64,000 nucleotides of DNA from Escherichia phage 121Q. The translations under genes were made by a program, and so were the position numbers. The stretch is taken from the sequence record NC_025447.1. One strand, given 5' to 3'. The notes under the pieces were generated by a model. It worked only from the letters and a program-made list of their open reading frames with translations. It did no database searches and was not told the origin of the DNA. Shown in pieces: positions 1 to 64,000 of the stretch. Every line of letters begins with the position of its first letter. Within the stretch, counting starts at the first letter, position 1.

Positions 1-815
1 GTCATAAACAATGGAGAACTATTAGGCAAAGTACTTACAGGAACTGCACGGAATGTAGTCGTACCTGAACTAAGAAAGTTTGGAGTTTGACCACATACGA
101 AATATGATGTACCATTATAGTAATTGAATGCATTACCACCAATGGCTGCATCGATTACACCAGAACTACGCAATCCCCAAGTGTTAATTTGTGTTTGGTT
201 CCCCGTACCATGCTGTCCACTACTATTCCATCCAGAACTATATAGCTTATTATCTAATGTAAGATACATACTATCATTCGCATTGGTCATTACTTTACGA
301 ACGTTCGTAGCACATTGAGTTAATGTGTAAATTGATGAGGAACCAATACCCAAAGAACCACGATATCCATTATCTCCTGCACCATAGAGTACTGAATTAG
401 TGCTAAGTACAAATATTAAACCATTTGTACATACAATATTAGCAATTTCACTTACTGGTATAGCATTGGTAAACCAATTAGTCCTTTCAACTAATACAGT
501 ACTGTAAGAAGTAGTTGTAGAAGATGAGAACCAGTACGTTTGACCTGATGTCCATATCGTATTATCATTTTTAATAATAACAAGTGTACGATCACCCACG
601 AAAAAATTAGAAACATCTGCACTTACTAATATCCATGAAGATACCGTGTTGGTATTACCATTTCCAGATTCACCACCTTGATTTCTACCTATGTAATATA
701 AATCATGTGAATCAGTCAATAAGAATTGACCTTGTGTAGAAGCACCAACTTTAATTATATTTTTAGGACCAGGTACAATATTTCCGTACTTAACCATTCT
801 TGCAAAAGGTAACAT
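1..815 (-). CDS. RCC1-like repeat (beta-propeller) protein, paralog A; 3' end lies beyond window edge
   Basis: Reverse ORF with no stop inside window; start codon rc at 813-815; N-terminus MLPFARMVKYGN shared with the two paralogs; repeated [YW]xxGxNxxGQxGxG blades; SD GGAGGG (rc of 821-826). Confidence 0.65.
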   Translation of the reverse strand, partial: MLPFARMVKYGNIVPGPKNIIKVGASTQGQFLLTDSHDLYYIGRNQGGESGNGNTNTVSSWILVSADVSNFFVGDRTLVIIKNDNTIWTSGQTYWFSSSTTTSYSTVLVERTNWFTNAIPVSEIANIVCTNGLIFVLSTNSVLYGAGDNGYRGSLGIGSSSIYTLTQCATNVRKVMTNANDSMYLTLDNKLYSSGWNSSGQHGTGNQTQINTWGLRSSGVIDAAIGGNAFNYYNGTSYFVCGQTPNFLSSGTTTFRAVPVSTLPNSSPLFM

Positions 816-889
816 AATTCCCTCCTTTATTCATTATACTATATTTAATACAAAAAAGAAAAGCCAGTATCAAGTACTGGCATATTACA
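816..889. repeat. 74-bp intergenic repeat, copy 1 (identical to 2033-2106)
   Basis: Same sequence aattccctcctttattcattatactatatttaatacaaaaaagaaaagccagtatcaagtactggcatat at both loci; carries SD, -10-like TATAAT (minus strand) and terminator hairpin. Confidence 0.85.
852..881 (-). terminator. Rho-independent terminator (minus strand) after gene 890-2032
   Basis: Hairpin GCCAGTA-TCAAG-TACTGGC followed on the minus strand by a U-rich run (plus-strand caaaaaagaaaa). Confidence 0.6.
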
Positions 890-2032
890 TTATTTCCACG
901 GTAGAAGGGAATCGGGGACTCTGGTTGGAACTCTCACGGCTGGAACATTTCCAAGTTCAGCCAAACCACTCATATACAAATTGTTATTTTCATCAATTAT
1001 CATTGAATAGAAATTATCAATTACGAAGCCTGAAATTCGTCTTCCTTCTAATGCATCAAGAACCATTTCGGTGAAAGTTAATATATTTTCGGATGTTTGA
1101 TTAACACCACATGCACCATAGGTATTTCGACCACAAGTATATAACTTATTATTATTTTTAACAACACATCCATTCCCTTCGTTGTTGGATAAACCACCCA
1201 CCAACTCTATTTCACCTTGGAATGATAAATTGGGAATTAATGTACTCATTGGTACTGCTGATACTCTACCTACACCAGCTTGACCATATGCATTTGGTGA
1301 AGCAACCTTCACTGAACCATCATTAAGAAATATATATGAAGTACGGTATGTATTTACAGCTTGTATAGCATTGGTGATCGTATTGTCTTTTGTAAAACTT
1401 AATATATTTGATGTTGTTGTACTACCAGGAGCAACAGTATTTCCTGCATACCAATAGGAACCATCATCAAGAACTAACCCAGTACTGAGCAAAGAACAGC
1501 CATAACTTTTAACATTTTCTATAGTGCTGTATCTGAACGATGTGACATTAGCTGTTGACGCGTTACCAAATACACCACCCTCGCCAGCACCACAGTAGAA
1601 CCATTTTCCATTTTTCAAAAATACACGCAAATTCTGTCCAACAGCAATACCATCAATATCATCAGCACTGACACCAAAATCAGTGAAGTACTGGGTTACA
1701 TCAATCCAAACCCCATTTGTATTTGTTCCGATTTGTGGCATTACTATACTAGCACCTGTGAACCAAATAGTTCCATCATTCTTAATGGCAATGGAACCAA
1801 GAACACCACCCCAGTAACGTTCAATATTATTATTCACACGGGTCCATACGGTGGATGATTGTAATGAACCATTACCACCTTGTCCAAATGAAGATGAACC
1901 ATACCAGTACAAGTCACCATTAACATGCAAATAAAAACGAGTATTATAATTTGCTTGTAATCTATTTTTAAATAGAGGTTTTGGTTCTGGTGCTTCATTT
2001 CCGTACTTAACCATTCTTGCAAAAGGTAACAT
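890..2032 (-). CDS. RCC1-like repeat (beta-propeller) protein, paralog B; possible virion fibre or host-interaction protein
   Basis: 380-aa ORF; N-terminus MLPFARMVKYGN; Gly/Asn/Ser/Thr-rich blades such as YxxGxNxxGQxG; SD upstream. Confidence 0.75.
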   Translation of the reverse strand: MLPFARMVKYGNEAPEPKPLFKNRLQANYNTRFYLHVNGDLYWYGSSSFGQGGNGSLQSSTVWTRVNNNIERYWGGVLGSIAIKNDGTIWFTGASIVMPQIGTNTNGVWIDVTQYFTDFGVSADDIDGIAVGQNLRVFLKNGKWFYCGAGEGGVFGNASTANVTSFRYSTIENVKSYGCSLLSTGLVLDDGSYWYAGNTVAPGSTTTSNILSFTKDNTITNAIQAVNTYRTSYIFLNDGSVKVASPNAYGQAGVGRVSAVPMSTLIPNLSFQGEIELVGGLSNNEGNGCVVKNNNKLYTCGRNTYGACGVNQTSENILTFTEMVLDALEGRRISGFVIDNFYSMIIDENNNLYMSGLAELGNVPAVRVPTRVPDSLLPWK

Positions 2033-2106
2033 AATTCCCTCCTTTATTCATTATACTATATTTAATACAAAAAAGAAAAGCCAGTATCAAGTACTGGCAT
2101 ATCAAA
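2033..2106. repeat. 74-bp intergenic repeat, copy 2
   Basis: Identical to 816-889. Confidence 0.85.
2064..2098 (-). terminator. Rho-independent terminator (minus strand) after gene 2107-3255
   Basis: Same hairpin plus U-run as 852-881. Confidence 0.6.
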
Positions 2107-3255
2107 TCACTGCAAAAATGACATATCGACTTCGGTATAATTAAGAACGTTCTGTCCAGCAATACCTCCCATTACTACAATTGAAGCCCCACAATAATAT
2201 AACTTCGAAGTGTCAGTAAGTATAAGTGAACCAGATGGGGTGCGTACCAAATTACACGAAGTATTAAACGAAGTATATGAAGGGGTATAAGAGTACTGAT
2301 TAATATTATTACCAACACCTAATTGACCAGACGAGTTGCTTCCAGATGCATAAAGTACTTCATCACCTTTAACTATATGTGACGCCATGTTACCAACACA
2401 AGTATATAAACTATAAACTCCTGAACTCAATAATGTTGGAGTTTTGTATTGTATATCTGTAGATGAAGAAGTACCACCTGTGCCAAATTCGTTCCCGTAT
2501 TGTGCACCGAACTGTTTACCACAAGCGTACAAATTATTATCCGATTTAATAAAAAATGTACTCTGATAACTGACATTACAATCTATAACATCCGAAGAAA
2601 TCATCGTCACCCCAGTAATAGAAGTTTGATTGCCTGTACCTAACTGATAGTAATAGTTAAAACCACAACCCCATAAAGTATTATCTTCTTTTAGGTATAT
2701 GTTACCAACTGCCTTTTTAACCGAAGTTATAGTATCTACCCTTTTGAATGTGTTAAAAGAATTAATGTTTGTACCATCACCAAATGATGATAGGTTAGAG
2801 TTATTGTTAGCTCCACAACAATACAATGTACCATCGTTTGTTATCAAATTTACCTTCATATCATTAAAACTACTCATGTATTTTATATCAGAAACATTAA
2901 TACCACCTGATGTTATCCATGTAGTACAGTCCGTCCACAAAGTTTTTCTATCAGTTACACCAGTGAATGCCTTCGTGTTGCCAGTGATAAAAACTTTTCC
3001 CGTACCTTTCTCTTCGTACAATTGACAATCACTACTGTTATCTTCCAATAGAACTCGTTTAACATTCTCCGCACAAAGAATAAATTTACTCGATGCTACA
3101 CCTGTTCCAGTACCCCAATTCGTCGCAGAAGATGCATACAACTTATCAGTATAAGTATCATGAAGATACATGGAATCACTGGAATATATTTTAAAACGTC
3201 CATCATCACCAGGGGCAATATTCCCGTACTTAACCATTCTTGCAAAAGGTAACAT
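2107..3255 (-). CDS. RCC1-like repeat (beta-propeller) protein, paralog C
   Basis: ORF track gives 2107-3291; start trimmed to the Met of MLPFARMVKYGN (rc ATG 3253-3255), which has the same SD context as the paralogs; blades such as YASGSNSSGQLGVGN and WGCGFNYYYQLGTGN. Confidence 0.7.
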   Translation of the reverse strand: MLPFARMVKYGNIAPGDDGRFKIYSSDSMYLHDTYTDKLYASSATNWGTGTGVASSKFILCAENVKRVLLEDNSSDCQLYEEKGTGKVFITGNTKAFTGVTDRKTLWTDCTTWITSGGINVSDIKYMSSFNDMKVNLITNDGTLYCCGANNNSNLSSFGDGTNINSFNTFKRVDTITSVKKAVGNIYLKEDNTLWGCGFNYYYQLGTGNQTSITGVTMISSDVIDCNVSYQSTFFIKSDNNLYACGKQFGAQYGNEFGTGGTSSSTDIQYKTPTLLSSGVYSLYTCVGNMASHIVKGDEVLYASGSNSSGQLGVGNNINQYSYTPSYTSFNTSCNLVRTPSGSLILTDTSKLYYCGASIVVMGGIAGQNVLNYTEVDMSFLQ

Positions 3256-3303
3256 AATTCCCTCCTTATTCATTATATCATATTTACCCAATAAAGAAAA
3301 CCC

Positions 3304-3332
3304 TTGACATCCTTTCAGTACTGTTGTACTAT
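3304..3332 (+). promoter_or_regulatory. sigma70-like promoter for small-gene array 1
   Basis: TTGACA, 17-nt spacer containing CAGTACTG, TACTAT; divergent from the RCC1 genes. Confidence 0.55.
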
Positions 3333-3357
3333 AGAAGGAATATAAGGAGAACTACAC

Positions 3358-3585
3358 ATGACAAATACTCTTAAGTACTACCTCAATACTCTAAATGAAC
3401 TAGAGTACGGGGAGTTTCTCTCGGATAGTTCGTGGCTAATTGAGCTAAAAAATTATAATAGTCCAGGATGCACCCTTATGATGAACAATGCAATTGATAC
3501 CCTCATTGTGAGTATTTTACACAGCAACATCTGCGGGGATAGCAATAAACAATTATCAAAAATCTTAGTACTGCTATCTATATGA
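3358..3585 (+). CDS. family-1 small protein (~60-75 aa tandem paralog)
   Basis: SD AAGGAG; first gene of array. Confidence 0.6.
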   Translation: MTNTLKYYLNTLNELEYGEFLSDSSWLIELKNYNSPGCTLMMNNAIDTLIVSILHSNICGDSNKQLSKILVLLSI

Positions 3586-3785
3586 ATATCGAACAGTACT
3601 ACATCGATGCACTACCAACAAAAGGTCTACGAGAAAGCCTACTGTATACACAAAATACTATTATACACTACAAACGTTGTCCTAAACTCCTGAACTCGTA
3701 CAGGAATAATATCATAAGAAATGCTTTACAAGGGGCAGAAAGTATGCAATACTATTATATCCTTGCCCTTTTAATCGAGTACTAA
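3582..3785 (+). CDS. family-1 small protein
   Basis: ATGA stop/start overlap; C-terminus ...LALLIEY. Confidence 0.6.
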   Translation: MNIEQYYIDALPTKGLRESLLYTQNTIIHYKRCPKLLNSYRNNIIRNALQGAESMQYYYILALLIEY

Positions 3786-3786
3786 T

Positions 3787-3996
3787 ATGAATACTGAACA
3801 TAAAGAATTCTACACCAAATACCTTAGCAACGAAGAACAATTGTTTCTAAGGAGTGTATCACCTTTAAGTATAGATACACCACACGCCAGAGATTGCTTT
3901 AATAATTGTATACGTAGTACTCTAGAAGCAATCGAATGTAATAACAAAAATATTATGTACTCTGGTTTAATAGGACTAATATATTTCTATGAATAA
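3787..3996 (+). CDS. family-1 small protein
   Basis: N-terminus MNTEHKEFY; abuts previous stop. Confidence 0.6.
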   Translation: MNTEHKEFYTKYLSNEEQLFLRSVSPLSIDTPHARDCFNNCIRSTLEAIECNNKNIMYSGLIGLIYFYE

Positions 3997-4183
3997 TCAT
4001 AAAGATTTCTATTGTAGTAAACTACCCAAACAAGAACAGCTATCATTCTCTTTAGCACCACCTATGAGAAAGGATAATCTGTATTATAATTACGATTTCA
4101 GGATGGTGACACGTTATGCAATAGAACATACGTTCCCTGCAACTAAGTACCGCTCTATCCTGAACCTCATCTTTAAGTTCTAA
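3989..4183 (+). CDS. family-1 small protein
   Basis: N-terminus MNNHKDFY; overlaps previous gene end. Confidence 0.6.
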   Translation: MNNHKDFYCSKLPKQEQLSFSLAPPMRKDNLYYNYDFRMVTRYAIEHTFPATKYRSILNLIFKF

Positions 4184-4235
4184 AAGGTACACCAGGGACC
4201 GAGTACTTTAATATAGTAAGGCTAATTACATTATA

Positions 4236-4421
4236 ATGAATCATATAAGCTACTACTACCAACAACTATCCGACAGAGACAAGTACAGTCACAACTCCCA
4301 TGTGTGGTACTACAAACGCGGCAGTATAAGAGACAAACAACATTACTTCTGTATTTCTATTAAAGAAGCACTAACAACTAAGTACACGTACCGAGCAGTA
4401 CTTAAACTTATTGAAATGTAA
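4236..4421 (+). CDS. family-1 small protein
   Basis: Array member; C-terminus KLIEM. Confidence 0.55.
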   Translation: MNHISYYYQQLSDRDKYSHNSHVWYYKRGSIRDKQHYFCISIKEALTTKYTYRAVLKLIEM

Positions 4422-4429
4422 GGAAGAAA

Positions 4430-4612
4430 ATGAATATAGAATTCTATTTAACTAAACTACAACACGCCGAAAGATTCAACTTCAATAAGTTCAATATTTT
4501 CTACAATTGCGGGAACAAAAAAGATAAACACACCTTCCTATATGTCGTCACAAGAGATGCACAAAACGAAAAGTACACATACAGAGAAGTAATGAAACTA
4601 ATCGCTATTTAA
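4430..4612 (+). CDS. family-1 small protein
   Basis: Array member; C-terminus MKLIAI. Confidence 0.55.
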   Translation: MNIEFYLTKLQHAERFNFNKFNIFYNCGNKKDKHTFLYVVTRDAQNEKYTYREVMKLIAI

Positions 4613-4620
4613 GGAATACT

Positions 4621-4800
4621 ATGCAACAATTCTATATAGAACGTATAACCATAAAAGACCGTTTCATGTACGACACCTTCGTTGATTACTACAACCTAGG
4701 AACAAAAAGTACTAAAAATATTAATCTCAATAGCTGCATTTATGCTGTACTAACACAAGATAATCCCTACAGGGAAATCCTCGCACTGGCATCTATATAA
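4621..4800 (+). CDS. family-1 small protein (59 aa, below ORF-track cutoff)
   Basis: ATG 4621 after SD AAGGAA; translated by hand MQQFYIERITIKD...ILALASI; fills a gap in the array. Confidence 0.5.
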   Translation: MQQFYIERITIKDRFMYDTFVDYYNLGTKSTKNINLNSCIYAVLTQDNPYREILALASI

Positions 4801-4810
4801 AGGAAACCAA

Positions 4811-5482
4811 ATGAAACTTAATGCACACAGCAAACAATACCTTAAGCACTTTAAGTACCTCAATAGTATTCAGGCAGAATCCGTTACATCTGCATATACG
4901 TATCACCCGAATGTACTAAAGAAACGAAATAAAAAGGAAAAATCCAGTACAAATGGAGTTAACGTATCAAAGAACCTTGAATTGTACATGAAGAAAAATA
5001 ATATAGCTGTTCATTATATGAATATCTATAATACTGATTTAAAAGTATTGAGTACTAATACGAGCACGAAGGTACTAAAGAACGCATCCTTCATCATCAA
5101 TATGCAGTTGGATAATACCCCGTGCACTTTAATGCTATACTTCGGGAATACATACTTCTTCGGGAATTGTAACACCTCCCACGATGTCAATACAGCACAA
5201 TTCCAAATGGGTGGCATATACTCTACTGATGCAGAAAAAGTACACGAGAATATGCACTTCTGGCAAGCACAACGTACAGAAGAAACTAAATCAATTGTAG
5301 ATTTCCTCAAAGAACTAGAACACAAAGAACTACAGGAAGAAGAACTATTCATGTACAGTACTGTAATCGATAATCCAGTACTCTATAAAAACGCGTACAA
5401 TCTGACAAAACATGTACAGGAAATTATCAGTACTAATAAGAAAATGCATCACCTCATTACGTATATTACAAACTATGTATAA
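4811..5482 (+). CDS. hypothetical protein (223 aa) embedded in array 1
   Basis: Long ORF; SD AAGGAAACC; no family motif recognised. Confidence 0.55.
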   Translation: MKLNAHSKQYLKHFKYLNSIQAESVTSAYTYHPNVLKKRNKKEKSSTNGVNVSKNLELYMKKNNIAVHYMNIYNTDLKVLSTNTSTKVLKNASFIINMQLDNTPCTLMLYFGNTYFFGNCNTSHDVNTAQFQMGGIYSTDAEKVHENMHFWQAQRTEETKSIVDFLKELEHKELQEEELFMYSTVIDNPVLYKNAYNLTKHVQEIISTNKKMHHLITYITNYV

Positions 5483-5657
5483 AGAATACTATATCTCTAA
5501 ACTACCCGTGCAGCAAAAATACTTTGCTGCATACAAAGTTCTTCTCATAACTCGTGCCGCTCGATCTAACTACATGAATAGCGTAAAACGTGCTATAGAA
5601 AATGATGACGCAATGAACCAGTACTATAACATTTTACTACTAATATATAAGTACTAA
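5475..5657 (+). CDS. family-1 small protein
   Basis: Start trimmed from 5412 to MYKEYYISKLP, overlapping the stop of the previous gene. Confidence 0.55.
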   Translation: MYKEYYISKLPVQQKYFAAYKVLLITRAARSNYMNSVKRAIENDDAMNQYYNILLLIYKY

Positions 5658-5667
5658 AGAGAACAAC

Positions 5668-5850
5668 ATGCACAAAGAATACTACAGGGATAAAATACCT
5701 ATGCATCTCCAGCACCATATACCAACAGAACCAATAGGAATAAAAGATCACGCAAAGATAATGTTCCAACAATGTACTAAGTACACGCTCATATACGATG
5801 ATAATCCATATATGCTGTACTACGTAGTAATGCTAACATTCAGGTACTAA
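5668..5850 (+). CDS. family-1 small protein
   Basis: MHKEYY...MLTFRY. Confidence 0.6.
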   Translation: MHKEYYRDKIPMHLQHHIPTEPIGIKDHAKIMFQQCTKYTLIYDDNPYMLYYVVMLTFRY

Positions 5851-5851
5851 T

Positions 5852-6043
5852 ATGAATAACCACAAAGAATACTACATAGAGAAACTCCCAATGTATCTCC
5901 AACACCTTGTACCAACAGAACCATTGGGTATAGAAAAAAACTACGAAAAAGACTACTTCATTCAGTGCACTAAATCCTCGATATATATTGAAGACTATAA
6001 TCGAGTACTGTATCACATCCTTTTACTAATATATAAGTACTAA
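5852..6043 (+). CDS. family-1 small protein
   Basis: MNNHKEYY...LLLIYKY. Confidence 0.6.
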   Translation: MNNHKEYYIEKLPMYLQHLVPTEPLGIEKNYEKDYFIQCTKSSIYIEDYNRVLYHILLLIYKY

Positions 6044-6044
6044 T

Positions 6045-6227
6045 ATGCACAAAGAATACTACACACAATTTCTCCCCAGCATTTTTGAACACTACGCCAG
6101 ATATAAAGTCCCTCTGGATAACGATTTGGCAGTACTGGGATTCAATAACTGCATAGAACGAAGTATAGAAAATAGTAGTAGTTATGACCAGCTATATAAC
6201 ACTATCCTACTTATATTCAGGTACTAA
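6045..6227 (+). CDS. family-1 small protein
   Basis: MHKEYY...ILLIFRY. Confidence 0.6.
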   Translation: MHKEYYTQFLPSIFEHYARYKVPLDNDLAVLGFNNCIERSIENSSSYDQLYNTILLIFRY

Positions 6228-6228
6228 C

Positions 6229-6417
6229 ATGCATAAAGAATACTACACAAAATATTTCCCAATGTACCTCAGAACTAATCTATTAGATAAACCTCGCGGT
6301 ATCAATGCACAAAATGATAAAGTGTATTTTACTATGTGCACTAAAGCATGTATACTAGATTTTGACAGCTACCATCGAGTACTGTATCATACCCTGTACC
6401 TAGCTTTCGTATTCTAA
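6229..6417 (+). CDS. family-1 small protein
   Basis: Start trimmed from 6184 to MHKEYYTKYFP, immediately after previous stop. Confidence 0.6.
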   Translation: MHKEYYTKYFPMYLRTNLLDKPRGINAQNDKVYFTMCTKACILDFDSYHRVLYHTLYLAFVF

Positions 6418-6426
6418 GAGAACAAT

Positions 6427-6612
6427 ATGCATAAAGAATTCTACTTAAGCCATCTGGATCTAAACTCCCAAATGCTTATACCACTAATCCCAATAGATAT
6501 CAAGGATAAGAAAAATACCGAACAATTCATTTACCATACACAGTGTGCGATCACCCCAAATTACATTCCATATGAATTGTACTACATTCTCGCCCTAATA
6601 TATAGGTACTAA
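6427..6612 (+). CDS. family-1 small protein
   Basis: MHKEFY...LALIYRY. Confidence 0.6.
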   Translation: MHKEFYLSHLDLNSQMLIPLIPIDIKDKKNTEQFIYHTQCAITPNYIPYELYYILALIYRY

Positions 6613-6613
6613 T

Positions 6614-6799
6614 ATGCATAGAGAATACTACACACAATTTGTTAAAGGGAACTACAAACATGCCGTACCCAGAACCCCTTTAAATTCTCATGACCCAAGT
6701 ACTATATTCTTGTTTAATGACGCAATACGTACAGTACTCAATACTAAAGATGAAGATGTGCAGTACGTATTCTTACTATTACTTATATACAGACACTAA
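6614..6799 (+). CDS. family-1 small protein
   Basis: MHREYY...LLLIYRH. Confidence 0.6.
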   Translation: MHREYYTQFVKGNYKHAVPRTPLNSHDPSTIFLFNDAIRTVLNTKDEDVQYVFLLLLIYRH

Positions 6800-6804
6800 C
6801 TAAT

Positions 6805-6987
6805 ATGAATAAAGAACATAAAGAATTCTATATAAGAAAACTAACATTCGTCCCCGTAAGAATATATAAAGAATGCGACCCAAGATTATACCTATGGCAC
6901 TTCAATGAGTGCATAAAAGATTCTATATACCCTAAGAACTATAAAGAACAATTGTGCTCAGTACTAACACTAGTACTATCATATTAA
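6805..6987 (+). CDS. family-1 small protein
   Basis: MNKEHKEFY...TLVLSY. Confidence 0.6.
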   Translation: MNKEHKEFYIRKLTFVPVRIYKECDPRLYLWHFNECIKDSIYPKNYKEQLCSVLTLVLSY

Positions 6988-7002
6988 TTAATAGAGAATA
7001 CT

Positions 7003-7194
7003 ATGTATAAAAACTTCTATATAAGTAAACTAAAAGAAAATGAACAAGTATGGATTAGATCTATAATTCCACTGGCATTTAATAGATATGCATTTAACAG
7101 ATGTACCGAGATTGCTATAGACCCTTATAATATTAAAGAGAATGTACAGTATAATCAGTACTACTATATCTTAATGCTTATATATAGGAAGTAA
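7003..7194 (+). CDS. family-1 small protein (last of array)
   Basis: MYKNFYISKL...LMLIYRK. Confidence 0.6.
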   Translation: MYKNFYISKLKENEQVWIRSIIPLAFNRYAFNRCTEIAIDPYNIKENVQYNQYYYILMLIYRK

Positions 7195-7289
7195 TTAAAC
7201 ACAAGTAGACAGGGGAAGCTCCTAGTGAACAACCTTTATGTACAGGCGAATTGTTAAAATTCAGCCTGGACAAATGCGATCACTAGGAT

Positions 7290-7400
7290 TCTCCCCAGGC
7301 TAAACCCCGTAATCATAGGTAGTCATAAGTAATCATATATAAACATTTAAGTAATCATTTATAATCACTGTAGTGATCAGTAGTGATCAGTAGTGAGTAC
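7290..7400. repeat. Cluster of short direct repeats (GTAATCA x4; AGTAGTGA x3)
   Basis: cgtaatcatagg...agtaatcatatat...agtaatcattta...gtagtgatcagtagtgatcagtagtgagtact. Confidence 0.6.
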
Positions 7401-7821
7401 TAGAGTACAGGAATGTTCACGTTTAATCAAGAACGTAGCAGTACTGATATGCCACTAAGTAGGCAGAGGAAGTCTGCCGTACTTTGTAGTTTCCAAGCTC
7501 CTTTTCCATTTTGCAAATTACATCAAATGTAATCAAAAGTAATCACGCAATGATTAGTACTGAATTATTACTTTCACCTTAATTTCAATTACCCCTTTAC
7601 CCTTCGGGGTAAAATTCAATTACCCCTTGAGGCTCCAGCAAAAAGTTGGTTAGTACTCCATCCTAAATCTCGATCCTAAAAATTTTGGAGTACCTATGAA
7701 ATAAAAGTTGGATCTTCGAAAGTTGAAATTTACGTTGGGACATATAGGATTTGTGGGATATAATGAGTTTTGTAGCGATACAGATTATACGATTTCAGTA
7801 CTGAATAATGAAAGAAAGCTA

Positions 7822-7849
7822 TTGACATTATGATTCAGTACTGTATAAT
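7822..7849 (+). promoter_or_regulatory. sigma70-like promoter with no obvious downstream ORF (possible non-coding transcript)
   Basis: TTGACA, 16-nt spacer containing CAGTACTG, TATAAT; no SD plus ORF of useful length follows. Confidence 0.4.
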
Positions 7850-8033
7850 GTTCTACATAGAGAGATGAGTTGCTGCGAACAATTCATTTACTCTACCTCC
7901 TGTCGTGAGACAGTACAGAAAAGATAGTTCCTCCTGTGGTGGTACATCTTTTTGAACCTCATATGAAAATCGTAATAACAGTACTGATATTAACAGAATG
8001 GTGTCAGTACTGATTTTAATCTAAAGCATTATG

Positions 8034-8053
8034 CCACCAGCTTGTGCTGGTGG
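8034..8053. repeat. Perfect hairpin carrying Chi in both orientations
   Basis: CCACCAGC-TTGT-GCTGGTGG. Confidence 0.6.
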
Positions 8054-8209
8054 ATTCCCTCTAACAGTATTCAGTACTACATGATAGTCTTCATCCTCCT
8101 ACAGTAACAGTGAGGGCTATTGTGGCAGTACTGAATACTCCCTTTCAAAAGATAGATCTATGGTATAGTACTGACGGATTTTGGGCGTAGTAACCCTAGG
8201 TTGAATTTA

Positions 8210-8355
8210 GACGTAGAGATGTCTAGACCTCCAGATGGCTGGAAGTAAAGATGGCTATCCCTCTAGGCGGCTGGATGGCTAGATTTCTAGATGGCTGTAC
8301 TGCTAGACGTTTGGACGGCTAAACGGCTAGATGGTTACACGTCTGGATGTATAGA
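8210..8355. repeat. Iteron-like array of short degenerate repeats (approx. CTRGAYGGCT), followed by an A/T-rich tract
   Basis: agatggct x4, gacggct x2, ggctag x3, tctaga/gtctagac palindromes within ~140 bp; then aaatcaaaatttttattttatttttt. Confidence 0.55.
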
Positions 8356-8520
8356 CGGCTAAATCAAAATTTTTATTTTATTTTTTCCAATAGTTCCCCT
8401 ACCGCGTGGGGATGGTTTCCCCGCAGTATCTGGAGTTAGATTTTTCTGAATCTGGAATCATTATCCCCGTTTTCGCCTGGTATGTCAACCGTCTGGATGA
8501 ATAATTTTAAAAAATAATCT

Positions 8521-8580
8521 AGTACTGAATTTTGGGCGTAACTATGCACCCGGTGGGCTAGAGTCTTTCTCGACTTGATA
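8521..8580. repeat. ~60-bp direct repeat, copy 1 (partner 8739-8800)
   Basis: agtactgaattttgggcgtaactatgcacccggtgggctagagtctttctcg versus tactgaattttgggcgtaattccgcaccccctggggtatccgctttctcg; both contain a degenerate inverted CCCAC-GGGTGC box. Confidence 0.5.
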
Positions 8581-8738
8581 AAAATATTATAGCAGTACTG
8601 AATTATAAAAGCAATAGCCTGGATGTAAAAAGTTTTAATTAATTTGCTTGTCATCCTGGGGCGTACTATGGTACTATGATTCAGTACTGAGAAAGTGCTA
8701 TGACCTGCTAAGGTGCGGGAGTGTATCCTTTTTAAATT

Positions 8739-8800
8739 TACTGAATTTTGGGCGTAATTCCGCACCCCCTGGGGTATCCGCTTTCTCGCGTCTATGTAGT
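8739..8800. repeat. ~60-bp direct repeat, copy 2
   Basis: See 8521-8580. Confidence 0.5.
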
Positions 8801-8893
8801 AATTATACGCTTTTTTAGTACTGAGTCAATAGCTAAAAACAAAATAATTGAAAATAATTTAACGCGTTTAAACGGCCCGTAAAGCCCTGGTTA

Positions 8894-8901
8894 GCTGGTG
8901 G
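8894..8901 (+). other. Chi octamer GCTGGTGG
   Basis: Exact match, intergenic. Confidence 0.6.
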
Positions 8902-9076
8902 CGGTGCAAATGTATAGCTTAGGTGTATTAATGCGTTAGAATGCGATTGAGGACGTTTTACGGGGTATAGTACTGATTCAGTACTGAATAGTAGTACTGA
9001 AAGATTGTTCTCCCTGGATTGTTCCAGTACTCCTATATAGAAAGAAAACTATTTTAAAAGTATTTGTAGAAAGTAC

Positions 9077-9104
9077 TTGCAAAGTATTGGGAAAGGTGTA
9101 GAAT
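9077..9104 (+). promoter_or_regulatory. early-type sigma70 promoter with leader hairpin
   Basis: aAAGTACTTGCAA, 16-nt spacer, TAGAAT; hairpin ACGGGGG..CTCCCGT at ~9118-9137. Confidence 0.55.
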
Positions 9105-9160
9105 GTTTTACATCGAGACGGGGGAAACGCTCCCGTTGCACTTTAAAAGAGATTAAAACG

Positions 9161-9523
9161 ATGGCGACTCAAATCAATACTATCATGCTTAACCTGGTTT
9201 CTTTCCGTGAAGAGATGAAAGATCTTCCCGCTGAGACTGTACGGATTCACATTGCAGCTTATCGGGAATTGATTGCAATGCTGCCGCTTAAGCGTGAACA
9301 GTATGCCGCTACTGCTATGCTCGATGCAATGATCCATAAGATGATCCAGACTGATTTAACGATGGCTTATCAGTACATGGGCGAAATGTTTGCAGTGTAT
9401 AGCAAGCCAGTACCAGGAATGGAAAGTACAGAAGTATTGCACGGCTTAAACTTAAAACAAGATGCATGGGATAATATGCCTCGTTTCCTGGTATGGGCTG
9501 ACAGTGGCAAGATTTACGAATAA
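9161..9523 (+). CDS. hypothetical protein (120 aa)
   Basis: Start trimmed from 9077 to ATG 9161 (MATQINTIM), downstream of promoter and hairpin. Confidence 0.6.
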   Translation: MATQINTIMLNLVSFREEMKDLPAETVRIHIAAYRELIAMLPLKREQYAATAMLDAMIHKMIQTDLTMAYQYMGEMFAVYSKPVPGMESTEVLHGLNLKQDAWDNMPRFLVWADSGKIYE

Positions 9524-9537
9524 GTTTAATAAAGTAC

Positions 9538-9565
9538 TTGCAAACTAAGTTTAAAAGCGTATAAT
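9538..9565 (+). promoter_or_regulatory. early-type promoter with leader hairpin
   Basis: TTGCAA, 16-nt spacer, TATAAT; hairpin GTGGGGAA..TTCCCCAC 9578-9596. Confidence 0.6.
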
Positions 9566-9617
9566 GTTTTATATCAGGTGGGGAATAGTTCCCCACTATA
9601 ATAAAGAGGATTTAAAA

Positions 9618-9857
9618 ATGGCTAAATCAAAAATGTTCTTAGGACACAAAAACAAAACTCATTGGAATGTTTCCTTATGGATTAATAATGACGAATCATT
9701 ATACCGGTTGGCCCAGGACTTTATTGCCGCTAACACTAATCGTAATGATGCGGCCCGTCATATGATGCTATTTTTAGAACAGACTGGACAAGATAAAACT
9801 CCAGACGGCTTTAAGTATAGCACTACTGCGATCCGTGCGGCGATGGTTGGAATGTAA
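9618..9857 (+). CDS. hypothetical protein (79 aa)
   Basis: ATG 9618 after SD AAAGAGGA; MAKSKMF... Confidence 0.65.
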   Translation: MAKSKMFLGHKNKTHWNVSLWINNDESLYRLAQDFIAANTNRNDAARHMMLFLEQTGQDKTPDGFKYSTTAIRAAMVGM

Positions 9858-9875
9858 GAGAATAGATTAAAAGTA

Positions 9876-9903
9876 CTATTGCACGGTGATAGTACTTTAT
9901 AAT
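9876..9903 (+). promoter_or_regulatory. promoter-like element (deletion variant of the 21921 promoter)
   Basis: aaagtactattgcacggtgatagtactttataat; -35 degenerate. Confidence 0.35.
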
Positions 9904-9940
9904 AAAGTTCTTTTTGTACAACAACGATAGGGGTAACAGC

Positions 9941-10207
9941 ATGACTATTACATATTTTGCAACGCGTGAACTTGCTCGGATTGCCGCACGCCAGGACGGG
10001 GCGACGTTTAAAGATATGGGCGTACAATCTGAACGTGGTAAACGTTGGGCCGTAGTAAAGCAAAGTACAGCCCGATCAATTCAGTACTGGCGAGCGGCTT
10101 TAAAGCGTCCTGATAGTGTATCGCGTCGCGTGGTAGAAATAAAGCACGACCGCAAGGGCAATCGCGTTACCGTGTACCGTACTAAAAAGATTGCAGTACT
10201 TGAATAA
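9941..10207 (+). CDS. hypothetical protein; paralog of 21998-22393
   Basis: MTITYFATRELARIAAR...HDRKGNRVTVY shared with 21998 protein (MITKFFATREQARIVAR...HDRKGNRVTVY); start trimmed to ATG 9941. Confidence 0.65.
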   Translation: MTITYFATRELARIAARQDGATFKDMGVQSERGKRWAVVKQSTARSIQYWRAALKRPDSVSRRVVEIKHDRKGNRVTVYRTKKIAVLE

Positions 10208-10214
10208 AAAGTAC

Positions 10215-10242
10215 TTGCAAACTATGTTTAATGGCGTATAAT
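10215..10242 (+). promoter_or_regulatory. early-type promoter with leader hairpin
   Basis: TTGCAA, 16-nt spacer, TATAAT; hairpin GCGGGAA-CAC-TTCCCGC 10257-10273. Confidence 0.6.
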
Positions 10243-10294
10243 GTTTTACATCGAGAGCGGGAACACTTCCCGCCTATAACCTGGAGTAATAAAA

Positions 10295-10525
10295 ATGACT
10301 AATATGTATATGACTGAAGTTAAAACCGTAAAAGATACTACCACGAATAAAACTACTTACTTACAGCGGATCTGCGGTGTATGGCAACGTATCAGCAAAT
10401 CAAAGTACTTTAAATTAACATCATATGCCAATCGTTCGGATTCATTCAGTACTGAAATAAAAGGTAATAAAGTACACCAATACGGCACTTATTATTATTA
10501 TAGCCTGGACGCGATTGCAGTATAA
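10295..10525 (+). CDS. hypothetical protein (76 aa)
   Basis: SD CTGGAGT; ATG 10295. Confidence 0.65.
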   Translation: MTNMYMTEVKTVKDTTTNKTTYLQRICGVWQRISKSKYFKLTSYANRSDSFSTEIKGNKVHQYGTYYYYSLDAIAV

Positions 10526-10555
10526 GTAGTTTACAAATCTTTACAATTGCCAGTA

Positions 10556-10584
10556 TTGACTTATTTTGTCAGTACTGGCATAAT
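10556..10584 (+). promoter_or_regulatory. promoter (rightward) of convergent pair flanking box element
   Basis: TTGACT, 17-nt spacer containing CAGTACTGG, CATAAT. Confidence 0.5.
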
Positions 10585-10607
10585 GTATCTATTGAAACGA
10601 ACAATTT

Positions 10608-10683
10608 GGCCCACGGGGTGCGGGAGTGTATCTATAGAAAAAGTAGTTTATTACAGTTACAATTGTGCACCCGGTGGGTTAGC
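10608..10683. repeat. Inverted pair of the 'CCCACNGGGTGC' box (candidate small structured RNA)
   Basis: ggcccacggggtgcgggagtgtatctatag ... tgtgcacccggtgggttagc: ~12-bp imperfect arms around a ~45-nt loop. Confidence 0.45.
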
Positions 10684-10699
10684 TGTTGTCATGGGGTAT

Positions 10700-10728
10700 A
10701 TTATGCCAGTACTTGATAATGCTGTCAA
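10700..10728 (-). promoter_or_regulatory. promoter (leftward) of convergent pair
   Basis: Minus strand reads TTGACA, 17-nt spacer, CATAAT (plus strand attatg...tgtcaa). Confidence 0.5.
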
Positions 10729-10775
10729 TACTTTTTTTTTACTATTCAGTACTGAAAACTATTTTTAAAAAGTAC

Positions 10776-10803
10776 TTGCAAACTATGTTTAAAGGCGTAT
10801 AAT
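10776..10803 (+). promoter_or_regulatory. early-type promoter (first of tandem pair)
   Basis: TTGCAA, 16-nt spacer, TATAAT; followed by conserved ~85-nt leader also present at 20777-20862. Confidence 0.55.
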
Positions 10804-10893
10804 GTTTTACATCAGGACGGGGAATGAAATAAGTAACTCCCTGTTAAGTAGTCCAGGAGTAAGACATACGAAAACCTCCCCTGATAAAATAGT

Positions 10894-10921
10894 TTGACAA
10901 AGATTTATAAAAGCGTATAAT
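10894..10921 (+). promoter_or_regulatory. early-type promoter (second of tandem pair)
   Basis: TTGACA, 16-nt spacer, TATAAT. Confidence 0.55.
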
Positions 10922-10953
10922 ACTTACATCAACTACTGAATGAGGGTTACAAA

Positions 10954-11565
10954 ATGAAAACTATCACTACTACTACTTTCGTTATGGCTTTTTCTGAACT
11001 GAACGCAGAACAACAAACGGCGGCTATCGAACTGGTTCGGGATCGGGAACGTGCAAGTGAGGATAATTTCTTTGCTGAGTCAGTACTGGAATACTATAAA
11101 GAAACAGTACTACCAGAATACGGCATAGATGAAGCTGAATTGCAATACAGTGGTTTTTGGTCGCAAGGTGACGGTGCATCAATCAGTACTGACCACGTTG
11201 ACGCTGAGAAGTTTTTACGCAAGGTTAAGGCGTTAACGAAATATCGTTCCATCCGTCACCTGTTGAACGAAGATGATTTGGAAATGAGTGTAGAACGTTC
11301 CCAATCGCGTTATGCACACGAAAACACGGTAGGCGGTTGCGTTGATACTCGCTACACTGATTTAACTGTAAAACAGGCGGCGTTAGCTGAGGAACTGGAA
11401 AATTTACTGACTGACACGATCCGAGAATTATCTTGTAAGCTGTACCGTGATTTAGAAAATGCTTATGAAGACCAGTTTACTACTGAAAACATTGTAGGAC
11501 TGATTGAGGGTAACGAATATCAATTTAATGTTATCGATGGTGTAGTAGAATCTATCGCATATTAA
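10954..11565 (+). CDS. hypothetical acidic protein (203 aa)
   Basis: SD GAGGGT; long ORF with even codon structure; acidic composition. Confidence 0.7.
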   Translation: MKTITTTTFVMAFSELNAEQQTAAIELVRDRERASEDNFFAESVLEYYKETVLPEYGIDEAELQYSGFWSQGDGASISTDHVDAEKFLRKVKALTKYRSIRHLLNEDDLEMSVERSQSRYAHENTVGGCVDTRYTDLTVKQAALAEELENLLTDTIRELSCKLYRDLENAYEDQFTTENIVGLIEGNEYQFNVIDGVVESIAY

Positions 11566-11623
11566 TTCAGTACTGAATCACTGGCGGGGAATGGTTCCCG
11601 CCTATATCCCAGGAGTAAGAGAA

Positions 11624-11860
11624 ATGATCGAACAAATCAAAACTACAACGCCAAACGTAACGGGTACAGTATCACACTTCATTGGTGACGATTCGCGGGG
11701 CGTTCCTTATTGTGCAGTACATGTAAACAAAAATGGCGACTACTGGCTAACGGTTTACGGTTCTTATTCTTTCGGGCGTAGTGCACACCAAAAGATCCTG
11801 GATAAAGTACAACCAACGGGTAAAAATATCACCGCTGAGATGTTTTATAAAAAGCACTAA
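11624..11860 (+). CDS. hypothetical protein (78 aa)
   Basis: Start trimmed to ATG 11624 after SD CCAGGAGTAAGAG; preceded by hairpin GGCGGGGAATGGTTCCCGCC. Confidence 0.6.
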   Translation: MIEQIKTTTPNVTGTVSHFIGDDSRGVPYCAVHVNKNGDYWLTVYGSYSFGRSAHQKILDKVQPTGKNITAEMFYKKH

Positions 11861-11867
11861 AAAGTAC

Positions 11868-11895
11868 TTGCAAAGTAATTAGATTAACGTATAAT
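11868..11895 (+). promoter_or_regulatory. early-type promoter with leader hairpin
   Basis: TTGCAA, 16-nt spacer, TATAAT; hairpin 11910-11926. Confidence 0.6.
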
Positions 11896-11945
11896 ACTTT
11901 ATATCGAGAGCGGGAATAGTTCCCGCCTTTACTGAGGATTATCTA

Positions 11946-12230
11946 ATGGGTAAAGTAATTAACTATACAGTACTAAGCAAGTCATTATCTATTAGCCAGT
12001 GCACCGATGGTTTTTGGCTGTACGATGAAACGCGTGGCATGAATTTAGCTATGCAGGAGAAAACTACTGATGCGGCATATCTTAAAGCACTGGAATACTA
12101 CCAGAAGCGTTTAAAGGAAGTAGAAAACGATTATAATAACCTGAAAGCGAAAGTAGATCATTTCGTCGGTCAATTCATTGACGATGACGAGGACGGGCAC
12201 TACTGCGACCGTTGCGGATCTTACAATTGA
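11946..12230 (+). CDS. hypothetical protein (94 aa)
   Basis: SD CTGAGGAT; ATG 11946. Confidence 0.65.
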   Translation: MGKVINYTVLSKSLSISQCTDGFWLYDETRGMNLAMQEKTTDAAYLKALEYYQKRLKEVENDYNNLKAKVDHFVGQFIDDDEDGHYCDRCGSYN

Positions 12231-12247
12231 GTACTGAGGATTATCTA

Positions 12248-12451
12248 ATGAGTGATTTAATTAAACGTATCAAAGAGCTTGAAGAAAAAGAATTGCAGTT
12301 GATCGGGTTACGGAATAAAGTATTCCATGATTTAGGTGGCTTCATTAATGCCTGGGATAGTGGCGATCCTGATGCGTTACCTGCTAACCGCCAGGCGATG
12401 ATCAATGATGTGCGTGGTGTCTTTGATTATGTTTTAAAGCAATTAAATTAA
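12248..12451 (+). CDS. hypothetical protein (67 aa)
   Basis: Start trimmed to ATG 12248; duplicated SD context actgaggattatctaatg as at 11946. Confidence 0.6.
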   Translation: MSDLIKRIKELEEKELQLIGLRNKVFHDLGGFINAWDSGDPDALPANRQAMINDVRGVFDYVLKQLN

Positions 12452-12459
12452 AAAAGTAC

Positions 12460-12487
12460 TTGCAATTAGTTTTCAGTACTGTATAAT
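12460..12487 (+). promoter_or_regulatory. early-type promoter with leader hairpin
   Basis: TTGCAA, 16-nt spacer (ttagttttcagtactg), TATAAT; hairpin ~12500-12518. Confidence 0.6.
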
Positions 12488-12537
12488 AGTTTACATCAAG
12501 GGGGAAATGGTTCTCCCCACTAATAAGGAGTTTTACA

Positions 12538-12759
12538 ATGGCTAATATCACTACTCTTTCCCAGCTTGAAGCACTGGTTAAATCTATGCGGGAACATGCC
12601 GACAATATCGGCGTAGAAGATCCGGCTGTATGTTTTTGCGACGAAATAAATGATGATACGCTCGTCATTGCAGAAGTACAAGACGTTTCTAACTATTCAT
12701 CGCGTTACACTGGCGGCGTAGCAAAGAAAGGTGATTTTTGTTTATATCTTACTAAGTAA
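12538..12759 (+). CDS. hypothetical protein (73 aa)
   Basis: SD TAAGGAG; MANITTL... Confidence 0.65.
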   Translation: MANITTLSQLEALVKSMREHADNIGVEDPAVCFCDEINDDTLVIAEVQDVSNYSSRYTGGVAKKGDFCLYLTK

Positions 12760-12766
12760 TAACCAG

Positions 12767-12792
12767 GGGGATCAAACGATCCCCTTTATTTT
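12767..12792 (+). terminator. Rho-independent terminator
   Basis: GGGGATC-AAAC-GATCCCC followed by TTTATTTT. Confidence 0.6.
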
Positions 12793-12818
12793 GCAGTACT
12801 GAATCATTTAATAGACGG

Positions 12819-12850
12819 ATCTATGCACCCTGTGGGTTAGTGACTATCTC
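12819..12850 (-). repeat. 'CCCACAGGGTGCA' box element, minus orientation, downstream of minus-strand promoter
   Basis: Plus strand atctatgcaccctgtgggttagtgactatctc is the reverse complement of the box seen at 16977. Confidence 0.5.
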
Positions 12851-12864
12851 GTCTTTATGTAGGT

Positions 12865-12893
12865 ATTATGCCAGTACTGGATGCAGTTGTCAA
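12865..12893 (-). promoter_or_regulatory. minus-strand promoter driving the box element
   Basis: Minus strand TTGACA, 17-nt spacer, CATAAT; transcript would end at the 12767-12792 hairpin. Confidence 0.5.
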
Positions 12894-12927
12894 GACTTTT
12901 TTTTCAAATACTTTTATATTAAAGTAC

Positions 12928-12955
12928 TTGATAATAGTTTTTAAACGCGTATAAT
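12928..12955 (+). promoter_or_regulatory. early-type promoter
   Basis: TTGATA, 16-nt spacer, TATAAT. Confidence 0.5.
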
Positions 12956-13005
12956 GTTTTACATCTAATCGGGAATACTCCCTAGTACTAACAAAGGATA
13001 TACAA

Positions 13006-13305
13006 ATGAAAACTGCAATCATCGCCCTGGCTTTATCTGTTTCCTCTTTCGCTGTTAACGCTTCCGTTGATGTACAGAAAGAAAAATTCATTCAGTGCAC
13101 TGTTGCAATGACTAACGAGGAAACGGCTGAGATCGTTACCAAATCCCTGGAACTGGCCCCTGCAATGTTTGCTAATGGCCCGTACCATGAAGAAGATGAT
13201 CAGGGTAGCACGACCATCTATTACGATGCAAAAAGTAAACGCGGTTCTGTCACTGTAATGGATACAGAGAAAGTTACATTCACTGGCGTAATTAATTGTT
13301 TATAA
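13006..13305 (+). CDS. small secreted/periplasmic protein (99 aa)
   Basis: N-terminus MKTAIIALALSVSSFAVNA-S resembles a Sec signal peptide; SD AAAGGA. Confidence 0.6.
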   Translation: MKTAIIALALSVSSFAVNASVDVQKEKFIQCTVAMTNEETAEIVTKSLELAPAMFANGPYHEEDDQGSTTIYYDAKSKRGSVTVMDTEKVTFTGVINCL

Positions 13306-13323
13306 TATAGTACTGAATCACTA

Positions 13324-13352
13324 GCCCACTATAAGGAGTGGGCTTTTTTTAT
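13324..13352 (+). terminator. Rho-independent terminator
   Basis: AGCCCACT..AGTGGGCT followed by TTTTTTT. Confidence 0.7.
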
Positions 13353-13401
13353 TGTAGGATTGTAGTACTGGTATACTTTGAAAATAGTTTTAAAAAAGTA
13401 G

Positions 13402-13429
13402 TTGACATTACCAGGGAAAAGCGTAGAAT
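13402..13429 (+). promoter_or_regulatory. early-type promoter
   Basis: TTGACA, 16-nt spacer, TAGAAT. Confidence 0.55.
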
Positions 13430-13543
13430 GTATTACATCAAGACGGGGAACATTAAGTAGACCGCCAGTAAGTCGAATGAAAAACTGGACACGTCAAACA
13501 AACTTTGATAAACTAACTTAAACTTTAATTGAGGATTTATAAA

Positions 13544-14026
13544 ATGGCTAATGTAAAATCATTTCTGAAAGCACTGATTTCTAACGATACTGTCATTGCT
13601 GCTGAATTGCTGGCTGACCTGGATAATGATACCATGAAAGCAGTACGCAACAATTTTAACATTGCTTACAGTGAAGCGAAAGAACTACAAGCCAAAAAGG
13701 TAGCAGAACTGGAAGAACAGAAAAAAGCCCGTGAAGCAGAACTGCAAGCAACAATAGAAAGTATTCAGGCGGCGGTGTCTGGTTTAGATCTGGAAGTGGT
13801 TATTGAAATGGCACATAAAGCCCTGGCGGTTAAGTACGGTGAAGATAAGCCGGAATCTAAGCCTAAAAAATGGATTCAAGAACGTGTTACGGTTGTCCTT
13901 GATAACGGGGAAGAACATTTGATTCCTGTACGCGGTAACTGCATTGCGGTAGTACTGGATGCTATCAAAGAAAGCGGTATGACTCGCGAGGAATGGATCG
14001 AATCTCACCGCAAAATTGAAGCATAA
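13544..14026 (+). CDS. hypothetical protein (160 aa), coiled-coil-rich
   Basis: Start trimmed to ATG 13544 (MANVKSF) after SD GAGGAT. Confidence 0.65.
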   Translation: MANVKSFLKALISNDTVIAAELLADLDNDTMKAVRNNFNIAYSEAKELQAKKVAELEEQKKAREAELQATIESIQAAVSGLDLEVVIEMAHKALAVKYGEDKPESKPKKWIQERVTVVLDNGEEHLIPVRGNCIAVVLDAIKESGMTREEWIESHRKIEA

Positions 14027-14047
14027 CATTTAAAGTACTGAATCACT

Positions 14048-14074
14048 AGCCCACTTATACAGTGGGCTTTTTTG
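14048..14074 (+). terminator. Rho-independent terminator
   Basis: AGCCCACT-TATAC-AGTGGGCT followed by TTTTTTG. Confidence 0.7.
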
Positions 14075-14154
14075 TGTCTATAGTATTCCATGCCGTCAGC
14101 ACCTCATAGAATCGATTCTAACGCATTAAACTGATTATCTGATGCATCGCCCTA

Positions 14155-14162
14155 GCTGGTGG
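14155..14162 (+). other. Chi octamer GCTGGTGG
   Basis: Exact match, intergenic, next to repeated cgttagaatgcgattgag element. Confidence 0.6.
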
Positions 14163-14227
14163 AGTTAAGGCCGTTAGAATGCGATTGAGAGCGTTTAAAG
14201 TATTTTGCAAAAAGTAATAAAAAGTAC

Positions 14228-14255
14228 TTGCACGATTCAGAGATTAGCGTATAAT
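14228..14255 (+). promoter_or_regulatory. early-type promoter
   Basis: TTGCAC, 16-nt spacer, TATAAT. Confidence 0.55.
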
Positions 14256-14300
14256 GTTTTACATCAAGGCGAAACACCTTAACTAACTGAGGATATAAAG

Positions 14301-14453
14301 ATGAATACTTATGAACTGGATTGTTTCACGTTACAAGTAATGTCAGTATGCAGCAAGAAAGATTGGTCATCAAAGGAATTTAAAGCAGTTATTGCGTGTG
14401 CAAAACACGGCAAGACTATCAATGAAACGGCATCAATCATTGATAAACTTTAA
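14301..14453 (+). CDS. hypothetical small protein (50 aa; below ORF-track cutoff)
   Basis: SD CTGAGGAT then ATG 14301; MNTYELDCFTLQVMSV... Confidence 0.5.
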   Translation: MNTYELDCFTLQVMSVCSKKDWSSKEFKAVIACAKHGKTINETASIIDKL

Positions 14454-14461
14454 AAAATAGT

Positions 14462-14489
14462 TTGACAATAGTTTTAAGTACTGTATAAT
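14462..14489 (+). promoter_or_regulatory. early-type promoter
   Basis: TTGACA, 16-nt spacer (atagttttaagtactg), TATAAT. Confidence 0.6.
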
Positions 14490-14522
14490 ATTTTACATCA
14501 ACTACTGAGAAGGATTTAAAAA

Positions 14523-14750
14523 ATGGCTATCATCATCACTTACGTATCTGGCACTACTGGCACTTCTAGCACTGTTGCAGTACTGACCAACAAGAAAGGT
14601 GCGGAACTTCATTCTGCAATGAATACCTGGGCGGTGAATGAGTTCGGTCAGTGGGCTAGTGTAGAATACATTGAAACCTATCAAGTGCCGTCTATTAGCT
14701 TAACTGATTTAGGTGTAGATCGTATCCTTTGCCTGGATGAATTAAACTAA
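14523..14750 (+). CDS. hypothetical protein (75 aa)
   Basis: SD GAGAAGGA; MAIIITYVSG... Confidence 0.65.
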   Translation: MAIIITYVSGTTGTSSTVAVLTNKKGAELHSAMNTWAVNEFGQWASVEYIETYQVPSISLTDLGVDRILCLDELN

Positions 14751-14766
14751 AAAGTACTTGCAAAGT

Positions 14767-14794
14767 AAATCGGATAAAGTATAATACATTACAT
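14767..14794 (+). promoter_or_regulatory. early-type promoter with leader hairpin
   Basis: TTGCAA, 16-nt spacer, TATAAT; hairpin GGGGAGAA-ATGA-TTCTCCCC 14807-14826. Confidence 0.6.
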
Positions 14795-14835
14795 CAAGGG
14801 GAGAAATGATTCTCCCCACTAAGAGGAAACTAAAA

Positions 14836-14979
14836 ATGAAAACTTGTCAATGTGGTAAAAAATCTATCACTGGTTTGAAACGGGGCGTTGCTCTTTGTCA
14901 GTATCACTATAACGCTCAAGTATGGGGTAAAGAGTGGGCAGACCAGGTGGAAGCTGTAAAGAAAGCAAAAAGTAAGTAA
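14836..14979 (+). CDS. small Cys-containing protein (47 aa; possible zinc ribbon)
   Basis: SD AAGAGGAAA then ATG 14836; MKTCQCGKKSITGLKRGVALCQYHY; the ORF-track minus-strand ORF 14830-15039 is judged antisense noise. Confidence 0.5.
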   Translation: MKTCQCGKKSITGLKRGVALCQYHYNAQVWGKEWADQVEAVKKAKSK

Positions 14980-14998
14980 AATTATTATCACAGTACTA

Positions 14999-15027
14999 TT
15001 GACATAGTTTGATAGTACTGGCATAAT
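14999..15027 (+). promoter_or_regulatory. early-type promoter (variant 2)
   Basis: TTGACA, 17-nt spacer (tagtttgatagtactgg), CATAAT. Confidence 0.55.
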
Positions 15028-15060
15028 AGATTTTATCAAGACAACTAAGAGGAAACAATA

Positions 15061-15273
15061 ATGGCTATCATTACTAAAATCAAAGTTAACAAATCACTGG
15101 TTAAACTTGAACAAGTGAAAGCAGGTTATAAAGTATCGTGGTGCGGTATGTATCGGATGTTCACCGATATAGACAATGCAATCAAGTACTACACTGACAC
15201 CGTTGCCTCATTCGTTCGTTCTGATGTAGTACTGGCAGTACATGCACATAAAGCAGCGAAAGAAAGTAAGTAA
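15061..15273 (+). CDS. hypothetical protein (70 aa)
   Basis: SD TAAGAGGAAA; MAIITKIKVN. Confidence 0.65.
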   Translation: MAIITKIKVNKSLVKLEQVKAGYKVSWCGMYRMFTDIDNAIKYYTDTVASFVRSDVVLAVHAHKAAKESK

Positions 15274-15292
15274 AAATATTATCACAGTACTA

Positions 15293-15321
15293 TTGATATA
15301 GTTTGATAGTACTGGCATAAT
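15293..15321 (+). promoter_or_regulatory. early-type promoter (variant 2)
   Basis: TTGATA, 17-nt spacer, CATAAT. Confidence 0.5.
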
Positions 15322-15364
15322 AGATTTTATCAAGACAACACATATTAATTTAAGGAATACTAAA

Positions 15365-15688
15365 ATGGCTAAAACTATCATCAACACCGTTTCCCTGGCT
15401 GCAATCCGTGCAATCAATGTTGACGGTAAACGTTGGACTGATTCATATGGCAATACTTATCATTCTTGTCATGTAAGCGTCGAACTGGATAACGGTTTGA
15501 ATGATCTGGCGGTTGAATCATTTACTTATGGCTATGAAGATGCATATCAACAAACGGCGTTATCTCTCTTAAAGGAATCAGTAGACGGGCTTAATACTGA
15601 TGAAACCTCCCTTACTCGTTTGTGCAATGATCTTAATATCCCGTTGCATTGTACTGTACAGAATGTTAAACGCAAAAAAGATCTTTAA
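15365..15688 (+). CDS. hypothetical protein; paralog of 21575-21898
   Basis: Shared core RWTDSYGNTYHSCHVS...FTYGY...VKRKKD with the 21575 protein. Confidence 0.7.
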   Translation: MAKTIINTVSLAAIRAINVDGKRWTDSYGNTYHSCHVSVELDNGLNDLAVESFTYGYEDAYQQTALSLLKESVDGLNTDETSLTRLCNDLNIPLHCTVQNVKRKKDL

Positions 15689-15768
15689 TTAGCTTTACTT
15701 TATGCAGATACTTTTATATAGTGTCTGCATAGGGGAAAGAAATTAAATTAACTTAAGAGGATCGTATA

Positions 15769-16038
15769 ATGAAAAATATCAGTACTTTAATCGATGCAGG
15801 TACACATGTTCGTCGGTCAATGGTTGCAACCAGTACTACAAAACAAGTAGCAAGCGGTTATCTTGTATTTGTACACGAAGGAAAGCTATTGGAACGTTCA
15901 ATCAATTTTGATGTTAAAAACAATTGCCGTTTTATTATTTTTAAGCGTGAACAATATAAAATTGATTTGCCAGCAAAGCCCATAAGCGGGGCGTACAACG
16001 TGCAATCATTGTTTGAGCGTCAACCATACACCTATTAA
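15769..16038 (+). CDS. hypothetical protein (89 aa)
   Basis: SD AAGAGGAT; ATG 15769. Confidence 0.6.
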   Translation: MKNISTLIDAGTHVRRSMVATSTTKQVASGYLVFVHEGKLLERSINFDVKNNCRFIIFKREQYKIDLPAKPISGAYNVQSLFERQPYTY

Positions 16039-16089
16039 TCAAAACATCGTTAGCGGTCGATTTAGGCCGCTTATATTGGGGATTATACC

Positions 16090-16260
16090 ATGAACGTTAA
16101 TCAAGTACTGAATGAAGTTGAAAGCATCATTAAACCAATGAAACGTATTGATGCTGTTCCTACACCGGAAGAATGCCGCCTTTATGAGCGTTACAGTGTG
16201 GAACAAGCCCAGGAAATGGCCCGTATCCGTCCGGTTGCCAGTACTGATAAGGCGGCGTAA
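16090..16260 (+). CDS. hypothetical small protein (56 aa)
   Basis: ATG 16090 after GGGGATTA; stop abuts next start. Confidence 0.45.
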   Translation: MNVNQVLNEVESIIKPMKRIDAVPTPEECRLYERYSVEQAQEMARIRPVASTDKAA

Positions 16261-16261
16261 T

Positions 16262-16471
16262 ATGCTTACTGTACAGGATAAGATCGACATCTTAAAGGTT
16301 AATATGTATGTGATTGATGCAGATCCTGAAAAAGTATTTGCATACGATGATTCTAATCGTAGTCCTTTTTATTGTAGTCATGTAGTTGGATACGTGCCGT
16401 TAGGGTATGTTATCGAAAGAGTGGTTGATGAAGCATACAAACATTTTTTAGAAAATAATACTTGCAATTAG
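16262..16471 (+). CDS. hypothetical protein (69 aa)
   Basis: Start trimmed from 16148 to ATG 16262 (MLTVQDKIDIL), directly after the stop of the upstream ORF. Confidence 0.5.
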   Translation: MLTVQDKIDILKVNMYVIDADPEKVFAYDDSNRSPFYCSHVVGYVPLGYVIERVVDEAYKHFLENNTCN

Positions 16472-16489
16472 TTTTCAGTACTGTATAAT
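16462..16489 (+). promoter_or_regulatory. early-type promoter with leader hairpin
   Basis: TTGCAA, 16-nt spacer, TATAAT; hairpin GGGGGGAATGGTTCTCCCC 16502-16520. Confidence 0.6.
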
Positions 16490-16538
16490 TGTTTACATAG
16501 AGGGGGGAATGGTTCTCCCCGATACTAGGAGAATCAAA

Positions 16539-16691
16539 ATGAAACAATACAACGCTCGGTTTGATGTTACTATCGGCAACGGCAAAGGTCAATTTTCTTT
16601 CAGTACTCGTAGGAGTTATACAGAAAACTTCCTGCGTAATTGTGCACTGACCGCCGCACAAATTAAACATTACTTTCAGGCTAAAAAATGA
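16539..16691 (+). CDS. hypothetical small protein (50 aa)
   Basis: Start trimmed to ATG 16539 after SD TAGGAGAA. Confidence 0.6.
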   Translation: MKQYNARFDVTIGNGKGQFSFSTRRSYTENFLRNCALTAAQIKHYFQAKK

Positions 16692-16777
16692 AATCATTGG
16701 CTTATTACAGTTCGGCCCTGGTCGGTGCATTGATCGCGGCATTGTTAGTAACTTATCTATTCTTTATGGTGATTTAA
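16688..16777 (+). CDS. 29-aa hydrophobic peptide (single predicted TM helix)
   Basis: ATGA overlap with upstream stop; MKSLAYYSSALVGALIAALLVTYLFFMVI. Confidence 0.4.
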   Translation: MKSLAYYSSALVGALIAALLVTYLFFMVI

Positions 16778-16915
16778 ATGAATCCTAACGGTTTAATTTA
16801 CAGTACTCCTAAAACGAAAGCAGATAAAGCGAAAGCACGTAAAGCGAAAGTAAAGCAGTACATCAAGCAAGGCATGACACGCAAAGCGGCATTGCTTAAA
16901 GCTAAAAATAAATGA
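16778..16915 (+). CDS. 45-aa lysine-rich basic peptide
   Basis: TAAATG junction with upstream peptide; MNPNGLIYSTPKTKADKAKARKAKVKQYIKQG... Confidence 0.4.
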   Translation: MNPNGLIYSTPKTKADKAKARKAKVKQYIKQGMTRKAALLKAKNK

Positions 16916-16924
16916 AAAAAGTGG

Positions 16925-16953
16925 TTGACTTCGGTCAGCCATTTTGCTATTAT
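16925..16953 (+). promoter_or_regulatory. promoter with embedded inverted repeat, driving the box element
   Basis: TTGACT, 17-nt spacer (tcggtcagccattttgc), TATTAT. Confidence 0.5.
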
Positions 16954-16976
16954 ATATTCATTGAGAGATAGCTCAC

Positions 16977-17007
16977 TAGCCCACAGGGTGCAGGAGTGTA
17001 TCTATTG
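16977..17007 (+). repeat. 'CCCACAGGGTGCA...GTATCTAT' box element
   Basis: tagcccacagggtgcaggagtgtatctattg; family also at 10608, 12819(-), 18658, 20666, 23969, 25888. Confidence 0.55.
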
Positions 17008-17057
17008 TATAATGATTGAGTACTGAAAACTATTTTAAAGTATTTGATAAAAAGTAC

Positions 17058-17085
17058 TTGCAAACTATCTCAATGAGCGTATAAT
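17058..17085 (+). promoter_or_regulatory. early-type promoter with leader hairpin
   Basis: TTGCAA, 16-nt spacer, TATAAT; hairpin GGAAACGGTTTCC ~17102-17114. Confidence 0.6.
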
Positions 17086-17138
17086 GTTTTATATCGCAAG
17101 GGGAAACGGTTTCCTCTCCAAATAAAAGGAATACCAAA

Positions 17139-17477
17139 ATGATCTCTATCGCTCAATCTAACTTTGAAAACGAAATCATCGCTCAGGCACTGCGTTTAAA
17201 TGATGGTCGGGCCGAAATCAATTACGGTTTCAATAGTGGTGGATGTGAAAAATATCAGTACTTTGTAACGGCTGATGGCTGTGTCCTGGGTATCAATACA
17301 GTTATTGTAAACATTCAGAAAATTAATTTCAATGATCCAGACGATAGCCAGTTTTACATCACGGGCGTAGACGTGAACTATGAGGATGACTCACTAACTG
17401 ATGATCACACTGGCGAGAAGTTAGAAAGTGCATACGGTGAAGATGATTATCAGTCAGTACCAGAAGATTTTGAATAA
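17139..17477 (+). CDS. hypothetical acidic protein (112 aa)
   Basis: SD AAAAGGAAT; ATG 17139. Confidence 0.65.
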   Translation: MISIAQSNFENEIIAQALRLNDGRAEINYGFNSGGCEKYQYFVTADGCVLGINTVIVNIQKINFNDPDDSQFYITGVDVNYEDDSLTDDHTGEKLESAYGEDDYQSVPEDFE

Positions 17478-17491
17478 TATTAAAAAATAGT

Positions 17492-17519
17492 TTGACAATA
17501 GTTTTTAGTACTGTATAAT
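17492..17519 (+). promoter_or_regulatory. early-type promoter with leader hairpin
   Basis: TTGACA, 16-nt spacer, TATAAT; hairpin GGGGAGAATAGTTCTCCCC 17532-17550. Confidence 0.65.
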
Positions 17520-17572
17520 TAATTACATCAAGGGGAGAATAGTTCTCCCCACTAACAGAGAGAGAAAACAAA

Positions 17573-17785
17573 ATGGCTAATATCCGCACTGTACTGAAAA
17601 ATGCAAAACAAGTTTTATTTTCTGATCATGAAAATTTCAACAAGGATATCACTGGCGTTCGGAATATCAAAGATGTAAAAAATGTTATGGGTATCTATTG
17701 CAATATGAAACGTGTTGGCACGTTCGGCGATAAAGTACTATACCAGGCAGGGGATTACAATTTTACACTGACTATCATTAACTAA
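17573..17785 (+). CDS. hypothetical protein (70 aa)
   Basis: SD AGAGAGAGAAAA; MANIRTVLKN. Confidence 0.65.
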   Translation: MANIRTVLKNAKQVLFSDHENFNKDITGVRNIKDVKNVMGIYCNMKRVGTFGDKVLYQAGDYNFTLTIIN

Positions 17786-17804
17786 AAATATTATCACAGT
17801 ACTA

Positions 17805-17833
17805 TTGACAACGTTTGATAGTACTGGCATAAT
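17805..17833 (+). promoter_or_regulatory. early-type promoter (variant 2)
   Basis: TTGACA, 17-nt spacer, CATAAT. Confidence 0.55.
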
Positions 17834-17876
17834 AACTTTTATCAAGACAACGCATATTAATTTAAGGAATACTAAA

Positions 17877-18056
17877 ATGGCTATTATCGCAAAAACTGAA
17901 ATCATCGGCCTGGATTCTATCATCATGACGTTTGAAGATCAAAAAGGGATGTATGTAGTTTCCTATGGTGATTATGTTCGGGAGTATGAAACAGTAGACG
18001 AAGCCTTTGAAAGTTACATTCGCCAGGTTAATAAAGCATACGACGATTACCGCTAA
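17877..18056 (+). CDS. hypothetical protein (59 aa)
   Basis: Start trimmed from 17805 (which lies in the promoter) to ATG 17877 after SD TAAGGAAT; MAIIAKTEII. Confidence 0.6.
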   Translation: MAIIAKTEIIGLDSIIMTFEDQKGMYVVSYGDYVREYETVDEAFESYIRQVNKAYDDYR

Positions 18057-18083
18057 AATATATTACCAGTACTATTAAATCTA

Positions 18084-18111
18084 TTGACAATGTTTGATAG
18101 TACTGTATAAT
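18084..18111 (+). promoter_or_regulatory. early-type promoter
   Basis: TTGACA, 16-nt spacer, TATAAT. Confidence 0.55.
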
Positions 18112-18155
18112 AAGTTTTATAAACAGTAGTTAACTTAACCTAAGAGAGAAAAATC

Positions 18156-18299
18156 ATGACAGCATTAGATTCATTCATCGACGCAGTACTGGCAAAAACT
18201 GGCGAGGATCTGACCGCAGAACAATACGCGATGATCGAACAATGTCAGCAAGACGGTAAATCGGTGAAAGATACTGTTAAGATTATCCGCAAGATGTAA
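18156..18299 (+). CDS. hypothetical small protein (47 aa)
   Basis: SD TAAGAGAGAAAAA then ATG 18156; MTALDSFIDAVLAKTGEDL...; followed by terminator. Confidence 0.5.
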   Translation: MTALDSFIDAVLAKTGEDLTAEQYAMIEQCQQDGKSVKDTVKIIRKM

Positions 18300-18305
18300 G
18301 ATTAT

Positions 18306-18337
18306 AGCCCACTGGTTAACGCTGGTGGGCTTTAATC
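18306..18337 (+). terminator. terminator-like hairpin containing a Chi octamer
   Basis: AGCCCAC..GTGGGCT stem, then TTTAATC (weak U-tract). Confidence 0.45.
18321..18328 (+). other. Chi octamer GCTGGTGG
   Basis: Exact match inside hairpin loop/arm. Confidence 0.6.
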
Positions 18338-18404
18338 ATTTACCCTATACAATGCCAGTACTAAACCGTTTAACTCGTTAGAATGCGTTACAGGACGTTT
18401 AACA

Positions 18405-18602
18405 ATGATTAGCATGAAATCAGTACAAAAACAAATAGAAACATTATCAAAAATTAAACGTAAACAGTACTCATTAGAATATACAATCAATGGTAACTAT
18501 CATCTAATGAAAGAAAATAATTTTATAGTCATTGATGAATCATTGCAGATCATTAGTATAGTACTGAAAGCATTAATCAATGACAGAAAAAAGTTAAAAT
18601 AA
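18405..18602 (+). CDS. hypothetical protein (65 aa), uncertain
   Basis: ORF without convincing SD; preceded by repeated cgttagaatgcg element. Confidence 0.3.
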   Translation: MISMKSVQKQIETLSKIKRKQYSLEYTINGNYHLMKENNFIVIDESLQIISIVLKALINDRKKLK

Positions 18603-18606
18603 TCTA

Positions 18607-18635
18607 TTGACAATATTATCCAGTACTGGCATAAT
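18607..18635 (+). promoter_or_regulatory. early-type promoter (variant 2) in front of a ~290-nt leader
   Basis: TTGACA, 17-nt spacer, CATAAT; leader holds box element and GATC cluster. Confidence 0.5.
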
Positions 18636-18657
18636 ACTTACATCAAGACGAGAACGT

Positions 18658-18691
18658 CACTAACCCATAGGGTGCACAAATGTAACTATAT
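18658..18691 (+). repeat. 'CCCATAGGGTGCA' box element
   Basis: cactaacccatagggtgcacaaatgtaactatat. Confidence 0.5.
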
Positions 18692-18697
18692 AATATC

Positions 18698-18768
18698 GAT
18701 CAATAAATGATCAAAAAAGTACTGGATCAATTTAGCATAAGGCGTATAATTCTGATCAAATCTTGATC
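18698..18768. repeat. Cluster of five GATCAA repeats (Dam-type GATC sites)
   Basis: cgatcaat, tgatcaaa, ggatcaat, tgatcaaa, tgatcaaa within ~70 bp. Confidence 0.5.
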
Positions 18769-18931
18769 AAAGGCAATAAACGTAGTTGAAATTATATAGA
18801 AAGTACAAAGGCGTTACCATTCGTGGTAATGCTGGGGAATATGTAGTATCATACGGTTTGAATAAAATCAGTACTAGTAGTATTATTGTAGCATTACAGT
18901 ACTATAGTATTTTTATAATGAGGTTAAAATA

Positions 18932-19189
18932 ATGGCTGTTGGATTCGCGAAGGACGGGGCCGAGCAAGACGAGATTAACGCAGTGATTCAGGCCGCTGTA
19001 AACCACGCTAGAACGCAAATTAACGCACAAATAGAATCACTGATACATTGCCTCGACTGCGGCGATAAAATCCCTGAGAATCGCCGCCTGGCCGTTAAGG
19101 GGTGTAAGTACTGCATCACTTGCCAGGCTGATCATGATAGCATATTCAAACGCAATCCCCGTAATTGTTGGCATAGATCTATGAGATAA
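18932..19189 (+). CDS. TraR/DksA-family C4 zinc-finger protein (candidate RNA-polymerase-binding modulator)
   Basis: CLDCGDKIPENRRLAVKGCKYCITCQ matches the C-x2-C-x17-C-x2-C spacing and the CxxCGxxIPExRR...C..CQ pattern of TraR/DksA zinc fingers; SD TGAGGT. Confidence 0.55.
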   Translation: MAVGFAKDGAEQDEINAVIQAAVNHARTQINAQIESLIHCLDCGDKIPENRRLAVKGCKYCITCQADHDSIFKRNPRNCWHRSMR

Positions 19190-19195
19190 AAAGTA

Positions 19196-19223
19196 TTGAC
19201 AGTACTGTTAGTTAGTGTATAAT
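19196..19223 (+). promoter_or_regulatory. early-type promoter
   Basis: TTGACA, 16-nt spacer, TATAAT. Confidence 0.55.
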
Positions 19224-19252
19224 ATTTTATATCTTAACTGAGGATTGAAATC

Positions 19253-19609
19253 ATGGGTATACAACATATCACGCGTACTACAGACAATGGTGAGATCACT
19301 GGCTATCAAGTACAAGGCAAAGTAGCACAATTGCAGTACTGGTTTGTTAAACGTGGCATTGTTGCACCGGATCTTGATTATGATCGTGTAGCGTTTATTG
19401 ATTCTCTTTATGTTGATCCCGATAATCGCGGTAACGGTGAAGGTACTGAGTTAATGAATGCCTTTATTGATGCCGCCGATGATTCAGATTGTATCATCTT
19501 AGAATGCGATACTGGAGAAGATAACGAGTTTAATCTTAAAGAATGGTATGAAGGTTTTGGATTTGAAGTACTGATTAACTGCGAATATCCTATAATGATT
19601 TTATCCTAG
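19253..19609 (+). CDS. possible GNAT-family N-acetyltransferase (118 aa)
   Basis: LYVDPDNRGNGEGTELMNAF resembles GNAT motif A (R-G-x-G-x-G); SD CTGAGGAT. Confidence 0.4.
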   Translation: MGIQHITRTTDNGEITGYQVQGKVAQLQYWFVKRGIVAPDLDYDRVAFIDSLYVDPDNRGNGEGTELMNAFIDAADDSDCIILECDTGEDNEFNLKEWYEGFGFEVLINCEYPIMILS

Positions 19610-19611
19610 TA

Positions 19612-19639
19612 CTTGCAATTAGTTTTAAGTACTGTATAA
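19612..19639 (+). promoter_or_regulatory. early-type promoter with leader hairpin
   Basis: TTGCAA, 16-nt spacer, TATAAT; hairpin 19652-19670. Confidence 0.65.
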
Positions 19640-19688
19640 TAGTTTACATGAAGGGGAGAATAGTTCTCCCCACTACAAGGAAAGACAA

Positions 19689-19877
19689 ATGCAAAACTTA
19701 TCAAGTATTTTAGTACAAGATGATTTCGGTAATCCTGGAAGTGCTATCATCGTTCGGGGCAATAAGGCAACGTTTGTTATTGCTGGTGGACCTGTACAGC
19801 GTAGCATTAAAAACAATGCAGTTACAATCAATAATGTTCGCTATCGCTTAGATAAAGAATTGATTCATAAACTTTAA
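19689..19877 (+). CDS. hypothetical protein (62 aa)
   Basis: SD AAGGAAAGA; ATG 19689. Confidence 0.6.
   Translation: MQNLSSILVQDDFGNPGSAIIVRGNKATFVIAGGPVQRSIKNNAVTINNVRYRLDKELIHKL
19782..19789 (+). other. Chi octamer GCTGGTGG (inside CDS)
   Basis: Exact match, codes IAGG. Confidence 0.55.
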
Positions 19878-19885
19878 AAAAGTAT

Positions 19886-19913
19886 TTGACAAAGCATTGT
19901 AGTACTGTATAAT
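19886..19913 (+). promoter_or_regulatory. early-type promoter with leader hairpin
   Basis: TTGACA, 16-nt spacer, TATAAT; hairpin 19926-19945. Confidence 0.65.
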
Positions 19914-19962
19914 AGTTTACATGAAGGGGAGAAATGATTCTCCCCACTAAGAGGAAAGAAAC

Positions 19963-20175
19963 ATGCAAGGTCAACTAATCGTTCGTAAATGGTCTGATAC
20001 TAACGAAAAACCGTGGGATGTTCAATATATCGGACCGGACGGTGTTTCACGTTATCAACCTGGCGTAACGCATAGTACTGAGCAATATGCCGCCGCTCAC
20101 CGCGAACGCCTGTTAGAATCTATGAAACAGGGATTCTGTGAAAAATTCATTCAAGATCATTGGCTGAAAGATTAA
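19963..20175 (+). CDS. hypothetical protein (70 aa)
   Basis: SD AAGAGGAAAGAA; ATG 19963. Confidence 0.65.
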   Translation: MQGQLIVRKWSDTNEKPWDVQYIGPDGVSRYQPGVTHSTEQYAAAHRERLLESMKQGFCEKFIQDHWLKD

Positions 20176-20194
20176 TATATAAGGAGTACAGCTT

Positions 20195-20287
20195 ATGCAA
20201 ATGAATCCGATGATTGTTGTGTTAGCTGTACTTATGATCATTCATGCCATCGTAGAAGTACTAACACAATCAGGAGTAATACAATGA
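20195..20287 (+). CDS. 30-aa hydrophobic peptide
   Basis: SD AAGGAG then ATG 20195; MQMNPMIVVLAVLMIIHAIVEVL...; ATGA overlap with next ORF. Confidence 0.4.
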   Translation: MQMNPMIVVLAVLMIIHAIVEVLTQSGVIQ

Positions 20288-20454
20288 TCCAAGTAGAATT
20301 ATCAGTACTGAAAGATCTGTTTTATCGGTTAGGCACTACTGGCGAATACCCTAAAGGGGATACTGCTAAACTATACATTGCATTGGATGTATGGCAACGT
20401 AATGAACTGGCTAACGCCTGGCGTAAAGGTAAATCAGAGGGGATTGCAGCATGA
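20284..20454 (+). CDS. hypothetical small protein (56 aa)
   Basis: Coupled start; MIQVELSVLKDLFYRLG... Confidence 0.4.
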   Translation: MIQVELSVLKDLFYRLGTTGEYPKGDTAKLYIALDVWQRNELANAWRKGKSEGIAA

Positions 20455-20600
20455 AAGAATTTTTATTCGAAGTAGTGTTCCAGGGCGTAGGAAGTAACCA
20501 ACTGATTCGATCAAGTGGTTACAATGTTAACCAGGCATGGAATAACATTAAACAAATGTACCCGAACGCTATCACATATCGCAACCCAAAACAAGTTTAA
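20451..20600 (+). CDS. hypothetical small protein (49 aa)
   Basis: ATGA coupling; MKEFLFEVVFQGVGSNQLIRS... Confidence 0.4.
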   Translation: MKEFLFEVVFQGVGSNQLIRSSGYNVNQAWNNIKQMYPNAITYRNPKQV

Positions 20601-20618
20601 AAAGAATAAAAAAAGGGA

Positions 20619-20647
20619 TTGACTCCGGTCAGTCCCTTTGCTATTAT
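20619..20647 (+). promoter_or_regulatory. promoter with embedded inverted repeat, driving box element
   Basis: TTGACT, 17-nt spacer (ccggtcagtccctttgc), TATTAT. Confidence 0.5.
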
Positions 20648-20665
20648 ATACGCATAGACAAAAAC

Positions 20666-20696
20666 TAGCCCACAGGGTGCATAAATGTATCTATTA
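20666..20696 (+). repeat. 'CCCACAGGGTGCA' box element
   Basis: tagcccacagggtgcataaatgtatctattat. Confidence 0.55.
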
Positions 20697-20699
20697 TAT

Positions 20700-20707
20700 G
20701 CTGGTGG
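20700..20707 (+). other. Chi octamer GCTGGTGG
   Basis: Exact match, intergenic, directly 3' of box element. Confidence 0.6.
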
Positions 20708-20747
20708 CTAGTACTATCAAGTACTGAAAACTATTTTTAAAAAGTAC

Positions 20748-20775
20748 TTGCATTGTACTTAGAATCAAGTATAAT
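20748..20775 (+). promoter_or_regulatory. early-type promoter (first of tandem pair)
   Basis: TTGCAT, 16-nt spacer, TATAAT; followed by conserved ~85-nt leader. Confidence 0.55.
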
Positions 20776-20862
20776 GTTTTACATCAGGACGGGGAACGAA
20801 ACAAGTAACCCCGTTAAGTAGTCCAGGAGTAAGACATACGAAAACCTCCCCTGATAAAATAG

Positions 20863-20890
20863 TTTGACAATAGAAATTAAACAAGTATAA
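20863..20890 (+). promoter_or_regulatory. early-type promoter (second of tandem pair)
   Basis: TTGACA, 16-nt spacer, TATAAT. Confidence 0.55.
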
Positions 20891-20921
20891 TACTTACATC
20901 AACCACAAAGAGGAATACAAA

Positions 20922-21122
20922 ATGAAACATTTTACTTTCGGTGTAGTAGGCTTTACAGTATCCAGCGGCGTTTATAAATCAGAACGCGGTGCTAAAAATG
21001 CAGCAAGTCGGGCGTATGGTTCACAGCGTGACTTACAGGTCGGTTATATTAGTAACATTAATAACATGTTTATTCCTGTTTCACAGCGTAAAGCGGGTAA
21101 CATGAAATGGGAAACAATTTGA
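20922..21122 (+). CDS. hypothetical protein (66 aa)
   Basis: SD AAGAGGAAT; ATG 20922. Confidence 0.65.
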   Translation: MKHFTFGVVGFTVSSGVYKSERGAKNAASRAYGSQRDLQVGYISNINNMFIPVSQRKAGNMKWETI

Positions 21123-21131
21123 TAAAATAGT

Positions 21132-21159
21132 TTGACAATAGTTTTTAGTACTGTATAAT
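21132..21159 (+). promoter_or_regulatory. early-type promoter with leader hairpin
   Basis: TTGACA, 16-nt spacer, TATAAT; hairpin GTGGGGAATAGTTCCCCAC 21173-21190. Confidence 0.65.
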
Positions 21160-21211
21160 ATTTTACATCAAGTGGGGAATAGTTCCCCACCTAACAAAGA
21201 GAGAAATTAAA

Positions 21212-21487
21212 ATGCGGATTCTACTGACAGCTAACGAAATCGAGCAAGTACTGACTACTAACCTGGAAGACTGGAAACGTGATGCAGATATCCAGGCGGT
21301 GCAATGGCTCAATGATAAGTTAACGCCGGATGATTTAAGTAAGATTGTAGATCCACAATTCTATGAAGATATTCACGACACGGCTTTAAGCGTCGAGGAT
21401 GTACTTGATAAGCACTACATTGATATTGATTTGCAGGTTTACGGTCGTAAAAACTTTATCACTATTCACGACATTTATAATAATTAA
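21212..21487 (+). CDS. hypothetical protein (91 aa)
   Basis: SD AAAGAGAGAAA; ATG 21212. Confidence 0.65.
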   Translation: MRILLTANEIEQVLTTNLEDWKRDADIQAVQWLNDKLTPDDLSKIVDPQFYEDIHDTALSVEDVLDKHYIDIDLQVYGRKNFITIHDIYNN

Positions 21488-21489
21488 GT

Positions 21490-21517
21490 ATTGACAAAGT
21501 ATCTTAGTACTGTATAA
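21490..21517 (+). promoter_or_regulatory. early-type promoter with leader hairpin
   Basis: TTGACA, 16-nt spacer, TATAAT; hairpin AGGGGAATGGTTCCCCT 21534-21550. Confidence 0.65.
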
Positions 21518-21574
21518 TAGTTTACATCAAGGCAGGGGAATGGTTCCCCTCCTAACTAAAAGAGAGAAATTAAA

Positions 21575-21898
21575 ATGACTATGATCCTTACCCAGAAAGT
21601 AGAAATGAAAATTGTAACTTCCTTTGACATTAAAGTCAATCGGTGGACTGATAGCCACGGCAATACTTACCACTCATGCTACGTGTCTGCATTGATTGGT
21701 GACCGCTGGGAAGACCTGGGACATGAAACCTTTACTTACGGTTACGGTACACAAGGCGAATACACGGGCTTGGAGATCATTAAAGAAACTGTAATAGGTT
21801 TCAACCCGAAAGAGAAAGTACTACACAGAATTGAGGATGAGATCAACAAAGAAATTACAGTTCGTTACTACGATGTAAAACGTAAGAAAGATATGTAA
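21575..21898 (+). CDS. hypothetical protein; paralog of 15365-15688
   Basis: Shared core NRWTDSHGNTYHSCYVS...FTYGY...VKRKKD. Confidence 0.7.
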   Translation: MTMILTQKVEMKIVTSFDIKVNRWTDSHGNTYHSCYVSALIGDRWEDLGHETFTYGYGTQGEYTGLEIIKETVIGFNPKEKVLHRIEDEINKEITVRYYDVKRKKDM

Positions 21899-21920
21899 TA
21901 GAATCCATTTAAAGTACTAT

Positions 21921-21949
21921 TTGACATTGCCCAGATAGTACTTTATAAT
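21921..21949 (+). promoter_or_regulatory. early-type promoter
   Basis: TTGACA, 17-nt spacer, TATAAT. Confidence 0.55.
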
Positions 21950-21997
21950 AGACTCTAACTTGTAGTACTAATTAACTTAACTAATAGGATGTACACC

Positions 21998-22393
21998 ATG
22001 ATTACTAAATTCTTCGCTACCCGTGAACAAGCTCGCATCGTTGCCCGTGAAGAAGGTGAAACATTTAAAGACATGGGCAAAGATGCACCGAAAGGACAAC
22101 GCTGGGCGGTACAGTTCAAAGAGATCTCTGATATTGTGAATTCACCTGAGCCTGTACTTACAGCAGCAGAACTAAAGCAAGCTCAAGAACTGGCTGAAGT
22201 ACTGAACGCTCAAGATGACTTTTTGAAAGGTTCTGATATTGAAGTTACAGTTAACGCAAATGCATGGACTCACGCGGATCACCTGGCAAACCTTAAGCGT
22301 CCAAGTGAACTGATTCGTAACCAGAAAGAGATCCGTCATGACCGTAAAGGAAACCGTGTAACAGTATACAGTAAACGCCGCCAGGTTATCTAA
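21998..22393 (+). CDS. hypothetical protein; paralog of 9941-10207
   Basis: Start set to second ATG (21998), which has SD AGGA 9 nt upstream; N- and C-terminal similarity to the 9941 protein. Confidence 0.65.
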   Translation: MITKFFATREQARIVAREEGETFKDMGKDAPKGQRWAVQFKEISDIVNSPEPVLTAAELKQAQELAEVLNAQDDFLKGSDIEVTVNANAWTHADHLANLKRPSELIRNQKEIRHDRKGNRVTVYSKRRQVI

Positions 22394-22416
22394 TAACTTT
22401 GCAGTACTAACAACAC

Positions 22417-22442
22417 GGCGGGAATATTTCCCGCCTTTTTTA
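22417..22442 (+). terminator. Rho-independent terminator
   Basis: GGCGGGAA-TAT-TTCCCGCC followed by TTTTTTAT. Confidence 0.7.
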
Positions 22443-22455
22443 TAGGATAAACAAA

Positions 22456-22710
22456 ATGATTAAGGTTCAACTATCAAACGATAATGTATTACGGGTACAC
22501 TATAAAGCTCCACAGAGAATCATCACAAAGGCCGTACAGCTTGCTAATGAGTTTATTAATGGTAGTCTATTGCCTAGGAAGTTAAGCAACGGGAAACTAC
22601 GTGTAATCGACGTAGACACTAACAATAGAATAGTGATCGAGAGTACTGGAAAAATTAATCTATATGAACACCAACAATACAATAAAAAAATAAAACTAAT
22701 ATCACGTTGA
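22456..22710 (+). CDS. hypothetical protein (84 aa)
   Basis: SD TAGGAT; ATG 22456. Confidence 0.6.
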   Translation: MIKVQLSNDNVLRVHYKAPQRIITKAVQLANEFINGSLLPRKLSNGKLRVIDVDTNNRIVIESTGKINLYEHQQYNKKIKLISR

Positions 22711-22735
22711 CAGTACTCAAATGTTTTAGTATTAT
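22707..22735 (+). promoter_or_regulatory. promoter (duplicated module, copy 1)
   Basis: TTGACA, 17-nt spacer (gtactcaaatgttttag), TATTAT; near-identical module at 22983. Confidence 0.55.
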
Positions 22736-22763
22736 GTATCTATACCAACACAGGAGAAACAAA

Positions 22764-22982
22764 ATGAAATTATCTAAAATCGAAAAGAAAACTATTGATG
22801 AAGCAGTGAAGCACGGTTATACCTTTCGTAATGATTCACACTTCACCAGTTTTCAACAGGGAAACCGTACCATCAAAAAACTCATTGATAAAGGTTTACT
22901 CACTAAGGTTGATAACGGGAACGGTGTAGAATATCAACCGACAGAAGACGCATTATCACTAAAGAAATATTCTATTATCTAA
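22764..22982 (+). CDS. hypothetical protein (72 aa)
   Basis: Start trimmed from 22707 (in the promoter) to ATG 22764 after SD CAGGAGAAACAAA. Confidence 0.6.
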   Translation: MKLSKIEKKTIDEAVKHGYTFRNDSHFTSFQQGNRTIKKLIDKGLLTKVDNGNGVEYQPTEDALSLKKYSII

Positions 22983-23011
22983 TTGACAGTACTCAAATGT
23001 TTTAGTACTAT
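22983..23011 (+). promoter_or_regulatory. promoter (duplicated module, copy 2)
   Basis: TTGACA, 17-nt spacer, TACTAT. Confidence 0.55.
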
Positions 23012-23039
23012 GTACGCATACCAACACGGGGAAAACAAA

Positions 23040-23282
23040 ATGATTACTTTAGAAAAACGTATCAAAGAGACTACAACGCTGGTGGAACTGTTAACCGTTC
23101 TTAAATGCCGGGTAACTCCATTCAGTACACCGGACTTTATCAACATGGTGGACGTTAACGGTCGCTATCGTATTGCGGTCGAACAAGGTACGGCAAAAGT
23201 ATTCAGTACTAAAAATACGCGTGAAGTATTCCACGCAGTTCAAGTAAAAAAAGTAGTTGCCATTGATAGTAAAGTACTGTAA
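23040..23282 (+). CDS. hypothetical protein (80 aa)
   Basis: Start trimmed to ATG 23040 after SD CGGGGAAAACAAA; shares promoter/leader but not protein sequence with 22764. Confidence 0.6.
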   Translation: MITLEKRIKETTTLVELLTVLKCRVTPFSTPDFINMVDVNGRYRIAVEQGTAKVFSTKNTREVFHAVQVKKVVAIDSKVL

Positions 23283-23313
23283 TATAGTTTCATTAACTCA
23301 AGGAGTCAACACA

Positions 23314-23898
23314 ATGCGTAACTATACTAAATTCATCCGTTCACTTCATGCAATGGAAACCAACAAAGAGATCCTTTCAGCTTGTCGGTTAGCTGGACTG
23401 GAGATCGTCGGTGCGGGTTCTTCCCGTATTGTATTCGCTTTAAATGATCGGTTAGTGATTAAGGTCGCGAATTGTGATGCGGGTGTAGAACAAAATGAAA
23501 CTGAATGTAAGGTATGGAATTTTTTAGATTATGACCGTCCGCACCTTAAACAGTTCTTTGCCAAGGTGCATATGCATTTATGCGATCCTGATAATCTGCT
23601 TATTGTTATGGATCGTTTGAGTACTGCAAGCAAAGGCAGTGTAAAGCACGTAACCGCATGTAATGAGTTAAAGTACAATATTAAACGTAACACTATTGAA
23701 CGCCATCACCATTTCGCTGATGCTCTCAATCACGTTGATGATACATTATCCACACTAACGATAAGAGATATCAGAAAACAGAATATCGGCCAGGATCGCA
23801 ACGGCTTGATTAAAGTACTTGATTACGGTTTAACCCGCAATATCTGGAATCAGTACTATAAAAAACGTGATGTTAACGCGATAACTATAACACGATAA
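23314..23898 (+). CDS. putative protein-kinase-like protein (194 aa)
   Basis: Motif order resembles a kinase core: Gly-rich loop GAGSSRIVF, lysine in LVIKVAN, catalytic-loop-like RDIRKQNIG, DFG-like DYG; start trimmed to ATG 23314 after SD CAAGGAGT. Confidence 0.4.
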   Translation: MRNYTKFIRSLHAMETNKEILSACRLAGLEIVGAGSSRIVFALNDRLVIKVANCDAGVEQNETECKVWNFLDYDRPHLKQFFAKVHMHLCDPDNLLIVMDRLSTASKGSVKHVTACNELKYNIKRNTIERHHHFADALNHVDDTLSTLTIRDIRKQNIGQDRNGLIKVLDYGLTRNIWNQYYKKRDVNAITITR

Positions 23899-23916
23899 AA
23901 AAGATTAAAAAAGGGA

Positions 23917-23945
23917 TTGACTCCAGTCAGTCCCTTTGCTATTAT
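23917..23945 (+). promoter_or_regulatory. promoter with embedded inverted repeat, driving box element
   Basis: TTGACT, 17-nt spacer, TATTAT. Confidence 0.5.
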
Positions 23946-23968
23946 ATATTCATTGAGAGATAACTCAC

Positions 23969-24000
23969 TGACCCATAGGGTGCGGAAGTGTATCTATTAT
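23969..24000 (+). repeat. 'CCCATAGGGTGCG' box element
   Basis: tgacccatagggtgcggaagtgtatctattat. Confidence 0.55.
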
Positions 24001-24039
24001 ATAAGTATTCAGTACTGAAAACTATTTTATAAAAAGTAC

Positions 24040-24067
24040 TTGCAAACTATCTCAATGAGCGTATAAT
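24040..24067 (+). promoter_or_regulatory. early-type promoter with leader hairpin
   Basis: TTGCAA, 16-nt spacer, TATAAT; hairpin ~24078-24098; the 23917-24067 cassette is near-identical to 16925-17085. Confidence 0.6.
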
Positions 24068-24122
24068 GTTTTATATCGAGAGGGGGAAATGGTTCTCCCT
24101 GGTACTAAAAGGAATCAAGACG

Positions 24123-24344
24123 ATGGCTACTATGACCTGCGTTCACGCTTCAAATCTTCTGAATGATGCAGCATTTAAAGCAGGTGAAGAATATCAATGC
24201 TATCGGGATGAAAATAAAAAAGTTTTCGTCGTTGATGCTAACGGTTTCCATATTGAATTGCAATCCGGTTTCACTGGCATTGATGGTAAATCTGTATGGG
24301 GCGTCCAGGACGATAACGGCACATATCATTTTAAACGTAATTAA
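24123..24344 (+). CDS. hypothetical protein (73 aa)
   Basis: Start trimmed to ATG 24123 after SD AAAAGGAAT. Confidence 0.6.
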   Translation: MATMTCVHASNLLNDAAFKAGEEYQCYRDENKKVFVVDANGFHIELQSGFTGIDGKSVWGVQDDNGTYHFKRN

Positions 24345-24345
24345 G

Positions 24346-24373
24346 TATTGACAAAGTATATCAGTACTGTATA
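24346..24373 (+). promoter_or_regulatory. early-type promoter with leader hairpin
   Basis: TTGACA, 16-nt spacer, TATAAT; hairpin 24387-24405. Confidence 0.65.
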
Positions 24374-24428
24374 ATAGTTTACATCAAGGGGAGAATAGTT
24401 CTCCCCACCAATAAAAGGAAACAAAATT

Positions 24429-24701
24429 ATGTCCAGCTACTCCGCTACTATGATTATTAAAGATATGAACGGTAATCCTACTTCTGCTGGTGGATCATTT
24501 GGTAACATTAATTTAGATGGGCGGTTATCAATTGAATCAGCCATCAATGCAGCGAAAGAAGTTTTTAAGAATGAATGTACTGTAAGCAAGCTGGATTATA
24601 TGGGCTTCGCTATCGAGAAAACTAATCGTTTTGTGGACTACAAAAAACCACTGATGATTGATACTAACCTGAAAGCAAACGAAGTGGAATACTTATTATG
24701 A
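24429..24701 (+). CDS. hypothetical protein (90 aa)
   Basis: SD AAAAGGAAA; ATG 24429. Confidence 0.65.
   Translation: MSSYSATMIIKDMNGNPTSAGGSFGNINLDGRLSIESAINAAKEVFKNECTVSKLDYMGFAIEKTNRFVDYKKPLMIDTNLKANEVEYLL
24485..24492 (+). other. Chi octamer GCTGGTGG (inside CDS)
   Basis: Exact match, codes SAGG. Confidence 0.55.
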
Positions 24702-24889
24702 CAGTAGAAGAAGTTAAAAAAGTACTGGCAGTACTACGCTATCATAATCATTGTAAGGTGAAGAATGATCCTGATTATCTTGATTCATCGCTGGAAGAGG
24801 ATACACTACAAGCAATAAGCCATATGCAAAAAATGCTTAAGCGTATGACCGAAAAGAACAGGCCGGACTATATCGGAAATAAAATTTAA
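24698..24889 (+). CDS. hypothetical protein (63 aa)
   Basis: ATGA coupling to upstream gene. Confidence 0.55.
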   Translation: MTVEEVKKVLAVLRYHNHCKVKNDPDYLDSSLEEDTLQAISHMQKMLKRMTEKNRPDYIGNKI

Positions 24890-24895
24890 AAAGTA

Positions 24896-24923
24896 CTTGC
24901 ATTGTAAGTAAAACAAAGTATAA
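24896..24923 (+). promoter_or_regulatory. early-type promoter with leader hairpin
   Basis: TTGCAT, 16-nt spacer, TATAAT; hairpin GGGGGAGATATCCTCCCCC 24934-24952. Confidence 0.6.
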
Positions 24924-24972
24924 TGTTTTACATAGGGGGAGATATCCTCCCCCACTAATAAGGAGTACTAAA

Positions 24973-25197
24973 ATGGCTAACTTTGATGAACTGATGCGGG
25001 AAGTAGCTACCCTGGCAGAAGAGAAGAAATCATTTGATTCTATCTATAACACCGCTTACAGTGATTCAGTACTGGCATGTACTCAGGATCAAAAAGATGA
25101 ACTGATCGCCACCTATCATGAAGCATGGAAGTATTACCGCCAATGGGAGAAAGAAGAAAGCGAGTCTACCATCAACGGCATCAATAATCTAATCTAA
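24973..25197 (+). CDS. hypothetical protein (74 aa)
   Basis: SD TAAGGAGT; MANFDELMREV. Confidence 0.65.
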   Translation: MANFDELMREVATLAEEKKSFDSIYNTAYSDSVLACTQDQKDELIATYHEAWKYYRQWEKEESESTINGINNLI

Positions 25198-25215
25198 AGT
25201 TTTATTTCAGTACTA

Positions 25216-25244
25216 TTGACAATGCGTGATAGTACTGATGTGAT
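25216..25244 (+). promoter_or_regulatory. promoter-like element (weak -10)
   Basis: TTGACA, ~17-nt spacer, TGTGAT. Confidence 0.35.
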
Positions 25245-25271
25245 AACTTTACTAACTAAAGGGGAAACATA

Positions 25272-25529
25272 ATGGAACAGTTCACACAATATCGGGTAAA
25301 TCCTCAAGCTATGGCCTACGTAGAAGACCATAAAACGTTACCAGTACTAACACCAATTAAAGGCCATATCTATCGTGCTATGCAGTGGAATAACGCCTAT
25401 AATGGCTATAAAGCGGTATCCGCTGCAATGTACTTAGGGGATGGCGAATGGTTTGATCCAAATAATCCTGGTGCACTCGATAGTACTGAAAAAATGACAT
25501 GGGCCGACTATATCGAAGATATCTCATAA
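25272..25529 (+). CDS. hypothetical protein (85 aa)
   Basis: SD AAAGGGGAAA; ATG 25272. Confidence 0.6.
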   Translation: MEQFTQYRVNPQAMAYVEDHKTLPVLTPIKGHIYRAMQWNNAYNGYKAVSAAMYLGDGEWFDPNNPGALDSTEKMTWADYIEDIS

Positions 25530-25536
25530 AAACTAT

Positions 25537-25564
25537 TTGACAGTACTACAAGATAATGTATAAT
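25537..25564 (+). promoter_or_regulatory. early-type promoter with leader hairpin
   Basis: TTGACA, 16-nt spacer, TATAAT; hairpin GCGGGGGAATAGTTCTCCCGC 25577-25597. Confidence 0.6.
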
Positions 25565-25617
25565 GTTTTACATAGAGCGGGGGAATAGTTCTCCCGCACC
25601 TTTAGGAGTAAAACATT

Positions 25618-25818
25618 ATGTCAATCGCTAACGAATTGGTTGCAGTACTGAATGAAGCAAAAGCCAACTGCATCGATGTACAGATCAAAGAGCTTGGCAA
25701 TGGCTTGATCGGCTGTACTTGTACAGTGCAAACGGCTACCGATTATCGGGAAGTGGAATCACTCGAATCACTGGTACGGTATATTAAAATCCTGGTAGAA
25801 GATTGGAGAATCATCTAA
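25618..25818 (+). CDS. hypothetical protein (66 aa)
   Basis: SD TTAGGAGT; ATG 25618. Confidence 0.65.
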   Translation: MSIANELVAVLNEAKANCIDVQIKELGNGLIGCTCTVQTATDYREVESLESLVRYIKILVEDWRII

Positions 25819-25840
25819 CAAAAAAGAATAAAAAAAGGGA

Positions 25841-25869
25841 TTGACTCCGGTCAGTCCCTTTGCTATTAT
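25841..25869 (+). promoter_or_regulatory. promoter with embedded inverted repeat, driving box element
   Basis: TTGACT, 17-nt spacer, TATTAT. Confidence 0.5.
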
Positions 25870-25887
25870 ATACGCATAGACAAAAAC

Positions 25888-25918
25888 TAGCCCACTGGGT
25901 GCAGAGAAGTATCTGTAA
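25888..25918 (+). repeat. 'CCCACTGGGTGCA' box element
   Basis: tagcccactgggtgcagagaagtatctgtaag. Confidence 0.5.
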
Positions 25919-25946
25919 GATAGTTAATAACGGTGAGTAACTATCT

Positions 25947-25954
25947 GCTGGTGG
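25947..25954 (+). other. Chi octamer GCTGGTGG
   Basis: Exact match, intergenic. Confidence 0.6.
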
Positions 25955-25991
25955 ATGTAATTCCAGTACTCAAAACTATTTCAAAAAAGTA

Positions 25992-26020
25992 TTGACAAAG
26001 TATAGCAGTACTGAGATAAT
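25992..26020 (+). promoter_or_regulatory. promoter-like element
   Basis: TTGACA, 16-nt spacer (aagtatagcagtactg), AGATAA/GATAAT. Confidence 0.45.
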
Positions 26021-26074
26021 GTATCTCGTAGGGCGGCAATAGTGCAGCCCACCTCCAAAAGAGCGAGATATAAA

Positions 26075-26290
26075 ATGGCGTTAACCAAACAAGAAATTAT
26101 CGACCGTATCAAAGAGTCAACTGGCTGGTATGTTGGGGACCGTTTAATTGTTAAAGTTCTCGATTATTCAAATAATCCTCTTGCACCGGAACCAGTGGCA
26201 TACAAATTATCCTGGATATCTGCGTTTAGCGGTAAGCGTGAAAGATGTGTGTACTATCCGAACACCGTCGGGCTACAGTTCTGTAAATAA
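26075..26290 (+). CDS. hypothetical protein (71 aa)
   Basis: Start trimmed to ATG 26075 after SD AAAAGAGCGAGA. Confidence 0.6.
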   Translation: MALTKQEIIDRIKESTGWYVGDRLIVKVLDYSNNPLAPEPVAYKLSWISAFSGKRERCVYYPNTVGLQFCK

Positions 26291-26308
26291 ATTTTAATAG
26301 AAAAAGTA

Positions 26309-26337
26309 TTGACAAAGTATATCAGTACTGCAATAAT
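26309..26337 (+). promoter_or_regulatory. promoter-like element
   Basis: TTGACA, 16-nt spacer, CAATAA; same architecture as 25992. Confidence 0.45.
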
Positions 26338-26390
26338 GTATCTCGTAGGGCGGCAATGGTGCGACGGCCCACAAAGTTAGGAGATTCAAA

Positions 26391-26717
26391 ATGAGTACTT
26401 CAATCGCTATCGTTAAAGCTTTCATCCGTACCAATTTCGACCGCATTACTGTTGATGGTAATGATCGGGAAGTAGAATACTCTTTCATTGTTGCACAAAC
26501 CGCAAACGGTGCACGCTATATCTTAAATGACAGTGAAGCTAACCACTACTTCTATAATAAAGGATTACACTACATCCCTAGCGAAGTAGTCTACACTAAG
26601 ATGAATAAGCTGGTAGACAAGATTAACGCTAAAGGTACTATCGATTTACAGTACTGGAGCGAAACCGAACCAGAATACGGATCACATCGTTACCTGAATC
26701 CAGGAATTAAAATGTAA
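26391..26717 (+). CDS. hypothetical protein (108 aa)
   Basis: SD TTAGGAGAT; ATG 26391. Confidence 0.65.
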   Translation: MSTSIAIVKAFIRTNFDRITVDGNDREVEYSFIVAQTANGARYILNDSEANHYFYNKGLHYIPSEVVYTKMNKLVDKINAKGTIDLQYWSETEPEYGSHRYLNPGIKM

Positions 26718-26724
26718 AAAGTAC

Positions 26725-26752
26725 TTGCATTGTACTTAGAATCAAGTATAAT
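26725..26752 (+). promoter_or_regulatory. early-type promoter with leader hairpin
   Basis: TTGCAT, 16-nt spacer, TATAAT; hairpin 26766-26786. Confidence 0.6.
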
Positions 26753-26806
26753 GTTTTACATAGAGAGGGGGAAATGGTTCTCCCTCCTAAATTAAGGAGT
26801 TTTATC

Positions 26807-27208
26807 ATGACCTTCTCAATCACTTCCTTCGCTGACGTTTTAGTACTGGCTCGGACTTTTGGTAAAGATGCACTGGAGTACGCTGTAAGTAATGGCACTC
26901 TCCAACCGGAACAATGCCGCATCATTGGAAACTGTAAACGTTGGGCGGTATCCAATACTATTGCACTAGAAAACTTCAACGATGGTAACAATGAGTATTC
27001 AGTTGATGCAGTATTCGAAGCCGTTGATCTTGGCGGTATCTATAACACTAACCTAAATGATGTGCGTATCGTTCGCACGGGGTTCGGTGCTTATGATGTA
27101 TCTATCCGTGAAGCTATGAACACCGGATACATTAGTAAGGACTTACTTGCTCACATCATGCAGCTATGGACGGAACGTAACGAAGCACGCACTATCTTAG
27201 GACTATAA
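26807..27208 (+). CDS. hypothetical protein (133 aa)
   Basis: Start trimmed to ATG 26807 after SD TTAAGGAGT. Confidence 0.65.
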   Translation: MTFSITSFADVLVLARTFGKDALEYAVSNGTLQPEQCRIIGNCKRWAVSNTIALENFNDGNNEYSVDAVFEAVDLGGIYNTNLNDVRIVRTGFGAYDVSIREAMNTGYISKDLLAHIMQLWTERNEARTILGL

Positions 27209-27276
27209 GCATTACACATCACCAAACATCATAGGCCGCTCTCTAGCGGCCTTAACTATATCAGGAGTACATACAT

Positions 27277-27486
27277 ATGTTCTATACAGTATACAGCGTT
27301 CTAGGTACTATTGCTGGCGTACATGATAACGTCGCTGATGCTATGCGTACAGTACTAACACAAGTCCCCCTCAAGCCTAAGACTGTTAAGCAGATGACAG
27401 CTAGACTTACCAGGGCTGGCGATGGCGTGGAAGTATGGCAGGACTACGGGGATACACAGATAATCGTTAGCGTAACGAAGGATTAA
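27277..27486 (+). CDS. hypothetical protein (69 aa)
   Basis: SD CAGGAGTA; preceded by hairpin GGCCGCTCTCTAGCGGCC. Confidence 0.6.
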   Translation: MFYTVYSVLGTIAGVHDNVADAMRTVLTQVPLKPKTVKQMTARLTRAGDGVEVWQDYGDTQIIVSVTKD

Positions 27487-27514
27487 TGCGTAAAGGGATC
27501 TAGTACTGATTCAG

Positions 27515-27580
27515 AAAAAAGTCAAGGCGTTTTTAAAATTATGCGTTAAAAAAATGCATAGGTAATCCCTTGACTTTTTT
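27515..27580. repeat. Long inverted repeat at the boundary between early region and array 2 (possible bidirectional terminator)
   Basis: aaaaaagtcaagg ...~40 nt... ccttgactttttt. Confidence 0.5.
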
Positions 27581-27677
27581 GAAATAAAAGGGATTGGACT
27601 ATGGCAAAATGCGTGGGGGGCTAAAGTGCGGGTAACCTTAGCGACTTCGATAAAGGGGTATTACGAATAAAATGTTA

Positions 27678-27707
27678 TTGACTTTTTATACAATTCATAT
27701 ATTATAT
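27678..27707 (+). promoter_or_regulatory. promoter-like element upstream of array 2
   Basis: TTGACT, 17-nt spacer, ATTATA. Confidence 0.4.
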
Positions 27708-27735
27708 GATTGATATTATTTTCAAGGGAGTCCCT

Positions 27736-27933
27736 ATGCGTATTTTAACTCAAGCAGAACACCACGAAAGACTTATCAATAACATGGCTATGATAATGTA
27801 TAAGTCACATGAACGTGGTATTGCCTATAAGCGTGAATTAATTATGGCACTATTCATTGGAACTAACTTTCAGGAAAGGTATGTCAAGGATTGGATTTGG
27901 TATTTAATTGAAGATGTAACGAGTAAACTATGA
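27736..27933 (+). CDS. family-2 small protein (~70 aa)
   Basis: Start trimmed to ATG 27736 after SD AGGGAG; core FIGTNFQERYV. Confidence 0.6.
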   Translation: MRILTQAEHHERLINNMAMIMYKSHERGIAYKRELIMALFIGTNFQERYVKDWIWYLIEDVTSKL

Positions 27934-28130
27934 AAATGCGTAAATTAACCGAAAAAGAATATCAAGCACTGTTACGTAAAAACTTCACAAAGATTTATAA
28001 TACAGACTCACACGTAGAACGAATGGAGTTATACCTTTTGATTACATTGGGAACTAACTATCAGGATGCATGGGTAACGAAATATGTGGATACATTGAAA
28101 AATGAAATTTTGTCCACGAGGAAACAATGA
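27930..28130 (+). CDS. family-2 small protein
   Basis: ATGA coupling; core LGTNYQDAWV. Confidence 0.65.
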   Translation: MKMRKLTEKEYQALLRKNFTKIYNTDSHVERMELYLLITLGTNYQDAWVTKYVDTLKNEILSTRKQ

Positions 28131-28336
28131 AAACTATAACACGAACCCAATCATTCGGACTTATCTTGTAATACATGGACTTAATGGTGGATATCAGCAA
28201 AGACCTGCCTAAAACTGCAATTGAAGTTGCAAGAGCAGAGATCCGCATGTTGGCTGTACTGAACACAAACCATCAGGAAGAGTATGTTGACGATTGGATT
28301 CGATTTTTAATAGAAGATATTAAGAGTAAACTATGA
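28127..28336 (+). pseudogene. family-2 member interrupted by in-frame TAA
   Basis: Family-like frame starts at ATG 28127 (MKTITRTQSFGLIL), hits TAA at 28169-28171, then continues in the same frame to a family C-terminus (...MLAVLNTNHQEEYVDDWIRFLIEDIKSKL). Confidence 0.45.
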
Positions 28337-28545
28337 TTATATTAACACCTGAAGAATATAAGAAACGTTTTAAATCTGTCCAGGCTGAAATATTACTTAT
28401 ATACCTTTCAAATGCAGATCTTAACTTATCAAGGGTAATGGAGAAGGATTTACTTATGGGTGCATTTTTGGATACAGACTTTCAGGAGTATTATGTAGGG
28501 GAATACTTTATTGCACTTCAGAACCACATTAAGAGTAAACTATGA
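28333..28545 (+). CDS. family-2 small protein
   Basis: ATGA coupling; core FLDTDFQEYYV. Confidence 0.65.
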   Translation: MIILTPEEYKKRFKSVQAEILLIYLSNADLNLSRVMEKDLLMGAFLDTDFQEYYVGEYFIALQNHIKSKL

Positions 28546-28757
28546 TTATTCTAGAAAAATCATATCAATATACTGAACGCATCGCTGCCAGACAACTTGA
28601 AATCCTCATAATATACGAAGATACTTCTGATTTAAACTTAGCTGAGGTATTGGAAAATGAAATACTTTTGGGTGCATTCTTGGGAACAGACTATCAGGAG
28701 TATTATGAGGAAAAGTATTTGTCATCTCTTGAGAAATACATCAGGAGCAAATTATGA
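28542..28757 (+). CDS. family-2 small protein
   Basis: Coupled; core FLGTDYQEYY. Confidence 0.65.
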   Translation: MIILEKSYQYTERIAARQLEILIIYEDTSDLNLAEVLENEILLGAFLGTDYQEYYEEKYLSSLEKYIRSKL

Positions 28758-28990
28758 AAGTCATTACTGACTTTGAATATAAGGCTCGCTCAGTGAGTGC
28801 AGCGAAGAAAGAGAACACCATCTACCTCACGATGCAAGACATAGAATGGGATAAAATTGAAGAGATGGTTGCTGAAGTATGGCTTGACGCGTTCATGGAT
28901 ACACAGTATCAAAATACGTTCATAGGTAAGTATCTAAATGTTATTATGAAGCACATAGAAAGGAAATCAGCAAATGCGTCACTTAAATGA
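28754..28990 (+). CDS. family-2 small protein
   Basis: Coupled; core FMDTQYQNTF. Confidence 0.6.
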   Translation: MKVITDFEYKARSVSAAKKENTIYLTMQDIEWDKIEEMVAEVWLDAFMDTQYQNTFIGKYLNVIMKHIERKSANASLK

Positions 28991-29231
28991 TGATGAATAT
29001 TCAAAAAGAGTCAAAAAACTTACTCCGAATGCAAGACTAATCTACGATGACGGTGAACTTTCATGGAACGAGATGAAAGTGAAAGTTCATGAGCTATGGT
29101 TGCTGTACTTTATTGGGACTCAATATCAAGAGAAATATTGCACAGACTTCATAGAACAACTAATGGAACTTATACAGGAAAAAGTAAATGAAAGCATCAT
29201 CGCAAAATATAAAAACTTTATCAAGCACTGA
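28974..29231 (+). CDS. family-2 small protein
   Basis: Core FIGTQYQEKY. Confidence 0.6.
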   Translation: MRHLNDDEYSKRVKKLTPNARLIYDDGELSWNEMKVKVHELWLLYFIGTQYQEKYCTDFIEQLMELIQEKVNESIIAKYKNFIKH

Positions 29232-29460
29232 GTATCAAACTGCCCTCTTCTCCCTTCTAAACACTCTCCGCACGAACAATAAACTTTATAATTCCCGTGA
29301 AGCTGATATCGTCAACGGTGATGTGTTTCTTATGAAATTTATAGGAACGAACTATCAAGAAATGTTTGTTCTACGATACATCTCTGCACTGAGAAATCAA
29401 GTTCAAGAAAAAACCCGCCAAGCCCAAAGAGAATGGAAGAGACAATGCAACAAAGACTAA
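29188..29460 (+). CDS. family-2 small protein (start uncertain)
   Basis: Core FIGTNYQEMFV; the 44-nt overlap with the upstream gene suggests a later start. Confidence 0.5.
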   Translation: MKASSQNIKTLSSTEYQTALFSLLNTLRTNNKLYNSREADIVNGDVFLMKFIGTNYQEMFVLRYISALRNQVQEKTRQAQREWKRQCNKD

Positions 29461-29696
29461 ATCACAAAATGTATTTTAAACTATTACAGAATCTGGGACA
29501 AAAACACTATGATACAGTATCTGAAATATTACCCTATGATATCATGCGTTTAATTCATAGTGAGGCAGAGATGCTTGTACTGATGACAGGCACTGATAAA
29601 ACAGCAATTACCAAATCTATAGATATGTTCATCGATGCACACTGCCAACACATTAGAACCGAGATATGGAGACGTGAGAATGAAAATCCTGACTGA
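29433..29696 (+). CDS. family-2 small protein (divergent)
   Basis: Core MTGTDKTAITK; array position. Confidence 0.5.
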   Translation: MEETMQQRLNHKMYFKLLQNLGQKHYDTVSEILPYDIMRLIHSEAEMLVLMTGTDKTAITKSIDMFIDAHCQHIRTEIWRRENENPD

Positions 29697-29895
29697 GCAT
29701 GAGTATTACAATAGGTTAAGAACTATACAAGGAAAAGTCTCGTGGACTTTTTTAGATAATTCTATTGCAGAAGCGGACCGATGTGTTATAATAGCTGAAA
29801 TGAAGCTATTACTCTTCATTGGGACAAACTATCAAAGTATCTACATAGACGCATGGTTAAGCAGCTTACGTCTGAAGTCGGTGAGTTTAAAATGA
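29680..29895 (+). CDS. family-2 small protein
   Basis: Start trimmed to ATG 29680 (MKILTEHEY); core FIGTNYQSIY. Confidence 0.6.
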   Translation: MKILTEHEYYNRLRTIQGKVSWTFLDNSIAEADRCVIIAEMKLLLFIGTNYQSIYIDAWLSSLRLKSVSLK

Positions 29896-30110
29896 GAAAA
29901 TTAATAGGTTTCGAATATGTTAAGCTTCTACAAACCTGTGGAATCAGAAGGAGAATGATTCAAAAGGATAAAAGAATTGCCGAAGAACGAAAGTATATAA
30001 TGATAACTGAACTTTATGTCTTAACACTCTTAGGCACAAACTATCAACACACTTATGTAGACCTATGGATCGATGCACTACAGAAAGAGGTTAAAAGTAA
30101 ATGCAAATGA
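29892..30110 (+). CDS. family-2 small protein
   Basis: Start trimmed to ATG 29892 (MRKLIGFEY); core LLGTNYQHTYV. Confidence 0.6.
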   Translation: MRKLIGFEYVKLLQTCGIRRRMIQKDKRIAEERKYIMITELYVLTLLGTNYQHTYVDLWIDALQKEVKSKCK

Positions 30111-30331
30111 TTATTTTAACTTACATTGAATATCAAAAACGTTTAAATGCATCCAGAGACATAAGGATTCAAATATTCAATAACAAAAGATTGAAGCCTG
30201 ATATCAGGAAAATCAAAATCATAGAAGCAGAGTTGTGCAACTTTCTAGGGACGAACTATCAGGCAGGTAAGGTAGAAAACTATCTTATAGAACTCATGAA
30301 TAGTATTGAAAATAAATGTAAGGGTAATTAA
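30101..30331 (+). CDS. family-2 small protein
   Basis: Core FLGTNYQAGKV. Confidence 0.6.
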   Translation: MQMIILTYIEYQKRLNASRDIRIQIFNNKRLKPDIRKIKIIEAELCNFLGTNYQAGKVENYLIELMNSIENKCKGN

Positions 30332-30332
30332 C

Positions 30333-30599
30333 ATGAAAATGATCAATTTAAGTAAAGATGAATATAACGAGCGACGTGCAAAAATCTCAACTAAACGCAC
30401 CGAAATCTATTACAGCGAAGAAATCAAACACGACAAGAAGATGATTATGATACGTGAGTTGATAATGGGTGCTATGCTAGGAACTAACTATCAAGAACAA
30501 GAGGTACAACTCGTATTAAATGAATTACTAATGGAAATCAGAGGTAAGCTGTACTTTCATCAAATGACCCGCCCACTAAGGTGTACTAGGAATGATTAA
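30333..30599 (+). CDS. family-2 small protein
   Basis: Start trimmed to ATG 30333; core MLGTNYQEQEV. Confidence 0.6.
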   Translation: MKMINLSKDEYNERRAKISTKRTEIYYSEEIKHDKKMIMIRELIMGAMLGTNYQEQEVQLVLNELLMEIRGKLYFHQMTRPLRCTRND

Positions 30600-30807
30600 C
30601 ATCACATTACAAGAAAGGTTCATACGCATCAACTATGCAATTTCCAAATTAGATGCTACAATAGGATTTCAAAGTCTACCATTCAAAACAAGAATGATAT
30701 TAGAGTGTGAAGCCAAGTTAGGTGTACTGTTAGGGACGCAACACCAACAACGATATGTGGAAATCTGGATTGACCTTTTAACCCAAAATATATATGAGAG
30801 AATGTAA
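30592..30807 (+). CDS. family-2 small protein
   Basis: Core LLGTQHQQRYV. Confidence 0.6.
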   Translation: MINITLQERFIRINYAISKLDATIGFQSLPFKTRMILECEAKLGVLLGTQHQQRYVEIWIDLLTQNIYERM

Positions 30808-31044
30808 ATGCAAAATGAAATGATATACTTAACACCTGCTGAGTTAACAGAAAGACTAGTTAAATCCAGAAGATATACAAATCAACTTCCTCACAACCCA
30901 AACCAGACCCCAGCCGAAAGGAGTGCAGAAGTTTTATTCCAATCACTACCATACCTTCTTGGAACTAATAGACAAGAGTATCATATCGAACGTATAATTA
31001 AATATCTTAAAATTACTATTAAGGAAAAAGTAAATGCAAAATGA
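30808..31044 (+). CDS. family-2 small protein (recent duplicate of 31034-31279)
   Basis: MQNEMIYLT...LPYLLGTNRQEYHIERIIKYLKITIKEK, near-identical to next gene. Confidence 0.65.
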   Translation: MQNEMIYLTPAELTERLVKSRRYTNQLPHNPNQTPAERSAEVLFQSLPYLLGTNRQEYHIERIIKYLKITIKEKVNAK

Positions 31045-31279
31045 AATGATATACTTAACATATAATGAATACGTCGAGAGATTAGTTAGTGCCAAGAGAT
31101 ATGCCAATCAACTTCCTAATGATCCAAACCAAACCCCAGAGGAAAAGAATGCGGAAGCTCTATTCCAAGCACTACCATACCTTCTTGGAACTGATAGGCA
31201 GGAGTATCACGTTGAACGTATAATTAAATCTCTTAAAATCACTATTAAGGAAAAGATACATGAAACACTTGACAGATGA
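31034..31279 (+). CDS. family-2 small protein (recent duplicate of 30808-31044)
   Basis: MQNEMIYLT...LPYLLGTDRQEYHVERIIKSLKITIKEK. Confidence 0.65.
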   Translation: MQNEMIYLTYNEYVERLVSAKRYANQLPNDPNQTPEEKNAEALFQALPYLLGTDRQEYHVERIIKSLKITIKEKIHETLDR

Positions 31280-31490
31280 TGAACATGGGCTTATAGTAAT
31301 GGATGTAATCAACATCGAATACAAAAAGTTGATACGCTACCGTTGTTATGAAGATAAGCAACTAGTTCTAGCAGAACAGAAGTTGTTTCGACTCTTAAAC
31401 ACAAACTACCAAGCACAATACGAAGAATCGTATATGTACCTTTTGGCGAGGAAAGCAAAAAGAGATTATGAAAATTTTAAGCAAAGGTGA
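31260..31490 (+). CDS. family-2 small protein
   Basis: Core LLNTNYQAQY. Confidence 0.6.
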   Translation: MKHLTDDEHGLIVMDVINIEYKKLIRYRCYEDKQLVLAEQKLFRLLNTNYQAQYEESYMYLLARKAKRDYENFKQR

Positions 31491-31689
31491 TTCAGTAATA
31501 TTACTTATAGAGAGTTCAAGTAAATTCTTAAACATAACACTGTCTGATATAGATGAAGATGATAAAGAAGTACTGAGAGCAGATTTAAGAGTACTGTTAC
31601 ATCTCGGAACAAACCTACAAGAAGAATATGTAGAGTGCTACATCAATGAACTTAAAGAATCAGTACTGAGAAGATGCAAATGCAAATGA
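31468..31689 (+). CDS. family-2 small protein
   Basis: Core HLGTNLQEEYV. Confidence 0.6.
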   Translation: MKILSKGDSVILLIESSSKFLNITLSDIDEDDKEVLRADLRVLLHLGTNLQEEYVECYINELKESVLRRCKCK

Positions 31690-31907
31690 AAATGATTACC
31701 GACGAAGAATACCTAACAATTATAAATGGATTGTTTTTGAAGTTGTTTGTTATTAACACATCAGATATACCAGATATGGATAAAATTATTAAGAGAAATG
31801 AAATCTATGTTCTAGCTACCCTGGGAACTAACTATCAAGAATACGATATTAATGATTATATTAATACACTTAAACGAGCGATTGAACTAAAATGCCAAAA
31901 CCACTAG
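31674..31907 (+). CDS. family-2 small protein
   Basis: Core TLGTNYQEYDI. Confidence 0.6.
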   Translation: MQMQMKMITDEEYLTIINGLFLKLFVINTSDIPDMDKIIKRNEIYVLATLGTNYQEYDINDYINTLKRAIELKCQNH

Positions 31908-32107
31908 GAACAGCAGAATACATTGAACTCATGGGATTACACTTCTCATCCTTTCAGAAACTTATGCGAGAATCAAAGAATGATTTAGAATATACCATCA
32001 GAGGTTCAGATTTAAGAATGCTTCTCACCCTAGACACAGATTCCCAAGAGCGTTTTGTCAATGAGCACATTAGAGCACTTTTAATGGAAATTCAAAGTAA
32101 ACTATGA
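31892..32107 (+). CDS. family-2 small protein
   Basis: Core TLDTDSQERFV. Confidence 0.6.
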   Translation: MPKPLGTAEYIELMGLHFSSFQKLMRESKNDLEYTIRGSDLRMLLTLDTDSQERFVNEHIRALLMEIQSKL

Positions 32108-32319
32108 AGGTAATATCAAACCAAGAGTACTTGGCACTATTCAGGAAGAATAATCACAAATATATGGCACTTGATTCAAGAACTGATATAAGTGAACTTG
32201 AAAAAAATCTTTTGCGTTCAGAGATGATAGTACTGACACTCTTAGGAACACAGCATCAAGAAAGAACTGTTAATTCACACATAGAAATACTTAAGAAGCT
32301 TATACAGGAAAAGTTATGA
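32104..32319 (+). CDS. family-2 small protein
   Basis: Core LLGTQHQERTV. Confidence 0.6.
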   Translation: MKVISNQEYLALFRKNNHKYMALDSRTDISELEKNLLRSEMIVLTLLGTQHQERTVNSHIEILKKLIQEKL

Positions 32320-32537
32320 GAATCATAACACAACAAGATATTCTTAAGTTCACAAGGGTTCATGCATCTGAATTTGATGCTATATTATCAAAAAGTTACA
32401 ACAACCCTTATACAGAAGATGTACACTACAATGAATTATGGGTGTATATACTTTTAGGTACAGATCATCAAGAGCAAGCCGTACAGAGGTATTTGAGTGC
32501 TTTAAGTACTGCTACTGCTAATGGAGTATGTGTTTAA
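32316..32537 (+). CDS. family-2 small protein
   Basis: Core LLGTDHQEQAV. Confidence 0.6.
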   Translation: MRIITQQDILKFTRVHASEFDAILSKSYNNPYTEDVHYNELWVYILLGTDHQEQAVQRYLSALSTATANGVCV

Positions 32538-32538
32538 T

Positions 32539-32781
32539 ATGAAAGTACTATCTGAATTAGAAATGCATAATAGATTATACAAGTACTACCATTTACTTAA
32601 ACCTATACAGAGGATTAAGTGTCCCTTTGAAGTGAAACAGGTTTTAATTTATGAGCATAAGTTCTTTGTATCATTAGGTACGAACCATCAAGAGTACTTT
32701 TTGAAGTTGTACTTGATTACATTAATAGATTTAATTCACTATAAAACCAAACAAGCTAATAAAGAGAAATATGAAAACTAA
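32539..32781 (+). CDS. family-2 small protein
   Basis: Start trimmed to ATG 32539; core SLGTNHQEYFL. Confidence 0.6.
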   Translation: MKVLSELEMHNRLYKYYHLLKPIQRIKCPFEVKQVLIYEHKFFVSLGTNHQEYFLKLYLITLIDLIHYKTKQANKEKYEN

Positions 32782-33112
32782 AATTCAACTCAGGGTATAC
32801 ATATCGTATGAAAATATATACGTTAAAAGTAGTCTATGTAAAGATGTAATGGACTACAAAGGTAAACCATTCACAGTTACTTACAGTTTAACAGGAGGTT
32901 TATATATCTCTTTTGCTAATTACGAAAATAATATGTACGAACACATTGACATTGAAGATTTAAGTACTTTATCACCAGAGGAATACTTTCAGGAATCATT
33001 AGTATGGGATTTAGAGTTTCCTATGCCATTAGTACATAAGATGATAGTACTAATGAAAGAATCTAAACAGGAGCCTAATGGTGATTATGAAGAACACATT
33101 ATTGAGTATTAA
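32771..33112 (+). CDS. family-3 protein (EExYFQxS core)
   Basis: Core LSPEEYFQESLVWD. Confidence 0.6.
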   Translation: MKTKIQLRVYISYENIYVKSSLCKDVMDYKGKPFTVTYSLTGGLYISFANYENNMYEHIDIEDLSTLSPEEYFQESLVWDLEFPMPLVHKMIVLMKESKQEPNGDYEEHIIEY

Positions 33113-33144
33113 GAGTTCTGATAGTACTGATAGTACAAATGTTC

Positions 33145-33173
33145 TTGACAGTACTTTTCATTACTGATATAGT
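33145..33173 (+). promoter_or_regulatory. sigma70-like promoter inside array 3
   Basis: TTGACA, 17-nt spacer, TATAGT. Confidence 0.5.
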
Positions 33174-33202
33174 GCACCAACGTTAATCATAGGGTACAGA
33201 TT

Positions 33203-33448
33203 ATGTTAAAATTTTTAAATTTCCTTATCGTCTTGTGTATTGTTCTTGGAATTGCACCGTTTGTATTAGCGTATCTGGATTCAGATGAAATGCAGAAGAT
33301 GAATTGCACAAAGACAGGACAGAGTAGAGAAGAGACGGTTATGATGCCTGTAACGGTTATTGTGAATAACATACCAATTACGAACATGATTCCTACCCTA
33401 ACGACAACGTACCAGTACTCTTGTACAGATGGAGAGAGGTGGAGATGA
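33203..33448 (+). CDS. small membrane protein (81 aa)
   Basis: SD AGGGTACAGATT; hydrophobic N-terminus MLKFLNFLIVLCIVLGIAPFVLAYL. Confidence 0.5.
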   Translation: MLKFLNFLIVLCIVLGIAPFVLAYLDSDEMQKMNCTKTGQSREETVMMPVTVIVNNIPITNMIPTLTTTYQYSCTDGERWR

Positions 33449-33765
33449 AATTTAATATAGCAAAAACATCGAATGTATGTATATTTGGTTATGCAGATGA
33501 GTTAGGTGATATTGACATTCTTTTGTACAAAAAGGATGGTGTTATGCATTTCAAGTACCAGGATGAAGAGGCAGACAATTATCCTTTACCTAATTTAGTA
33601 CAAATGCAGGAAGAGGAATTATTCCAGTACAGCTTAGTATATGACATTGATATTTGCACGATGCCAGTACTAATTAATATTCAAAAAGTGATGCTCGATG
33701 TGTTTGATAGGCTAATACAAGGCACACAAGGAAGAACCATATATGTCAATGTACAAGACAATTAA
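33445..33765 (+). CDS. family-3 protein
   Basis: Start trimmed to ATG 33445 after SD GGAGAGGTGGAG; core QEEELFQYSLVYD. Confidence 0.6.
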   Translation: MKFNIAKTSNVCIFGYADELGDIDILLYKKDGVMHFKYQDEEADNYPLPNLVQMQEEELFQYSLVYDIDICTMPVLINIQKVMLDVFDRLIQGTQGRTIYVNVQDN

Positions 33766-33958
33766 TCAAGAATGGAAGACCCAAAAGTACAGGGAATTCA
33801 GTACTAGTTTAACAAAAGATGCATTGAATTTAAAAAGAACAGAGTTTGATATGTTTATTTTTCTTGGAACACGTTCACAGGAACAATACATTCATTATTA
33901 TATAAGTTCATTGCGAACGGAGATCGTATGCAAAACACAGGGTATTATAAAAAAGTAA
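33743..33958 (+). CDS. family-2-like small protein (outlier copy inside array 3)
   Basis: Core FLGTRSQEQYI. Confidence 0.55.
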   Translation: MSMYKTINQEWKTQKYREFSTSLTKDALNLKRTEFDMFIFLGTRSQEQYIHYYISSLRTEIVCKTQGIIKK

Positions 33959-34194
33959 ACCAATATTTGTACGCTACAAAGTACAGGGATTTTTGTTTAA
34001 AGGGTGGTGATGAAGATTTTTCTTTGCGATTATCAGAATTTAATCTGTTATTTTATCTTGGTACATCGGAACAAGAAGAAATGGCACAGAAATTTATCAA
34101 GCACCTTGAACAAAAAATTCATATGCAAATTTTGATGCTTAAGGTACATAATGAGATAAACAAATATGAACCCAACAATAGTACAGGATCTTAA
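33928..34194 (+). CDS. family-2-like small protein
   Basis: Core YLGTSEQEEMA. Confidence 0.55.
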   Translation: MQNTGYYKKVNQYLYATKYRDFCLKGGDEDFSLRLSEFNLLFYLGTSEQEEMAQKFIKHLEQKIHMQILMLKVHNEINKYEPNNSTGS

Positions 34195-34552
34195 ACAAGT
34201 AATATTCCTTTTGAATACAAGAAGTGAATTGTATACAGAGTTAGAAGAGATTAATGCATTTTATCAGAATTTTGTAATTCAAGAGTTCAGTGATTTAATT
34301 ACAGATGCATTATTTGAATTCTCGGAGAAATACAAAGGAACAGAGTTCAGTGTTAAGAATGTTATTCGTCCAATTACAAGGAAAATTATATTATCACATT
34401 TTACATTTGACAATAAAGATTTATTCAGTCATAATCCAAGTACAGCTTTATATTTTATTCCTGATTCAGACAAAAATCATCCTATTCATTACGGATGGAT
34501 TTTGTCGTACATAGTACAAGGAAAGGAGTATCCTATTAAATGGAACGATTAG
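34166..34552 (+). CDS. hypothetical protein (128 aa)
   Basis: ORF in array; family motif not evident. Confidence 0.5.
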   Translation: MNPTIVQDLKQVIFLLNTRSELYTELEEINAFYQNFVIQEFSDLITDALFEFSEKYKGTEFSVKNVIRPITRKIILSHFTFDNKDLFSHNPSTALYFIPDSDKNHPIHYGWILSYIVQGKEYPIKWND

Positions 34553-34700
34553 GGCGATTAGATTATTACACAATTAATACAAATTATTTGTTGCGTAATA
34601 TAAAATCCGATTACAAAATATGGATAAAGAACAGAGATAGTATGTGTTATGAATTTTATTTAGATTATGCCATCAAACGCTTTTTAAGAGAAGAACATTA

Positions 34701-34892
34701 ATGCACACCACGCACACAGAGCACAAAAATACAAAAACGATAAATGTTTTAAATGATTCTTTATTGGTGAGTATAAATTTATATTATAAAATTCATTTAA
34801 ATGGTGGTATTGAAAATTTTAGTTATTATTTGAGTACAATATCGCAAGAGCATTTAATATACCAAGATCATTTATTGCACCCGAATCCATAA
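34701..34892 (+). CDS. hypothetical protein (63 aa), uncertain
   Basis: ORF in a 350-bp gap; no clear SD. Confidence 0.3.
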   Translation: MHTTHTEHKNTKTINVLNDSLLVSINLYYKIHLNGGIENFSYYLSTISQEHLIYQDHLLHPNP

Positions 34893-34900
34893 GGCAAATT

Positions 34901-35446
34901 ATGAATGATATAGAATTATTAGCACACAAGATTAGTACAATAATGCTTATCCTCAATAACAACCATCCTATATCGAAGATAGATGGAATCCTGAGTCAGA
35001 GGACAGGTGGTAGTTTATATTTGACATTAACAGAGGTTATCGCAAGGAATTACATTGATATTGAAATCGAGAACAGTGATGCATCAGGAAAGGTTGATGT
35101 AGGTGCATTAATCAGTTCAAATCCAGTATCAGCATCCCCATTGACCAAAGGTGTTAGTACAGGATTCGAAGGGTATTTGTGGTACAATACCAATGATGAT
35201 TATTTTATATATCAGCATTCCAATACAAATTATGATGAAGACAAATTTCAGTTCATAGACCCTTATGATGAAGCTGAAGTATTTCAAAAATCATTAATCA
35301 CAAAACCGCATGAGATGATGTATCTAATGTTATTCAGTACAATGCATTTGAATCCATTAATTAAAGGTTTAAAATTTTATATTCAATTGAATTTAGTCCA
35401 TGTAGTTTATGATTTATTAATGCAAGGATATAGTTATGAAGTATAA
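34901..35446 (+). CDS. family-3 protein
   Basis: Core EAEVFQKSLI. Confidence 0.6.
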   Translation: MNDIELLAHKISTIMLILNNNHPISKIDGILSQRTGGSLYLTLTEVIARNYIDIEIENSDASGKVDVGALISSNPVSASPLTKGVSTGFEGYLWYNTNDDYFIYQHSNTNYDEDKFQFIDPYDEAEVFQKSLITKPHEMMYLMLFSTMHLNPLIKGLKFYIQLNLVHVVYDLLMQGYSYEV

Positions 35447-35753
35447 AATGCTTAATACAGTATCAGGGGTATATGTAGAATTAGAATCCGATTATTCAGA
35501 TGGATGGAATTTTATTAAACGACACGATAGAAATACATGGTACATGGCACATTTGGATAATGACGTAATAATAGATAATTTTGTCGATTTTAATACATTA
35601 TCAGAAGAAGAATTTTTCCAAATGCAATTTGTGCTTGATACAAATGGATTTGATTTGCTATTATTAAGGAATATTCAGAAAGCGGTTAATGAATTCATAA
35701 TCCAAAATAATTCAGGTAAAATGGGGATGTTCCATGATCTGGAAGTACAATGA
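35436..35753 (+). CDS. family-3 protein
   Basis: Core SEEEFFQMQFVLD. Confidence 0.6.
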   Translation: MKYKMLNTVSGVYVELESDYSDGWNFIKRHDRNTWYMAHLDNDVIIDNFVDFNTLSEEEFFQMQFVLDTNGFDLLLLRNIQKAVNEFIIQNNSGKMGMFHDLEVQ

Positions 35754-36291
35754 AATTCAGTACACCTACGCTAATGCAATCCTTATGGGACAAAAGTTAG
35801 CTTGTATTGTTGCAGCCTTATATAATGCCCAGAAATATCACAAGCGTCATTTCCACAAATGTATTGGTATTATTCCATCGAAGTACAATACATATATTGC
35901 GTGCACGAGTCATTTTGATAAACGATTCAATACACCTGATACCCCAAATGCCAGTAGTGTTATTGGTCTTTTGGATTTCGCACCTGGTGCTGTTATTGGA
36001 AAGAATGATTTAGAGTACACATGGTATAATAAAAATGCCCCGTTAGTAATGGTAAAATATGATACAGAAACGAATAAAACAATAGAGTACAATACATATA
36101 AATCAGAGGAAGAATTTTTCCAAGGTTCATTGCTTGTGCCAGTGCGTTTGTTGTTTTATAATGTCCTTATTAGTACAGTACACAATAGTCCATTACACAA
36201 GAATCACAAAATTAATTTCAATTTTTGTGCTTATGCGATTGATGGTGTGTATGAGTGTTTAATGGAGGTATTGAGTTATGAAGCTGAATAA
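35734..36291 (+). CDS. family-3 protein
   Basis: Core SEEEFFQGSLLV. Confidence 0.6.
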   Translation: MIWKYNEIQYTYANAILMGQKLACIVAALYNAQKYHKRHFHKCIGIIPSKYNTYIACTSHFDKRFNTPDTPNASSVIGLLDFAPGAVIGKNDLEYTWYNKNAPLVMVKYDTETNKTIEYNTYKSEEEFFQGSLLVPVRLLFYNVLISTVHNSPLHKNHKINFNFCAYAIDGVYECLMEVLSYEAE

Positions 36292-36619
36292 TACATTTGA
36301 TATTAATAAGTTAAGAGAATGGTTTTATAGTATTGAAATTGAAGCCATCCCGTATCATAGATATGAACAATATAATTTAACCAGTATTGATATCAGTGAG
36401 TTGTACGCGTATTATCAAAGTGCATTAGAGATGCATAAGTTATTTTTGAGTACAGATTTTGTTCTAAATTACAATTTTGAGGAATTTAATAATTATAATT
36501 TAGTACAGAAATATGTAGTAGCAAAGTATATGTACCTTCAAGGAATTACAAGTAATTTGGAATTCAATACAGTCCTTGCTTTAGTTGAGGTAATTTTATG
36601 CAGTACATGTATGATTTAG
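36278..36619 (+). CDS. family-3-like protein (degenerate core)
   Basis: ELYAYYQSALEM. Confidence 0.5.
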   Translation: MKLNNTFDINKLREWFYSIEIEAIPYHRYEQYNLTSIDISELYAYYQSALEMHKLFLSTDFVLNYNFEEFNNYNLVQKYVVAKYMYLQGITSNLEFNTVLALVEVILCSTCMI

Positions 36620-37104
36620 AGTTCAGCTTAGATGCTGCATTTAAATATGTTCACAAGATAGAAACAATATACAGTACATTATGTGCAATACAATCAGTAT
36701 CATCTGAGTTTGATGTTGGTGAAAAATATCAGGTATGGAATAATACATTTCTAAACAAAGAACGTTGCTCTACGGGGTTTAATATTTTAACATTTAATCC
36801 CAGCAATTGTTACCCAGAGAAGCATGAACGTTATCCGAATGACGACATGTGGTTTGATTACACAAAAGATGGTGATATGTCATCCCTTGTAGTTCCTGAT
36901 GATTTTAATGCCGAAGATTTAACGGAAGAGTGGTGGTTTCAACAGAATTTAGTACACGATGATATTGATTTATTTTTTTATGTAGTATTTAAAATGCTTT
37001 ACCACAACAATATATTAAAAGATAGTGTGTTTTTTTCATGTCTATATATTGATGATTTGTACAATGAAATCCAAATCAACATTCCCAGCACGCCTGTATC
37101 GTAA
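36598..37104 (+). CDS. family-3 protein
   Basis: Core TEEWWFQQNLVHDD. Confidence 0.6.
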   Translation: MQYMYDLEFSLDAAFKYVHKIETIYSTLCAIQSVSSEFDVGEKYQVWNNTFLNKERCSTGFNILTFNPSNCYPEKHERYPNDDMWFDYTKDGDMSSLVVPDDFNAEDLTEEWWFQQNLVHDDIDLFFYVVFKMLYHNNILKDSVFFSCLYIDDLYNEIQINIPSTPVS

Positions 37105-37129
37105 GATATGGGCTTTTTTCGTTTTGGTA

Positions 37130-37158
37130 TTGACAAAGAAGTGCAAAGCTGTTATCAT
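37130..37158 (+). promoter_or_regulatory. internal sigma70-like promoter in array 3
   Basis: TTGACA, 17-nt spacer, TATCAT; followed by SD AAGGAGAACAT. Confidence 0.5.
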
Positions 37159-37186
37159 GTGTAATCATTTTAAAGGAGAACATATA

Positions 37187-37687
37187 GTGAGTTTCATAAT
37201 CCCAAGTACATACGAAGATGCATCAAGTGCAGTTCATAAGATTCATTATATTTTTAATTTAATTATTAGATCTGCAAAAATTAAAATGTATGCACCTCTT
37301 GTGACAAATAATCGAAATGAAGAAATTTTTATTAGCACAGACAAAATTATTTTTCCATATTTCAATGAAGATAGATTGTGGTTCATACATTTAGCTGCAT
37401 TACAAAAATATAAGATGTCAATTCGTAATAATTTGGTTATACCGTTATATCATCCCGATATTGGAGAGGATGAGTATTTTCAGTACAGCACAGTACACCA
37501 CCATGAAGATATCTTTGCTGCTATGCTTATTGCTAAATTGAACACCGTTGATTTGGAGCAGTACAAATACAATAATAAATCATGTAAGATCATAATCCCT
37601 GCATTCATAGCTCTTTATGATTATGTGGTGCATAACAAAAAAGATGATACATATGCTTTCAATGAAGAGTATTTGAATTTTTTTTAA
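37187..37687 (+). CDS. family-3 protein (probable GTG start)
   Basis: ORF track gives 37025; start moved to GTG 37187 after SD AAGGAG (the next gene uses the same SD with ATG); core GEDEYFQYSTVHH. Confidence 0.5.
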   Translation: MSFIIPSTYEDASSAVHKIHYIFNLIIRSAKIKMYAPLVTNNRNEEIFISTDKIIFPYFNEDRLWFIHLAALQKYKMSIRNNLVIPLYHPDIGEDEYFQYSTVHHHEDIFAAMLIAKLNTVDLEQYKYNNKSCKIIIPAFIALYDYVVHNKKDDTYAFNEEYLNFF

Positions 37688-37696
37688 GGAGAACAT

Positions 37697-38224
37697 ATGA
37701 GCAGTGACGTGCAGAAATCAATGACATTCAATGAAATTGGTGCATTTAAAGATAAGATCATTGATTGTCTTGAATACATGATTTGTAGTAATATCGAAAG
37801 TATCGAGATATTTAACAAGACAAATCGCTCTTACCATATGATGTACATTGCAAACAATAATGGTATCATTCCATTTATTTCGGATAGTACAATATGGTAC
37901 GCATGTGATACGAAAAAAACCACAATAGGTTTACATTTATTTGAGACACATTATGATCTAATTATTCCTGAACATTGTATGCAAGAAGAAGAATATTTTC
38001 AAATGCAATGTATACATTCACCATTAGTGTTGTTTAGTTTATATATTATACCTTATATCACCAAATGTGTTCATGAGAATAAAGCTCCGTGGAATCATGA
38101 ATTTGTATCGTTGAAGTTATTGTATAATGTATTAGTAGAATATTATGATTACAGGCACAATGGTACAATCAGTGATGTATGGGATTTTGAATCGCTAAGG
38201 GTGAAAACATACACAGGTGAATGA
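37697..38224 (+). CDS. family-3 protein
   Basis: SD AAGGAGAACAT; core QEEEYFQMQCIH. Confidence 0.65.
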   Translation: MSSDVQKSMTFNEIGAFKDKIIDCLEYMICSNIESIEIFNKTNRSYHMMYIANNNGIIPFISDSTIWYACDTKKTTIGLHLFETHYDLIIPEHCMQEEEYFQMQCIHSPLVLFSLYIIPYITKCVHENKAPWNHEFVSLKLLYNVLVEYYDYRHNGTISDVWDFESLRVKTYTGE

Positions 38225-38840
38225 TATGACCAGAATTAAAATGTATGATTTGATGCAGTACAGTAAAATTGCCATTCCAGTGCTTAATAAAGTGCTGGAT
38301 GCATTCATTGCCAAATACCCTGAGAATTCAGTGTTATGTATTCCATTTAGTGTTCCAGATAAAGATGATATATTCCAAGTGAATGTCAGTACACGTGGTA
38401 TTACATTGCAGCAGAAATACATGGATACGGAATATTATGGAATAAAGTTGGATTCAGTACAGGGTTCAAAATCAGCCTATGATTTTTTTGTTCCTAATAA
38501 TATAGAGTCATGGGAAACAAACATTTCAAAGAAAGATGAAAATGATGTTCCTATTAGTGGTGTGTTCAACAATAAAGTTTTTTATTATTACGAAACCGAC
38601 AAATTCCCTGAAGAGTTATATTACAATTCAGAAATGAGTGAGGATATAGATGCATTCATGTTTCAATTATCTTTAGTACATGATATCATTGATGTTCAAG
38701 AGTTAAGAGCAGAAATCAATTTAGCTAAAGAGTTATCGGACATGCTGCCACCGTTTAGTATGCTTTTTTGTGAAGGAGGTTATTTTTCAAAAGAAGTGTT
38801 TGAACATTTCGTAGATGTTGTAAAAGGGTTGGATATATAG
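38217..38840 (+). CDS. family-3 protein
   Basis: Core DIDAFMFQLSLVHD. Confidence 0.6.
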   Translation: MNDMTRIKMYDLMQYSKIAIPVLNKVLDAFIAKYPENSVLCIPFSVPDKDDIFQVNVSTRGITLQQKYMDTEYYGIKLDSVQGSKSAYDFFVPNNIESWETNISKKDENDVPISGVFNNKVFYYYETDKFPEELYYNSEMSEDIDAFMFQLSLVHDIIDVQELRAEINLAKELSDMLPPFSMLFCEGGYFSKEVFEHFVDVVKGLDI

Positions 38841-38841
38841 T

Positions 38842-39036
38842 ATGCTTATAATTGATATTAAACAAAAATACCGTAAGTTTGATTGGTTCACCGATAGTTT
38901 CCAGCTTGAATTATTACATATGAATATCAGTGAAACATTATGTGCAGAAACACAAGATGAATTTGATGATAGAGTGATGAACATAGTAATGCTTTCTTGC
39001 TTTAAACATTTTGGTTATTTTTTCGGACAGAATTGA
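38842..39036 (+). CDS. hypothetical small protein (64 aa)
   Basis: Array position; weak core. Confidence 0.45.
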   Translation: MLIIDIKQKYRKFDWFTDSFQLELLHMNISETLCAETQDEFDDRVMNIVMLSCFKHFGYFFGQN

Positions 39037-39045
39037 GGTAAAAAA

Positions 39046-39561
39046 ATGCATCAACACAAGCATCATTCATATGATTTTGCAATTAACATTATGAAGTTCA
39101 TTCGAGCGTTGGAGGATGGGAAGCTTAGTCATAAGTACAGGAAAGAGGGTAACAATTGGTTCAGAAATGATTCCGAGTTCAGTTGTCATAAAATCGTGTA
39201 TAGTAATCAGTACAGTGCCAATTACCTACAAGATGTAGTGATGTGTTTTGAATACGTGTTGCAGTTCAGGGGTTCAATCCAAGATGAGTTGATGGAGAAC
39301 ATGTACATCCGATACCTTCCAATGCTCAAAGATGAAAATGTATTATTAAATTCAATATACCAACGAGTTCGTGAAATTGAGTGCAGGGATATATTAGATA
39401 CAGAAGAATCGTATTTCCAGCATTCCCTGATTTATTCACCTGATTTATTACAGGTACATAATTTGTTTAATACATTACGTCAGAACATCAGTACAGACAT
39501 ATTTTTGTCATTATCGGATTATGATACATTTGTCAAAGATTTAGAGGAAATAGGTTTATGA
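39046..39561 (+). CDS. family-3 protein
   Basis: Core TEESYFQHSLIY. Confidence 0.6.
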   Translation: MHQHKHHSYDFAINIMKFIRALEDGKLSHKYRKEGNNWFRNDSEFSCHKIVYSNQYSANYLQDVVMCFEYVLQFRGSIQDELMENMYIRYLPMLKDENVLLNSIYQRVREIECRDILDTEESYFQHSLIYSPDLLQVHNLFNTLRQNISTDIFLSLSDYDTFVKDLEEIGL

Positions 39562-39899
39562 GTCGATTTTCGGTTTGTGTGGTAAACATAAAAAGTGATG
39601 GTAGTTTAATTGAATTAGATGTATATGATGATGATAATGCATATGGTATTAAAGTACAGGACAATGATGTGCAGTTCAGTTCAAGAACAAATTTTGAAAA
39701 TCCAGTCCAAGTTCCTAATTTCATAGAAGATGAAGCAGCACGTTTCCAATACGAAACGGCATATGACAATGTACATATGCATATTATTATGCAACAAAGT
39801 TTAGTTCAATTAGTTCCTTTGTTCAGACAAAATATATATGTACATGAATTGTCGATCAATGACGTTCGCAGTTCCGTATTGTTCGATACAAATATGTAA
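39558..39899 (+). CDS. family-3 protein
   Basis: Core DEAARFQYETAYD. Confidence 0.55.
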   Translation: MSRFSVCVVNIKSDGSLIELDVYDDDNAYGIKVQDNDVQFSSRTNFENPVQVPNFIEDEAARFQYETAYDNVHMHIIMQQSLVQLVPLFRQNIYVHELSINDVRSSVLFDTNM

Positions 39900-39909
39900 G
39901 GAAAGTACA

Positions 39910-40461
39910 ATGAGTTCAATGAGTTTATTAGATACATTAGAAAAAGACAGAAGTGCAATTAAGCGTTTAAAAGAGCAAGTACAAAAGATTGTATACAACG
40001 TTGATAAGTTTGAAGTCCCAGGAAGATTTGGTGATATTTCCCATACGGAGATCAAATCCCTTAAGTCAGATTTGTTGATTAAAAATAAAAATGGGTTGAT
40101 TTTAGTTTTGAGTTCAGATATGATGGGGGCAACACATAGTTATAATGCAGTATCGGTGCGTTCCGAGTGTGAAGGTATATATCTATCACAGGGTTTCAAT
40201 AGCGAGACACAGGTTTGTTTTTGTGATGCAGTACATGATCCTATGAAGTTCACGAGAAGTGAAGCCCAAGCGTTATTAGAGCTATCAGACGAGAGTTTGT
40301 TTCAGTACAGTACAATGTATGACAATGATAAGCTTCGTTGTATGTACGCTGTAAAGCATTATACACAGGAGTTTTCTGGATTTGCATACCTTTTAGTTAG
40401 AACCAATACCAGATATATTGATATGTTAGAAGATTACATCGATAAAGTTGTTAATGTATGA
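39910..40461 (+). CDS. family-3 protein
   Basis: Start trimmed to ATG 39910 after SD AAGGAAAG; core DESLFQYSTMYD. Confidence 0.6.
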   Translation: MSSMSLLDTLEKDRSAIKRLKEQVQKIVYNVDKFEVPGRFGDISHTEIKSLKSDLLIKNKNGLILVLSSDMMGATHSYNAVSVRSECEGIYLSQGFNSETQVCFCDAVHDPMKFTRSEAQALLELSDESLFQYSTMYDNDKLRCMYAVKHYTQEFSGFAYLLVRTNTRYIDMLEDYIDKVVNV

Positions 40462-40482
40462 TTTTGTGATGGGATGATGCTA

Positions 40483-40653
40483 ATGAAAGAGTTATTTGAA
40501 GATCAGTTCAATACATATGTGGATAATATTCTTTATTCCAGTCGTGCCAGTCAACGAGGAAATCGTGCTTACAATATTGATTACCTATTGGTGGTGCTGA
40601 GTTCACAGTACACCAATGCGGTACAAAGGGTTTATTATGAAAAGTGCAAGTAA
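40483..40653 (+). CDS. hypothetical small protein (56 aa; below ORF-track cutoff)
   Basis: Hand-translated MKELFEDQFNTYVDNILYSS...; fills gap. Confidence 0.4.
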   Translation: MKELFEDQFNTYVDNILYSSRASQRGNRAYNIDYLLVVLSSQYTNAVQRVYYEKCK

Positions 40654-40846
40654 TAGTGATATTGCAAAGGAGAAGTTTAAGTGCAGTTTAGATTACGGTT
40701 TAAATGATTTTCTTACATGCACAATGTACAGGAATGATGATTATGAGCAATCCGTAATTTCGTTGCACAGATATTTCGAAATAATTTACGCAAGATATCT
40801 TAGAAGGTTAGAGGGAATAGGGGATTGGAATTATGATTACGTTTGA
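40637..40846 (+). CDS. hypothetical protein (69 aa)
   Basis: Start trimmed to ATG 40637. Confidence 0.45.
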   Translation: MKSASNSDIAKEKFKCSLDYGLNDFLTCTMYRNDDYEQSVISLHRYFEIIYARYLRRLEGIGDWNYDYV

Positions 40847-41069
40847 AGAACCAGAAACAATGAGTCCATATACGATGAAAGGTTTTGAATTCATGATGGA
40901 TTCGATTTTGAAGAATTCGTGTTTAGTACACAATCCTGAGCGTGCAACAGTGAGGGAATATCAGGACAATGCATTACAGCGTGTAATGAATATGTACAGG
41001 AATACGAGTCGCAAGCTTTGTGCGTTGAAAAGGATTGAAGAAATCAAGGTTTCTAGGCTGAATAAATAG
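40833..41069 (+). CDS. hypothetical protein (78 aa)
   Basis: Coupled ORF. Confidence 0.5.
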   Translation: MITFEEPETMSPYTMKGFEFMMDSILKNSCLVHNPERATVREYQDNALQRVMNMYRNTSRKLCALKRIEEIKVSRLNK

Positions 41070-41268
41070 AGACGTTTCATTTTGACAGGCCGCAGGGGGG
41101 GTCAAAAAAATTTCCGCTGAAAAACATGCTAAGGTATATGTTTAATATAAAGTTTTATATTGTGTTTTTCAGAGTACAGTTCATGTTTCCTGAAACAAAA
41201 AAAATACCCCGCCACCGAACGTGCTCTTTATATTGGAGTTTACCTTATTAATTATAGTAGAGATTAAG

Positions 41269-41646
41269 ATGGAAATAAAATATAATGAATTTTGTGCAAG
41301 GACATGGATGTACACTGGTGAGTTAGTTACGCACTCTAACTTATACAAGGGTGATTTAAACTACGCCAGGGACAAGATTTTAAAGTACTGGAATGCTGAC
41401 TTTTATTTGATGGATTTTAGTACTGGGTTTAGGGGTAAAGCAACCGAGATGTTGGACTATACAGTACTTGATGATGCTGCACTGTTTCAGGAGGCATTAG
41501 TATTTGATAAGAAGTACATCTGTACATTAGAAGAGATGATTGAATTACAGCGTAGAATTAAATGTATTCACAGGGAATGTATAGATATCTGGTGCAGTAC
41601 TGGTGAAGATAATTTTTGTAATCATTTCAATCTAGGGGAAGTGTGA
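41269..41646 (+). CDS. family-3 protein
   Basis: Start trimmed to ATG 41269; core DDAALFQEALVFDKKYICT. Confidence 0.6.
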   Translation: MEIKYNEFCARTWMYTGELVTHSNLYKGDLNYARDKILKYWNADFYLMDFSTGFRGKATEMLDYTVLDDAALFQEALVFDKKYICTLEEMIELQRRIKCIHRECIDIWCSTGEDNFCNHFNLGEV

Positions 41647-41870
41647 TGGAATTTGATTTTTTAATATCAGTACATACGGTCAAGGGTGCACCTCAGTACC
41701 TTTGTAATTTAAACAAAGGTGATTTGATTATGGATACAGATACAGAGGTTGTATACAGTTCTAATGTTCTGTGCAAGGAATTTCAGAATTCGAAAATGCT
41801 TGAGTTATTGTGCATTGCTGATTGTAATATTCTGTACAAATTCAGTACTAATCTGAAGGAGATTTTATGA
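41643..41870 (+). CDS. hypothetical protein (75 aa); N-terminus paralogous to 42235
   Basis: MEFDFLISVHTVKG...CNLNKGDL as in the 42235 protein. Confidence 0.55.
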   Translation: MMEFDFLISVHTVKGAPQYLCNLNKGDLIMDTDTEVVYSSNVLCKEFQNSKMLELLCIADCNILYKFSTNLKEIL

Positions 41871-42235
41871 AAAAAGAAATTAGAATCCAATTCGGTATGA
41901 GGAAAAAAGAGGTCATCTGTACACTGAATCATGCGGACGTGGAAATGGGTGGTGCATTACAAAAATTCTCACATTTTGTTCTTGTACTATATGAAAATGG
42001 GTCTTTTAAAATCTTCACATATGATGATTCAAAAAATTACCGTAATGATTTTGTAAATCTTACAGTACTGTCAGAAGAGGAATTCTTTCAGGAAAGTACT
42101 GTCTGGAATTTACAAGGAGCACCAATTGAATACGTCCGTGCTACACAGGTAGAGATGATCAAAACAATGCAGAACTATCCAGAAGATTATATGACTAAGT
42201 TTCATGAATCTTTTAATGTAGAGGTTGAGTACTGA
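41867..42235 (+). CDS. family-3 protein
   Basis: Core SEEEFFQESTVWN. Confidence 0.6.
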   Translation: MKKEIRIQFGMRKKEVICTLNHADVEMGGALQKFSHFVLVLYENGSFKIFTYDDSKNYRNDFVNLTVLSEEEFFQESTVWNLQGAPIEYVRATQVEMIKTMQNYPEDYMTKFHESFNVEVEY

Positions 42236-42591
42236 TGGAATTTGATTTTTTAATATCAGTACATTCTTTTAAGCACAGTTTTCAGTACTTTTGTAATTTA
42301 AACAAAGGTGATTTAATGCACAGTGCGAATGAGTATATTCATTTTACTGATGGTAAATTCTCATTTATTGATTACAGTTCATTAGATTTTCCATACACTG
42401 ATATGCCGGACTATACATTGATGGATGCTGGTGAACTATTTCAAGCTGCATTAGTATTTGACAAGAAGTACATCTGTACATTTGAAGAAGTAATTACTAT
42501 ACAAAATGAAATGAAGGTGTATGCATCGTTGAATAAACCTAATGAATGTATTAATCAAGAATACAAATTCAATATAGGAATTCCAAAATGA
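42235..42591 (+). CDS. family-3 protein
   Basis: Core DAGELFQAALVFDKKYICTFEE. Confidence 0.6.
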   Translation: MEFDFLISVHSFKHSFQYFCNLNKGDLMHSANEYIHFTDGKFSFIDYSSLDFPYTDMPDYTLMDAGELFQAALVFDKKYICTFEEVITIQNEMKVYASLNKPNECINQEYKFNIGIPK

Positions 42592-42947
42592 CATATGATT
42601 ATTCTATGTACTATTATAAGTTACCTAAAGGATGGGACTTGTGCTGTAATCTTATTAAGGGAGACTCGGAACATGAGTTGAGTTTATATATGCACTACAA
42701 AGATTCTTGTTTTAAATTTATTCATGTATTACATGATGGCTATGACTATGAATCTGAGAGTCTTATAGATTATACAGTACTGGACGATGGTGAACTATTT
42801 CAGGAAGCATTAGTGTTTGATAAGAATAAGTACTCCTGTACATTTGAAGAAATGGTTTCTTTGCAAAATGAAATGAAGAGATTTGAAAAAGAAAACGTAT
42901 TTAATCCATCCCCATCAAGAACGAATAATTATTATTTCAATATATGA
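42588..42947 (+). CDS. family-3 protein
   Basis: Core DDGELFQEALVFDKNKYSCTFEE. Confidence 0.6.
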   Translation: MTYDYSMYYYKLPKGWDLCCNLIKGDSEHELSLYMHYKDSCFKFIHVLHDGYDYESESLIDYTVLDDGELFQEALVFDKNKYSCTFEEMVSLQNEMKRFEKENVFNPSPSRTNNYYFNI

Positions 42948-42956
42948 GATTATAAA

Positions 42957-43451
42957 ATGACATTACAGAGTTCATTGGAAAAAGCAAAGAAGATTCATGA
43001 GTACATGAATATGGTAAAAGAAGGTTCAGTTTACGGTGTTTTCAAAGACACAAGTACTCAATATTATGTGCCAGATAACCTCCTTTATAATGACTGCTCA
43101 GATACAGAAACGTGCGTACTGGATACAGAAACGTGTGTACTGGATACCGACCCTAATGATTATGAATGTTTCATTGATATGCATAATGAGTACATGGTCT
43201 ATATTAATGATGCAGATATTACCATATACAGTACTGACTGCGATTCCGATGACATTATAATTCCGAGTGAAGTACTAGAAGGTCAGTGGGATAGTGAAGA
43301 GTATTACTTCCAACAAAGTACTGTTTACGATGATGAAGTACTTGATGTTATTATAATTATGTGGTACTTTAAAAGTATTGGTTCTGGGAACTTCTATTTC
43401 GATTACAAATACGTAAAGAAAACTGTAGATAACGGTATTAACAGGTGTTGA
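42957..43451 (+). CDS. family-3 protein (subfamily SEEYYFQQSTVYDDEVLD)
   Basis: Core plus internal 21-bp tandem duplication (DTETCVL x2). Confidence 0.65.
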   Translation: MTLQSSLEKAKKIHEYMNMVKEGSVYGVFKDTSTQYYVPDNLLYNDCSDTETCVLDTETCVLDTDPNDYECFIDMHNEYMVYINDADITIYSTDCDSDDIIIPSEVLEGQWDSEEYYFQQSTVYDDEVLDVIIIMWYFKSIGSGNFYFDYKYVKKTVDNGINRC

Positions 43452-43452
43452 A

Positions 43453-43923
43453 ATGAGTTTAGAAAGAGCATTAGAGATTGCGAAGTTAATTGATTTATGC
43501 AGCAAAGAAATTGTATCAAATTGTCTCAATGGATATCTATTCAAGGAAGGTAAATCATATTGTCGAATGATATACGATGACAGTAGTGAATATATCCATA
43601 TGTATGAAGAAAACTTAGATTCTTCTGAAACAACACTCAATGGGTGTGATGTTAATTTGGAAGATAATTACATGTACTTCTGTCGTGATGCTGATATTTT
43701 AATACAAGATTCTGACATTCTAACTGGTGGTGAAGAGAAACATCTTCCGTATTCAGTACTGGATAATAACTGGGGTAGTGAAGATTACTATTTCCAGCAG
43801 AGTACTATATATAATGAAGATATACTTGACAAACTTGTTATTTCTTGGTACTTTCATAACACGGATTATAGTAGCTTCTACATAGACTTGGATCTACTAA
43901 GAGTACTTAAAGAGGATATATGA
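43453..43923 (+). CDS. family-3 protein (same subfamily)
   Basis: Core SEDYYFQQSTIYNEDILD. Confidence 0.65.
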   Translation: MSLERALEIAKLIDLCSKEIVSNCLNGYLFKEGKSYCRMIYDDSSEYIHMYEENLDSSETTLNGCDVNLEDNYMYFCRDADILIQDSDILTGGEEKHLPYSVLDNNWGSEDYYFQQSTIYNEDILDKLVISWYFHNTDYSSFYIDLDLLRVLKEDI

Positions 43924-44360
43924 GTTTAGAAAAAGCACTAGAACTAGCCAACAAAATACATCAGTACCATGATAAAATAAAAAGTGGGTTCTATGCTGAT
44001 AAAGTACATGCATATGGGAATGAATATTACCTCACTGGAGTAAAGAGATACTCTAATGATATTTTACTTATGGGTCATGATAAAGACAATAATATACAGT
44101 ACTCTTCATGTAGTCAATATACTAGTTTTATGGTATATATTCCTGGTACTAAGATTACTTTTGACACATCAAATACACCTGTTGACTTCGAGGTACTTGA
44201 TGGCCCGTGGGGTACTGAAGAGTATTACTTCCAACAGAGTCTCATTTTTAACCAAGAAATGCTTGATTCCTTGGTTGTGTTGTGGTACTTTAAGGAATTG
44301 AATTTTGAACCATTCTTTCTTGACTGGGGATCATGTGAGTATTTAATTTCAGGGGAATAA
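43920..44360 (+). CDS. family-3 protein (same subfamily)
   Basis: Core TEEYYFQQSLIFNQEMLD. Confidence 0.65.
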   Translation: MSLEKALELANKIHQYHDKIKSGFYADKVHAYGNEYYLTGVKRYSNDILLMGHDKDNNIQYSSCSQYTSFMVYIPGTKITFDTSNTPVDFEVLDGPWGTEEYYFQQSLIFNQEMLDSLVVLWYFKELNFEPFFLDWGSCEYLISGE

Positions 44361-44362
44361 TA

Positions 44363-44851
44363 ATGTCATTACAAAGTGCGTTGAAAGAAGCAAAGAAGAT
44401 TCATGAGTACATGATTATGGTACAGGAAGGTTCAGTACCAGGTGTATACAAAACATCAGATACGGAATTCTTCGTTAAGGATAGAGATGATTATGACGAT
44501 TCAGAGGTATGTGCAGAAACATTAGTACTGCACACTGATACTGGTGACAGTGATAACTGTGAATATCATATGTACAATCAGTACATTAGTTATTGCCGTA
44601 ATGAAGATATTACCATCTACAACACAGATAGTGATGCTGATGACACTATCATTCCTTATTCAGTTCTGGAAGGTCAGTGGGATAGTGAAGAATATTACTT
44701 CCAGAATAGTACTATCTACAATGAAGAAGAACTGGATGTTATTGTGATTATGTGGTATTTCAAAAGTATTGACTCCAGTAGTTTCTATTTTGATTATGAA
44801 TATGTAGAGAATACAGTAGGAGAAGGTAATGTCATTACAAAGTGCTCTTGA
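44363..44851 (+). CDS. family-3 protein (same subfamily)
   Basis: Core SEEYYFQNSTIYNEEELD. Confidence 0.65.
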   Translation: MSLQSALKEAKKIHEYMIMVQEGSVPGVYKTSDTEFFVKDRDDYDDSEVCAETLVLHTDTGDSDNCEYHMYNQYISYCRNEDITIYNTDSDADDTIIPYSVLEGQWDSEEYYFQNSTIYNEEELDVIVIMWYFKSIDSSSFYFDYEYVENTVGEGNVITKCS

Positions 44852-45281
44852 AAAAGCAAAAGAACTACATGGATACTTTGAAGATATAAAGGCCGGAAAG
44901 TTCAAAGAAGTGTACAAAGCCGAGAACGGTAACTACTACAAAGATGAAATGTATAATAACTCCGTTGGTGTAAGGGTTATTCTTGGGTTGAATTCCAATA
45001 GCCCAGTGTCGTATTCGGAATACAATAGAGATGCAGAATTCATTAGTTATGTTGAAAATGGTAGCATTCGTTTTATTAATAGACAAAAACCATTAACATT
45101 GAATTGTGAAGTACTGAATGGTCCGTGGAATAGTGAAGAGTATTACTTCCAAAACAGTACTGTATATGATGATGAAGTACTTGAAGCATTAGTTATTATG
45201 TGGTACTTCAAGAGTGTTAGCTGTCCTCGATTTTATTTGGATTTCGAAGATCTTCGTAAAGTACCAGAAGGTATAGAATGA
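44829..45281 (+). CDS. family-3 protein (same subfamily)
   Basis: Core SEEYYFQNSTVYDDEVLE. Confidence 0.65.
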   Translation: MSLQSALEKAKELHGYFEDIKAGKFKEVYKAENGNYYKDEMYNNSVGVRVILGLNSNSPVSYSEYNRDAEFISYVENGSIRFINRQKPLTLNCEVLNGPWNSEEYYFQNSTVYDDEVLEALVIMWYFKSVSCPRFYLDFEDLRKVPEGIE

Positions 45282-45592
45282 AAAACTTATTCAGTGTTCA
45301 GTACGTTCCTGGTGAAATTGGTTTATTGTATCTATTTGACCATGATAATTCATTATTACTAGTAGTGAAGAAATGCCAAGCTAGTTCGTTTGTTGAATAC
45401 ATTCACGATAGTGAATACATTCCTGATTTCCTAGAGTGTGATTATCACGATGAACATGAATCATTTATTTTTCAGGAATCACTCGTATGGGATAAATCGA
45501 TCAACTTCTTTACGTTAATTGAATTACAAAAGCAGGTGAAGTATTATTGGGATTACTTAATTACACAGGATTACATTGAGATTGAAACATAA
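45278..45592 (+). CDS. family-3 protein
   Basis: Core HESFIFQESLVWD. Confidence 0.6.
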   Translation: MKNLFSVQYVPGEIGLLYLFDHDNSLLLVVKKCQASSFVEYIHDSEYIPDFLECDYHDEHESFIFQESLVWDKSINFFTLIELQKQVKYYWDYLITQDYIEIET

Positions 45593-45900
45593 TGACAAAA
45601 AATGAATTTGATTCACTTTGTACGGTTTATAATTCATTGACAGAAATACCTGACTTTATTAATTACATTTCAGCTTTAAATCAAATTATGAATAGTTTTG
45701 AACAATCGTTTGAAGAGAAATATGCAGGTAGAAAAGTTCTATGTCATATGTCAATGTACTTGGGAGATGGTGAGCCTTACACTACCAGTACTACATGTGA
45801 AATAAAAAAATATAATATATTATTGGGCACAATAGAATTCACAGTATCCAATGGTGGTAGTTATATGTACTTTAGAGATGGAGTGGTTGAATTATTATGA
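45592..45900 (+). CDS. hypothetical protein (102 aa)
   Basis: Coupled ORF; no family core. Confidence 0.5.
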   Translation: MTKNEFDSLCTVYNSLTEIPDFINYISALNQIMNSFEQSFEEKYAGRKVLCHMSMYLGDGEPYTTSTTCEIKKYNILLGTIEFTVSNGGSYMYFRDGVVELL

Positions 45901-46346
45901 GTTACGAAAGTGCAATCAAGAAAGCAAATGATATTCTAAAAGTTGTTCAGTTCTTCAAAGAAAATCCTGAATACTTAGCTGATGAAAACCATGATCACGA
46001 TGAGAGATTGAGACGAAAAATTGTCGCTTTATTTGACACTAATGCGGATAATTATAGTCTAATTGAGTTAGCATACGATTATATTTCATTGAACCGAAAC
46101 GGACATTTAGTTAATATAGAAAGACATGCGAGTGAAGAATCTTTTAAAATTTCAGACATTTTATCCCTGAGTACTGAAGAAGGGTACTTCCAGGGTAGTA
46201 CTGTTTATGAACAAGGAACACTTGACAATCTATGCACATTCAGTGTAATATATCAGAAATCAGTACTGGATGTATTTTATCTTGACACTGCTGAACTGGA
46301 TACACTAATCAATTTTGTTACTACTGAAGAGGCCACATTTGAGTGA
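45897..46346 (+). CDS. family-3 protein
   Basis: Core TEEGYFQGSTVYE. Confidence 0.6.
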   Translation: MSYESAIKKANDILKVVQFFKENPEYLADENHDHDERLRRKIVALFDTNADNYSLIELAYDYISLNRNGHLVNIERHASEESFKISDILSLSTEEGYFQGSTVYEQGTLDNLCTFSVIYQKSVLDVFYLDTAELDTLINFVTTEEATFE

Positions 46347-46879
46347 TGAAAGTTAACATCAATGACTTTGATGCATTACAAGATTTATCAAAAAAGATTC
46401 GCATAATCGTACCAGTACTCAAAAAATGCAGTACTGGTTTAATTGATCCTAGTACTGTTGTTAATGAGAAGTACAATTTTCATCGTGTATTACAGGGTAC
46501 AGGTGCATTTCAGAAGTGTGATGTACGTGAGAAACACGTAATTGATACATCATTGTTTTCTATTGGTGCACCTGTGTCGAATAATTCTATTTTCCTGGAT
46601 AACGCAGGAAATATTCAACAATTAACATTTAAGAAAAGGAAAAAGAACAATAACATTGGTGTGTACGCGATGAAGTGGGGTCAACCTGATTTGAAGCGTG
46701 AAATTCACATCCCTAAGTACAATTACAATGCATTTGACGAACAGTGTTTTCAACTATCGTGTACTGACCCTGACTATGCAATCATTCAGTTCTATATGGA
46801 ATTGCAGATAGCATTTAACAGTAATTTATATATTAACTTGTTGGCAATGAACATCGATGAAGTATTCAAAAACATTTAA
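46343..46879 (+). CDS. family-3 protein
   Basis: Core DEQCFQLSCTD. Confidence 0.55.
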   Translation: MMKVNINDFDALQDLSKKIRIIVPVLKKCSTGLIDPSTVVNEKYNFHRVLQGTGAFQKCDVREKHVIDTSLFSIGAPVSNNSIFLDNAGNIQQLTFKKRKKNNNIGVYAMKWGQPDLKREIHIPKYNYNAFDEQCFQLSCTDPDYAIIQFYMELQIAFNSNLYINLLAMNIDEVFKNI

Positions 46880-47075
46880 TCGAATTGAATACATGAGAAC
46901 TGTGAGTGCAGTGTGGGACATATGGTTCACTACTAAACCAAAAATGGATTACCATGACTTTAAGCTCTTGTTCTTCGTTGGCTCTAACAAACAGGATGTT
47001 GCAATGAAGGGTTATATTCAGCACTTACAGGAACTAATACAGAAGAGGGTTAATGAAAATAATAGACCAAGATGA
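46857..47075 (+). CDS. family-2-like small protein (outlier copy)
   Basis: Core FVGSNKQDVAMKGYIQHLQ. Confidence 0.55.
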   Translation: MKYSKTFNRIEYMRTVSAVWDIWFTTKPKMDYHDFKLLFFVGSNKQDVAMKGYIQHLQELIQKRVNENNRPR

Positions 47076-47244
47076 TATTGCTAAACTATTCAATATATAT
47101 TCTACTAGAATGATGCAAACAGACTCATATAGTACTGAATTCAAAGAGTTGAAAGTACTGATGTACTTGGGAACCCAATATCAGGAACAAGTTATTTTGG
47201 AATATATTAATTCGTTGAAGAAGGATATCCGTTATGTACGATGA
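47053..47244 (+). CDS. family-2-like small protein
   Basis: Core YLGTQYQEQVI. Confidence 0.55.
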   Translation: MKIIDQDDIAKLFNIYSTRMMQTDSYSTEFKELKVLMYLGTQYQEQVILEYINSLKKDIRYVR

Positions 47245-47794
47245 TTTAGATCTTGCGTTTGAACGTATGGTAATTTTAATGCAATGTGCAGAAATGCATG
47301 AAACAATCCGTCGCACCAAAGGGATTGAATATACAAGTAAACTATTCTCATACGAAAGTCGTCGAGGGATGGATCATTTTTACTGCACTGATTGTTCAAA
47401 GTTTTCAGTACTGAAATATTATCATCCTACTGTTTCCAATAATAGTTTAATATCCACATATGACGGTGATCTGTTTAGTGTAATGTATGACACATTACAT
47501 CCATCAATTTCAATCTATAAAGATTGCGATAGTAGTTTATCGTATATAATTGAAGATTACTTATCTCCTAATACTGAAGAGAATATTTTTCAGAACAGTG
47601 TGTTGCATGATGAATTAAGTATAAAATGCATCTATATGTTCAATAAGTTAAAAGAGTACGCCGATAATAATTACTTCATTGATGATTTAGCGGTATTGTC
47701 TGTTTCCGTTTTTAATACAAATGATATTGATATGAAATACTATAATGAGATTTGTAAAGTACATCATATGTATAAGGAACTATTATGTCAATAA
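47234..47794 (+). CDS. family-3 protein
   Basis: Core TEENIFQNSVLHD. Confidence 0.6.
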   Translation: MYDDLDLAFERMVILMQCAEMHETIRRTKGIEYTSKLFSYESRRGMDHFYCTDCSKFSVLKYYHPTVSNNSLISTYDGDLFSVMYDTLHPSISIYKDCDSSLSYIIEDYLSPNTEENIFQNSVLHDELSIKCIYMFNKLKEYADNNYFIDDLAVLSVSVFNTNDIDMKYYNEICKVHHMYKELLCQ

Positions 47795-48387
47795 ATGCAA
47801 ATAAATGTTGTAGTGCAGATGTGCATTTGTTTTTTAAGAAATTAGCAAATGATATTATATATATGCAGGAAATGATTTATCACAAACGAGCGGATTTAGA
47901 AAAAGCATTAGTACAGTTCTCATTTATGCTTGATGGTGATATATTTCTAGAGAGTGATGCATTGCAAATAGTATTAGACAAAAATGCTAAAAGATTTTTA
48001 TTTCATATAGATAATAAATTATGTTCCTCCGTATGTCGTACTTTTTATAATCGTGATTCGGACTTATATCAATTCCTTTATTCTAAAGGTGCAGTAGAAG
48101 CATCATATGGTGATGGTTATGCCCTAGGAAAGAGTATTCCATTTATGAAATCATTTAAAATAGAACACATCAGTACTGATGAAGATGCAATGTTCACAAA
48201 TGATATAACTATGGGACGTGAAGATGCAATGCGATATATTACAAATTCTATGCATACATTCTTTCAACGAACAGAATTTGATAATGTATATATATCAAAT
48301 GTAAATATTTTCAATGACCTGTGTCAGTACTTGAGAAGTGTTTGTAATTTCGATGAAAGCTATTGTAAGCTATATACTGAGGTATAA
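47785..48387 (+). CDS. hypothetical protein (200 aa)
   Basis: Coupled ORF; core degenerate. Confidence 0.5.
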   Translation: MSINANKCCSADVHLFFKKLANDIIYMQEMIYHKRADLEKALVQFSFMLDGDIFLESDALQIVLDKNAKRFLFHIDNKLCSSVCRTFYNRDSDLYQFLYSKGAVEASYGDGYALGKSIPFMKSFKIEHISTDEDAMFTNDITMGREDAMRYITNSMHTFFQRTEFDNVYISNVNIFNDLCQYLRSVCNFDESYCKLYTEV

Positions 48388-48392
48388 AACAA

Positions 48393-48755
48393 ATGAACAC
48401 ATTAAGTATTACATACTATACAACTAAAAAATTAGTTACTTGTTTAATATCTTTGAAGACAAACCATGATGATATGTTTGATATGGCTGCATATGAATTA
48501 GAATTATCAGAAGATGGCTTCAAGAGCTATGAAGTATATAGCTATGTCCGTGAAGATGTAATTGACACTACACTAATGCAAGAGGATGAGTTATTCCAAG
48601 AAAGTTTAGTATGGGATAATAAGTACGATTGTAACTTTGATTTCTTATGTTTAATCCAGAAAGAAATGAAAAGAATCTTTGATAATTATCCAATCAAACG
48701 TTTCAGTACTGCACCTGAGCAATATAAAAGGATTATATTCACCTATGAAGATTGA
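48393..48755 (+). CDS. family-3 protein
   Basis: Core QEDELFQESLVWDNKYDC. Confidence 0.6.
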   Translation: MNTLSITYYTTKKLVTCLISLKTNHDDMFDMAAYELELSEDGFKSYEVYSYVREDVIDTTLMQEDELFQESLVWDNKYDCNFDFLCLIQKEMKRIFDNYPIKRFSTAPEQYKRIIFTYED

Positions 48756-49122
48756 ATTTGAAGTTATTACATATAGTATAGGTGATGGTATCCGTTGCTA
48801 TGTACAAGCAAGGCATATGGTTCCTGATGATAAACTGTCACCCAAAAGCTTCTGTATCACACAAGATCTCTTAGATATCAACGGAGAGTACAAGTACATA
48901 TATTATCTTACTAAGGGTTATTGTAGTACACGTGGTTTTAATATTGTAGCTGTTTCTAGAGATGAAATTGATGATTTAACTGAGTACGGGGAAGAAGAGA
49001 TGTTCCAGTACAGTACTGTTTTTAATGAACTGGATGTGTTTCTGTTACGAAAAATACAACACATTATGCAAGAATGTTTGCATCATAAGAGAGGTATGGT
49101 ATGCGACGTGAATCTGAATTAG
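48745..49122 (+). CDS. family-3 protein
   Basis: Start trimmed to ATG 48745; core GEEEMFQYSTVFN. Confidence 0.6.
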   Translation: MKIEFEVITYSIGDGIRCYVQARHMVPDDKLSPKSFCITQDLLDINGEYKYIYYLTKGYCSTRGFNIVAVSRDEIDDLTEYGEEEMFQYSTVFNELDVFLLRKIQHIMQECLHHKRGMVCDVNLN

Positions 49123-49442
49123 TTAAAGTAATGTACGCTACTCATATTAAACTACTACTTGTTAAATTTGATTATAATAAAAAACATAATGATTTCTATA
49201 CTTTAATTCGTGATGAAAATACATTCTCCTTGCGATGCAACAATATACCCTTGAAGATAAATGATTTTACTTCACTTGACGAGGGGGAATTATTTCAAGA
49301 ATCATTAGTTTTTAATAGTAATATAAAAATTGATATAGAAGTTATTAAAAAATACCAGATTCTATTGAACAAAATTATGAATTGTTATCCATGTGAAATA
49401 GGTGGTCATATGCAGTTCAAATCAAAAATGTATGAATTATGA
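49101..49442 (+). CDS. family-3 protein
   Basis: Core DEGELFQESLVFN. Confidence 0.6.
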   Translation: MRRESELVKVMYATHIKLLLVKFDYNKKHNDFYTLIRDENTFSLRCNNIPLKINDFTSLDEGELFQESLVFNSNIKIDIEVIKKYQILLNKIMNCYPCEIGGHMQFKSKMYEL

Positions 49443-49449
49443 GGTTTAT

Positions 49450-49986
49450 ATGTTAGATAAAAAAATGAACTCTGGAACCCAATATAATCATCTTAAGTTG
49501 GATACATTCGAATCAGCTATCAGTACAGCACAAGATATAATTGATATTATCAAGTTCATTAAAGAAGATAAGTTCAAATGTTTGAAAATACTAAATCGTT
49601 CAATGTACCGTGATAAAAATATTCATGTATCAGTACGTAGACCGAAAGATCAAGAAAGTGGGAGAGATTTCTATAACAACAGTGAGCAGTTCGAATGTGA
49701 ATATGATCCAGAATTTAGAGGTGGTTTCATGTGTTACTGTATGAAGGATACCTCACACATTGAGATACGTTCATCGAAAGGTGGCATACGTACATTAGAG
49801 TTTATTGATATAGTTTTAAATCAGGAATACTACTTTCAACTATCATTATTGTTTCCTGCATACGATTTAGGAGTTCTATTCATGTATAAGTACTTTCATG
49901 AGCACTGGAATGAAGACTTCTATCTGGACTTAGAAGATTACCAATTAGTTTGGAAAGAAATGGTAGAACTTCGCAACCCATCTTGA
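49450..49986 (+). CDS. family-3 protein
   Basis: Start trimmed to ATG 49450; core NQEYYFQLSLLF. Confidence 0.6.
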   Translation: MLDKKMNSGTQYNHLKLDTFESAISTAQDIIDIIKFIKEDKFKCLKILNRSMYRDKNIHVSVRRPKDQESGRDFYNNSEQFECEYDPEFRGGFMCYCMKDTSHIEIRSSKGGIRTLEFIDIVLNQEYYFQLSLLFPAYDLGVLFMYKYFHEHWNEDFYLDLEDYQLVWKEMVELRNPS

Positions 49987-50012
49987 CACCCTCCGATTCT
50001 TTGTGATATAAT
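49983..50012 (+). promoter_or_regulatory. internal promoter with extended -10
   Basis: TTGACA, 18-nt spacer, TGaTATAAT. Confidence 0.5.
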
Positions 50013-50045
50013 CTCTTTATATTAATTGTAAAGGGTTATATCACA

Positions 50046-50522
50046 ATGTCCAAAGACCTATCATTTAGCAATGCACAAAAAATAGCAAAAGACATTATCA
50101 GGGTTTATAAATTCCTTACAAATGTTACTGAAGATTTTTCCGTGGGCAAACATACAGTCAAAAAACGAAATGGATACCTTTCCTTTATGGATGGGTTACT
50201 CTATAGTTCAGATGAATCAACTTGTAGTATTAGAGTGCTTGATGAAGTACCAAGTGGTGATTTTATTTCATACCATTTCCCAAGTTCAGATAATTTCAAA
50301 TACTACAATCATCATCTTATAAATGAAGGATTTGATACGGCTGAAATTAACACTGAAGAAGAGTTCTTCCAGTACAGTACTGTGTATCCAGAGAGGATTG
50401 TTTTCAGTTCAGTGATTTACACTGCCCTTAAAAATGAACTAAATTCAGATAGTGATCATTTCTACTTGGACCTGAACAATCTCGATTGTATTATTGAGTA
50501 CCTGGAGAAAAATGGTTTATGA
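50046..50522 (+). CDS. family-3 protein
   Basis: Core TEEEFFQYSTVYP. Confidence 0.65.
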   Translation: MSKDLSFSNAQKIAKDIIRVYKFLTNVTEDFSVGKHTVKKRNGYLSFMDGLLYSSDESTCSIRVLDEVPSGDFISYHFPSSDNFKYYNHHLINEGFDTAEINTEEEFFQYSTVYPERIVFSSVIYTALKNELNSDSDHFYLDLNNLDCIIEYLEKNGL

Positions 50523-51013
50523 TTACTACAGAATATGATTACGATGGTGTTTTAGAATTTGCAGACAATATCTATCGCATTGCAAAGGAGTTCAGAAGTC
50601 CTGACCCATTTGGTGGTATGTTCGAATACGATGAGTTTAGTTCATCCAAAGGAAGACTTGCGTTTACTAATGAAAGAGGTAATCAAATCTATGCCGAGTA
50701 CTTTGATGACAATGACTTTCATTACAAAGCCGGATACATTTCATATTGCCCTGGGTCTGATTTGAAGATTAATATTGACAATTATAGAGAAGCAGTATTT
50801 GTTAAGTATGATGATTTAGTGTTCATGTCAGAGGAAATGTACTTTCAGGGTTCTTGTATTCATGATGTAAAAGTACTTAATGCTATGTTATTTTATGGTG
50901 CACTACTTCATCATTACAAATACAAACAACGATTCTTTTTAGATTTAGTAGTATACTATAAATGCGTGGATTATTTGAATGCAAAATACGACAACAATTC
51001 AGTACATGACTGA
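50519..51013 (+). CDS. family-3 protein
   Basis: Core SEEMYFQGSCIHD. Confidence 0.6.
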   Translation: MITTEYDYDGVLEFADNIYRIAKEFRSPDPFGGMFEYDEFSSSKGRLAFTNERGNQIYAEYFDDNDFHYKAGYISYCPGSDLKINIDNYREAVFVKYDDLVFMSEEMYFQGSCIHDVKVLNAMLFYGALLHHYKYKQRFFLDLVVYYKCVDYLNAKYDNNSVHD

Positions 51014-51341
51014 TGGTACTGAATACTTTGTTTCAAGATATGTAATCAGACACAATCATTATGTAACCTATATTCCAGAATACAATCAATTTTATATCCA
51101 GATTTATCAAGACAATGGAAAGATAAATGATATATATTCAGAAATAAAAATCCCTGATTATAGTACTTTATCAGAAGAGGAATTGTTTCAGCAGAGCACT
51201 ATCAGTACTGAAGATGTGTACAAAATAATGGAATACCAGAAGGTACTTAAATATTTTCATGAAGTACAGGATATACAAATAGATATTCTTACTGCGTGGA
51301 GTTATATCACACACGAGGTAAATTATGTTCGAAATGATTAA
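51006..51341 (+). CDS. family-3 protein
   Basis: Start trimmed from 50979; core SEEELFQQSTIS. Confidence 0.55.
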   Translation: MTDGTEYFVSRYVIRHNHYVTYIPEYNQFYIQIYQDNGKINDIYSEIKIPDYSTLSEEELFQQSTISTEDVYKIMEYQKVLKYFHEVQDIQIDILTAWSYITHEVNYVRND

Positions 51342-51738
51342 AATTATGCAACGATGTGTTGTTGACCAACACGGGATATATGGATATCGTTTAAGTGCTC
51401 CTATTGACAAAAATAAAACAACCTATGTAAGCTATAATGCTGTACAAGGATTTGATATATTCATTAGTACTAATTATCAAATCAATCAAGCTAAAGATGT
51501 GTCTATAATGACCCCTGATGAGTTATTTCAGTACAGCTTAGTCTTTCCTTCATGTATCGATTTACAACGTCTAGGAGCGATACAGAAGGTTTTACGCGAA
51601 CATAAAGTACAACCCAATAAAGTCACACACATTCCAGAAACAATCTTCAAAACCATAGAAGTAGAAACTCCTGATTATATGTTAAGTGATGATGAGTACT
51701 ACGAGAAACACTTCCCTGGTAAAGTTTGGAGAGATTGA
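51325..51738 (+). CDS. family-3 protein
   Basis: Core TPDELFQYSLVF. Confidence 0.6.
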   Translation: MFEMIKIMQRCVVDQHGIYGYRLSAPIDKNKTTYVSYNAVQGFDIFISTNYQINQAKDVSIMTPDELFQYSLVFPSCIDLQRLGAIQKVLREHKVQPNKVTHIPETIFKTIEVETPDYMLSDDEYYEKHFPGKVWRD

Positions 51739-52229
51739 TGAACCGAAAGTACAGAGAAACTATGAAGTTCGCTAGGGAGTGTTTAGAAGTGTTTGAGTTC
51801 ATCAATGCTCATAAAGATTTACTCCATAGATACATTGCAATCAGTGAGACAGATGACCATAGGTACATATGTTCTCGAATTCAAGATAAGATATATAAGA
51901 TTGTGTTCTCGGAAACATACACAGATACATCTAATTCACTATATGATTTTGCACGTACTGATTACGTTTCATACAAATCTTGGTCTGATAGTATTAAAAT
52001 TGTGCACAAGCAAAATACATTTTATTCTTTTCTTACGGACATTTCCGAAGAAAGTTACTTTCAAAACAGTTTAATTTATACAGAAAAAGAACTCAAAATG
52101 TTATATATTATGTCGTACTTTAAAAAGTACTGCAAATTTAATACATTATCTTTTGAGATTTCTGCAATGAAAGTATTCATTAAAAATGTAAAAGAACTAA
52201 AGAGGGCTTTTAATGTACATAGAAAATGA
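51726..52229 (+). CDS. family-3 protein
   Basis: Core SEESYFQNSLIY. Confidence 0.6.
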   Translation: MERLMNRKYRETMKFARECLEVFEFINAHKDLLHRYIAISETDDHRYICSRIQDKIYKIVFSETYTDTSNSLYDFARTDYVSYKSWSDSIKIVHKQNTFYSFLTDISEESYFQNSLIYTEKELKMLYIMSYFKKYCKFNTLSFEISAMKVFIKNVKELKRAFNVHRK

Positions 52230-52755
52230 GAATGTAAAATGCATTACTGAAATTTGTATAAAATTAATGAAAATTTTCATTAACCCAAAATACAAAAAAC
52301 GTTCATTACATCATAATATTGATGAGCATTGTACCATTAATATACTAGGTAGTATTCTTGATGTAAAATATGATGGTAGAATGTTATTTGGCATAAGAGA
52401 AGAGAAAATAGATGATGCATTCTTTTCCTGTAAAGATAAATTTGAACCTTCTGATTATAAAGTAATTATTCGTGATGATAGCATCTACATTAGTAGTGAT
52501 TATTCAAATTACTTCGATAAAATATACAATGAAAACGTTGACTACCATTATGAAATGATAGATTTACCAGTAACAGACATTGATATGGAGAGAATCAAAT
52601 TTTCATTATCAGATAATGAGTACTTAGGTATACAAACATATTATTCACTACAAGGAAAGATTCCACCTGCTATGTATATAAGGATTGAGATTGGTAATGT
52701 ATTCAATGATAAGGTTATATCTATTGCTGATAAAATATTGAGGGTTGAATTATGA
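52213..52755 (+). CDS. hypothetical protein (180 aa)
   Basis: Coupled ORF; core degenerate. Confidence 0.5.
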   Translation: MYIENENVKCITEICIKLMKIFINPKYKKRSLHHNIDEHCTINILGSILDVKYDGRMLFGIREEKIDDAFFSCKDKFEPSDYKVIIRDDSIYISSDYSNYFDKIYNENVDYHYEMIDLPVTDIDMERIKFSLSDNEYLGIQTYYSLQGKIPPAMYIRIEIGNVFNDKVISIADKILRVEL

Positions 52756-53315
52756 ATATCAATGATTACCAATTTCATAGGCTTGAATTTCGTCATTGTG
52801 TTGCATTTGCAAAAACATTGATGTGCATCATTGACACTCTTTCATCCAAACAATTTCGTAAGGATAATGATTTATTTCTGAAAAAAGGTCGTGTAACATC
52901 AACCGATATCGGTATTGAACTATTTGTTGATATCAGTGTTGATACCGGAGACAGTACAAGGGTTGGTTGTATAGGTCATATTGGTACACATTGCTTCACA
53001 TGGAATCCAAATACAAGTCAAGTACGAGTTGATTATAGAAATTCACGTTGGGTTGATCTTAGTACTGAATCAGATTTAGAATCAGCTATGTTCCAGCTAA
53101 GTTTAATTCACAATCCTAATGAACTTCTTTACATTATTACTTTCAGTTATCTGTTACAAAACTACGATAATCCATCAGGATTTTTCATAGAATCAGATAT
53201 AGATGAAATTATGGAAGAGATTCCCAGTTTAAAGAATATTCTCGAAGAAAAAGATTTCTATGAAGACTTCAGAGATTTATACGACATGCACTTGGAGTTA
53301 TTTAAGAATGGATAA
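52752..53315 (+). CDS. family-3 protein
   Basis: Core LESAMFQLSLIHN. Confidence 0.6.
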   Translation: MNINDYQFHRLEFRHCVAFAKTLMCIIDTLSSKQFRKDNDLFLKKGRVTSTDIGIELFVDISVDTGDSTRVGCIGHIGTHCFTWNPNTSQVRVDYRNSRWVDLSTESDLESAMFQLSLIHNPNELLYIITFSYLLQNYDNPSGFFIESDIDEIMEEIPSLKNILEEKDFYEDFRDLYDMHLELFKNG

Positions 53316-53826
53316 AGATGATATTCTAATTAGACTAATTAATAGTTTAATAAAGTTCTCAAATAATGATGTCGATACATACAAAGTGGGGGATATTGAA
53401 TTTAAATCATTTGGTATGTACGGTGAGGATAAAACATATTATGCGTCAATGAAATTTCAAGATTTTCACGAGATGTTAATATCGTTATCATATGAAGATG
53501 TTGATCCAAGATGGAGTTCCAGTATTTCACTATCGAGAATGGTAATTCGTAGTAAGCATCGTTATATTTCGTCAAAGAATACTCCTAACTTGATTAATAT
53601 TGTGTTGAATGAAAATACAAATCCCCTATCTAAACATGATATCGTACCGTTAACCGATGAAGTTCTTTTTCAATTGAGTACCATTTGTGATGAAGATGTG
53701 ATATCATGTATGAAAATTTATGAGAAGGTTGGGAGTGATATTCCCATGAACTATTACCTAACTATAGATGGAACGTACCTTCGAGATGAGGTTCTAGCGT
53801 ACATTGACAGTGTTTTACCAAAATAA
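53308..53826 (+). CDS. family-3 protein
   Basis: Start trimmed to ATG 53308; core TDEVLFQLSTICD. Confidence 0.55.
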   Translation: MDKDDILIRLINSLIKFSNNDVDTYKVGDIEFKSFGMYGEDKTYYASMKFQDFHEMLISLSYEDVDPRWSSSISLSRMVIRSKHRYISSKNTPNLINIVLNENTNPLSKHDIVPLTDEVLFQLSTICDEDVISCMKIYEKVGSDIPMNYYLTIDGTYLRDEVLAYIDSVLPK

Positions 53827-53847
53827 AGACCCGTATGGGTCTTTTTG
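53827..53847 (+). terminator. Rho-independent terminator
   Basis: AGACCC-GTAT-GGGTCT followed by TTTTTG. Confidence 0.65.
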
Positions 53848-53858
53848 TGTTTATGGCT

Positions 53859-53886
53859 TTACAAGAGCATTCAGGTGTGTTATACT
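53859..53886 (+). promoter_or_regulatory. promoter-like element
   Basis: TTACAA, 16-nt spacer, TATACT. Confidence 0.4.
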
Positions 53887-53913
53887 TGATTTTAACTAGA
53901 GTTGGAGGAATCT

Positions 53914-54480
53914 ATGAGTACTGAATTAATTAAAGAAGTCACATTACTTCTGAAGCATTGTTTTAAGTTCATTCCTGATACTGGCTCACGCCAGTACATT
54001 AAAGTTAATGAGAAATATAACATCAATATCCTTGTATCTGAAACTGCGAGCAGTTATGCTAACATTGAGTTGGATTCTGAAGAAAAATATACAGTATTAC
54101 AAATCATAGCAGATGTACAACGTAAACAAGATTATCGTTCTTCATTTTACAACGATTATCTGTGCGTTTGCTCAAACTTCAGTGAGAATAAAATTGTGTA
54201 TAAGAATTTATACACACATGAAGTGATTGATACATATAATTATAAAATTTCATCTGATGAATACAATGTTCTAATGTTCAACGCAAACCTTTTGTATGAT
54301 GCCAGTACTGTACGCTGTTTAGAGTTAGCATATAAAATTCCAAAGATCATGGAAAGAAAAGATTTGATTCACTTTAAAACAATTTTAAAATACAGTACAA
54401 AAGAATTAGAGGATTTAGTACAGGCTCTTAAGAATTTCATTAATGAACATGTACCTGTTAAATTCGAGGATGCACAATGA
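53914..54480 (+). CDS. hypothetical protein (188 aa), family-3-like
   Basis: Start trimmed to ATG 53914 after SD GGAGGAAT. Confidence 0.55.
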   Translation: MSTELIKEVTLLLKHCFKFIPDTGSRQYIKVNEKYNINILVSETASSYANIELDSEEKYTVLQIIADVQRKQDYRSSFYNDYLCVCSNFSENKIVYKNLYTHEVIDTYNYKISSDEYNVLMFNANLLYDASTVRCLELAYKIPKIMERKDLIHFKTILKYSTKELEDLVQALKNFINEHVPVKFEDAQ

Positions 54481-55061
54481 ACCATATCAGAACTAAAATT
54501 TTGAGACTCATGCATGACATTGCAGAACTTTCAGAGATTCATGACATTACGGAAATTGTTGAATTTGATAATTATCGACTGAAAATTGAAAACAAATCCA
54601 AACATCGTTTTGGTTCAGTTCAGTTGGATGTATATAAAACTTATGAATTTTCTAAAAAAATTAAAAGTTCATGGGATACGATTACTATGTACATTCGCAC
54701 ATCCAGAAATCGTGAACGTATTGGTTCTATTTCTTCTAATATGGTATTTGCGAATGCATTACATGAAAAAATGAATAAAATTGTAGAATCTGATTTCAGT
54801 GAAGATGATGGTTTTATTGGGTTGGATGTTCCACCAGAATTAGACCAAAGTGAAGATATTCGAGATGCATTCATTTTCCAGAAATCATTGTTGGACAATT
54901 ACAAAGAATTCGAGTACTTAATGCTTTGTTACGATACTGCAAAAATTCTTGATTGTGGTGAACTAGTTATGTACAATGATTTTATCAATTGCAAGACTGA
55001 TGTTCTGAATACACTACTTCAAAATATAGAATCTGTTAAGGAAAAATATGAACGCTTATAG
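54477..55061 (+). CDS. family-3 protein
   Basis: Core RDAFIFQKSLLDN. Confidence 0.6.
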   Translation: MNHIRTKILRLMHDIAELSEIHDITEIVEFDNYRLKIENKSKHRFGSVQLDVYKTYEFSKKIKSSWDTITMYIRTSRNRERIGSISSNMVFANALHEKMNKIVESDFSEDDGFIGLDVPPELDQSEDIRDAFIFQKSLLDNYKEFEYLMLCYDTAKILDCGELVMYNDFINCKTDVLNTLLQNIESVKEKYERL

Positions 55062-55629
55062 TTATATGACAGAACGCCATCAGTTATTATATGATATCAG
55101 TAAAAAAATGCTATCAATTGTTGGTAGTGCGAAAGAAATTGAAAAACAATATCTCATCCGTGATGTAGCAATTTCATCTAAATGTTGGTCAAATGAATAT
55201 TACGACCACGGTATTCTTACTATTTCTGGGGCTAGAAATATTTGTATTGTAAAAAATAAAAGTAAAAGTAATGAAGAGTGTGAGATTAGAACCGATATAC
55301 AAATTAAGGATGATGGAAGTTTTTCACACCACCCATTCCATATTAGTACTATTGGTGTTTTATATAATATTAAAGTACTATTCGGTGATGAAGAGTATGT
55401 GTTAAAAGCTATCAATCCAGATTCAAGTACAGTTGAAGAAGAACTGTTCCAGATGAGCACTGTTATACCTGAAGAGGTTCTTAGTACTGTTGTTTTTTGT
55501 AGTTTAATTTATCATACATACAAAAAGAACCAATTCGATTTCCACATTTTAGGAACGTACATCTTCAATACTTTGAATGTTGATCGTTTAAAAGCATTAA
55601 ATGCAGCAATGGATAAGGTGCTACAATGA
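55048..55629 (+). CDS. family-3 protein
   Basis: Core VEEELFQMSTVIP. Confidence 0.6.
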   Translation: MNAYSYMTERHQLLYDISKKMLSIVGSAKEIEKQYLIRDVAISSKCWSNEYYDHGILTISGARNICIVKNKSKSNEECEIRTDIQIKDDGSFSHHPFHISTIGVLYNIKVLFGDEEYVLKAINPDSSTVEEELFQMSTVIPEEVLSTVVFCSLIYHTYKKNQFDFHILGTYIFNTLNVDRLKALNAAMDKVLQ

Positions 55630-56054
55630 CAAGAGATGATTGTTTGTACATATGGGATATAATTGAAACTACACTTTCAAATCCAGAAAATTATAAAACA
55701 AAAAAAAGACAACGACACAAAATATGGATAGATTTGTTCGTTGAGGGCATACACGCAGTGACTATTTGGGATTCACCGAGGGCATCAGCATCTACTCTAT
55801 TGGACAATGAATGCATTGATTGCATTAATTCCACTTTTCATCTCTACGGTACTACATTTTTCGGTACATTTCTGGATATTGAAAGTAAAGATGATATTGA
55901 TTCACTTGCGTTACAATACCAAGTACTGTATAATACTAAATTAATTTACGATTTAGTACTAGCTTCTTATGTGTATAAATTAATGATGAAATATAATCAT
56001 ATTTCTGTTTCAGTTTATACTAAGGATATTCTTTCATTAAGAGACAAAACATGA
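55626..56054 (+). CDS. hypothetical protein (142 aa)
   Basis: Coupled ORF; core degenerate. Confidence 0.5.
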   Translation: MTRDDCLYIWDIIETTLSNPENYKTKKRQRHKIWIDLFVEGIHAVTIWDSPRASASTLLDNECIDCINSTFHLYGTTFFGTFLDIESKDDIDSLALQYQVLYNTKLIYDLVLASYVYKLMMKYNHISVSVYTKDILSLRDKT

Positions 56055-56560
56055 GTTTATTAAATGCACGCGAATTAGTTGAGATGTATGAGATTTTGTC
56101 TTCATATAAAAATTCTCATGGAGATGTGATTCTCGACAAAAAGTTCCATGTCAGTGTTGAACATATATCAAATATAGATATGATTTCTTTGGTGGAAAGT
56201 AATAAGTCAGGTCTTGAACGCGATATCATGCGTTTGATTTATATTCCCAAACCATCATATACTAATGATAGTTCAATTAGTAATGAGACATTCATGTATA
56301 GTCCTGGTACGGATTCTACTATAGTATCGCTGTCCAATAAATCAATGGGTACTTTCCAATTCATCTATACCAGTACTGATAACATTGAAGAAATTGAATT
56401 TCAAAACAATACATTAAGTCCATGTAGTAGTGTTATAACCTTTATGTCATATCTATGGTCAACTAAAACAAGTGCTGTTGTATATAGTTCAAATTATACA
56501 CAAGATAGTATTGTTGAATCATATAAAGTTCTAAAGGAATACTATGAAAATAACAAATGA
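56051..56560 (+). CDS. family-3 protein
   Basis: Core IEEIEFQNNTLS. Confidence 0.55.
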   Translation: MSLLNARELVEMYEILSSYKNSHGDVILDKKFHVSVEHISNIDMISLVESNKSGLERDIMRLIYIPKPSYTNDSSISNETFMYSPGTDSTIVSLSNKSMGTFQFIYTSTDNIEEIEFQNNTLSPCSSVITFMSYLWSTKTSAVVYSSNYTQDSIVESYKVLKEYYENNK

Positions 56561-57125
56561 TTTTATTAAAAGTGTAGTACACCCTATGCTTAGTATTATG
56601 AAAAAAATACAGAATCTACCGGAAGATAACGATTACAAGTTTAATCGTTTTGATTCAGATGTGTTTTGTATTGAAATTGAAATTAATAACAATCGCAATT
56701 TACATTTAAAATTCAAAGAATCGTCAAGTCCGTACTACAACTTTGATATGAATTTTAAAATAGATACTGACATTGAAGAAAACGTAATATCAAATCATAC
56801 TAGCAAAAATGGTTTTATGCATAGAACTACTATGTACAATAATAAAAATAGTATTATATCTAAATGGAATCATCAATTCACTAAAATTTGTGAAATTGAA
56901 TATAGTGATTTTGGTGAAGAGAATTACTTTCAGTTAAGTACAATTCATGAACTTCCACCGTATGATTATGTTAAAACATGGTTTGATATTCATAATATAA
57001 TTGATGATGCAATCAAACTTCCTTTTGGTGTGTCAATATCATATACTGCTCCTAAAACATTTGTTTTTACTGAAGATATGATTATGAAAAAGATATGGGC
57101 AATTATCCCACTTATGATGGATTAA
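56544..57125 (+). CDS. family-3 protein
   Basis: Core GEENYFQLSTIHE. Confidence 0.6.
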   Translation: MKITNDFIKSVVHPMLSIMKKIQNLPEDNDYKFNRFDSDVFCIEIEINNNRNLHLKFKESSSPYYNFDMNFKIDTDIEENVISNHTSKNGFMHRTTMYNNKNSIISKWNHQFTKICEIEYSDFGEENYFQLSTIHELPPYDYVKTWFDIHNIIDDAIKLPFGVSISYTAPKTFVFTEDMIMKKIWAIIPLMMD

Positions 57126-57130
57126 ATTCG

Positions 57131-57157
57131 TACCAGGGGTTGACTCTGGTATTTTTG
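57131..57157 (+). terminator. terminator-like hairpin
   Basis: TACCAG..CTGGTA followed by TTTTTG. Confidence 0.45.
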
Positions 57158-57186
57158 TATGATACATTGTCCTAAAGGAGAATTTT

Positions 57187-57738
57187 ATGAACTACAATCA
57201 TGATCTTTTTACATTATGTGCATCCAAATGTGTTGATGGATGGACAGATAAAATCAATACCATAATTCATCGATATCTGGTCTTTAGTTCTCGTGCACGA
57301 AGTGAGGGGGCTATGGATTTCAAATATACACTATCTATTGATGGTGTAACTATCCATGCAGACGAAGAACGTCTGAGCATTAATTTGTATGATTCATGTG
57401 TATTTGCTATTCACCAAAAGATGGGGAAAGGATGGGGTTGTAATAACATTAACTCAAAAGCTATCTTTTGGGTTGGTCACCACCAGACAGTACTTGATCC
57501 TTCAATCAAATCTAATCTTTTATCCGATAATATGGTTTATGATTTATTGTACTCCGAAGAACAACATTTTCAGTTAAGTACATTACATGATCTGGCACAG
57601 TACGAGGATTGTTACAAAACATTAGAACTATGCCATTCCCTTGAACTTAAAGATAAATTGATACAAGTTTACCCTTCATTCTTTCATGAAGAAGTACAAA
57701 GTACACTAGATCATATTTTATATGGATACGATAAATGA
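57187..57738 (+). CDS. family-3 protein
   Basis: SD AAAGGAGAAT; core SEEQHFQLSTLHD. Confidence 0.65.
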   Translation: MNYNHDLFTLCASKCVDGWTDKINTIIHRYLVFSSRARSEGAMDFKYTLSIDGVTIHADEERLSINLYDSCVFAIHQKMGKGWGCNNINSKAIFWVGHHQTVLDPSIKSNLLSDNMVYDLLYSEEQHFQLSTLHDLAQYEDCYKTLELCHSLELKDKLIQVYPSFFHEEVQSTLDHILYGYDK

Positions 57739-58337
57739 GAAAAAGTTATCAAGAAGCTATTGACTTAATTCGTGAAGTTATCAAGGTGGCTCCTGCTGCT
57801 ATTGAGTTCAAGAAGTCCATATACAAGAAGTATGGTTCAATGTCGAGTATGTGCTTTCAAAAGAAACGTAGAGCATTCACTACCCAGTACTGGAATGATT
57901 CTATCATCCTGAGCAATGAGACTCAGCGTATTTTAACACTAGAATCTGAACCTAATGAGTACGGGGAAGGGAACATTTGTGTACCTGATTATGATGAAAT
58001 TAACTTCAACTGCGGTGATTTTGAAACAACATTATTACTTCATGAGGGTTATCCAGAAGGTGATGTATTAGCTGAGTACAATCCAAAAACTAAAATTCTC
58101 AAAAGAGGAATCCAGTTCACTATTAATAACAAAGATGATGTTCAAGCAGCACTGATGCAACTGAGTACAAGTGAACCTATCACTATTAGTGTAGAAGAGT
58201 TATGGGGAATTATTTCAGTACTCAATGAGTGCTACAAAGTAAAATCATTGCGTAAACACAGCATTATATTACATACCAATATGGCAAATATAAAATGTAA
58301 GCACATTCAAGAAATGGTGGTTCCAGATGGACTTTAA
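57735..58337 (+). CDS. family-3 protein
   Basis: Core QAALMQLSTSEP. Confidence 0.55.
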   Translation: MRKSYQEAIDLIREVIKVAPAAIEFKKSIYKKYGSMSSMCFQKKRRAFTTQYWNDSIILSNETQRILTLESEPNEYGEGNICVPDYDEINFNCGDFETTLLLHEGYPEGDVLAEYNPKTKILKRGIQFTINNKDDVQAALMQLSTSEPITISVEELWGIISVLNECYKVKSLRKHSIILHTNMANIKCKHIQEMVVPDGL

Positions 58338-58911
58338 AGAAATTGAAAGTAAATTAAAGTACTTCAAAGATATCAAACTTCTTTGGAAAAAGTATAAAGT
58401 TGATTACAATTTCAGTGATGATGAGACAATAAAATACATTGAGATTAATATCAAAATCAAGTTCAAGAATAATAATTATGGTGAAGTAACCTTAAATCAT
58501 ACTGGTATATCACTCAAGGACTATGATGGTACAACACTCGCATATTTTGACTTCACACCAGAACCAGGTGAAACACTACTTAGTGAGATAAATTCCTATG
58601 ACATGGAAGTGTTCGGCGGGAATCCGTTACTGTTCCGACTTTCTGAAGAGTGGAGTGAAGAGTACTACACTTACAAAGATGGTGTAGTACTTGACATTCA
58701 TGGAGAAGTTGTGAATGACTTGGAAGAACGTTTGTTCCAAGAATTGTGTGTTTCAAATACTTCATATGCATACAATCATATCCTTGACATGTTTGATTTA
58801 TATAGTAAAATAGATGCTGAAATGAAGGCACATGGTATTCATTACCTTACAATTAACGACTATGCTCAACTCGAAACCGCTGTGAAAGCATTGACTAAAG
58901 TACTGAAATAG
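58327..58911 (+). CDS. family-3 protein
   Basis: Core LEERLFQELCVSN. Confidence 0.55.
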   Translation: MDFKEIESKLKYFKDIKLLWKKYKVDYNFSDDETIKYIEINIKIKFKNNNYGEVTLNHTGISLKDYDGTTLAYFDFTPEPGETLLSEINSYDMEVFGGNPLLFRLSEEWSEEYYTYKDGVVLDIHGEVVNDLEERLFQELCVSNTSYAYNHILDMFDLYSKIDAEMKAHGIHYLTINDYAQLETAVKALTKVLK

Positions 58912-58920
58912 GAATGAAAT

Positions 58921-59334
58921 ATGAAACTGTATCATGCGAGTACTGTAAAAATTGATAACTTTTATATCCCGTATGGTGGTCTTCATATGGGAGGTAAACA
59001 CAGTGCTTTGGAAGCTGCATTACGCAAGCTGAGAAGCCCACTGAACGTAGTAGACGCATGTACAGTATACTTGCATACCTTAGAAGTTGATGTTGATAAC
59101 GTGCTTCTGTGTGAAGATTTAGGCAGTGATGATGAGTGGCGTTCACTTATTGAGAATTGCACTGCTCAAGGTTATGATGCTGTTCAGTACAAAAATGATT
59201 ACGAGCCAGACAATGTTCCTAGCTTTATGATTTGGGATGCATCTAAAGTTCGCATCATTGAAGTTGATGCTATGCATATGGATGAAGCTGAAATGATTAT
59301 CGAAGATTTTCTTGATGAATATGAAGGTGTATAA
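58921..59334 (+). CDS. hypothetical protein (137 aa), not family 3
   Basis: SD AATAGGAATGAAAT; ATG 58921. Confidence 0.6.
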   Translation: MKLYHASTVKIDNFYIPYGGLHMGGKHSALEAALRKLRSPLNVVDACTVYLHTLEVDVDNVLLCEDLGSDDEWRSLIENCTAQGYDAVQYKNDYEPDNVPSFMIWDASKVRIIEVDAMHMDEAEMIIEDFLDEYEGV

Positions 59335-59870
59335 TGTCTGACCCGATGGTAGCACTGGCACGTACAAAATTACTATTAAAGATTGGTGAGATTTTTACGG
59401 TTCTTCTGTCCAATAATATTGATATCACTGAGCTAGATATTAAGCAACCGTGGGAAGTGACTATGTTCTCGGCGTTCCACCGATTGTCATATAAAGGTGA
59501 AAGTGTTCTTGATTTTAACCCTAAAGCAAAATTCATAGATTATGCTGCGTTGTACAGAGAGTTGCACCGAAATATTTATTCCGGTTGTATAACCAATAAC
59601 TTCAAAGAAATTAAAGTTCAAACTGCATCACATGAGTTCAATGATTTACTTTATCCAGAATTTAATCTAACGGAAGAATTACTCTTTCAGTACTCGTTAA
59701 TTCTCACAAATCTCGAAACGCTAGAGTACTACAAAGAGTTAGTAGATATTTTTATGAATACACGACTTTCAAAAGATATTGTGATATTCTGGTATACAGA
59801 GCATGTTACGGAGGAATTGCTTACTGAATTTCTTCTAAATATGACAGCTATAAAGGAGAAGTTATGTTAG
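59334..59870 (+). CDS. family-3 protein
   Basis: Core TEELLFQYSLIL. Confidence 0.6.
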   Translation: MSDPMVALARTKLLLKIGEIFTVLLSNNIDITELDIKQPWEVTMFSAFHRLSYKGESVLDFNPKAKFIDYAALYRELHRNIYSGCITNNFKEIKVQTASHEFNDLLYPEFNLTEELLFQYSLILTNLETLEYYKELVDIFMNTRLSKDIVIFWYTEHVTEELLTEFLLNMTAIKEKLC

Positions 59871-60337
59871 ATATTTTAGGAAACATCGATACTGCAAATT
59901 ATTTTATCCAGGACGCACTGTTCAATACAGTTCAACAAGGATTAGAAGTTCGTCATAACGTTTACCAAGGTGATGGTTATTTCGTTGATATTGTTGAGGC
60001 ACGAAAGAATACGTTTAATGTTAACATTACAACACTGGGTAGACAGAACATTGCACGAATTTTAGTAAGTAAAGATGAAATTGTATTGAGATACAGTGCT
60101 AAGTTTATGTTGACTTATAAGAAAAAAACTGATATGTTCAGTACTAATTTATTTGATGAACCATTTGACCTTGAAGATATTGAAGCTACTTTCTTTACTC
60201 AAAGTACTATGGTAAAATACACTGATGTTCAATTTTCTGCTGATGTAATGTCAGAAACATTACAAATGATCAAGGTATTATTTTATGCATTTGAGCAATT
60301 TAGAGAAGAAAGAAACAAGGTTAACAACCACAGATGA
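59864..60337 (+). CDS. family-3 protein
   Basis: Core EATFFTQSTMV. Confidence 0.55.
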   Translation: MLDILGNIDTANYFIQDALFNTVQQGLEVRHNVYQGDGYFVDIVEARKNTFNVNITTLGRQNIARILVSKDEIVLRYSAKFMLTYKKKTDMFSTNLFDEPFDLEDIEATFFTQSTMVKYTDVQFSADVMSETLQMIKVLFYAFEQFREERNKVNNHR

Positions 60338-60698
60338 ACTAATAGAGGCGATCACTAAGGAGTCAAAATACCACAAAGGGATTCGTCTATATTTTATAGA
60401 TATTGGTTCAATGGAAGGCATATACATTTATGGTTCACAATCTTTATCTTATGATGTAATGCCAAAAAAACATGTAAAAATCTTTTTAGGTTCAAATAAA
60501 AAAACTTTCTTGACAATTAATGATAAAAACGTTATTATGAATTCGTTGGGTCATGATAAGGTGGAAATTGATCTAAACACGCTTGAGGATATTGATTTTT
60601 TTCAATACGAGTGTTTAGGTGTTGACTTACATGGCATTAGTAGCGATAAGATAAAATCATTAATCAAATATTTCGAAGGTGTTCATAAATGTATCTAA
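60285..60698 (+). CDS. family-3 protein (start uncertain)
   Basis: Core EDIDFFQYECLGVD; the 53-nt overlap with the upstream gene suggests a later start. Confidence 0.5.
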   Translation: MHLSNLEKKETRLTTTDELIEAITKESKYHKGIRLYFIDIGSMEGIYIYGSQSLSYDVMPKKHVKIFLGSNKKTFLTINDKNVIMNSLGHDKVEIDLNTLEDIDFFQYECLGVDLHGISSDKIKSLIKYFEGVHKCI

Positions 60699-61186
60699 CT
60701 AAATCAATGAAAAATTCATTTGATAAAATCAAGAGTTGTCTTGATGGGGAAAATATTACAAGTGTTACACAAACTGCTGACCAAATTCAAAGCAGTTCAA
60801 ATGATTGTACTGTTATTTTAGGTTTACATAGTCTACGTTTATCAATAGTAAATAATATTGACAACACTGCTATTGTAATCACACCATGCCATATTCAAAA
60901 TGAGAATGGTGTATATCTTCATCACATGGGAACAGTATTTCATATTTTCAATACAAACGAAAACATTGTTAAGGAATACAAATCTCTTAATATTGATTCA
61001 GGTGAATTATTTCAAATGAGTACTTTGTACTCATGTAATTTTACAGATACTTCATGTATTTTGCCATTTTTCTTGGAAATTATTAAGAAAATGGAAAATT
61101 TAAAACGTGAATACAATAAAGAAATGGTTCCTGAAGCTATATTAAATATTACTAATGCTATAGAGAAGTATAATGCAGTGACTTAA
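60689..61186 (+). CDS. family-3 protein
   Basis: Core DSGELFQMSTLYS. Confidence 0.6.
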   Translation: MYLTKSMKNSFDKIKSCLDGENITSVTQTADQIQSSSNDCTVILGLHSLRLSIVNNIDNTAIVITPCHIQNENGVYLHHMGTVFHIFNTNENIVKEYKSLNIDSGELFQMSTLYSCNFTDTSCILPFFLEIIKKMENLKREYNKEMVPEAILNITNAIEKYNAVT

Positions 61187-61228
61187 TAAAAACGCACATG
61201 GAGTGCATTAGAAGATCAAGGATAGATC

Positions 61229-61702
61229 ATGGAGATTAAAACTGTTGAAAATGGGAAAATTGATGACATTTTAGAGTTGGACGCATTCAAAGTTCATGAT
61301 ATAATGTTTAATGTGAAGGACATTATTCAATGTCTATTTTTGTGTAGCAAGACAATGCATGATTTTTTTCACAACCCAAATACTAACGTTTTTATACTAA
61401 CAATCAGTACTGAAAACTCGTTTATCATGGGTATGCCTATGAGTACAAATGAACAATATATTGATTGTGTTATTCGTAATAACGATAGTATTACGCCACA
61501 ATCTGAAGTACGTAAAAAGAAAAACACCTACACAATCAAAGATGATAAAATTATGATGTGCTGTAGTAAAGGGTTTATATTAGATAATTTTATCGTCAAA
61601 GACAGTTATCATGACTTTAAAGTGTCTGAAAATCAATCCAATGTAGTTCTTTATGCGAGTGACATAGAAAGTCTAACAGTTAAAGACCCCAGTTTGGAGT
61701 AA
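61229..61702 (+). CDS. hypothetical protein (157 aa)
   Basis: ORF after short gap; no family core. Confidence 0.55.
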   Translation: MEIKTVENGKIDDILELDAFKVHDIMFNVKDIIQCLFLCSKTMHDFFHNPNTNVFILTISTENSFIMGMPMSTNEQYIDCVIRNNDSITPQSEVRKKKNTYTIKDDKIMMCCSKGFILDNFIVKDSYHDFKVSENQSNVVLYASDIESLTVKDPSLE

Positions 61703-61705
61703 GTA

Positions 61706-61837
61706 TGGCTAAGAAAGTAAACAATTTCGTACAGAAACACATGAATGAGTTTAACAAGCCTCAGACACATGTGGATCGTAAAAAAGAAATGAAAAATGGT
61801 AAAGTAAAACACAAGTCGAGATTTATTCTCGACTAAT
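61706..61837 (+). CDS. small basic protein (43 aa; below ORF-track cutoff)
   Basis: SD GGAGTAAGT then ATG 61706; MAKKVNNFVQKHMNEFNKPQTHVDRKKEMKNGKVKHK... Confidence 0.45.
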
Positions 61838-61859
61838 TTTTTGTCTAAATTTATGAGGA

Positions 61860-62714
61860 TTGTATATGTTAGACATTTCAGATTTTCTTAATTTTAAAAA
61901 ATATTCAGTACTTGAACATATCAACGAATTTCTGAATTCTACTACACCATTTGGTATCAGTACATCAGATGCATACGATGGATATACAATCTTCCCATAC
62001 AATGACTTTCAAATTTCCGTCAAAAAAGGTTTTACAAAAGAAGTTGCAATTCGTGATGTAGTAATGTATAGCGATTCTTCTATTTCTTACTGTCATGACG
62101 TGAACAAGTTTGAATCTCTTTCAACACCTAATTGTTCATACTACAAATCCCATGACACGATGATGTATAAAGAACAACATATTAATGGTGTTTCGTTCTA
62201 TAAAACTAGCAGTGATAAATCATATACATCTAGAGATGATTTTGGAAAATACACATGTACTATGCACACGGATAATGAAAAAACAAATTACACTCATTCA
62301 TTCGAGTCCAAATTCCAAGAGAGTGAAGTTTCAAATATCACTATACAAGAACAGGTTTCAGAAGGCATTGTATATCGTAGTACTGCATTCTTTCGCATGA
62401 AAGATATTGCCACAGGCAGACCAATGATGTACAATATTGACATATACATGAAAGGTGATATATCCGAAGTAGTGATTAGTACTGGTTATCGTGAAAAATA
62501 TACAGTTACAATGGAATCACCAGATGCATCATTAGTTCACCTCTTTAACAATTTATATACATTCCAATTCGAACTTAGTTTCGATCCAAATGAATATCAA
62601 ATATTTGATATATTAAAAAGTAATATTATTAATAAGTTAGAATATTACTACAAGTTAGGTGGTAAGATGTGCATAGTTAATACTATGTTACATAACATAA
62701 AAGAAACATTATAA
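61860..62714 (+). CDS. hypothetical protein (284 aa)
   Basis: SD TGAGGATT; long ORF. Confidence 0.65.
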   Translation: MYMLDISDFLNFKKYSVLEHINEFLNSTTPFGISTSDAYDGYTIFPYNDFQISVKKGFTKEVAIRDVVMYSDSSISYCHDVNKFESLSTPNCSYYKSHDTMMYKEQHINGVSFYKTSSDKSYTSRDDFGKYTCTMHTDNEKTNYTHSFESKFQESEVSNITIQEQVSEGIVYRSTAFFRMKDIATGRPMMYNIDIYMKGDISEVVISTGYREKYTVTMESPDASLVHLFNNLYTFQFELSFDPNEYQIFDILKSNIINKLEYYYKLGGKMCIVNTMLHNIKETL

Positions 62715-62730
62715 ATCTGGAGGATTTGGT

Positions 62731-63027
62731 ATGGATACTAAATTCAAAATTATTTTTAAAACTAAGCCGTATATTCCACATACAGCAGAACGTTTTATAC
62801 CACATGGTGCTGAGGAAATTATTCACCAAGATGGTACTAAGTTATACCTTGTTCCTTGTTCTTATGAACGTGCAGTAGAAATGTTACTAATGAATGCTAG
62901 ACTATGCAAAAACAAGTACATTAGTTACCTATACAATGAACATATTTTAGATTTCAATGATGAAAATATGTTCATTCTAGCAATTGAGGATTTTGATAAC
63001 TGGTACAATATTATTAAAATCCAATGA
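62731..63027 (+). CDS. hypothetical protein (98 aa)
   Basis: SD TGGAGGATT; ATG 62731. Confidence 0.6.
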   Translation: MDTKFKIIFKTKPYIPHTAERFIPHGAEEIIHQDGTKLYLVPCSYERAVEMLLMNARLCKNKYISYLYNEHILDFNDENMFILAIEDFDNWYNIIKIQ

Positions 63028-63034
63028 AAATAAT

Positions 63035-63063
63035 GTGAACATATTAGATTCTTGTGATATAAT
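63035..63063 (+). promoter_or_regulatory. promoter with extended -10, overlapping a hairpin
   Basis: TGaTATAAT at 63055-63063; inverted repeat TGTGAACAT..ATGTTCACA plus T8 could also act as terminator for the upstream gene. Confidence 0.45.
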
Positions 63064-63096
63064 GTTCACATCTTTTTTTTGATAACGGAGATATAG

Positions 63097-63483
63097 ATGA
63101 ATACAAGTTCAGTCCTAAAAGCAATTGGTGGTGTTTTACTCATTGAAGTAAAAGGTGAGCCAAAGCTATGCTGTTTAGAAGATATGAAGAATACAAAACA
63201 CTTCAGTACTGGTCAGATTTTCAATGCCATTCGTATTCTAAATGACAAATCCATTGCTGATTATGGAAAAGTTTGGCCTGTATATCAAAATGCTGATGGT
63301 GATATCAGTACTGATTGGAAAACAATTGAGGCGGTACGACAAAGTTGTGAGAGTGATTGGGACTTCATTGTTGAAGTTTGTGATCAACTACAAGAAGATG
63401 TTCCAGAAATTGTTGAACGAAAAGAAGTTCTAGCACGACTTGAAAAATTCCGTCACGGAACACTACAGTATGACACAATCTAA
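63097..63483 (+). CDS. hypothetical protein (128 aa)
   Basis: SD AACGGAGATATAG; ATG 63097. Confidence 0.65.
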   Translation: MNTSSVLKAIGGVLLIEVKGEPKLCCLEDMKNTKHFSTGQIFNAIRILNDKSIADYGKVWPVYQNADGDISTDWKTIEAVRQSCESDWDFIVEVCDQLQEDVPEIVERKEVLARLEKFRHGTLQYDTI

Positions 63484-63532
63484 TCTGCTTATTAAAAATA
63501 TCTAATTAACATTATATAAAAGGAATTTAAAA

Positions 63533-63838
63533 ATGGAAGACAATGGAATGAAATTTGATATGTTTGAAGGTGTACCAGAGTTCGATTTCAACAAACTTGA
63601 AGAAGGTGAGGAATCAGAACTAGTTAGTGTTACGCTTAAAGCAGATTCTAAAAAGAAATATTCATCATCAGTACGTTCACGTTCACAAGAAGAATACGAA
63701 ACATTTATTGAAAGTATTCATTATGAAACATTCCATCACGCAGATGGAACTCCATATGAAGTACGTGTAACAGTACTGAAGCCTGAAGTAAATCCAATGG
63801 AAAATCTACGTCCTGTTTACTGCTGGGCAAGTCACTAA
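63533..63838 (+). CDS. hypothetical acidic protein (101 aa)
   Basis: SD AAAGGAAT; ATG 63533. Confidence 0.65.
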   Translation: MEDNGMKFDMFEGVPEFDFNKLEEGEESELVSVTLKADSKKKYSSSVRSRSQEEYETFIESIHYETFHHADGTPYEVRVTVLKPEVNPMENLRPVYCWASH

Positions 63839-63846
63839 TAAACCAA

Positions 63847-63878
63847 AGGACGGGATTTGTTATCTCGTCCTTTTTTTG
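63847..63878 (+). terminator. Rho-independent terminator
   Basis: AGGACGGGA..TCGTCCT followed by TTTTTTTG. Confidence 0.6.
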
Positions 63879-63889
63879 TCTGGAGATGT

Positions 63890-64000
63890 ATGAAACTTTA
63901 TCTAATCGTTGACTACAATAAGGATTATGCTGGTAACTTCACCGAAGATTCGGATGGATATTGCACATCGACTAATGTCAATGTACGTAGCAGTAGTGCT
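63890..64000 (+). CDS. hypothetical protein, 5' fragment (runs off window end)
   Basis: SD GGAG then ATG 63890; open frame to position 64000 (MKLYLIVDYNKDYAGNFTEDSDGYC...). Confidence 0.5.
   Translation, partial: MKLYLIVDYNKDYAGNFTEDSDGYCTSTNVNVRSSSA

Follow-up and report, generated by a model that had tools for sequence, protein, structure and literature searches.

The nut site of phage lambda has a boxB/boxA layout, in which a boxA consensus resembling CGCTCTTTA stands beside a boxB hairpin with a 5-nt GNRA-like loop. The put sites of HK022 are about 70 nt long, and neither nut nor put is known to have a bistable core. Mutually exclusive hairpins are a hallmark of attenuators, and the loop pattern of ANTAR sites has A at position 1 and G at position 4. 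In T4-type phages, PeSL cassettes with a stem-loop over the −35 element are known (PMC2839356, PMC4122927). Abundant short RNAs derived from 5′UTRs arise via premature termination in phiKZ-type Pseudomonas phages (Putzeys et al. 2024, PMC10914365), and abundant terminal-repeat noncoding RNAs have been described in PA5oct, a relative (Lood et al. 2020, PMC7318152).

We analyzed a 64,000-nt stretch of Escherichia phage 121Q (here called the window), which is about 90% identical to the PBECO4/G17-type Asteriusvirus jumbo phages.

The window carries a repeated box that is very probably the core of a functional structured RNA element. This family of box RNAs, each of about 45 nt, is previously undescribed, and its members look like an RNA switch or a small RNA rather than a DNA binding site. 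On the best reading of the sequence, they would form a new family, either immediate-early leaders or small RNAs, acting at the RNA level. The focal copy has the following parts:

16918..16945, plus strand: terminator-like 12-bp hairpin (AAAGTGGTTGACTTCGGTCAGCCATTTT) from the terminator scan, holding the −35 element of focal promoter P1
16925..16953, plus strand: focal promoter P1, TTGACT, 17-nt spacer, TG-n-TATTAT (extended −10)
16962..16975, plus strand: H1, a small 5′ hairpin with a purine-rich loop, TGAG / loop AGATAG / CTCA
16979..16989, plus strand: H2, the "box" hairpin, G-CCC / ACA / GGG-U
16986..17003, plus strand: H3, GGGTGCA / loop GGAG / TGTATCT
17058..17085, plus strand: second promoter P2, 3′ of the focal leader, TTGCAA-16-TATAAT

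Judging by the distance to the −10 element, transcription from P1 would start at A16960 of CAT. P2 has its own 5′UTR hairpin, followed by a gene at 17139-17477.

Box copies and their promoters

The box (CCCAYNGGGTGC) occurred in 10 copies in the window, compared with 0.15 expected by chance, which bears out an earlier sequence-only reading that it is repeated. Allowing at most 1 mismatch, CCCACNGGGTGC likewise gave 10 matches (0.15 expected), a number reached in 0 of 100 shuffles, and a covariance model at E ≤ 1 recovered the same ten copies and no further match in the 64 kb. The sequence-only reading had counted at least seven copies and two degenerate ones at 8536 and 8755; the repeat is real and the two are present, but they are full minus-strand copies, and the copy at 10667 on the minus strand had been missed. 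GTATCTAT or a variant of it lies 6 nt 3′ of the box. All copies are intergenic relative to the gene annotation of phages G17 and CRJP21, as had been claimed. The copies and the elements around them are as follows:

10610, 16980, 18664, 20669, 23972, 25891, plus strand: box copies
8546, 8762, 10667, 12825, minus strand: box copies
8528..8584, minus strand: box leader copy in a gene-free region of ~1.3 kb, P1 8614-8586, covariance model 58.2 bits
8744..8800, minus strand: box leader copy, P1 8829-8802, covariance model 52.2 bits
10588..10639, plus strand: box leader copy, plus member of a convergent pair, P1 10556-10584, box 10610
10649..10702, minus strand: box leader copy, minus member of a convergent pair, P1 10728-10700, box 10678-10667
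12765..12786, no strand assigned: terminator hairpin beginning 51 nt after the start of the 12825(−) box
12807..12863, minus strand: box leader copy opposing the gene direction, P1 12893-12865, box 12836-12825, covariance model 63.9 bits
18637..18693, plus strand: box leader copy, P1 18607-18635, box 18664, covariance model 59.9 bits
20647..20698, plus strand: box leader copy of the short class, P1 20619-20647, box 20669, covariance model 46.3 bits
23945..24001, plus strand: box leader copy, P1 23917-23945, box 23972, covariance model 69.8 bits
25869..25920, plus strand: box leader copy of the short class, P1 25841-25869, box 25891, covariance model 31.5 bits
20612-20639, 23910-23937, 25834-25861: terminator-like hairpins equivalent to that of the focal copy (terminator scan)

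Individual copies differed in detail. The 3′ arm of the 8528..8584(−) copy is the variant ACGCCC, the 8744..8800(−) copy is followed by a decayed convergent plus-strand box remnant at ~8700, and the 10649..10702(−) copy has no co-oriented gene downstream in the G17 annotation. The P1 at 18607-18635 contains CAGTACTG within its spacer, and the 18637..18693 copy lies inside a 318-bp segment that indel mapping showed to be missing from G17. The 20647..20698 leader has no separate H1.

A sigma70-like promoter with a 16- or 17-nt spacer lies upstream of the box in the same orientation in 10/10 window copies, most of them with a TG extended −10, and the box starts 22 to 29 nt downstream of the −10 element. 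The promoter previously assigned to four copies is thus confirmed and is present in all ten. Across the 48 aligned copies, TTGAC and TAnnnT were conserved throughout (48/48), the orientation of the box was always that of the promoter, and TTGAC(A/T)-17-TAT(A/T)AT with an upstream A-tract was found in all copies. The inverted repeat reported inside the promoter was found in four copies (promoters at 16925, 20619, 23917, and 25841), where the terminator scan placed the −35 element within a 12-bp terminator-like hairpin; it is missing over the −35 element in 6/10 window copies and is not part of the RNA. Orthologues of these −35 hairpins are annotated in phage G17 as ARNold terminators, and the inverted repeat is a predicted terminator for upstream genes, forming a PeSL-like cassette outside the RNA. 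The minus-strand promoter at 12893-12865 and the hairpin at 12765-12786, both claimed earlier, exist; the hairpin has its T-run on the plus strand in the window, is bidirectional in relatives, and also terminates convergent plus-strand genes.

Indel boundaries that distinguish the window from G17 fall at promoter cassettes (e.g., 18603/18921, 19221/19628, and 19877), and a 318-bp insertion relative to G17 begins at the 18607 promoter. These boundaries, the nearly invariant sequence of the box, and the precedent of the PeSL cassettes of T4-type phages (PMC2839356, PMC4122927) would fit an element acting at the DNA level, namely, a repressor operator, a promoter part for a phage sigma factor or activator, or a recombination homology patch of a mobile PeSL-like cassette. 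We consider such a DNA-level element very improbable. The box is not palindromic, its orientation to the promoter is strict in every aligned copy, and no TAnnnT was found at a fixed offset 3′ of it, any single offset accounting for at most 33% of the 48 copies. With no −10 element at a fixed distance downstream, we rejected the box as a promoter element (e.g., the upstream element of a sigma70 promoter or of an activator-dependent, T4 MotA-type one), and the alternative raised in the sequence-only reading, that the box is part of a sigma-factor-specific promoter, is very improbable on the same result.

Structure of the box RNA

Comparison of 59 distinct copies yielded three helices, H1, H2, and H3. 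H1 is a covarying hairpin of 3 to 5 bp whose purine-rich loop has 6 to 8 nt. Among the 35 unique leaders used for the H1 test, 24 had a stem of at least 3 bp in the tested register, whereas the cross-sequence control averaged 10.6 and never exceeded 17 over 2,000 permutations. At least 13 different stem sequences were present, with changes on both sides in 4/4 pairs; a short class of 11/35 leaders had no H1 in the tested register. Ordinary early genes of 121Q also begin with CAUCAAG, a hairpin, and ACUAA, followed by the ribosome-binding site, and because of this common start H1 looks like a generic 5′ stabilizer. The leader as a whole, which always stands at the 5′ end, could accordingly be read as a stability or processing determinant that protects against host nucleases or marks the RNA for a phage nuclease, with no switch involved. 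We regard this as improbable, since a stability determinant would not require an invariant CCCAYNGGGUGC or a competing helix conserved across genera and would find nothing to stabilize at the orphan copies.

H2 has the form RCCC-AYN-GGGU. Its C-G pairs are invariant apart from two independent C-G to U-A double changes, both G-to-A changes being matched by C-to-U, and the pair that closes it is G-U (31 copies), A-U (23 copies), or another combination (5 copies), with A-U or G-U in 54/59. Covariation in H2 thus amounts to two independent compensatory events only.

H3, GGGUGCR-N4-YGUAUCU, was paired in 89.6% of cells, compared with 28 to 57% in slid registers. Its 3′ arm (columns 70 to 74) holds pair-compatible letters only, with variation limited to U/C opposite G and A/G opposite U, and neighboring columns vary freely. 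Counted per haplotype, the pair was kept in 40 changes and broken in 5 (P ≤ 4 × 10−8), and where the otherwise invariant C62 was altered, its partner was altered to match in 3/3 cases. The variation of GTATCTAT is almost entirely pair-preserving. GTATCTAT is the 3′ arm of H3, paired with the GGGUGC half of the box, and not a box of its own.

Two further pairings were tried and rejected. Between GTATCTAT and the 5′ leader, the best stretch of complementarity averaged 4.66 nt, versus 4.71 nt in shuffled leaders; for a fourth helix joining the ACUAR linker to a downstream (U/C)AGUACUG, the value was 3.44, versus 3.35 in permutations (P value = 0.02), a tiny signal driven by the conserved ACU/AGU.

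The conserved linear part of the RNA is ACUAR-CCCAYNGGGUGC. Since GGGU is common to H2 and H3, the two helices are mutually exclusive, and the leader thus has two alternative hairpins, each with comparative support, as an attenuator would. Their folding energies were about −3.6 to −3.9 kcal/mol for H2 and about −5.5 to −6.7 kcal/mol for H3, with H3 the more stable in 42/59 copies. RNAalifold on the model-fitted alignment returned H2 only, because gaps from loop length lose H1 and H3 competes with H2. Short leaders alone folded no better than shuffles (z ≈ −1.1), and full units of 101 to 102 nt had folding z-scores of −2.5 and −3.1.

A covariance analysis of the copies, proposed as a check in the sequence-only reading, thus gave three helices with covariation or wobble-compatible variation on the transcribed strand. 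H1 stems that vary yet stay complementary and H3 3′-arm letters limited by pairing are signatures of single-stranded RNA pairing, which argues against the DNA-level element. Together with the fixed promoter distance, the co-orientation, and the lack of a following −10 element, the helices uphold the claim that the box is a transcribed RNA and not merely a DNA site; the length and function that we give to this RNA are ones that we infer.

The search of related phage genomes that had also been suggested found the box across the RaK2-like jumbo phages. Related copies occurred only in such phages of Enterobacterales (121Q, RaK2, GAP32, CBB, Yersinia fHe-Yen9-04, and others), whose hosts belong to Escherichia, Klebsiella, Salmonella, Cronobacter, Pectobacterium, Yersinia, and Erwinia. 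There are 5 to 10 copies per genome, often within annotated terminal repeats, and the copies are at present either unannotated or overlain by spurious "hypothetical protein" calls. The box had no match in 5,426 E. coli genomes, and in 100,044 cellular genomes a 17-base pattern gave 18 scattered single matches, compared with ~35 by chance as estimated from the collection size; these 18 scored at most 24.7 bits with the covariance model, versus 30 to 70 bits for true copies. Rfam 15 at the gathering threshold gave no match in the whole window, and an E-value scan of 8400-26100 gave four weak chance matches, none at a box. No relation of the box to tRNA or tmRNA was found, and the motif is absent from the CBB, RaK2, and jumbo-phage comparative papers, with a literature search for the motif string also empty. 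Sequence comparison thus shows a structure on the transcribed strand that is under selection and restricted to RaK2-like phages.

Downstream context and possible roles

The copies differ in what follows them. In ~11 of the 48 copies across phages, a terminator hairpin starts exactly 51 nt after the box, so that box and terminator form a unit of ~100 nt. The same spacing occurs in RaK2, CBB, Yen9-04, L014, L015, and L006, and in RaK2, L014, and L015 the tail that follows along the box direction is U-rich. Convergent pairs comprise 12/48 copies, with tails 10 to 45 nt apart. About half of the copies lack a co-oriented downstream gene, and 4/10 window copies are oriented against all annotated genes. 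In ~40% of copies (roughly 20/48), a second promoter and a gene follow, without a terminator. By sequence, the layout of a small-RNA gene (own promoter, terminator, ~50 to 300 nt, no open reading frame) is present in ~11/48 copies and is not found in the roughly 20 that lead to a promoter and gene. The proposal of a short RNA therefore survives in part: a discrete short RNA is indicated only for the copies with the +51 terminator, about a quarter, and for the convergent pairs. A search of the window for trans targets, using the antisense sequence of the linker and box half, turned up just four additional sites, of which two lie in terminator stems; no target or partner emerged, a point against the explanation favored below.

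We rejected H3 as a canonical intrinsic terminator, there being no U-tract in 44/48 copies. The tail 3′ of H3 has the consensus AU(A/U)AUA and averages 3.1 T over 8 nt; a run of 4 or more T follows H3 in 4/48 copies only, and the ARNold annotation of G17 does not call H3 as a terminator. One copy each in GAP32 and CBB has H3 followed by UUUUU.

These features bear on whether the leader could instead be a cis-acting control of elongation, as an antitermination tag of the nut/put type or an attenuator close to the promoter. By itself or together with a factor from phage or host, the nascent RNA would then alter the elongating polymerase or choose between read-through and early stop and so set how far immediate-early transcripts reach through module-end terminators or into antisense. 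Its fixed position directly after the start site would suit such a role, as would the mutually exclusive H2 and H3, and H1 with its purine-rich loop, followed by the conserved linear box, resembles the boxB/boxA layout. Furthermore, four window copies head gene modules directly after terminators, the terminator at a constant +51 in 11 copies is a potential antitermination target, the GAP32 and CBB copies just mentioned end H3 in UUUUU, and a YG step with G at −10, which is the consensus pause, lies inside H3. However, H3 mostly lacks the T-run of a canonical terminator, internal terminators are missing from most modules, each downstream gene is served by a consensus promoter of its own, and in about half of the copies a co-oriented downstream gene is lacking. 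The leader has no boxA consensus, nor does the annotation of the early regions in the listed relatives contain an N-, Q-, or NusG-type gene; it comprises only hypothetical proteins, an acetyltransferase, and a DksA-like zinc-finger protein. We judge cis-acting elongation control to be rather unlikely.

The explanation that we favor as a whole, with confidence a little short of even, is a structured 5′ RNA family in which promoter and leader form an autonomous module whose product is the RNA. Strong immediate-early promoters, located in the early region or terminal repeats of RaK2-like phages, would be used by host sigma70 RNA polymerase to place a structured RNA of ~45 to 50 nt at the extreme 5′ end of the transcripts. 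Its parts are, in order, H1 (a variable stem with a purine-rich loop), the conserved ACUAR linker, and a bistable core in which GGGU has two possible partners, CCC on its upstream side (H2) and YGUAUCU on its downstream side (H3). Where a terminator at +51 or a tail-to-tail pair follows, the RNA may be released as a short noncoding RNA of ~50 to 100 nt; at other copies it would form the 5′ tag on longer early transcripts. Very early in infection, the conserved core in one of its folds would be read by a conserved factor of phage or host and would serve as a decoy, tag, or switch. That the RNA itself is the product (a small RNA or decoy-like), as opposed to a purely cis-acting control of elongation, is a tentative choice. 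The entry of ~40% of copies into a second promoter and gene speaks against it and equally fits a cis-acting leader.

A bolder and doubtful version makes the box RNA a multicopy immediate-early effector, produced in the first minutes from terminal-repeat DNA that enters the cell first, that reprograms host RNA polymerase independently of protein, as put does, or acts as a decoy titrating a conserved enterobacterial RNA-binding protein or an RNA-sensing defense factor, with the H2/H3 switch gating its activity. If so, a whole group of jumbo phages would share a takeover or anti-defense RNA of a new class.

RaK2-like jumbo phages (121Q, PBECO4, RaK2, GAP32, CBB, and others) are isolated often and are considered for therapy. 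Their early program is essentially uncharacterized, with hundreds of small early genes without known function, and we found no published transcriptome of these phages in the literature. A conserved, multicopy, bistable RNA directly after the strongest early promoters offers a concrete entry point to this program. Should it prove to be an RNA decoy or a polymerase-modifying leader, host takeover in T4-related phages would gain an RNA-based layer, and if the element is only a 5′ tag, its covariance model still annotates immediate-early transcription units across the phage group.

Comparison with known systems

The PeSL cassettes (Arbiol et al. 2010, PMC2839356; Comeau et al. 2014, PMC4122927) share with the box loci a strong early promoter of the sigma70 type preceded by an A-rich region, many repeats in small-ORFan regions, and indel boundaries between close relatives. 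Their GC-rich stem-loop ends upstream transcription and in one PeSL subclass overlaps the −35 element; a counterpart is predicted here at 16918-16945. Of the PeSL features, the window copies thus have the sigma70-consensus early promoter with an A/T-rich upstream region and the indel boundaries relative to G17, and 4/10 have a predicted terminator over the −35 element. PeSLs, however, are DNA-level units without a conserved leader in the transcript, whereas the conserved structured part of the box family (H1 and H2/H3) lies downstream of the start site, and the box also stands behind promoters that have no stem-loop (the other six window copies).

The short RNAs of phiKZ and PA5oct resemble the predicted box RNAs in being short and noncoding, in sharing a 5′ end with longer early transcripts, and in their early or terminal-repeat location. 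They are single loci without a shared motif that were found by RNA-seq, whereas the box is a multicopy motif found from sequence only, and the box was not found in the PA5oct terminal repeat.

Like the lambdoid nut and HK022 put sites, the box leaders are RNA signals that lie close to the promoter on early transcripts and occur more than once per genome, with small hairpins and a conserved sequence followed by terminators. Lambdoid nut membership was rejected on the boxA/boxB features: the box RNA has no boxA consensus, and its H1 loops have 6 to 8 nt instead of the 5-nt GNRA-like boxB loop. The element is also far shorter than put (~45 nt versus ~70 nt), has a bistable core of a kind not known for nut and put, and occurs in 5 to 10 copies, many without a downstream gene.

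Finally, the attenuator and riboswitch expression platforms (antiterminator/terminator pairs such as the RAT-terminator of BglG/SacY and the two-hairpin ANTAR sites) share with the box leaders two tandem small hairpins, the second of which competes for a strand with a downstream hairpin. The usual lack of a U-tract after H3 sets the box apart, and membership in the intrinsic-terminator attenuators was rejected for that reason. Moreover, the H1 loops do not match the ANTAR loop pattern, and many box copies regulate no gene, unlike these platforms.

Box copies, their promoters and their distribution

The conserved core sequence CCCACNGGGTGC (the box) occurred in ten copies in the window at up to one mismatch, against 0.15 expected, and a covariance model trained on 11 equal-length copies recovered only these ten known copies there. 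The repeat described in the sequence-only reading is thus real, with ten copies; that reading overlooked 10667(-), and the two copies it took to be degenerate proved to be complete minus-strand copies.

10610, 16980, 18664, 20669, 23972, 25891, plus strand: box copies (n = 6)
8546, 8762, 10667, 12825, minus strand: box copies (n = 4)

Four of the ten were oriented against all genes annotated in G17, a related Asteriusvirus phage. Every window copy lay 22 to 29 nt 3' of a promoter -10 and shared that promoter's orientation; these promoters (P1) had spacers of 16 or 17 nt, and most had an extended -10 with TG. The inverted repeat earlier noticed in four of them was borne out: the -35 lies within a 12-bp hairpin with a terminator-like score, and the orthologous -35 hairpins are ARNold terminators in the G17 annotation, each directly 5' of a box. 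This arrangement matches the promoter-terminator cassettes known from T4-type phages as PeSLs, in one subclass of which the stem-loop covers the -35 (PMC2839356; PMC4122927). Promoter and terminator together form a PeSL-like cassette; the leader RNA is a new family.

Indels between the window phage and G17 start and stop at promoter cassettes (18603-18921, 19221-19628 and 19877; 14136-15024 in the related locus L001), and a 318-bp insertion relative to G17 begins at the 18607 box promoter; these boundaries would fit PeSL-type modular shuffling. The 8-bp palindrome CAGTACTG occurred at 61 sites in the window against 0.78 expected (for example 7796, 8593, 10570, 12872, 18621, 24010 and 26006) and resembles either the target of a DNA-binding regulator acting genome-wide or a sub-element of promoters. 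At early promoters, AGTACT took two fixed places, directly 5' of the -35 (AGTACTTGCAA) or of the -10 (AGTACTGTATAAT), the latter providing the TG of the extended -10; it also lay 6 to 20 nt 3' of most box leaders and in the window's late part. A helix of the ACUAR linker with the AGUACUG motif had no support other than a marginal effect.

Between 8 and 28 kb, small genes are densely packed and nearly all have a consensus sigma70 promoter of their own; in several relatives the equivalent region lies at the genome end or within the annotated direct terminal repeat; no tRNAs were found in the window. The 7833-9077 stretch (~1.3 kb) has no credible ORF, and the matching G17 region has none annotated. 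Three promoters here point leftward (8829, 8614 and 8488), as do two box leaders; the decayed remnant of a rightward box lies near 8700, CAGTACTG sites are numerous, and the stretch may be a boundary or origin-like region.

Window positions 16000-22000 matched 64 phage records (megablast), the best at ~90% identity being the Asteriusvirus jumbo coliphages CRJP21, CMSTMSU, slurp01, PBECO4 and G17. One IMG/VR contig carries box copies identical to the window's. The exact pattern of box, N6 and GTATCT was present at 13 IMG/VR loci, all on contigs of 346-378 kb, which include phage CBB and Yersinia phage fHe-Yen9-04 as well as two that we take to be RaK2 and GAP32. Across the window and 15 related loci, the covariance model gave 76 matches, of which 59 were distinct, copies with altered boxes included. 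BLAST with the 51-nt leader matched solely jumbo phages of Escherichia, Klebsiella, Salmonella, Pectobacterium and Erwinia, and the annotation beneath the matches was "none", terminal repeat or a hypothetical protein (probably spurious). The box had no match among 5,426 E. coli genomes, and a scan of 100,044 cellular genomes gave 18 scattered single matches against ~35 estimated by chance, scoring at most 24.7 bits, compared with 30-70 bits for true copies. More distantly, PA5oct had no box within its 39-kb terminal repeat. No Rfam family fits the box, so a known RNA family was rejected.

Structure of the leader

Element order was constant in an alignment of 48 copies, which begin with TTGAC(A/T), a 17-nt spacer, TAT(A/T)AT, ~6 nt and CAT, followed by a purine-rich segment, CTAR, CCCAYNGGGTGC, R-N4-Y, GTATCT and AT. 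From the spacing we infer that transcription starts at the A of CAT.

Between start site and box, 24 of 35 unique leaders had a small hairpin (H1) with a stem of at least 3 bp in a fixed register (3' half ending 4-5 nt 5' of CCC, loop of 5-9 nt), compared with a mean of 10.6 and a maximum of 17 when 5' and 3' halves of different sequences were combined (2000 trials). At least 13 distinct stems occurred, including TGAG/CTCA, GAC/GTC, AGTC/GACT, CGC/GCG, TGGC/GCCG, AGCA/TGCT, ACCAC/GTGGT, ACCG/CGGT and AGACA/TGTCT, with purine-rich loops (AGAUAA, GAGAAA, AGAACAA). On the model alignment, both-side changes were found in 4/4 H1 pairs and 85% of cells were paired, counts that are inflated for H1 and the box hairpin (H2) because the model fitted the alignment to both. 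The remaining 11 leaders, 5 nt shorter, showed no H1 stem in the tested register; they retain only an A-rich stretch, in some with UAG...CUA flanks. Ordinary early genes of phage 121Q begin similarly, with CAUCAAG, a GGGGAGAAUAGUUCUCCCC-type hairpin, ACUAA, a ribosome-binding site and AUG, so H1 is probably a 5' hairpin that early transcripts have in general, and the box core the special part. The stereotyped 5'UTR of these genes has, after TATAAT-gttttaCAUCAAG, the GC-rich GGGGAGAAUAGUUCUCCCC-type hairpin, with stems varying by gene, and is a second conserved early leader architecture.

9566-9600, 10243-10275, 12488-12520, 14786-14820, 17086-17115: stereotyped early 5'UTRs, examples
17520-17550, 19641-19670, 19914-19945, 21160-21190, 24376-24405, others: further examples

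H2 is a 4-bp hairpin (RCCC-AYN-GGGU) whose three C-G pairs are invariant in nearly all copies; GGG becomes AGG in two copies alone (L012:7796 and L013:4516), both with CCC changed to CCT. At its closing pair, 31 copies have G-U, 23 have A-U and 5 have another combination. An alternative hairpin (H3) joins GGGUGC-R to Y-GUAUCU, with a 4-nt loop between them. The second part of the box proposed earlier, GTATCTAT, is indeed conserved and is the 3' arm of H3, not a separate element; its pairing with the 5' leader was rejected.

Since H3 was absent from the covariance model, its pair counts carry no fitting bias. Pairing held in 89.6% of cells, against 28-57% after sliding the partner by 1-3 columns. 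Variation in the 3' arm was almost confined to pair-compatible letters (column 70, T/C opposite G; 71, A/G opposite U; 72, T/C with 6 exceptions; 73, C/T; 74, T/C with 2 exceptions), while loop and tail columns used all four bases. With the 31 haplotypes entered once each, the pair was kept by 40 non-consensus letters and broken by 5 (binomial P = 4e-8, even with half of changes expected to keep pairs; indicative only, because paralogues are non-independent samples). The otherwise invariant C of GGGUGC was altered in three copies (G, G, U), with partners C, C and G. This G-U tolerance is a mark of single-stranded RNA, unlike duplex DNA. A DNA-level site is less likely, and the box is not palindromic, so a palindromic operator was rejected; the pairing-restricted variation of H1 and H3 argues for the earlier proposal of a transcribed RNA over a pure DNA site.

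Both hairpins use GGGU and are therefore mutually exclusive. Stabilities are about -3.6 to -3.9 kcal/mol for H2 and, in the main class, about -5.5 to -6.7 kcal/mol for H3, which reaches up to -10 in the ACGCCC variant; in 42 of 59 copies H3 is the stronger fold. For the fitted alignment RNAalifold reported H2 alone; when copies were folded singly, some gave H2 and others H3. The two G-to-A copies suit both helices (U-A in H2, A-U in H3).

The most divergent copies, fHe-Yen9-04 (L013) 278-6450 and L012 7796, have 4-nt H2 loops (CCCUAGAGGG, CCCUAUAGGG), CCU/AGG stems, or GGGUUC or GGUGU boxes, and would be useful natural variants for structure tests. GTATCT(AT/CG) also directly follows the -10 of four promoters as discriminator/start region (10585-10592, 22736-22743, 26021-26026 and 26338-26343); at 10585 this second GUAUCU sits 5' of the same GGGUGC, and an alternative pairing with it is possible. 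At no fixed offset did TAnnnT reach more than 33% of copies, and an alternative promoter was rejected.

What follows the leader

Behind about 20 of the 48 copies lies a second sigma70 promoter (P2), at +49 to +87, with its own 5'UTR and gene. In ~11, a terminator hairpin starts exactly 51 nt from the box start, a spacing common to 121Q, RaK2, CBB, GAP32, Yen9-04 and two metagenomic relatives; the RaK2 terminators have tails in box direction of UUUUUCUUU or UUUGUUUUAU. Box and +51 terminator delimit a ~100-nt unit without an ORF (folding z = -2.5 and -3.1). Twelve copies lie in convergent pairs, their tails 10-45 nt apart.

16980 to P2 17058; 23972 to P2 24040: box and second promoter, window
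10610/10667(-): convergent box pair, window
12504/12626(-): convergent box pair, CBB
6030/6160(-): convergent box pair, related locus L014
278/419(-); 3281/3404(-): convergent box pairs, Yen9-04

In the paralogous copies 16980 and 23972, and in no other copies, the leader's first 13 nt (CAUUGAGAGAUAG) are complementary to CUAUCUCAAUG in the P2 spacer (9 + 4 bp, 2-nt bulge; 16957-16974 with 17065-17077, 23949-23966 with 24047-24059), so that a P1 transcript could close the whole box inside a long-range helix. Two plus-strand terminators (13323-13344 and 14048-14068) have the stem AGCCCAC...GTGGGCT with a T in front, which makes the 5' arm TAGCCCAC identical to the linker plus first box half, a possible hint that box and terminator stem are evolutionarily linked.

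The leader's position and its competing hairpins would suit the main rival explanation, cis-acting control of elongation by a nut/put-like antitermination tag or an attenuator. However, the U-tract is missing, internal terminators are lacking, each downstream gene has a separate promoter and orphan copies exist. H3 was also rejected as a canonical intrinsic terminator (T-run in 4/48 copies; no ARNold call in G17).

The RNA as proposed product, and known systems

Every functional statement on the box RNA rests on sequence. The analysis shows a predicted transcribed-strand structure under purifying selection that is multi-copy, phage-group-specific and tied to immediate-early sigma70 promoters. 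We favor promoter and leader as an autonomous module with the RNA itself as the proposed product, because about half of the copies lack a gene that they could serve, and one in four has its own fixed-distance terminator; a pure 5' stabilizer is less likely. The module RNA would be released as a 50- to 100-nt noncoding RNA or, alternatively, the leader would be carried as a 5' tag of longer early transcripts, and the box core, in one of its two folds, would be recognized by a conserved factor of phage or host. No trans target of the box RNA stood out within the window.

We found no description of the motif: papers on CBB and RaK2 and comparative jumbo-phage papers are silent, and the motif string appeared in no relevant paper. 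In phiKZ-type phages, short RNAs share their 5' end with longer early transcripts (PMC10914365), and PA5oct makes abundant noncoding RNAs from its terminal repeat (PMC7318152). Judged by its sequence, the leader RNA belongs to a known general kind, the structured 5' leader or 5'-derived small RNA; what appears unusual in this family is the presence of 5-10 copies per genome, the three-strand bistable core predicted for it and the frequent orphan and convergent placement.

Follow-up and report, generated by a model that had tools for sequence, protein, structure and literature searches.

The locus and its genes

The window, the whole 64,000-nt stretch analysed here, belongs to an Asteriusvirus-type jumbo coliphage of the PBECO4/121Q/G17 group, and its best match is phage Turkey3 (96% identity). 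Around the five GATC sites under study, very small early genes follow one another, and a near-consensus sigma-70 promoter precedes each of them. The homologous region of phage vB_Ec-M-J is found approximately 12 kb inside the annotated 21.5-kb direct terminal repeat. The initial annotation had placed the sites in a leader of ~290 nt in front of a TraR-like gene. This description could not be upheld, since the stretch holds a real gene of 48 amino acids (18786–18932, here called orfX) and an internal promoter. The supposed leader is a cassette of 330 bp between an upstream gene of 65 amino acids and the TraR-like gene, and it is present in the window and in 24 other records. All features of the cassette described below are located on the plus strand.

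Both ends of the cassette are formed by an 11-nt direct repeat, GTTAAAATAAT. The left copy (18593–18603) is the end of the upstream 65-amino-acid gene, and the right copy (18923–18933) comprises the end of orfX and the start of the TraR-like gene; the repeat consists of the ends of two genes whose stop and start codons overlap (GTTAAAATAATG). Phages phAPEC6 and G17 lack the cassette and contain a single copy of GTTAAAATAAT, and in these phages the 65-amino-acid gene abuts the TraR-like gene with a stop/start overlap (TAATG). The empty sites occur on two distinct flank backgrounds, that of phAPEC6 and that of G17. This pattern suggests recurrent deletion between the 11-nt repeats, or that small early genes are shuffled at junctions of this kind. 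The promoter-early stem-loop (PeSL) cassettes of T4-type phages, reportedly described by Arbiol et al. in 2010, likewise combine small early genes with their own promoter and a conserved leader and are shuffled at short repeats among close relatives, whereas the junction found here is an 11-nt repeat in which two gene ends meet with a stop/start overlap. Phage Sharanji, which is viable and carries a terminal repeat of 20.7 kb (PMC11895373), has nothing that matches positions 89–329 of the cassette. The cassette is dispensable and the function of the array is local. In Hallingskeid, and only there, the insertion of a gene for a free-standing HNH endonuclease closely precedes the cassette (214–642 of that locus), and in metagenomic relatives the kinase-like gene is situated directly upstream of it.

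Transcription into the cassette is predicted to start from promoter P1 (18607–18635), a TTGACA-17-CATAAT sequence with a TG element and 11 of 12 matches, whose predicted start is at ~18642. It is followed by a small hairpin, GACGAGAACGTC (18647–18658), and by a multi-copy box, CACTAACCCATAGGGTGCAC (18658–18677), an ACCC-N3-GGGT hairpin or palindrome that is conserved across phage groups (Asteriusvirus, Alcyoneusvirus, Mimasvirus and the Erwinia-phage loci) and is found also without the GATC array. Copies of P1 plus box (CTAACCCAYNGGGTGCAC) exist elsewhere in the window at 12893 (minus strand), from 10733 (minus strand) to 10600 and from 23917 (plus strand) to 24000, as well as in RaK2, Muenster, GAP32 and Hallingskeid. 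The array is absent from the further copies of the module in the window and in Klebsiella, Cronobacter and Erwinia jumbo phages. We therefore rejected the idea that it is tied to the generic P1-box module.

The array itself begins directly behind the box. Unit I, GATCAAtaaatGATCAA (18698–18714), contains GATC sites 1 and 2 as GATCAA-N5-GATCAA and is centred at approximately −52 from the start of a predicted second promoter, P2. The −35 element of P2, TGGATC (18723–18728; TTGATC in the PBECO4 type), includes GATC site 3 and is followed after a 16-nt spacer by the −10 element TATAAT (18745–18750). The predicted start at ~18757 lies 29 nt before the start codon of orfX. Unit II, GATCAAatcttGATCAA (18754–18770), holds sites 4 and 5 and is centred at approximately +4 of P2. 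The five GATCAA are, as read from the sequence, two paired units and one predicted promoter hexamer. Within the core of P2, GATC occurs in the −35 element (18725–18728), at approximately −3 and at approximately +8; in the Erwinia type the GATCs flank the −10 element. The promoter scanner made no P2 call in the window, where the −35 element is weak (3/6). The equivalent promoter was called in PBECO4 (10/12), in Hallingskeid (10/12) and in a further homologous locus, L018 (11/12).

The gene orfX extends from a TTG start codon to a TAA stop codon that overlaps the ATG of the TraR-like gene. Its 48-amino-acid product has a pI of 10.1 and matches phrog_38664 (E = 9e-34). It is annotated in PBECO4 (AGC34933), Turkey3 and JNE01 and was omitted by other depositors; the annotation of the several deposited genomes from which it is missing is hereby corrected. 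Among E. coli and Salmonella phages the orfX region exists as two alleles, with 96–98% identity in the flanks but only 62–67% over the array plus the 5′ two-thirds of the ORF. Despite this divergence at the DNA level the orfX peptide stays similar between the two alleles. The dN/dS values for orfX ranged from 0.13 to 0.29 in every comparison, and the other two frames showed the opposite pattern. A homolog of 60 amino acids (36% identity, E = 1e-9, pI 9.8) is encoded by Erwinia phage Hallingskeid, and six more homologs with 31–38% identity were obtained from metagenomes; a profile search of viral contigs with the 48-amino-acid protein gave no match. Judged by these dN/dS values and distant homologs, orfX is a real gene. 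Its translation signals are weak in E. coli phages, with a TTG or GTG start and a distant AAGG. The UUCG hairpin ttaccattcgtggtaa, which had been put forward as an element of the leader (TTACCATTCGTGGTAA, 18814–18829), consists of orfX codons (VTIRGN) and is absent from the PBECO4-type allele, and was therefore dismissed as a regulatory element. A minus-strand ORF annotated in SHEFM2K and SD-1_S14 is not open in the window.

Downstream of orfX, and predicted to be translationally coupled to it, lies an 85-amino-acid TraR/DksA-type C4 zinc-finger gene (18932–19189; PF01258, E = 2.2e-11; phrog_54).

The confident AlphaFold model of the orfX product (pLDDT 90.8) consists of four strands and a C-terminal helix, with the antiparallel beta-sheet packed against the helix as in AP2/arm-type domains. 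A Foldseek search of the PDB yielded nothing significant, and the sequence profiles of Pfam, NCBIfam and PDB gave no family, including the AP2 and arm-DNA-binding families. Matches in BFVD were restricted to uncharacterised small phage proteins, among them a RaK2 protein of 59 amino acids with the same fold. Matches to the beta-meander-plus-helix fold also include PH-like domains and others that do not bind DNA. A neighbouring gene of 59 amino acids (17877–18056; phrog_9374) might encode a distant paralog of orfX (hhalign probability 65%, shared ...YVVSYG... motif), a hint that the terminal repeat could harbour a family of mini-proteins with the beta-meander-plus-helix fold. No comparable repeats were found at the promoter of this gene.

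Clustering and conservation of the GATCAA sites

Our recount confirmed five clustered GATCAA sites, all on the plus strand and starting at 18698, 18709, 18725, 18754 and 18765, in an otherwise GATC-poor window. Over the whole window GATC is depleted, with 141 sites observed compared with 201 ± 12 expected from dinucleotide shuffles (100 of 100 shuffles held more). The densest GATC cluster of the 64 kb is 18698–18770. If the 141 sites were placed uniformly, five or more within 71 bp would occur with a probability of 0.002. Comparison of the GATC density in the cluster with that of the rest, named beforehand as the refuting test, revealed a difference, since every other 71-bp stretch contains at most three sites. 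In the related Erwinia-type loci 4.5–9.7 GATC per kb were counted, compared with the under-representation across positions 1–64000 of the window.

Spacing is also non-random. Sites 1 and 2 and sites 4 and 5 are each 11 bp apart, and 11-bp pairs occur in every lineage. The corresponding pattern GATC-N7-GATC was observed three times in the window compared with 0.49 expected, a number that none of 100 shuffles reached, and two of the three occurrences fall inside the cluster at 18698–18770. The third, at 61214, overlaps a ribosome-binding site and an ATG and was regarded as chance. Among the 74 strong sigma-70-like promoters of the window, 69 have no or one GATC between −70 and +130. Only the promoter at 18607 has five in this interval; the remaining 73 have at most three.

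For an evolutionary comparison, the DNA upstream of every orfX homolog was examined, covering the window type, the PBECO4-type allele and nine loci of the Erwinia-phage type, in which orfX shares just 31–38% identity. The order P1, box, unit I, P2, unit II, ribosome-binding site and small gene is common to all of them. Unit I always follows immediately 3′ of the box, with its centre at −52 ± 2 relative to the start of P2 in each lineage, and its sequence variation is confined to the central 4 nt, at the same position in all three lineages. The centre of unit II changes from +4 (window type) to −36 (PBECO4 type) and −9 (Erwinia type), and is always within the footprint of the polymerase. The hexamers of P2 are conserved, while its spacers and flanks have diverged: in the E. 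coli phages P2 reads T(G/T)GATC, 16 nt, TATAAT, and in the Erwinia type TTGACW, 17 nt, AATAAT. In an alternative alignment, the second units and P2 are non-orthologous between the E. coli- and Erwinia-phage groups, which leaves the architecture unchanged.

Conservation extends beyond the GATC tetranucleotide. Across the three lineages, 11 of 13 sites are followed by AA (P = 6e-8, given the local composition) and 11 of 13 are preceded by T. AA also follows four of the six second half-sites that lie outside any 15-mer (P = 0.006). In one relative (loci L024/L025) the second GATC is changed to AATC, so that the unit is kept and one Dam site is lost. The conserved motif TGATCAA is longer than GATC and its repeats are one helical turn apart, which favours a sequence-specific reader.

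The array was found only together with orfX, and phages without orfX also lack the array. Assignment of the sites to the TraR-like gene, as initially proposed, does not hold, because the array precedes orfX and the gene that follows orfX in the Erwinia type has no zf-dskA_traR match. From these comparisons the array appears to travel with P2 and the small gene only. A 19-amino-acid ORF (MIKKVLDQ...) that starts at 18707 and runs over sites 2–5 was rejected as a coding sequence. Its frame is broken in CMSTMSU and reads MI* in the PBECO4 type, and the array itself is therefore considered non-coding.

Proposed operators for P2 and their possible readers

Since the cluster is both non-random and evolutionarily conserved, a regulatory role is well supported. 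This part of the earlier proposal of a Dam/SeqA-type regulation stands, while its leader framing and its gene assignment do not. In our opinion the array is probably a cis-regulatory, protein-binding element that controls the predicted promoter P2 and orfX. The five sites would represent the half-sites of two 17-bp operator-like units and the −35 element of P2, and P2 would drive orfX, with which the TraR-like gene would be co-translated. A sequence-specific protein would recognize the TGATCAA repeats one helical turn apart; once bound, it would occlude the RNA polymerase at P2 and may also block read-through from P1. Sequence-specific operators are favoured because the conserved motif exceeds GATC.

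The most likely binder would be the basic product of the cassette itself, with its AP2- or integrase-arm-like fold, in which case the cassette would be negatively autoregulated. Its predicted fold, its basic pI and the adjacent repeats are the grounds for proposing sequence-specific DNA binding by the orfX product. Autoregulation by this AP2-like protein is a possibility that we put forward tentatively, with less confidence than the operator function as such. The region in which the two alleles diverge takes in the array as well as the beta-sheet portion of orfX, a linkage of cis-element and controlled gene that is expected whichever protein binds. A classic arrangement is that of the small repressor whose tandem operators overlie its own promoter. 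As in Arc/Mnt of P22, CopG and omega, a gene of ~50 codons directly follows a promoter flanked or overlapped by short repeats one turn apart, encodes a basic protein and forms a self-contained, dispensable module. Those repressors are ribbon-helix-helix proteins, whereas the orfX product, a candidate DNA binder, is predicted to form a four-strand meander plus helix; furthermore, the module described here also receives transcription from the strong promoter P1 upstream. In contrast to the three-stranded AP2/integrase-arm domains (plant and apicomplexan AP2, HNH-AP2 endonucleases and the N-terminal domains of lambda, Tn916 and HPI Int), the orfX model has four strands, and the protein is free-standing with 48 amino acids and falls outside their sequence profiles.

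GATC is part of every half-site, so that binding would be expected to compete or interact with Dam methylation. Such a competition between Dam and a protein bound to a GATC-containing site is seen at E. coli Fis sites (PMC10653831). In a still more speculative form, which we regard as improbable, the AP2-like mini-protein would autoregulate the cassette via TGATCAA operators with embedded Dam sites and thereby couple its expression to the methylation or replication state of the terminal repeat. A co-translated TraR/DksA-like polymerase-binding factor would then be under the control of a phage-borne epigenetic timer with a minimal DNA-binding domain.

The orfX product, Fis and Dam/SeqA are not mutually exclusive, and the latter two might be rivals of, or layers added to, binding by orfX. 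The units could be sites for the host protein Fis at −52 and over the core promoter, with P2 tuned to growth phase and Dam methylation modulating or competing with binding, an explanation that we consider rather unlikely. The published core of Fis sites, GNTYAAAWTTTRANC (PMC6907758, Table 2), agrees with unit I, GATCAATAAATGATC, at G1, T3, Y4, A5, A6, T11, R12, A13 and C15, and the centre of unit I is all A/T; the Erwinia-type unit II, GATCAATAATTGATC, fits still better; the unit II of E. coli phages agrees at the outer positions, but its central C disfavours Fis. Unit I is the sole match in the 64 kb to the relaxed pattern GNTYAWWWWWTRANC, although one match corresponds to chance level (0.61 expected). 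The AATC change in the relative mentioned above keeps R12 of the Fis core and destroys the Dam site. Fis is conserved across the enterobacterial hosts concerned, and GATCs in Fis sites of E. coli are hypomethylated (PMC10653831). The 15-bp G...C core, the AT-rich centre and the embedded GATCs are shared with Fis promoters (rrnB P1 and fis) and with the IS50 inside end, and the core also resembles Fis-regulated promoters in its location, over a sigma-70 promoter as well as upstream of it. Weinreich and Reznikoff reportedly observed in 1992 that Dam methylation blocks the binding of Fis to this inside end. Fis does not explain the invariant N positions (A2 and T14), the AA after the second half-sites or the singleton and overlapping sites; in these candidate sites, unlike in Fis sites, positions that Fis does not read are conserved.

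Alternatively, the methylation state itself could act, either by SeqA binding to hemimethylated 11-bp pairs or by an effect of methylation on the polymerase at P2, which would make expression differ between incoming and replicated phage DNA. We assign to this possibility the same low likelihood as to Fis. SeqA prefers same-face pairs approximately one turn apart (PMC2691817), and here the pairs are spaced by 11 bp. GATC is depleted elsewhere and retained here in all lineages; it is part of the −35 element of P2 in the window type and the PBECO4 type, and it flanks the −10 element in the Erwinia type. The position of the second pair varies while the density of the cluster is kept, which would suit a density-based reader. 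Moreover, with host Dam taken as present during infection, the phage group encodes a Dam-family methyltransferase of its own (PF05869): gp542 of the Asteriusvirus Sharanji, whose gene is outside the window, matches PF05869 with E = 7e-32 and TIGR01712 below the cut-off. IS10 pIN, pap, agn43, oriC and lambda pR likewise have GATC within promoter elements and same-face GATC pairs. Against a role of Dam or SeqA as the reader, conservation reaches TGATCAA, and neither protein reads beyond GATC. One GATC is lost in the AATC relative, which keeps the unit, and the Erwinia-type loci are not GATC-poor. The array differs from these known targets by its longer motif and its specificity for a single dispensable cassette.

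The remaining explanations fit the data less well. All five sites read in the same direction along the transcribed strand and follow the strong P1, which might mean that GAUCAA in the P1 transcript is bound by an RNA-binding protein or forms a regulatory structure. This is very unlikely, since the sites are largely palindromic (TGATCA) and coincide with promoter elements, both of which are features at the DNA level. In addition, the fold of the leader is only marginally more stable than that of shuffled sequences (z = −1.9), with helices made up of the GATC palindromes only, and no credible Rfam hit was obtained for 18300–19300 at E ≤ 10; a long structured leader or riboswitch-like RNA was rejected on these grounds. 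A packaging site like P1 pac, where 161 bp contain seven Dam hexamers of the form TGATCA/G (PMC10028697), or a replication origin would be in accordance with the location in the terminal repeat and with clustered Dam sites, three of five of which are TGATCA. The array is not an essential packaging site or origin, because phAPEC6 and G17 cleanly lack the cassette and positions 89–329 are unmatched in viable Sharanji. P1 pac differs further, in that the array is outside the terminase gene and the genome end, at ~12 kb inside a fixed terminal repeat of 21.5 kb, and no DnaA box (TTWTNCACA) is present in 18600–18930. A pac or oriC-like role was accordingly rejected as scarcely conceivable. Finally, the array could be a chance or historical by-product without function, for instance of degenerate −35-like TTGATC hexamers, which resemble TTGACA, or of a small duplication; the two units have the look of duplicated copies, and the region is AT-rich. 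This is quite improbable, if somewhat less so than a role of the RNA, in view of the clustering, the excess of GATC-N7-GATC and the AA extension documented above, and because the array has been retained with unit I at a fixed position although the surrounding non-coding sequence has diverged beyond recognition.

Control of P2 by operators would most likely represent ordinary promoter-operator biology in a group of phages that has been little studied. In Rak2-like jumbo phages the early regions contain hundreds of tiny genes of unknown function, and almost no regulation has been described for them. The locus provides a testable module with two promoters, two operator-like units, a 48-amino-acid candidate regulator and a TraR/DksA-like effector, for which the cassette-free phages are natural knock-outs and the three lineages natural operator rearrangements. 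If the orfX product binds TGATCAA, it would be among the smallest AP2-like DNA binders and would give a handle on the expression timing of a modulator of the host polymerase. If Fis or SeqA/Dam reads the sites, an early promoter of a jumbo phage would be wired to host physiology or to replication state.

Further observations on the P1-box modules and the window

At some of the other module copies, namely at 10733 (minus strand), in EJP2 and in GAP32, the box is followed ~45 nt later by an inverted copy, GCACCCCGTGGG (loci L013–L016 are among the carriers of this module). The two copies suggest a long hairpin or paired binding sites. The copy at 12893 (minus strand) might give rise to a small RNA of ~100 nt (12893–12757) with a TTGACA-17-CATAAT promoter, the box hairpin and a terminator, GGGGATCgtttGATCCCC, with a U-rich tail. 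This candidate is convergent with the plus-strand gene 12538–12759 and conserved in the Klebsiella phages RaK2 and Muenster. RNAalifold predicted 21 pairs from three sequences, three of them with compensatory changes, and no Rfam family was found for it.

A kinase-like small protein with weak Pkinase hits (window 23257–23898; 718–1308 in the Erwinia-type locus L017) shows 39% identity between the coliphage and the Erwinia type, and its gene is followed by P1 plus box in both groups. Nearly all early promoters carry the hexamer AGTACT in their spacer (TTGACA..cAGTACTg..TATAAT), and further copies stand between genes; examples are at 18622–18627, 19202–19207 and 17820–17825. The hexamer occurs also at related loci of Klebsiella and Erwinia phages. 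Elsewhere in the window, two adjacent RCC1-repeat-like proteins are encoded at 890–3291 (minus strand), and 47234–58911 (plus strand) is occupied by a long run of ORFs of ~180–200 amino acids, an apparently paralogous array whose scanned members had no Pfam match.

Follow-up and report, generated by a model that had tools for sequence, protein, structure and literature searches.

A YbiI-like TraR/DksA-family zinc-finger protein in the terminal-repeat region of Escherichia phage 121Q and its possible action on host RNA polymerase

Among the closest described systems, TraR of the F plasmid has three functional elements: an N-terminal helix with a DxxDxA tip that lies by the active site of RNA polymerase (RNAP), a zinc domain of globular shape, and a helix at the C-terminus that lies on the beta lobe-Si1 (PMC9239242, PMC6970531). 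Its residue R48 contacts the beta' rim helices and R49 contacts beta'Si3 (PMC9239242). The reprogramming of host RNAP by phage-encoded homologues of TraR was published in 2022 with biochemistry on five phage proteins, all five of which bound RNAP and inhibited rRNA and ribosomal-protein promoters, and one of the homologues, lambda Orf73, increased the phage yield (PMC9239242). The DxxDxA tip is critical in TraR and in Orf73, and a C4 zinc finger alone is no guarantee of DksA/TraR-like function (PMC9239242). In case of Escherichia coli YbiI, one relevant remark on its function was found in the literature, namely that the overexpressed protein rescued the amino-acid auxotrophy of a dksA-null strain (data not shown there; PMC2613031); the dksA-null rescue assay also qualified the phage TraR homologues.

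Here we analysed a window of 64,000 nucleotides from Escherichia phage 121Q (sequence record NC_025447.1), in which an 85-residue protein is, on the sequence evidence, a near-certain member of the TraR/DksA family and of its YbiI-like branch. Compared with F TraR (5W1S, 6N57), it has the same three-part architecture with 85 instead of 73 residues and a similar length of the N-terminal helix, and P48/E49 and R51/R52 stand where TraR has P45/E46 and R48/R49. However, it is devoid of DxxDxA, carries an extra N-terminal peptide and an extra C-terminal tail, and comes from a virulent phage, whereas TraR comes from a conjugative plasmid. With lambda Orf73 it shares 48% identity over 46 residues without gaps, and both have an extra cysteine at the position of TraR residue 55. 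Orf73, P2 Orf82, VHML Orf8 and VP882 Orf61/TraR are likewise phage-encoded, are expressed early, and have been proposed to divert RNAP from ribosome synthesis (PMC9239242), which is the role that would be proposed for the window protein too. These four proteins, however, belong to temperate phages and have at residues 3-8 either DxxDxA or a close variant of it, whereas the window protein belongs to a virulent jumbo phage and has a YbiI-type tip, unlike the Orf73 group. The likeness to E. coli YbiI lies in the MAxG[FW]AxD.A start, the CxxC-x17-CxxC pattern, IPxxRR and a basic tail ending in [LM]R, but the identity is only about 41% in the multiple alignment and 35% in the Foldseek alignment. 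Moreover, YbiI is chromosomal and the window protein phage-borne, and the second tip position is E11 in the window protein and V11 in YbiI. DksA shares the C4 zinc-finger domain (PF01258) with the window protein, but the latter is about half as long, has a single helix and is not expected to have the ppGpp-binding residues.

As it stands, the protein is an ordinary case from a family that has been described well, and the role proposed for it follows a model already in print. Its identity is already public, in that the orthologues carry such labels in GenBank records. What gives it a wider interest is the YbiI-like branch, which comprises 128 of the 201 homologues that we collected, has not been characterised in print and does not have the DxxDxA tip needed by the tested proteins; a representative expressed from the early region in the direct terminal repeat (DTR) of a virulent phage would be a convenient entry to the question of whether and how this branch binds RNAP. 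By analogy with Orf73, we lean towards the reading that the protein is an early secondary-channel binder of host RNAP, inhibiting rRNA and ribosomal-protein promoters independently of ppGpp, and we give this reading a probability slightly better than even.

Coding status and family assignment

The coding sequence (18932..19189, plus strand), as taken from the ORF list and the sequence, starts with ATG, includes a TAA stop and specifies the 85-residue product MAVGFAKDGAEQDEINAVIQAAVNHARTQINAQIESLIHCLDCGDKIPENRRLAVKGCKYCITCQADHDSIFKRNPRNCWHRSMR. A Shine-Dalgarno GAGG (18920-18923, plus strand), read from the sequence, is located 8 nt 5' of the ATG. Between this gene and its orthologue in the T4-like phage VR5 there are 49 changes at third, 23 at first and 18 at second codon positions; the codons that differ number 57, of which 29 are synonymous. 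This substitution pattern indicates that the frame is under purifying selection and backs its coding status. In addition, 18 columns are invariant across an alignment of 37 homologues, and homologues with 65-94% identity make up at least 44 protein clusters, which come from two phage groups unrelated to each other. The idea that the ORF is a chance frame or a decaying, functionless pseudogene has its small size in its favour, and some decay of the gene is conceivable considering that JS09 and some other T4-like phages keep only a match to residues 60-85. Against this idea, the ORF is intact and full-length with its Shine-Dalgarno and ATG, homologues of 65-94% identity exist, third-position changes are dominant, and the zinc ligands are all invariant; we regard its probability as negligible and discarded it on the conservation pattern.

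The preliminary description of this DNA had read the protein as a TraR/DksA-family zinc-finger protein from its C-x2-C-x17-C-x2-C spacing, with a profile search and a structure prediction named as checks, and both checks bore this reading out. The spacing is formed by C40, C43, C61 and C64 within the peptide CLDCGDKIPENRRLAVKGCKYCITCQ at residues 40-65. The profile search returned a significant curated match to Pfam PF01258 (zf-dskA_traR) at residues 39-68, with 44 bits against a gathering score of 24.9 (E=2.2e-11), and among PHROGs the protein matched phrog_54, 'DksA-like zinc-finger protein' (E=7e-19). Its best relative of known structure by sequence is E. coli YbiI (2KGO, E=3e-11, residues 1-69), followed by F-plasmid TraR in 5W1S and 6N57 (E about 1e-5). 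The NCBIfam models rank in the same way: the top match is the YbiI equivalog NF008243/PRK11019, which covers residues 1-71 and scores 79.2 bits, below its curated cut-off of 96, and the second is the TraR subfamily of phages and conjugal plasmids, TIGR02419, with 50.1 bits, below the cut-off of 59.7. The protein scores 30.4 with the TraR equivalog (cut-off 108) and 13.7 bits with DksA proper (NF033459), far under the cut-off of 105. Furthermore, a profile-profile comparison (hhalign) of the clade with a TraR/Orf73 profile gave a probability of 99.8%, for residues 18-77 only.

The AlphaFold2 model (mean pLDDT 71) consists of a long N-terminal helix at residues 6-29, a zinc-ribbon globule and a C-terminal helix at residues 62-71, which is the layout of TraR with its single long N-terminal helix of about 26 residues, globular zinc domain and C-terminal helix. 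The modelled N-terminal helix has 24 residues, close to the length of TraR_N (2-27; PMC6970531), and a coiled-coil hairpin of the DksA type is not seen in the model. The best matches of the model in a Foldseek search against the PDB were YbiI, RNAP-bound TraR and, more weakly, DksA (7KHI_M, E=0.08).

Zinc ribbon, N-terminal tip and C-terminal tail

The C4 zinc-ribbon segment (19049..19123, plus strand), delimited by a six-frame regular expression, by the invariant columns and by HMMER and hhalign comparison with TraR, includes the stretch I47-P48-E49-x-R51-R52. The four cysteines C40, C43, C61 and C64 are invariant in 37 of 37 homologues, and the stretch, which equals I44-P45-E46-x-R48-R49 of TraR, is invariant or nearly so in the same set. 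Both HMMER and hhalign align the invariant R51/R52 with R48/R49 of TraR. A fifth cysteine, C58, stands where TraR has V55, and lambda Orf73 has such a cysteine too (PMC9239242). No second C4 motif of the CxxC-x17-CxxC type was found in the six frames of the 64-kb window, which thus holds no paralogue of this kind.

The N-terminus is the part in which the protein departs from TraR. A clade-specific tip, MAVGFAKDGAEQ (codons 1-12; 18932..18967, plus strand), stands where the canonical DxxDxA would be, and D-x-x-D-x-A is absent from residues 1-20 (MAVGFAKDGAEQDEINAV). The consensus N-terminus of the clade is MAxGFAKDGAxQ, and among 37 homologues A2, G4, G9 and Q12 are invariant and M1, K7, D8 and A10 are at least 90% conserved. 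The window protein has both the YbiI-type N-terminus MAxG[FW]A.D.A and the basic tail ending in [LM]R, a description that we derived from the alignments and not from a curated definition. The YbiI-like start MAxG[FWY] accounts for the 128 homologues mentioned above, the window protein being of that type, whereas a TraR/Orf73-like D-x-x-D-x-A within the first 14 residues occurs in only 20 of the 201. The acidic residues D8, E11, D13 and E14 cluster in the first two turns of the helix, and the three methods disagree on their register relative to D3/D6 of TraR: when the gapless BLASTP alignment with lambda Orf73 is extended, D8/E11 fall on D3/D6 of Orf73 and read D8xxE11xD13; MAFFT gives E11xxE14xN16; and in hhalign the alignment with the TraR/Orf73 profile does not take in residues 1-17. 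Judged by the distances from the tip to the first cysteine, D8 may tentatively be equated with the first Asp. Thus, of the elements known from TraR, the zinc domain and the C-terminal helix are present and the DxxDxA tip is missing.

The basic C-terminal tail, SIFKRNPRNCWHRSMR (codons 70-85; 19139..19186, plus strand), is conserved in the alignments and has low pLDDT in the AlphaFold2 model. It ends in RNCWHRSMR, a shortened form of the YNRRGSKDSQLR tail of YbiI and other bacterial YbiI-like proteins, and intermediates between the two occur among the collected homologues. Two separate observations concern this end of the protein. One is that phrog_25948, which covers residues 60-85 alone, and the T4-like phage JS09 (NC_024124.2 113281-113358) match only the C-terminal 26 residues, and such partial matches suggest that some T-even-like genomes keep a truncated remainder of the gene. 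The other is that a database protein of 231 aa, P0194, has tandem repeats like residues 61-82 (ITCHKDHDHFVRTQPVNCW), with four matched stretches.

The tip and the tail bear on a second reading of the function, in which the protein would enter the secondary channel and act there in a manner other than that of TraR: the invariant, non-helical MAVGF and the acidic tip might reach into or plug the active-site or NTP-entry region, or DksA, GreA and GreB might be excluded, so that the protein would be a general inhibitor or a competitor and not an allosteric modulator selective for promoters. The clade tip that replaces DxxDxA is more conserved than the remaining protein, and the extra MAVGF peptide would have no place in the exact pose of TraR because a mere 4.3 A separate S2 of TraR from the catalytic Mg (PMC6970531), which means that the five extra residues need another place. 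Moreover, binders of the channel with other outcomes are known, such as Rnk and the Gre factors (PMC9239242), and the basic tail, which TraR does not have, hints at an extra contact. However, YbiI, with the same tip, reportedly complements dksA auxotrophy, which requires DksA-like positive regulation of amino-acid promoters and more than a blockage (PMC2613031), and a general inhibitor of RNAP made from a sigma70 promoter would silence the early genes of the phage itself if nothing counteracted it. We regard this reading as rather unlikely, while keeping it as a tentative candidate.

Transcription unit and terminal-repeat context

Directly upstream of the zinc-finger gene there is an ORF of 48 aa with a TTG start (18786..18932, plus strand), whose TAA overlaps the ATG of the zinc-finger gene (TAATG), and the two are probably translationally coupled. 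It matches phrog_38664 over the full length (E=9e-34) and is an annotated CDS in phage Turkey3, and its differences from vB_Ec-M-J include five synonymous third-position changes in the alignment as read by eye. Its peptide GEYVVSYG resembles GMYVVSYG of the ORF at 17805-18056, of which it may be a paralogue to judge from this likeness.

The probable coupling can be counted for a third reading, according to which a YbiI-type zinc protein would have its job outside RNAP, being metal-related, nucleic-acid-binding or an adaptor for a phage partner, with its TraR likeness due to a shared ancestry of the fold. In the same direction, TraR of VP882 works in a complex with a partner, QisA (bioRxiv 10.64898/2026.07.27.740977), and some C4 zinc-finger homologues without DxxDxA have no DksA/TraR activity (PMC9239242). 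A conserved QisA-like partner was considered and rejected, given that the upstream ORF of Asteriusvirus (phrog_38664) differs from the MobD.3-like ORF in VR5; this difference between Asteriusvirus and T4-like phages that share the zinc-finger gene speaks against the third reading as well. Furthermore, the RNAP-contacting IPExRR is invariant in phage and bacterial members, which is hard to explain otherwise, and the PADLOC defence models gave no match for the zinc-finger protein, the 48-aa ORF or the downstream acetyltransferase. A role outside RNAP is, in our estimate, quite improbable.

Transcription of the unit most likely starts from a putative promoter at 18607..18635 (plus strand), which reads TTGACA-17-CATAAT with a TG-extended -10 and scored 11/12 in the consensus scan. 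It is the nearest strong promoter-like site on the upstream side and is built like the perfect promoters of the region. Its downstream flank is the same as that of two perfect promoters, and no terminator-like site was found from there to the zinc-finger gene. A weaker alternative of promoter-like appearance, TTGAAT-17-TATTAT (18858..18886, plus strand; 9/12 consensus), lies within the 48-aa ORF and has no other support. The leader from the 18607 site to the zinc-finger ATG is about 290 nt long, and part of it is 100% identical to vB_Ec-M-J, but not all relatives share this identity, which falls to 79% in a second group of them. We considered a structured regulatory RNA in the leader and dropped the idea, for the fold of the leader part of about 150 nt at 18643-18790 gave z = -0.73, no sign of structure; a search of the whole window with Rfam gave no family at the gathering score. 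The leader also contains five GATC sites within 72 bp (18698-18768), all of which are GATCAA. No GATC cluster of the window is denser, the next best having 3 per 100 bp against a background of 2.2 per kb, and in the window as a whole GATC is rarer than expected (141 observed vs 201 expected). The cluster may be a site related to Dam/SeqA, or else several binding sites for a protein in a row.

The next gene downstream (19253..19609, plus strand) encodes a GNAT acetyltransferase of 118 aa (PF00583, 38.5 bits) and has its own perfect promoter at 19196. Its orthologues in the relatives are labelled 'PaiA acetyltransferase' or 'acetyltransferase'. Among phage GNATs, Rac of the phiKMV-like phages inactivates the RNAP of the host (PMC7552054).

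The region is about 89-93% identical in nucleotide sequence to Asteriusvirus jumbo coliphages such as Turkey3, SP27, PBECO4, fEgEco12 and vB_Ec-M-J, a genus from which the window itself comes, and in many relatives the orthologue is labelled 'DksA-like zinc-finger protein', 'TraR/DksA C4-type zinc finger protein' or 'C-4 type zinc finger protein'. EcMJ_029, the orthologue in vB_Ec-M-J, falls within an annotated 21.5-kb DTR, and mapping of the ends of this repeat on the window gives an equivalent segment at about 7458-27640. In fEgEco12 the orthologous region is at 11-13 kb, within a DTR of 20,993 bp that was confirmed by restriction digestion (PMC13070987). The genome papers on Asteriusvirus confirm terminal repeats of about 21 kb and hold nothing on promoters or on the zinc-finger gene.

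The gene had also been described beforehand as lying in an early region with many sigma70 promoters, a setting that would suit a part in redirecting host transcription, and the promoter scan confirmed the many promoters. The window has 14 perfect TTGACA-N16-18-TATAAT sites on the plus strand and none on the minus strand, where the chance expectation estimated from base composition is about 0.1 per strand. As many as 13 of the 14, all on the plus strand, fall in the DTR-equivalent segment 7458-27640; past about 27.6 kb there is only one (49983), and the genes of the relative overlap end to end. Most promoters of the DTR-equivalent segment are preceded by A-rich sequence and followed by an AT-rich discriminator (type A(G/T)TTTACA), nearly all have a spacer of 16 bp, and six perfect promoters are followed by a hairpin in the 5'-proximal transcript, GGGGAGAA...TTCTCCCC. 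The segment thus has the appearance of a series of small genes, each with its own promoter for the host sigma70 polymerase. Such a layout of the DTR recalls the pre-early terminal-repeat genes of T5. The early context is supported by the co-oriented consensus promoters and by the mapping to the relatives' DTR (PMC13070987), and from these we infer the early timing itself.

Two further observations were made on the surroundings. The minus-strand ORFs at 17359-17589, 19606-19704 and 19828-19974 share peptides such as SGENYSPL.VNYYTVLK, and we rejected them as genes since they are reverse translations of the repeated promoter/5'-hairpin elements. Just before the DTR-equivalent segment there are two minus-strand ORFs of 380 and 394 aa at 890-3291; in the relatives, the match of window positions 1-25000 takes in features named 'regulator of chromosome condensation' (RCC1-like), which we presume to be the counterparts of these two ORFs.

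Possible action on host RNA polymerase

If the window protein is, as we lean towards, an early Orf73-like binder of the secondary channel, its gene would be transcribed early by the host sigma70 RNAP from the promoter-dense DTR region. By analogy with F TraR and lambda Orf73, from which we infer the binding to RNAP and the direction of the effect, the protein would enter the secondary channel of E. coli RNAP with its long N-terminal helix, dock its zinc-ribbon globule (R51, R52) on the rim helices of beta' and on Si3, and touch the beta lobe and Si1 with its C-terminal helix. The inhibition, independent of ppGpp, would then fall on promoters whose open complexes are short-lived, such as those for rRNA and ribosomal proteins, and the polymerase would thereby be freed for the phage's own strong promoters with AT-rich discriminators. 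These phage consensus promoters would be expected to be spared because the DksA/TraR-sensitive promoters form short-lived open complexes. What counts against a TraR-like role is that DxxDxA is absent and that the scores with NF008243 and TIGR02419 are both under the cut-offs.

A bolder idea extends to the whole YbiI-like branch, which takes in the 65-75% identical orthologues of T4-like phages and whose members might be mechanistically distinct effectors of the secondary channel, inserting MAxGFAKDGAxQ into the catalytic centre and making with the basic tail a contact that TraR does not have. We hold this idea to be unlikely. If it were true, the outcome would be unlike that of TraR, for example a general shut-off of the host, or a shielding of phage transcription from DksA/ppGpp and Gre; and as virulent phages of two unrelated lineages keep the gene, the branch could represent a widespread, unstudied early take-over factor.

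Concerning the distribution of the family, tblastn found homologues of the zinc-finger protein in 838 phage records, and HMMER, run exhaustively against 1.84 billion cluster representatives, gave 522 matches at E<=1e-3. Close copies with at least 80% identity are present in 32 records, all from the jumbo-phage group, and copies with 65-75% identity are found in T4-like Straboviridae, where that of Dhakavirus VR5 sits between tk and nrdC among small ORFs. The hosts of the phages bearing homologues are, among the matches listed, Enterobacterales, Acinetobacter, Aeromonas and Vibrio, and the polymerases of these proteobacteria carry the Si1 and Si3 insertions needed by TraR (PMC9239242). For the closest phage relatives the hosts are E. 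coli, Salmonella and Shigella, and E. coli RNAP has both Si1 and Si3 (PMC6970531).
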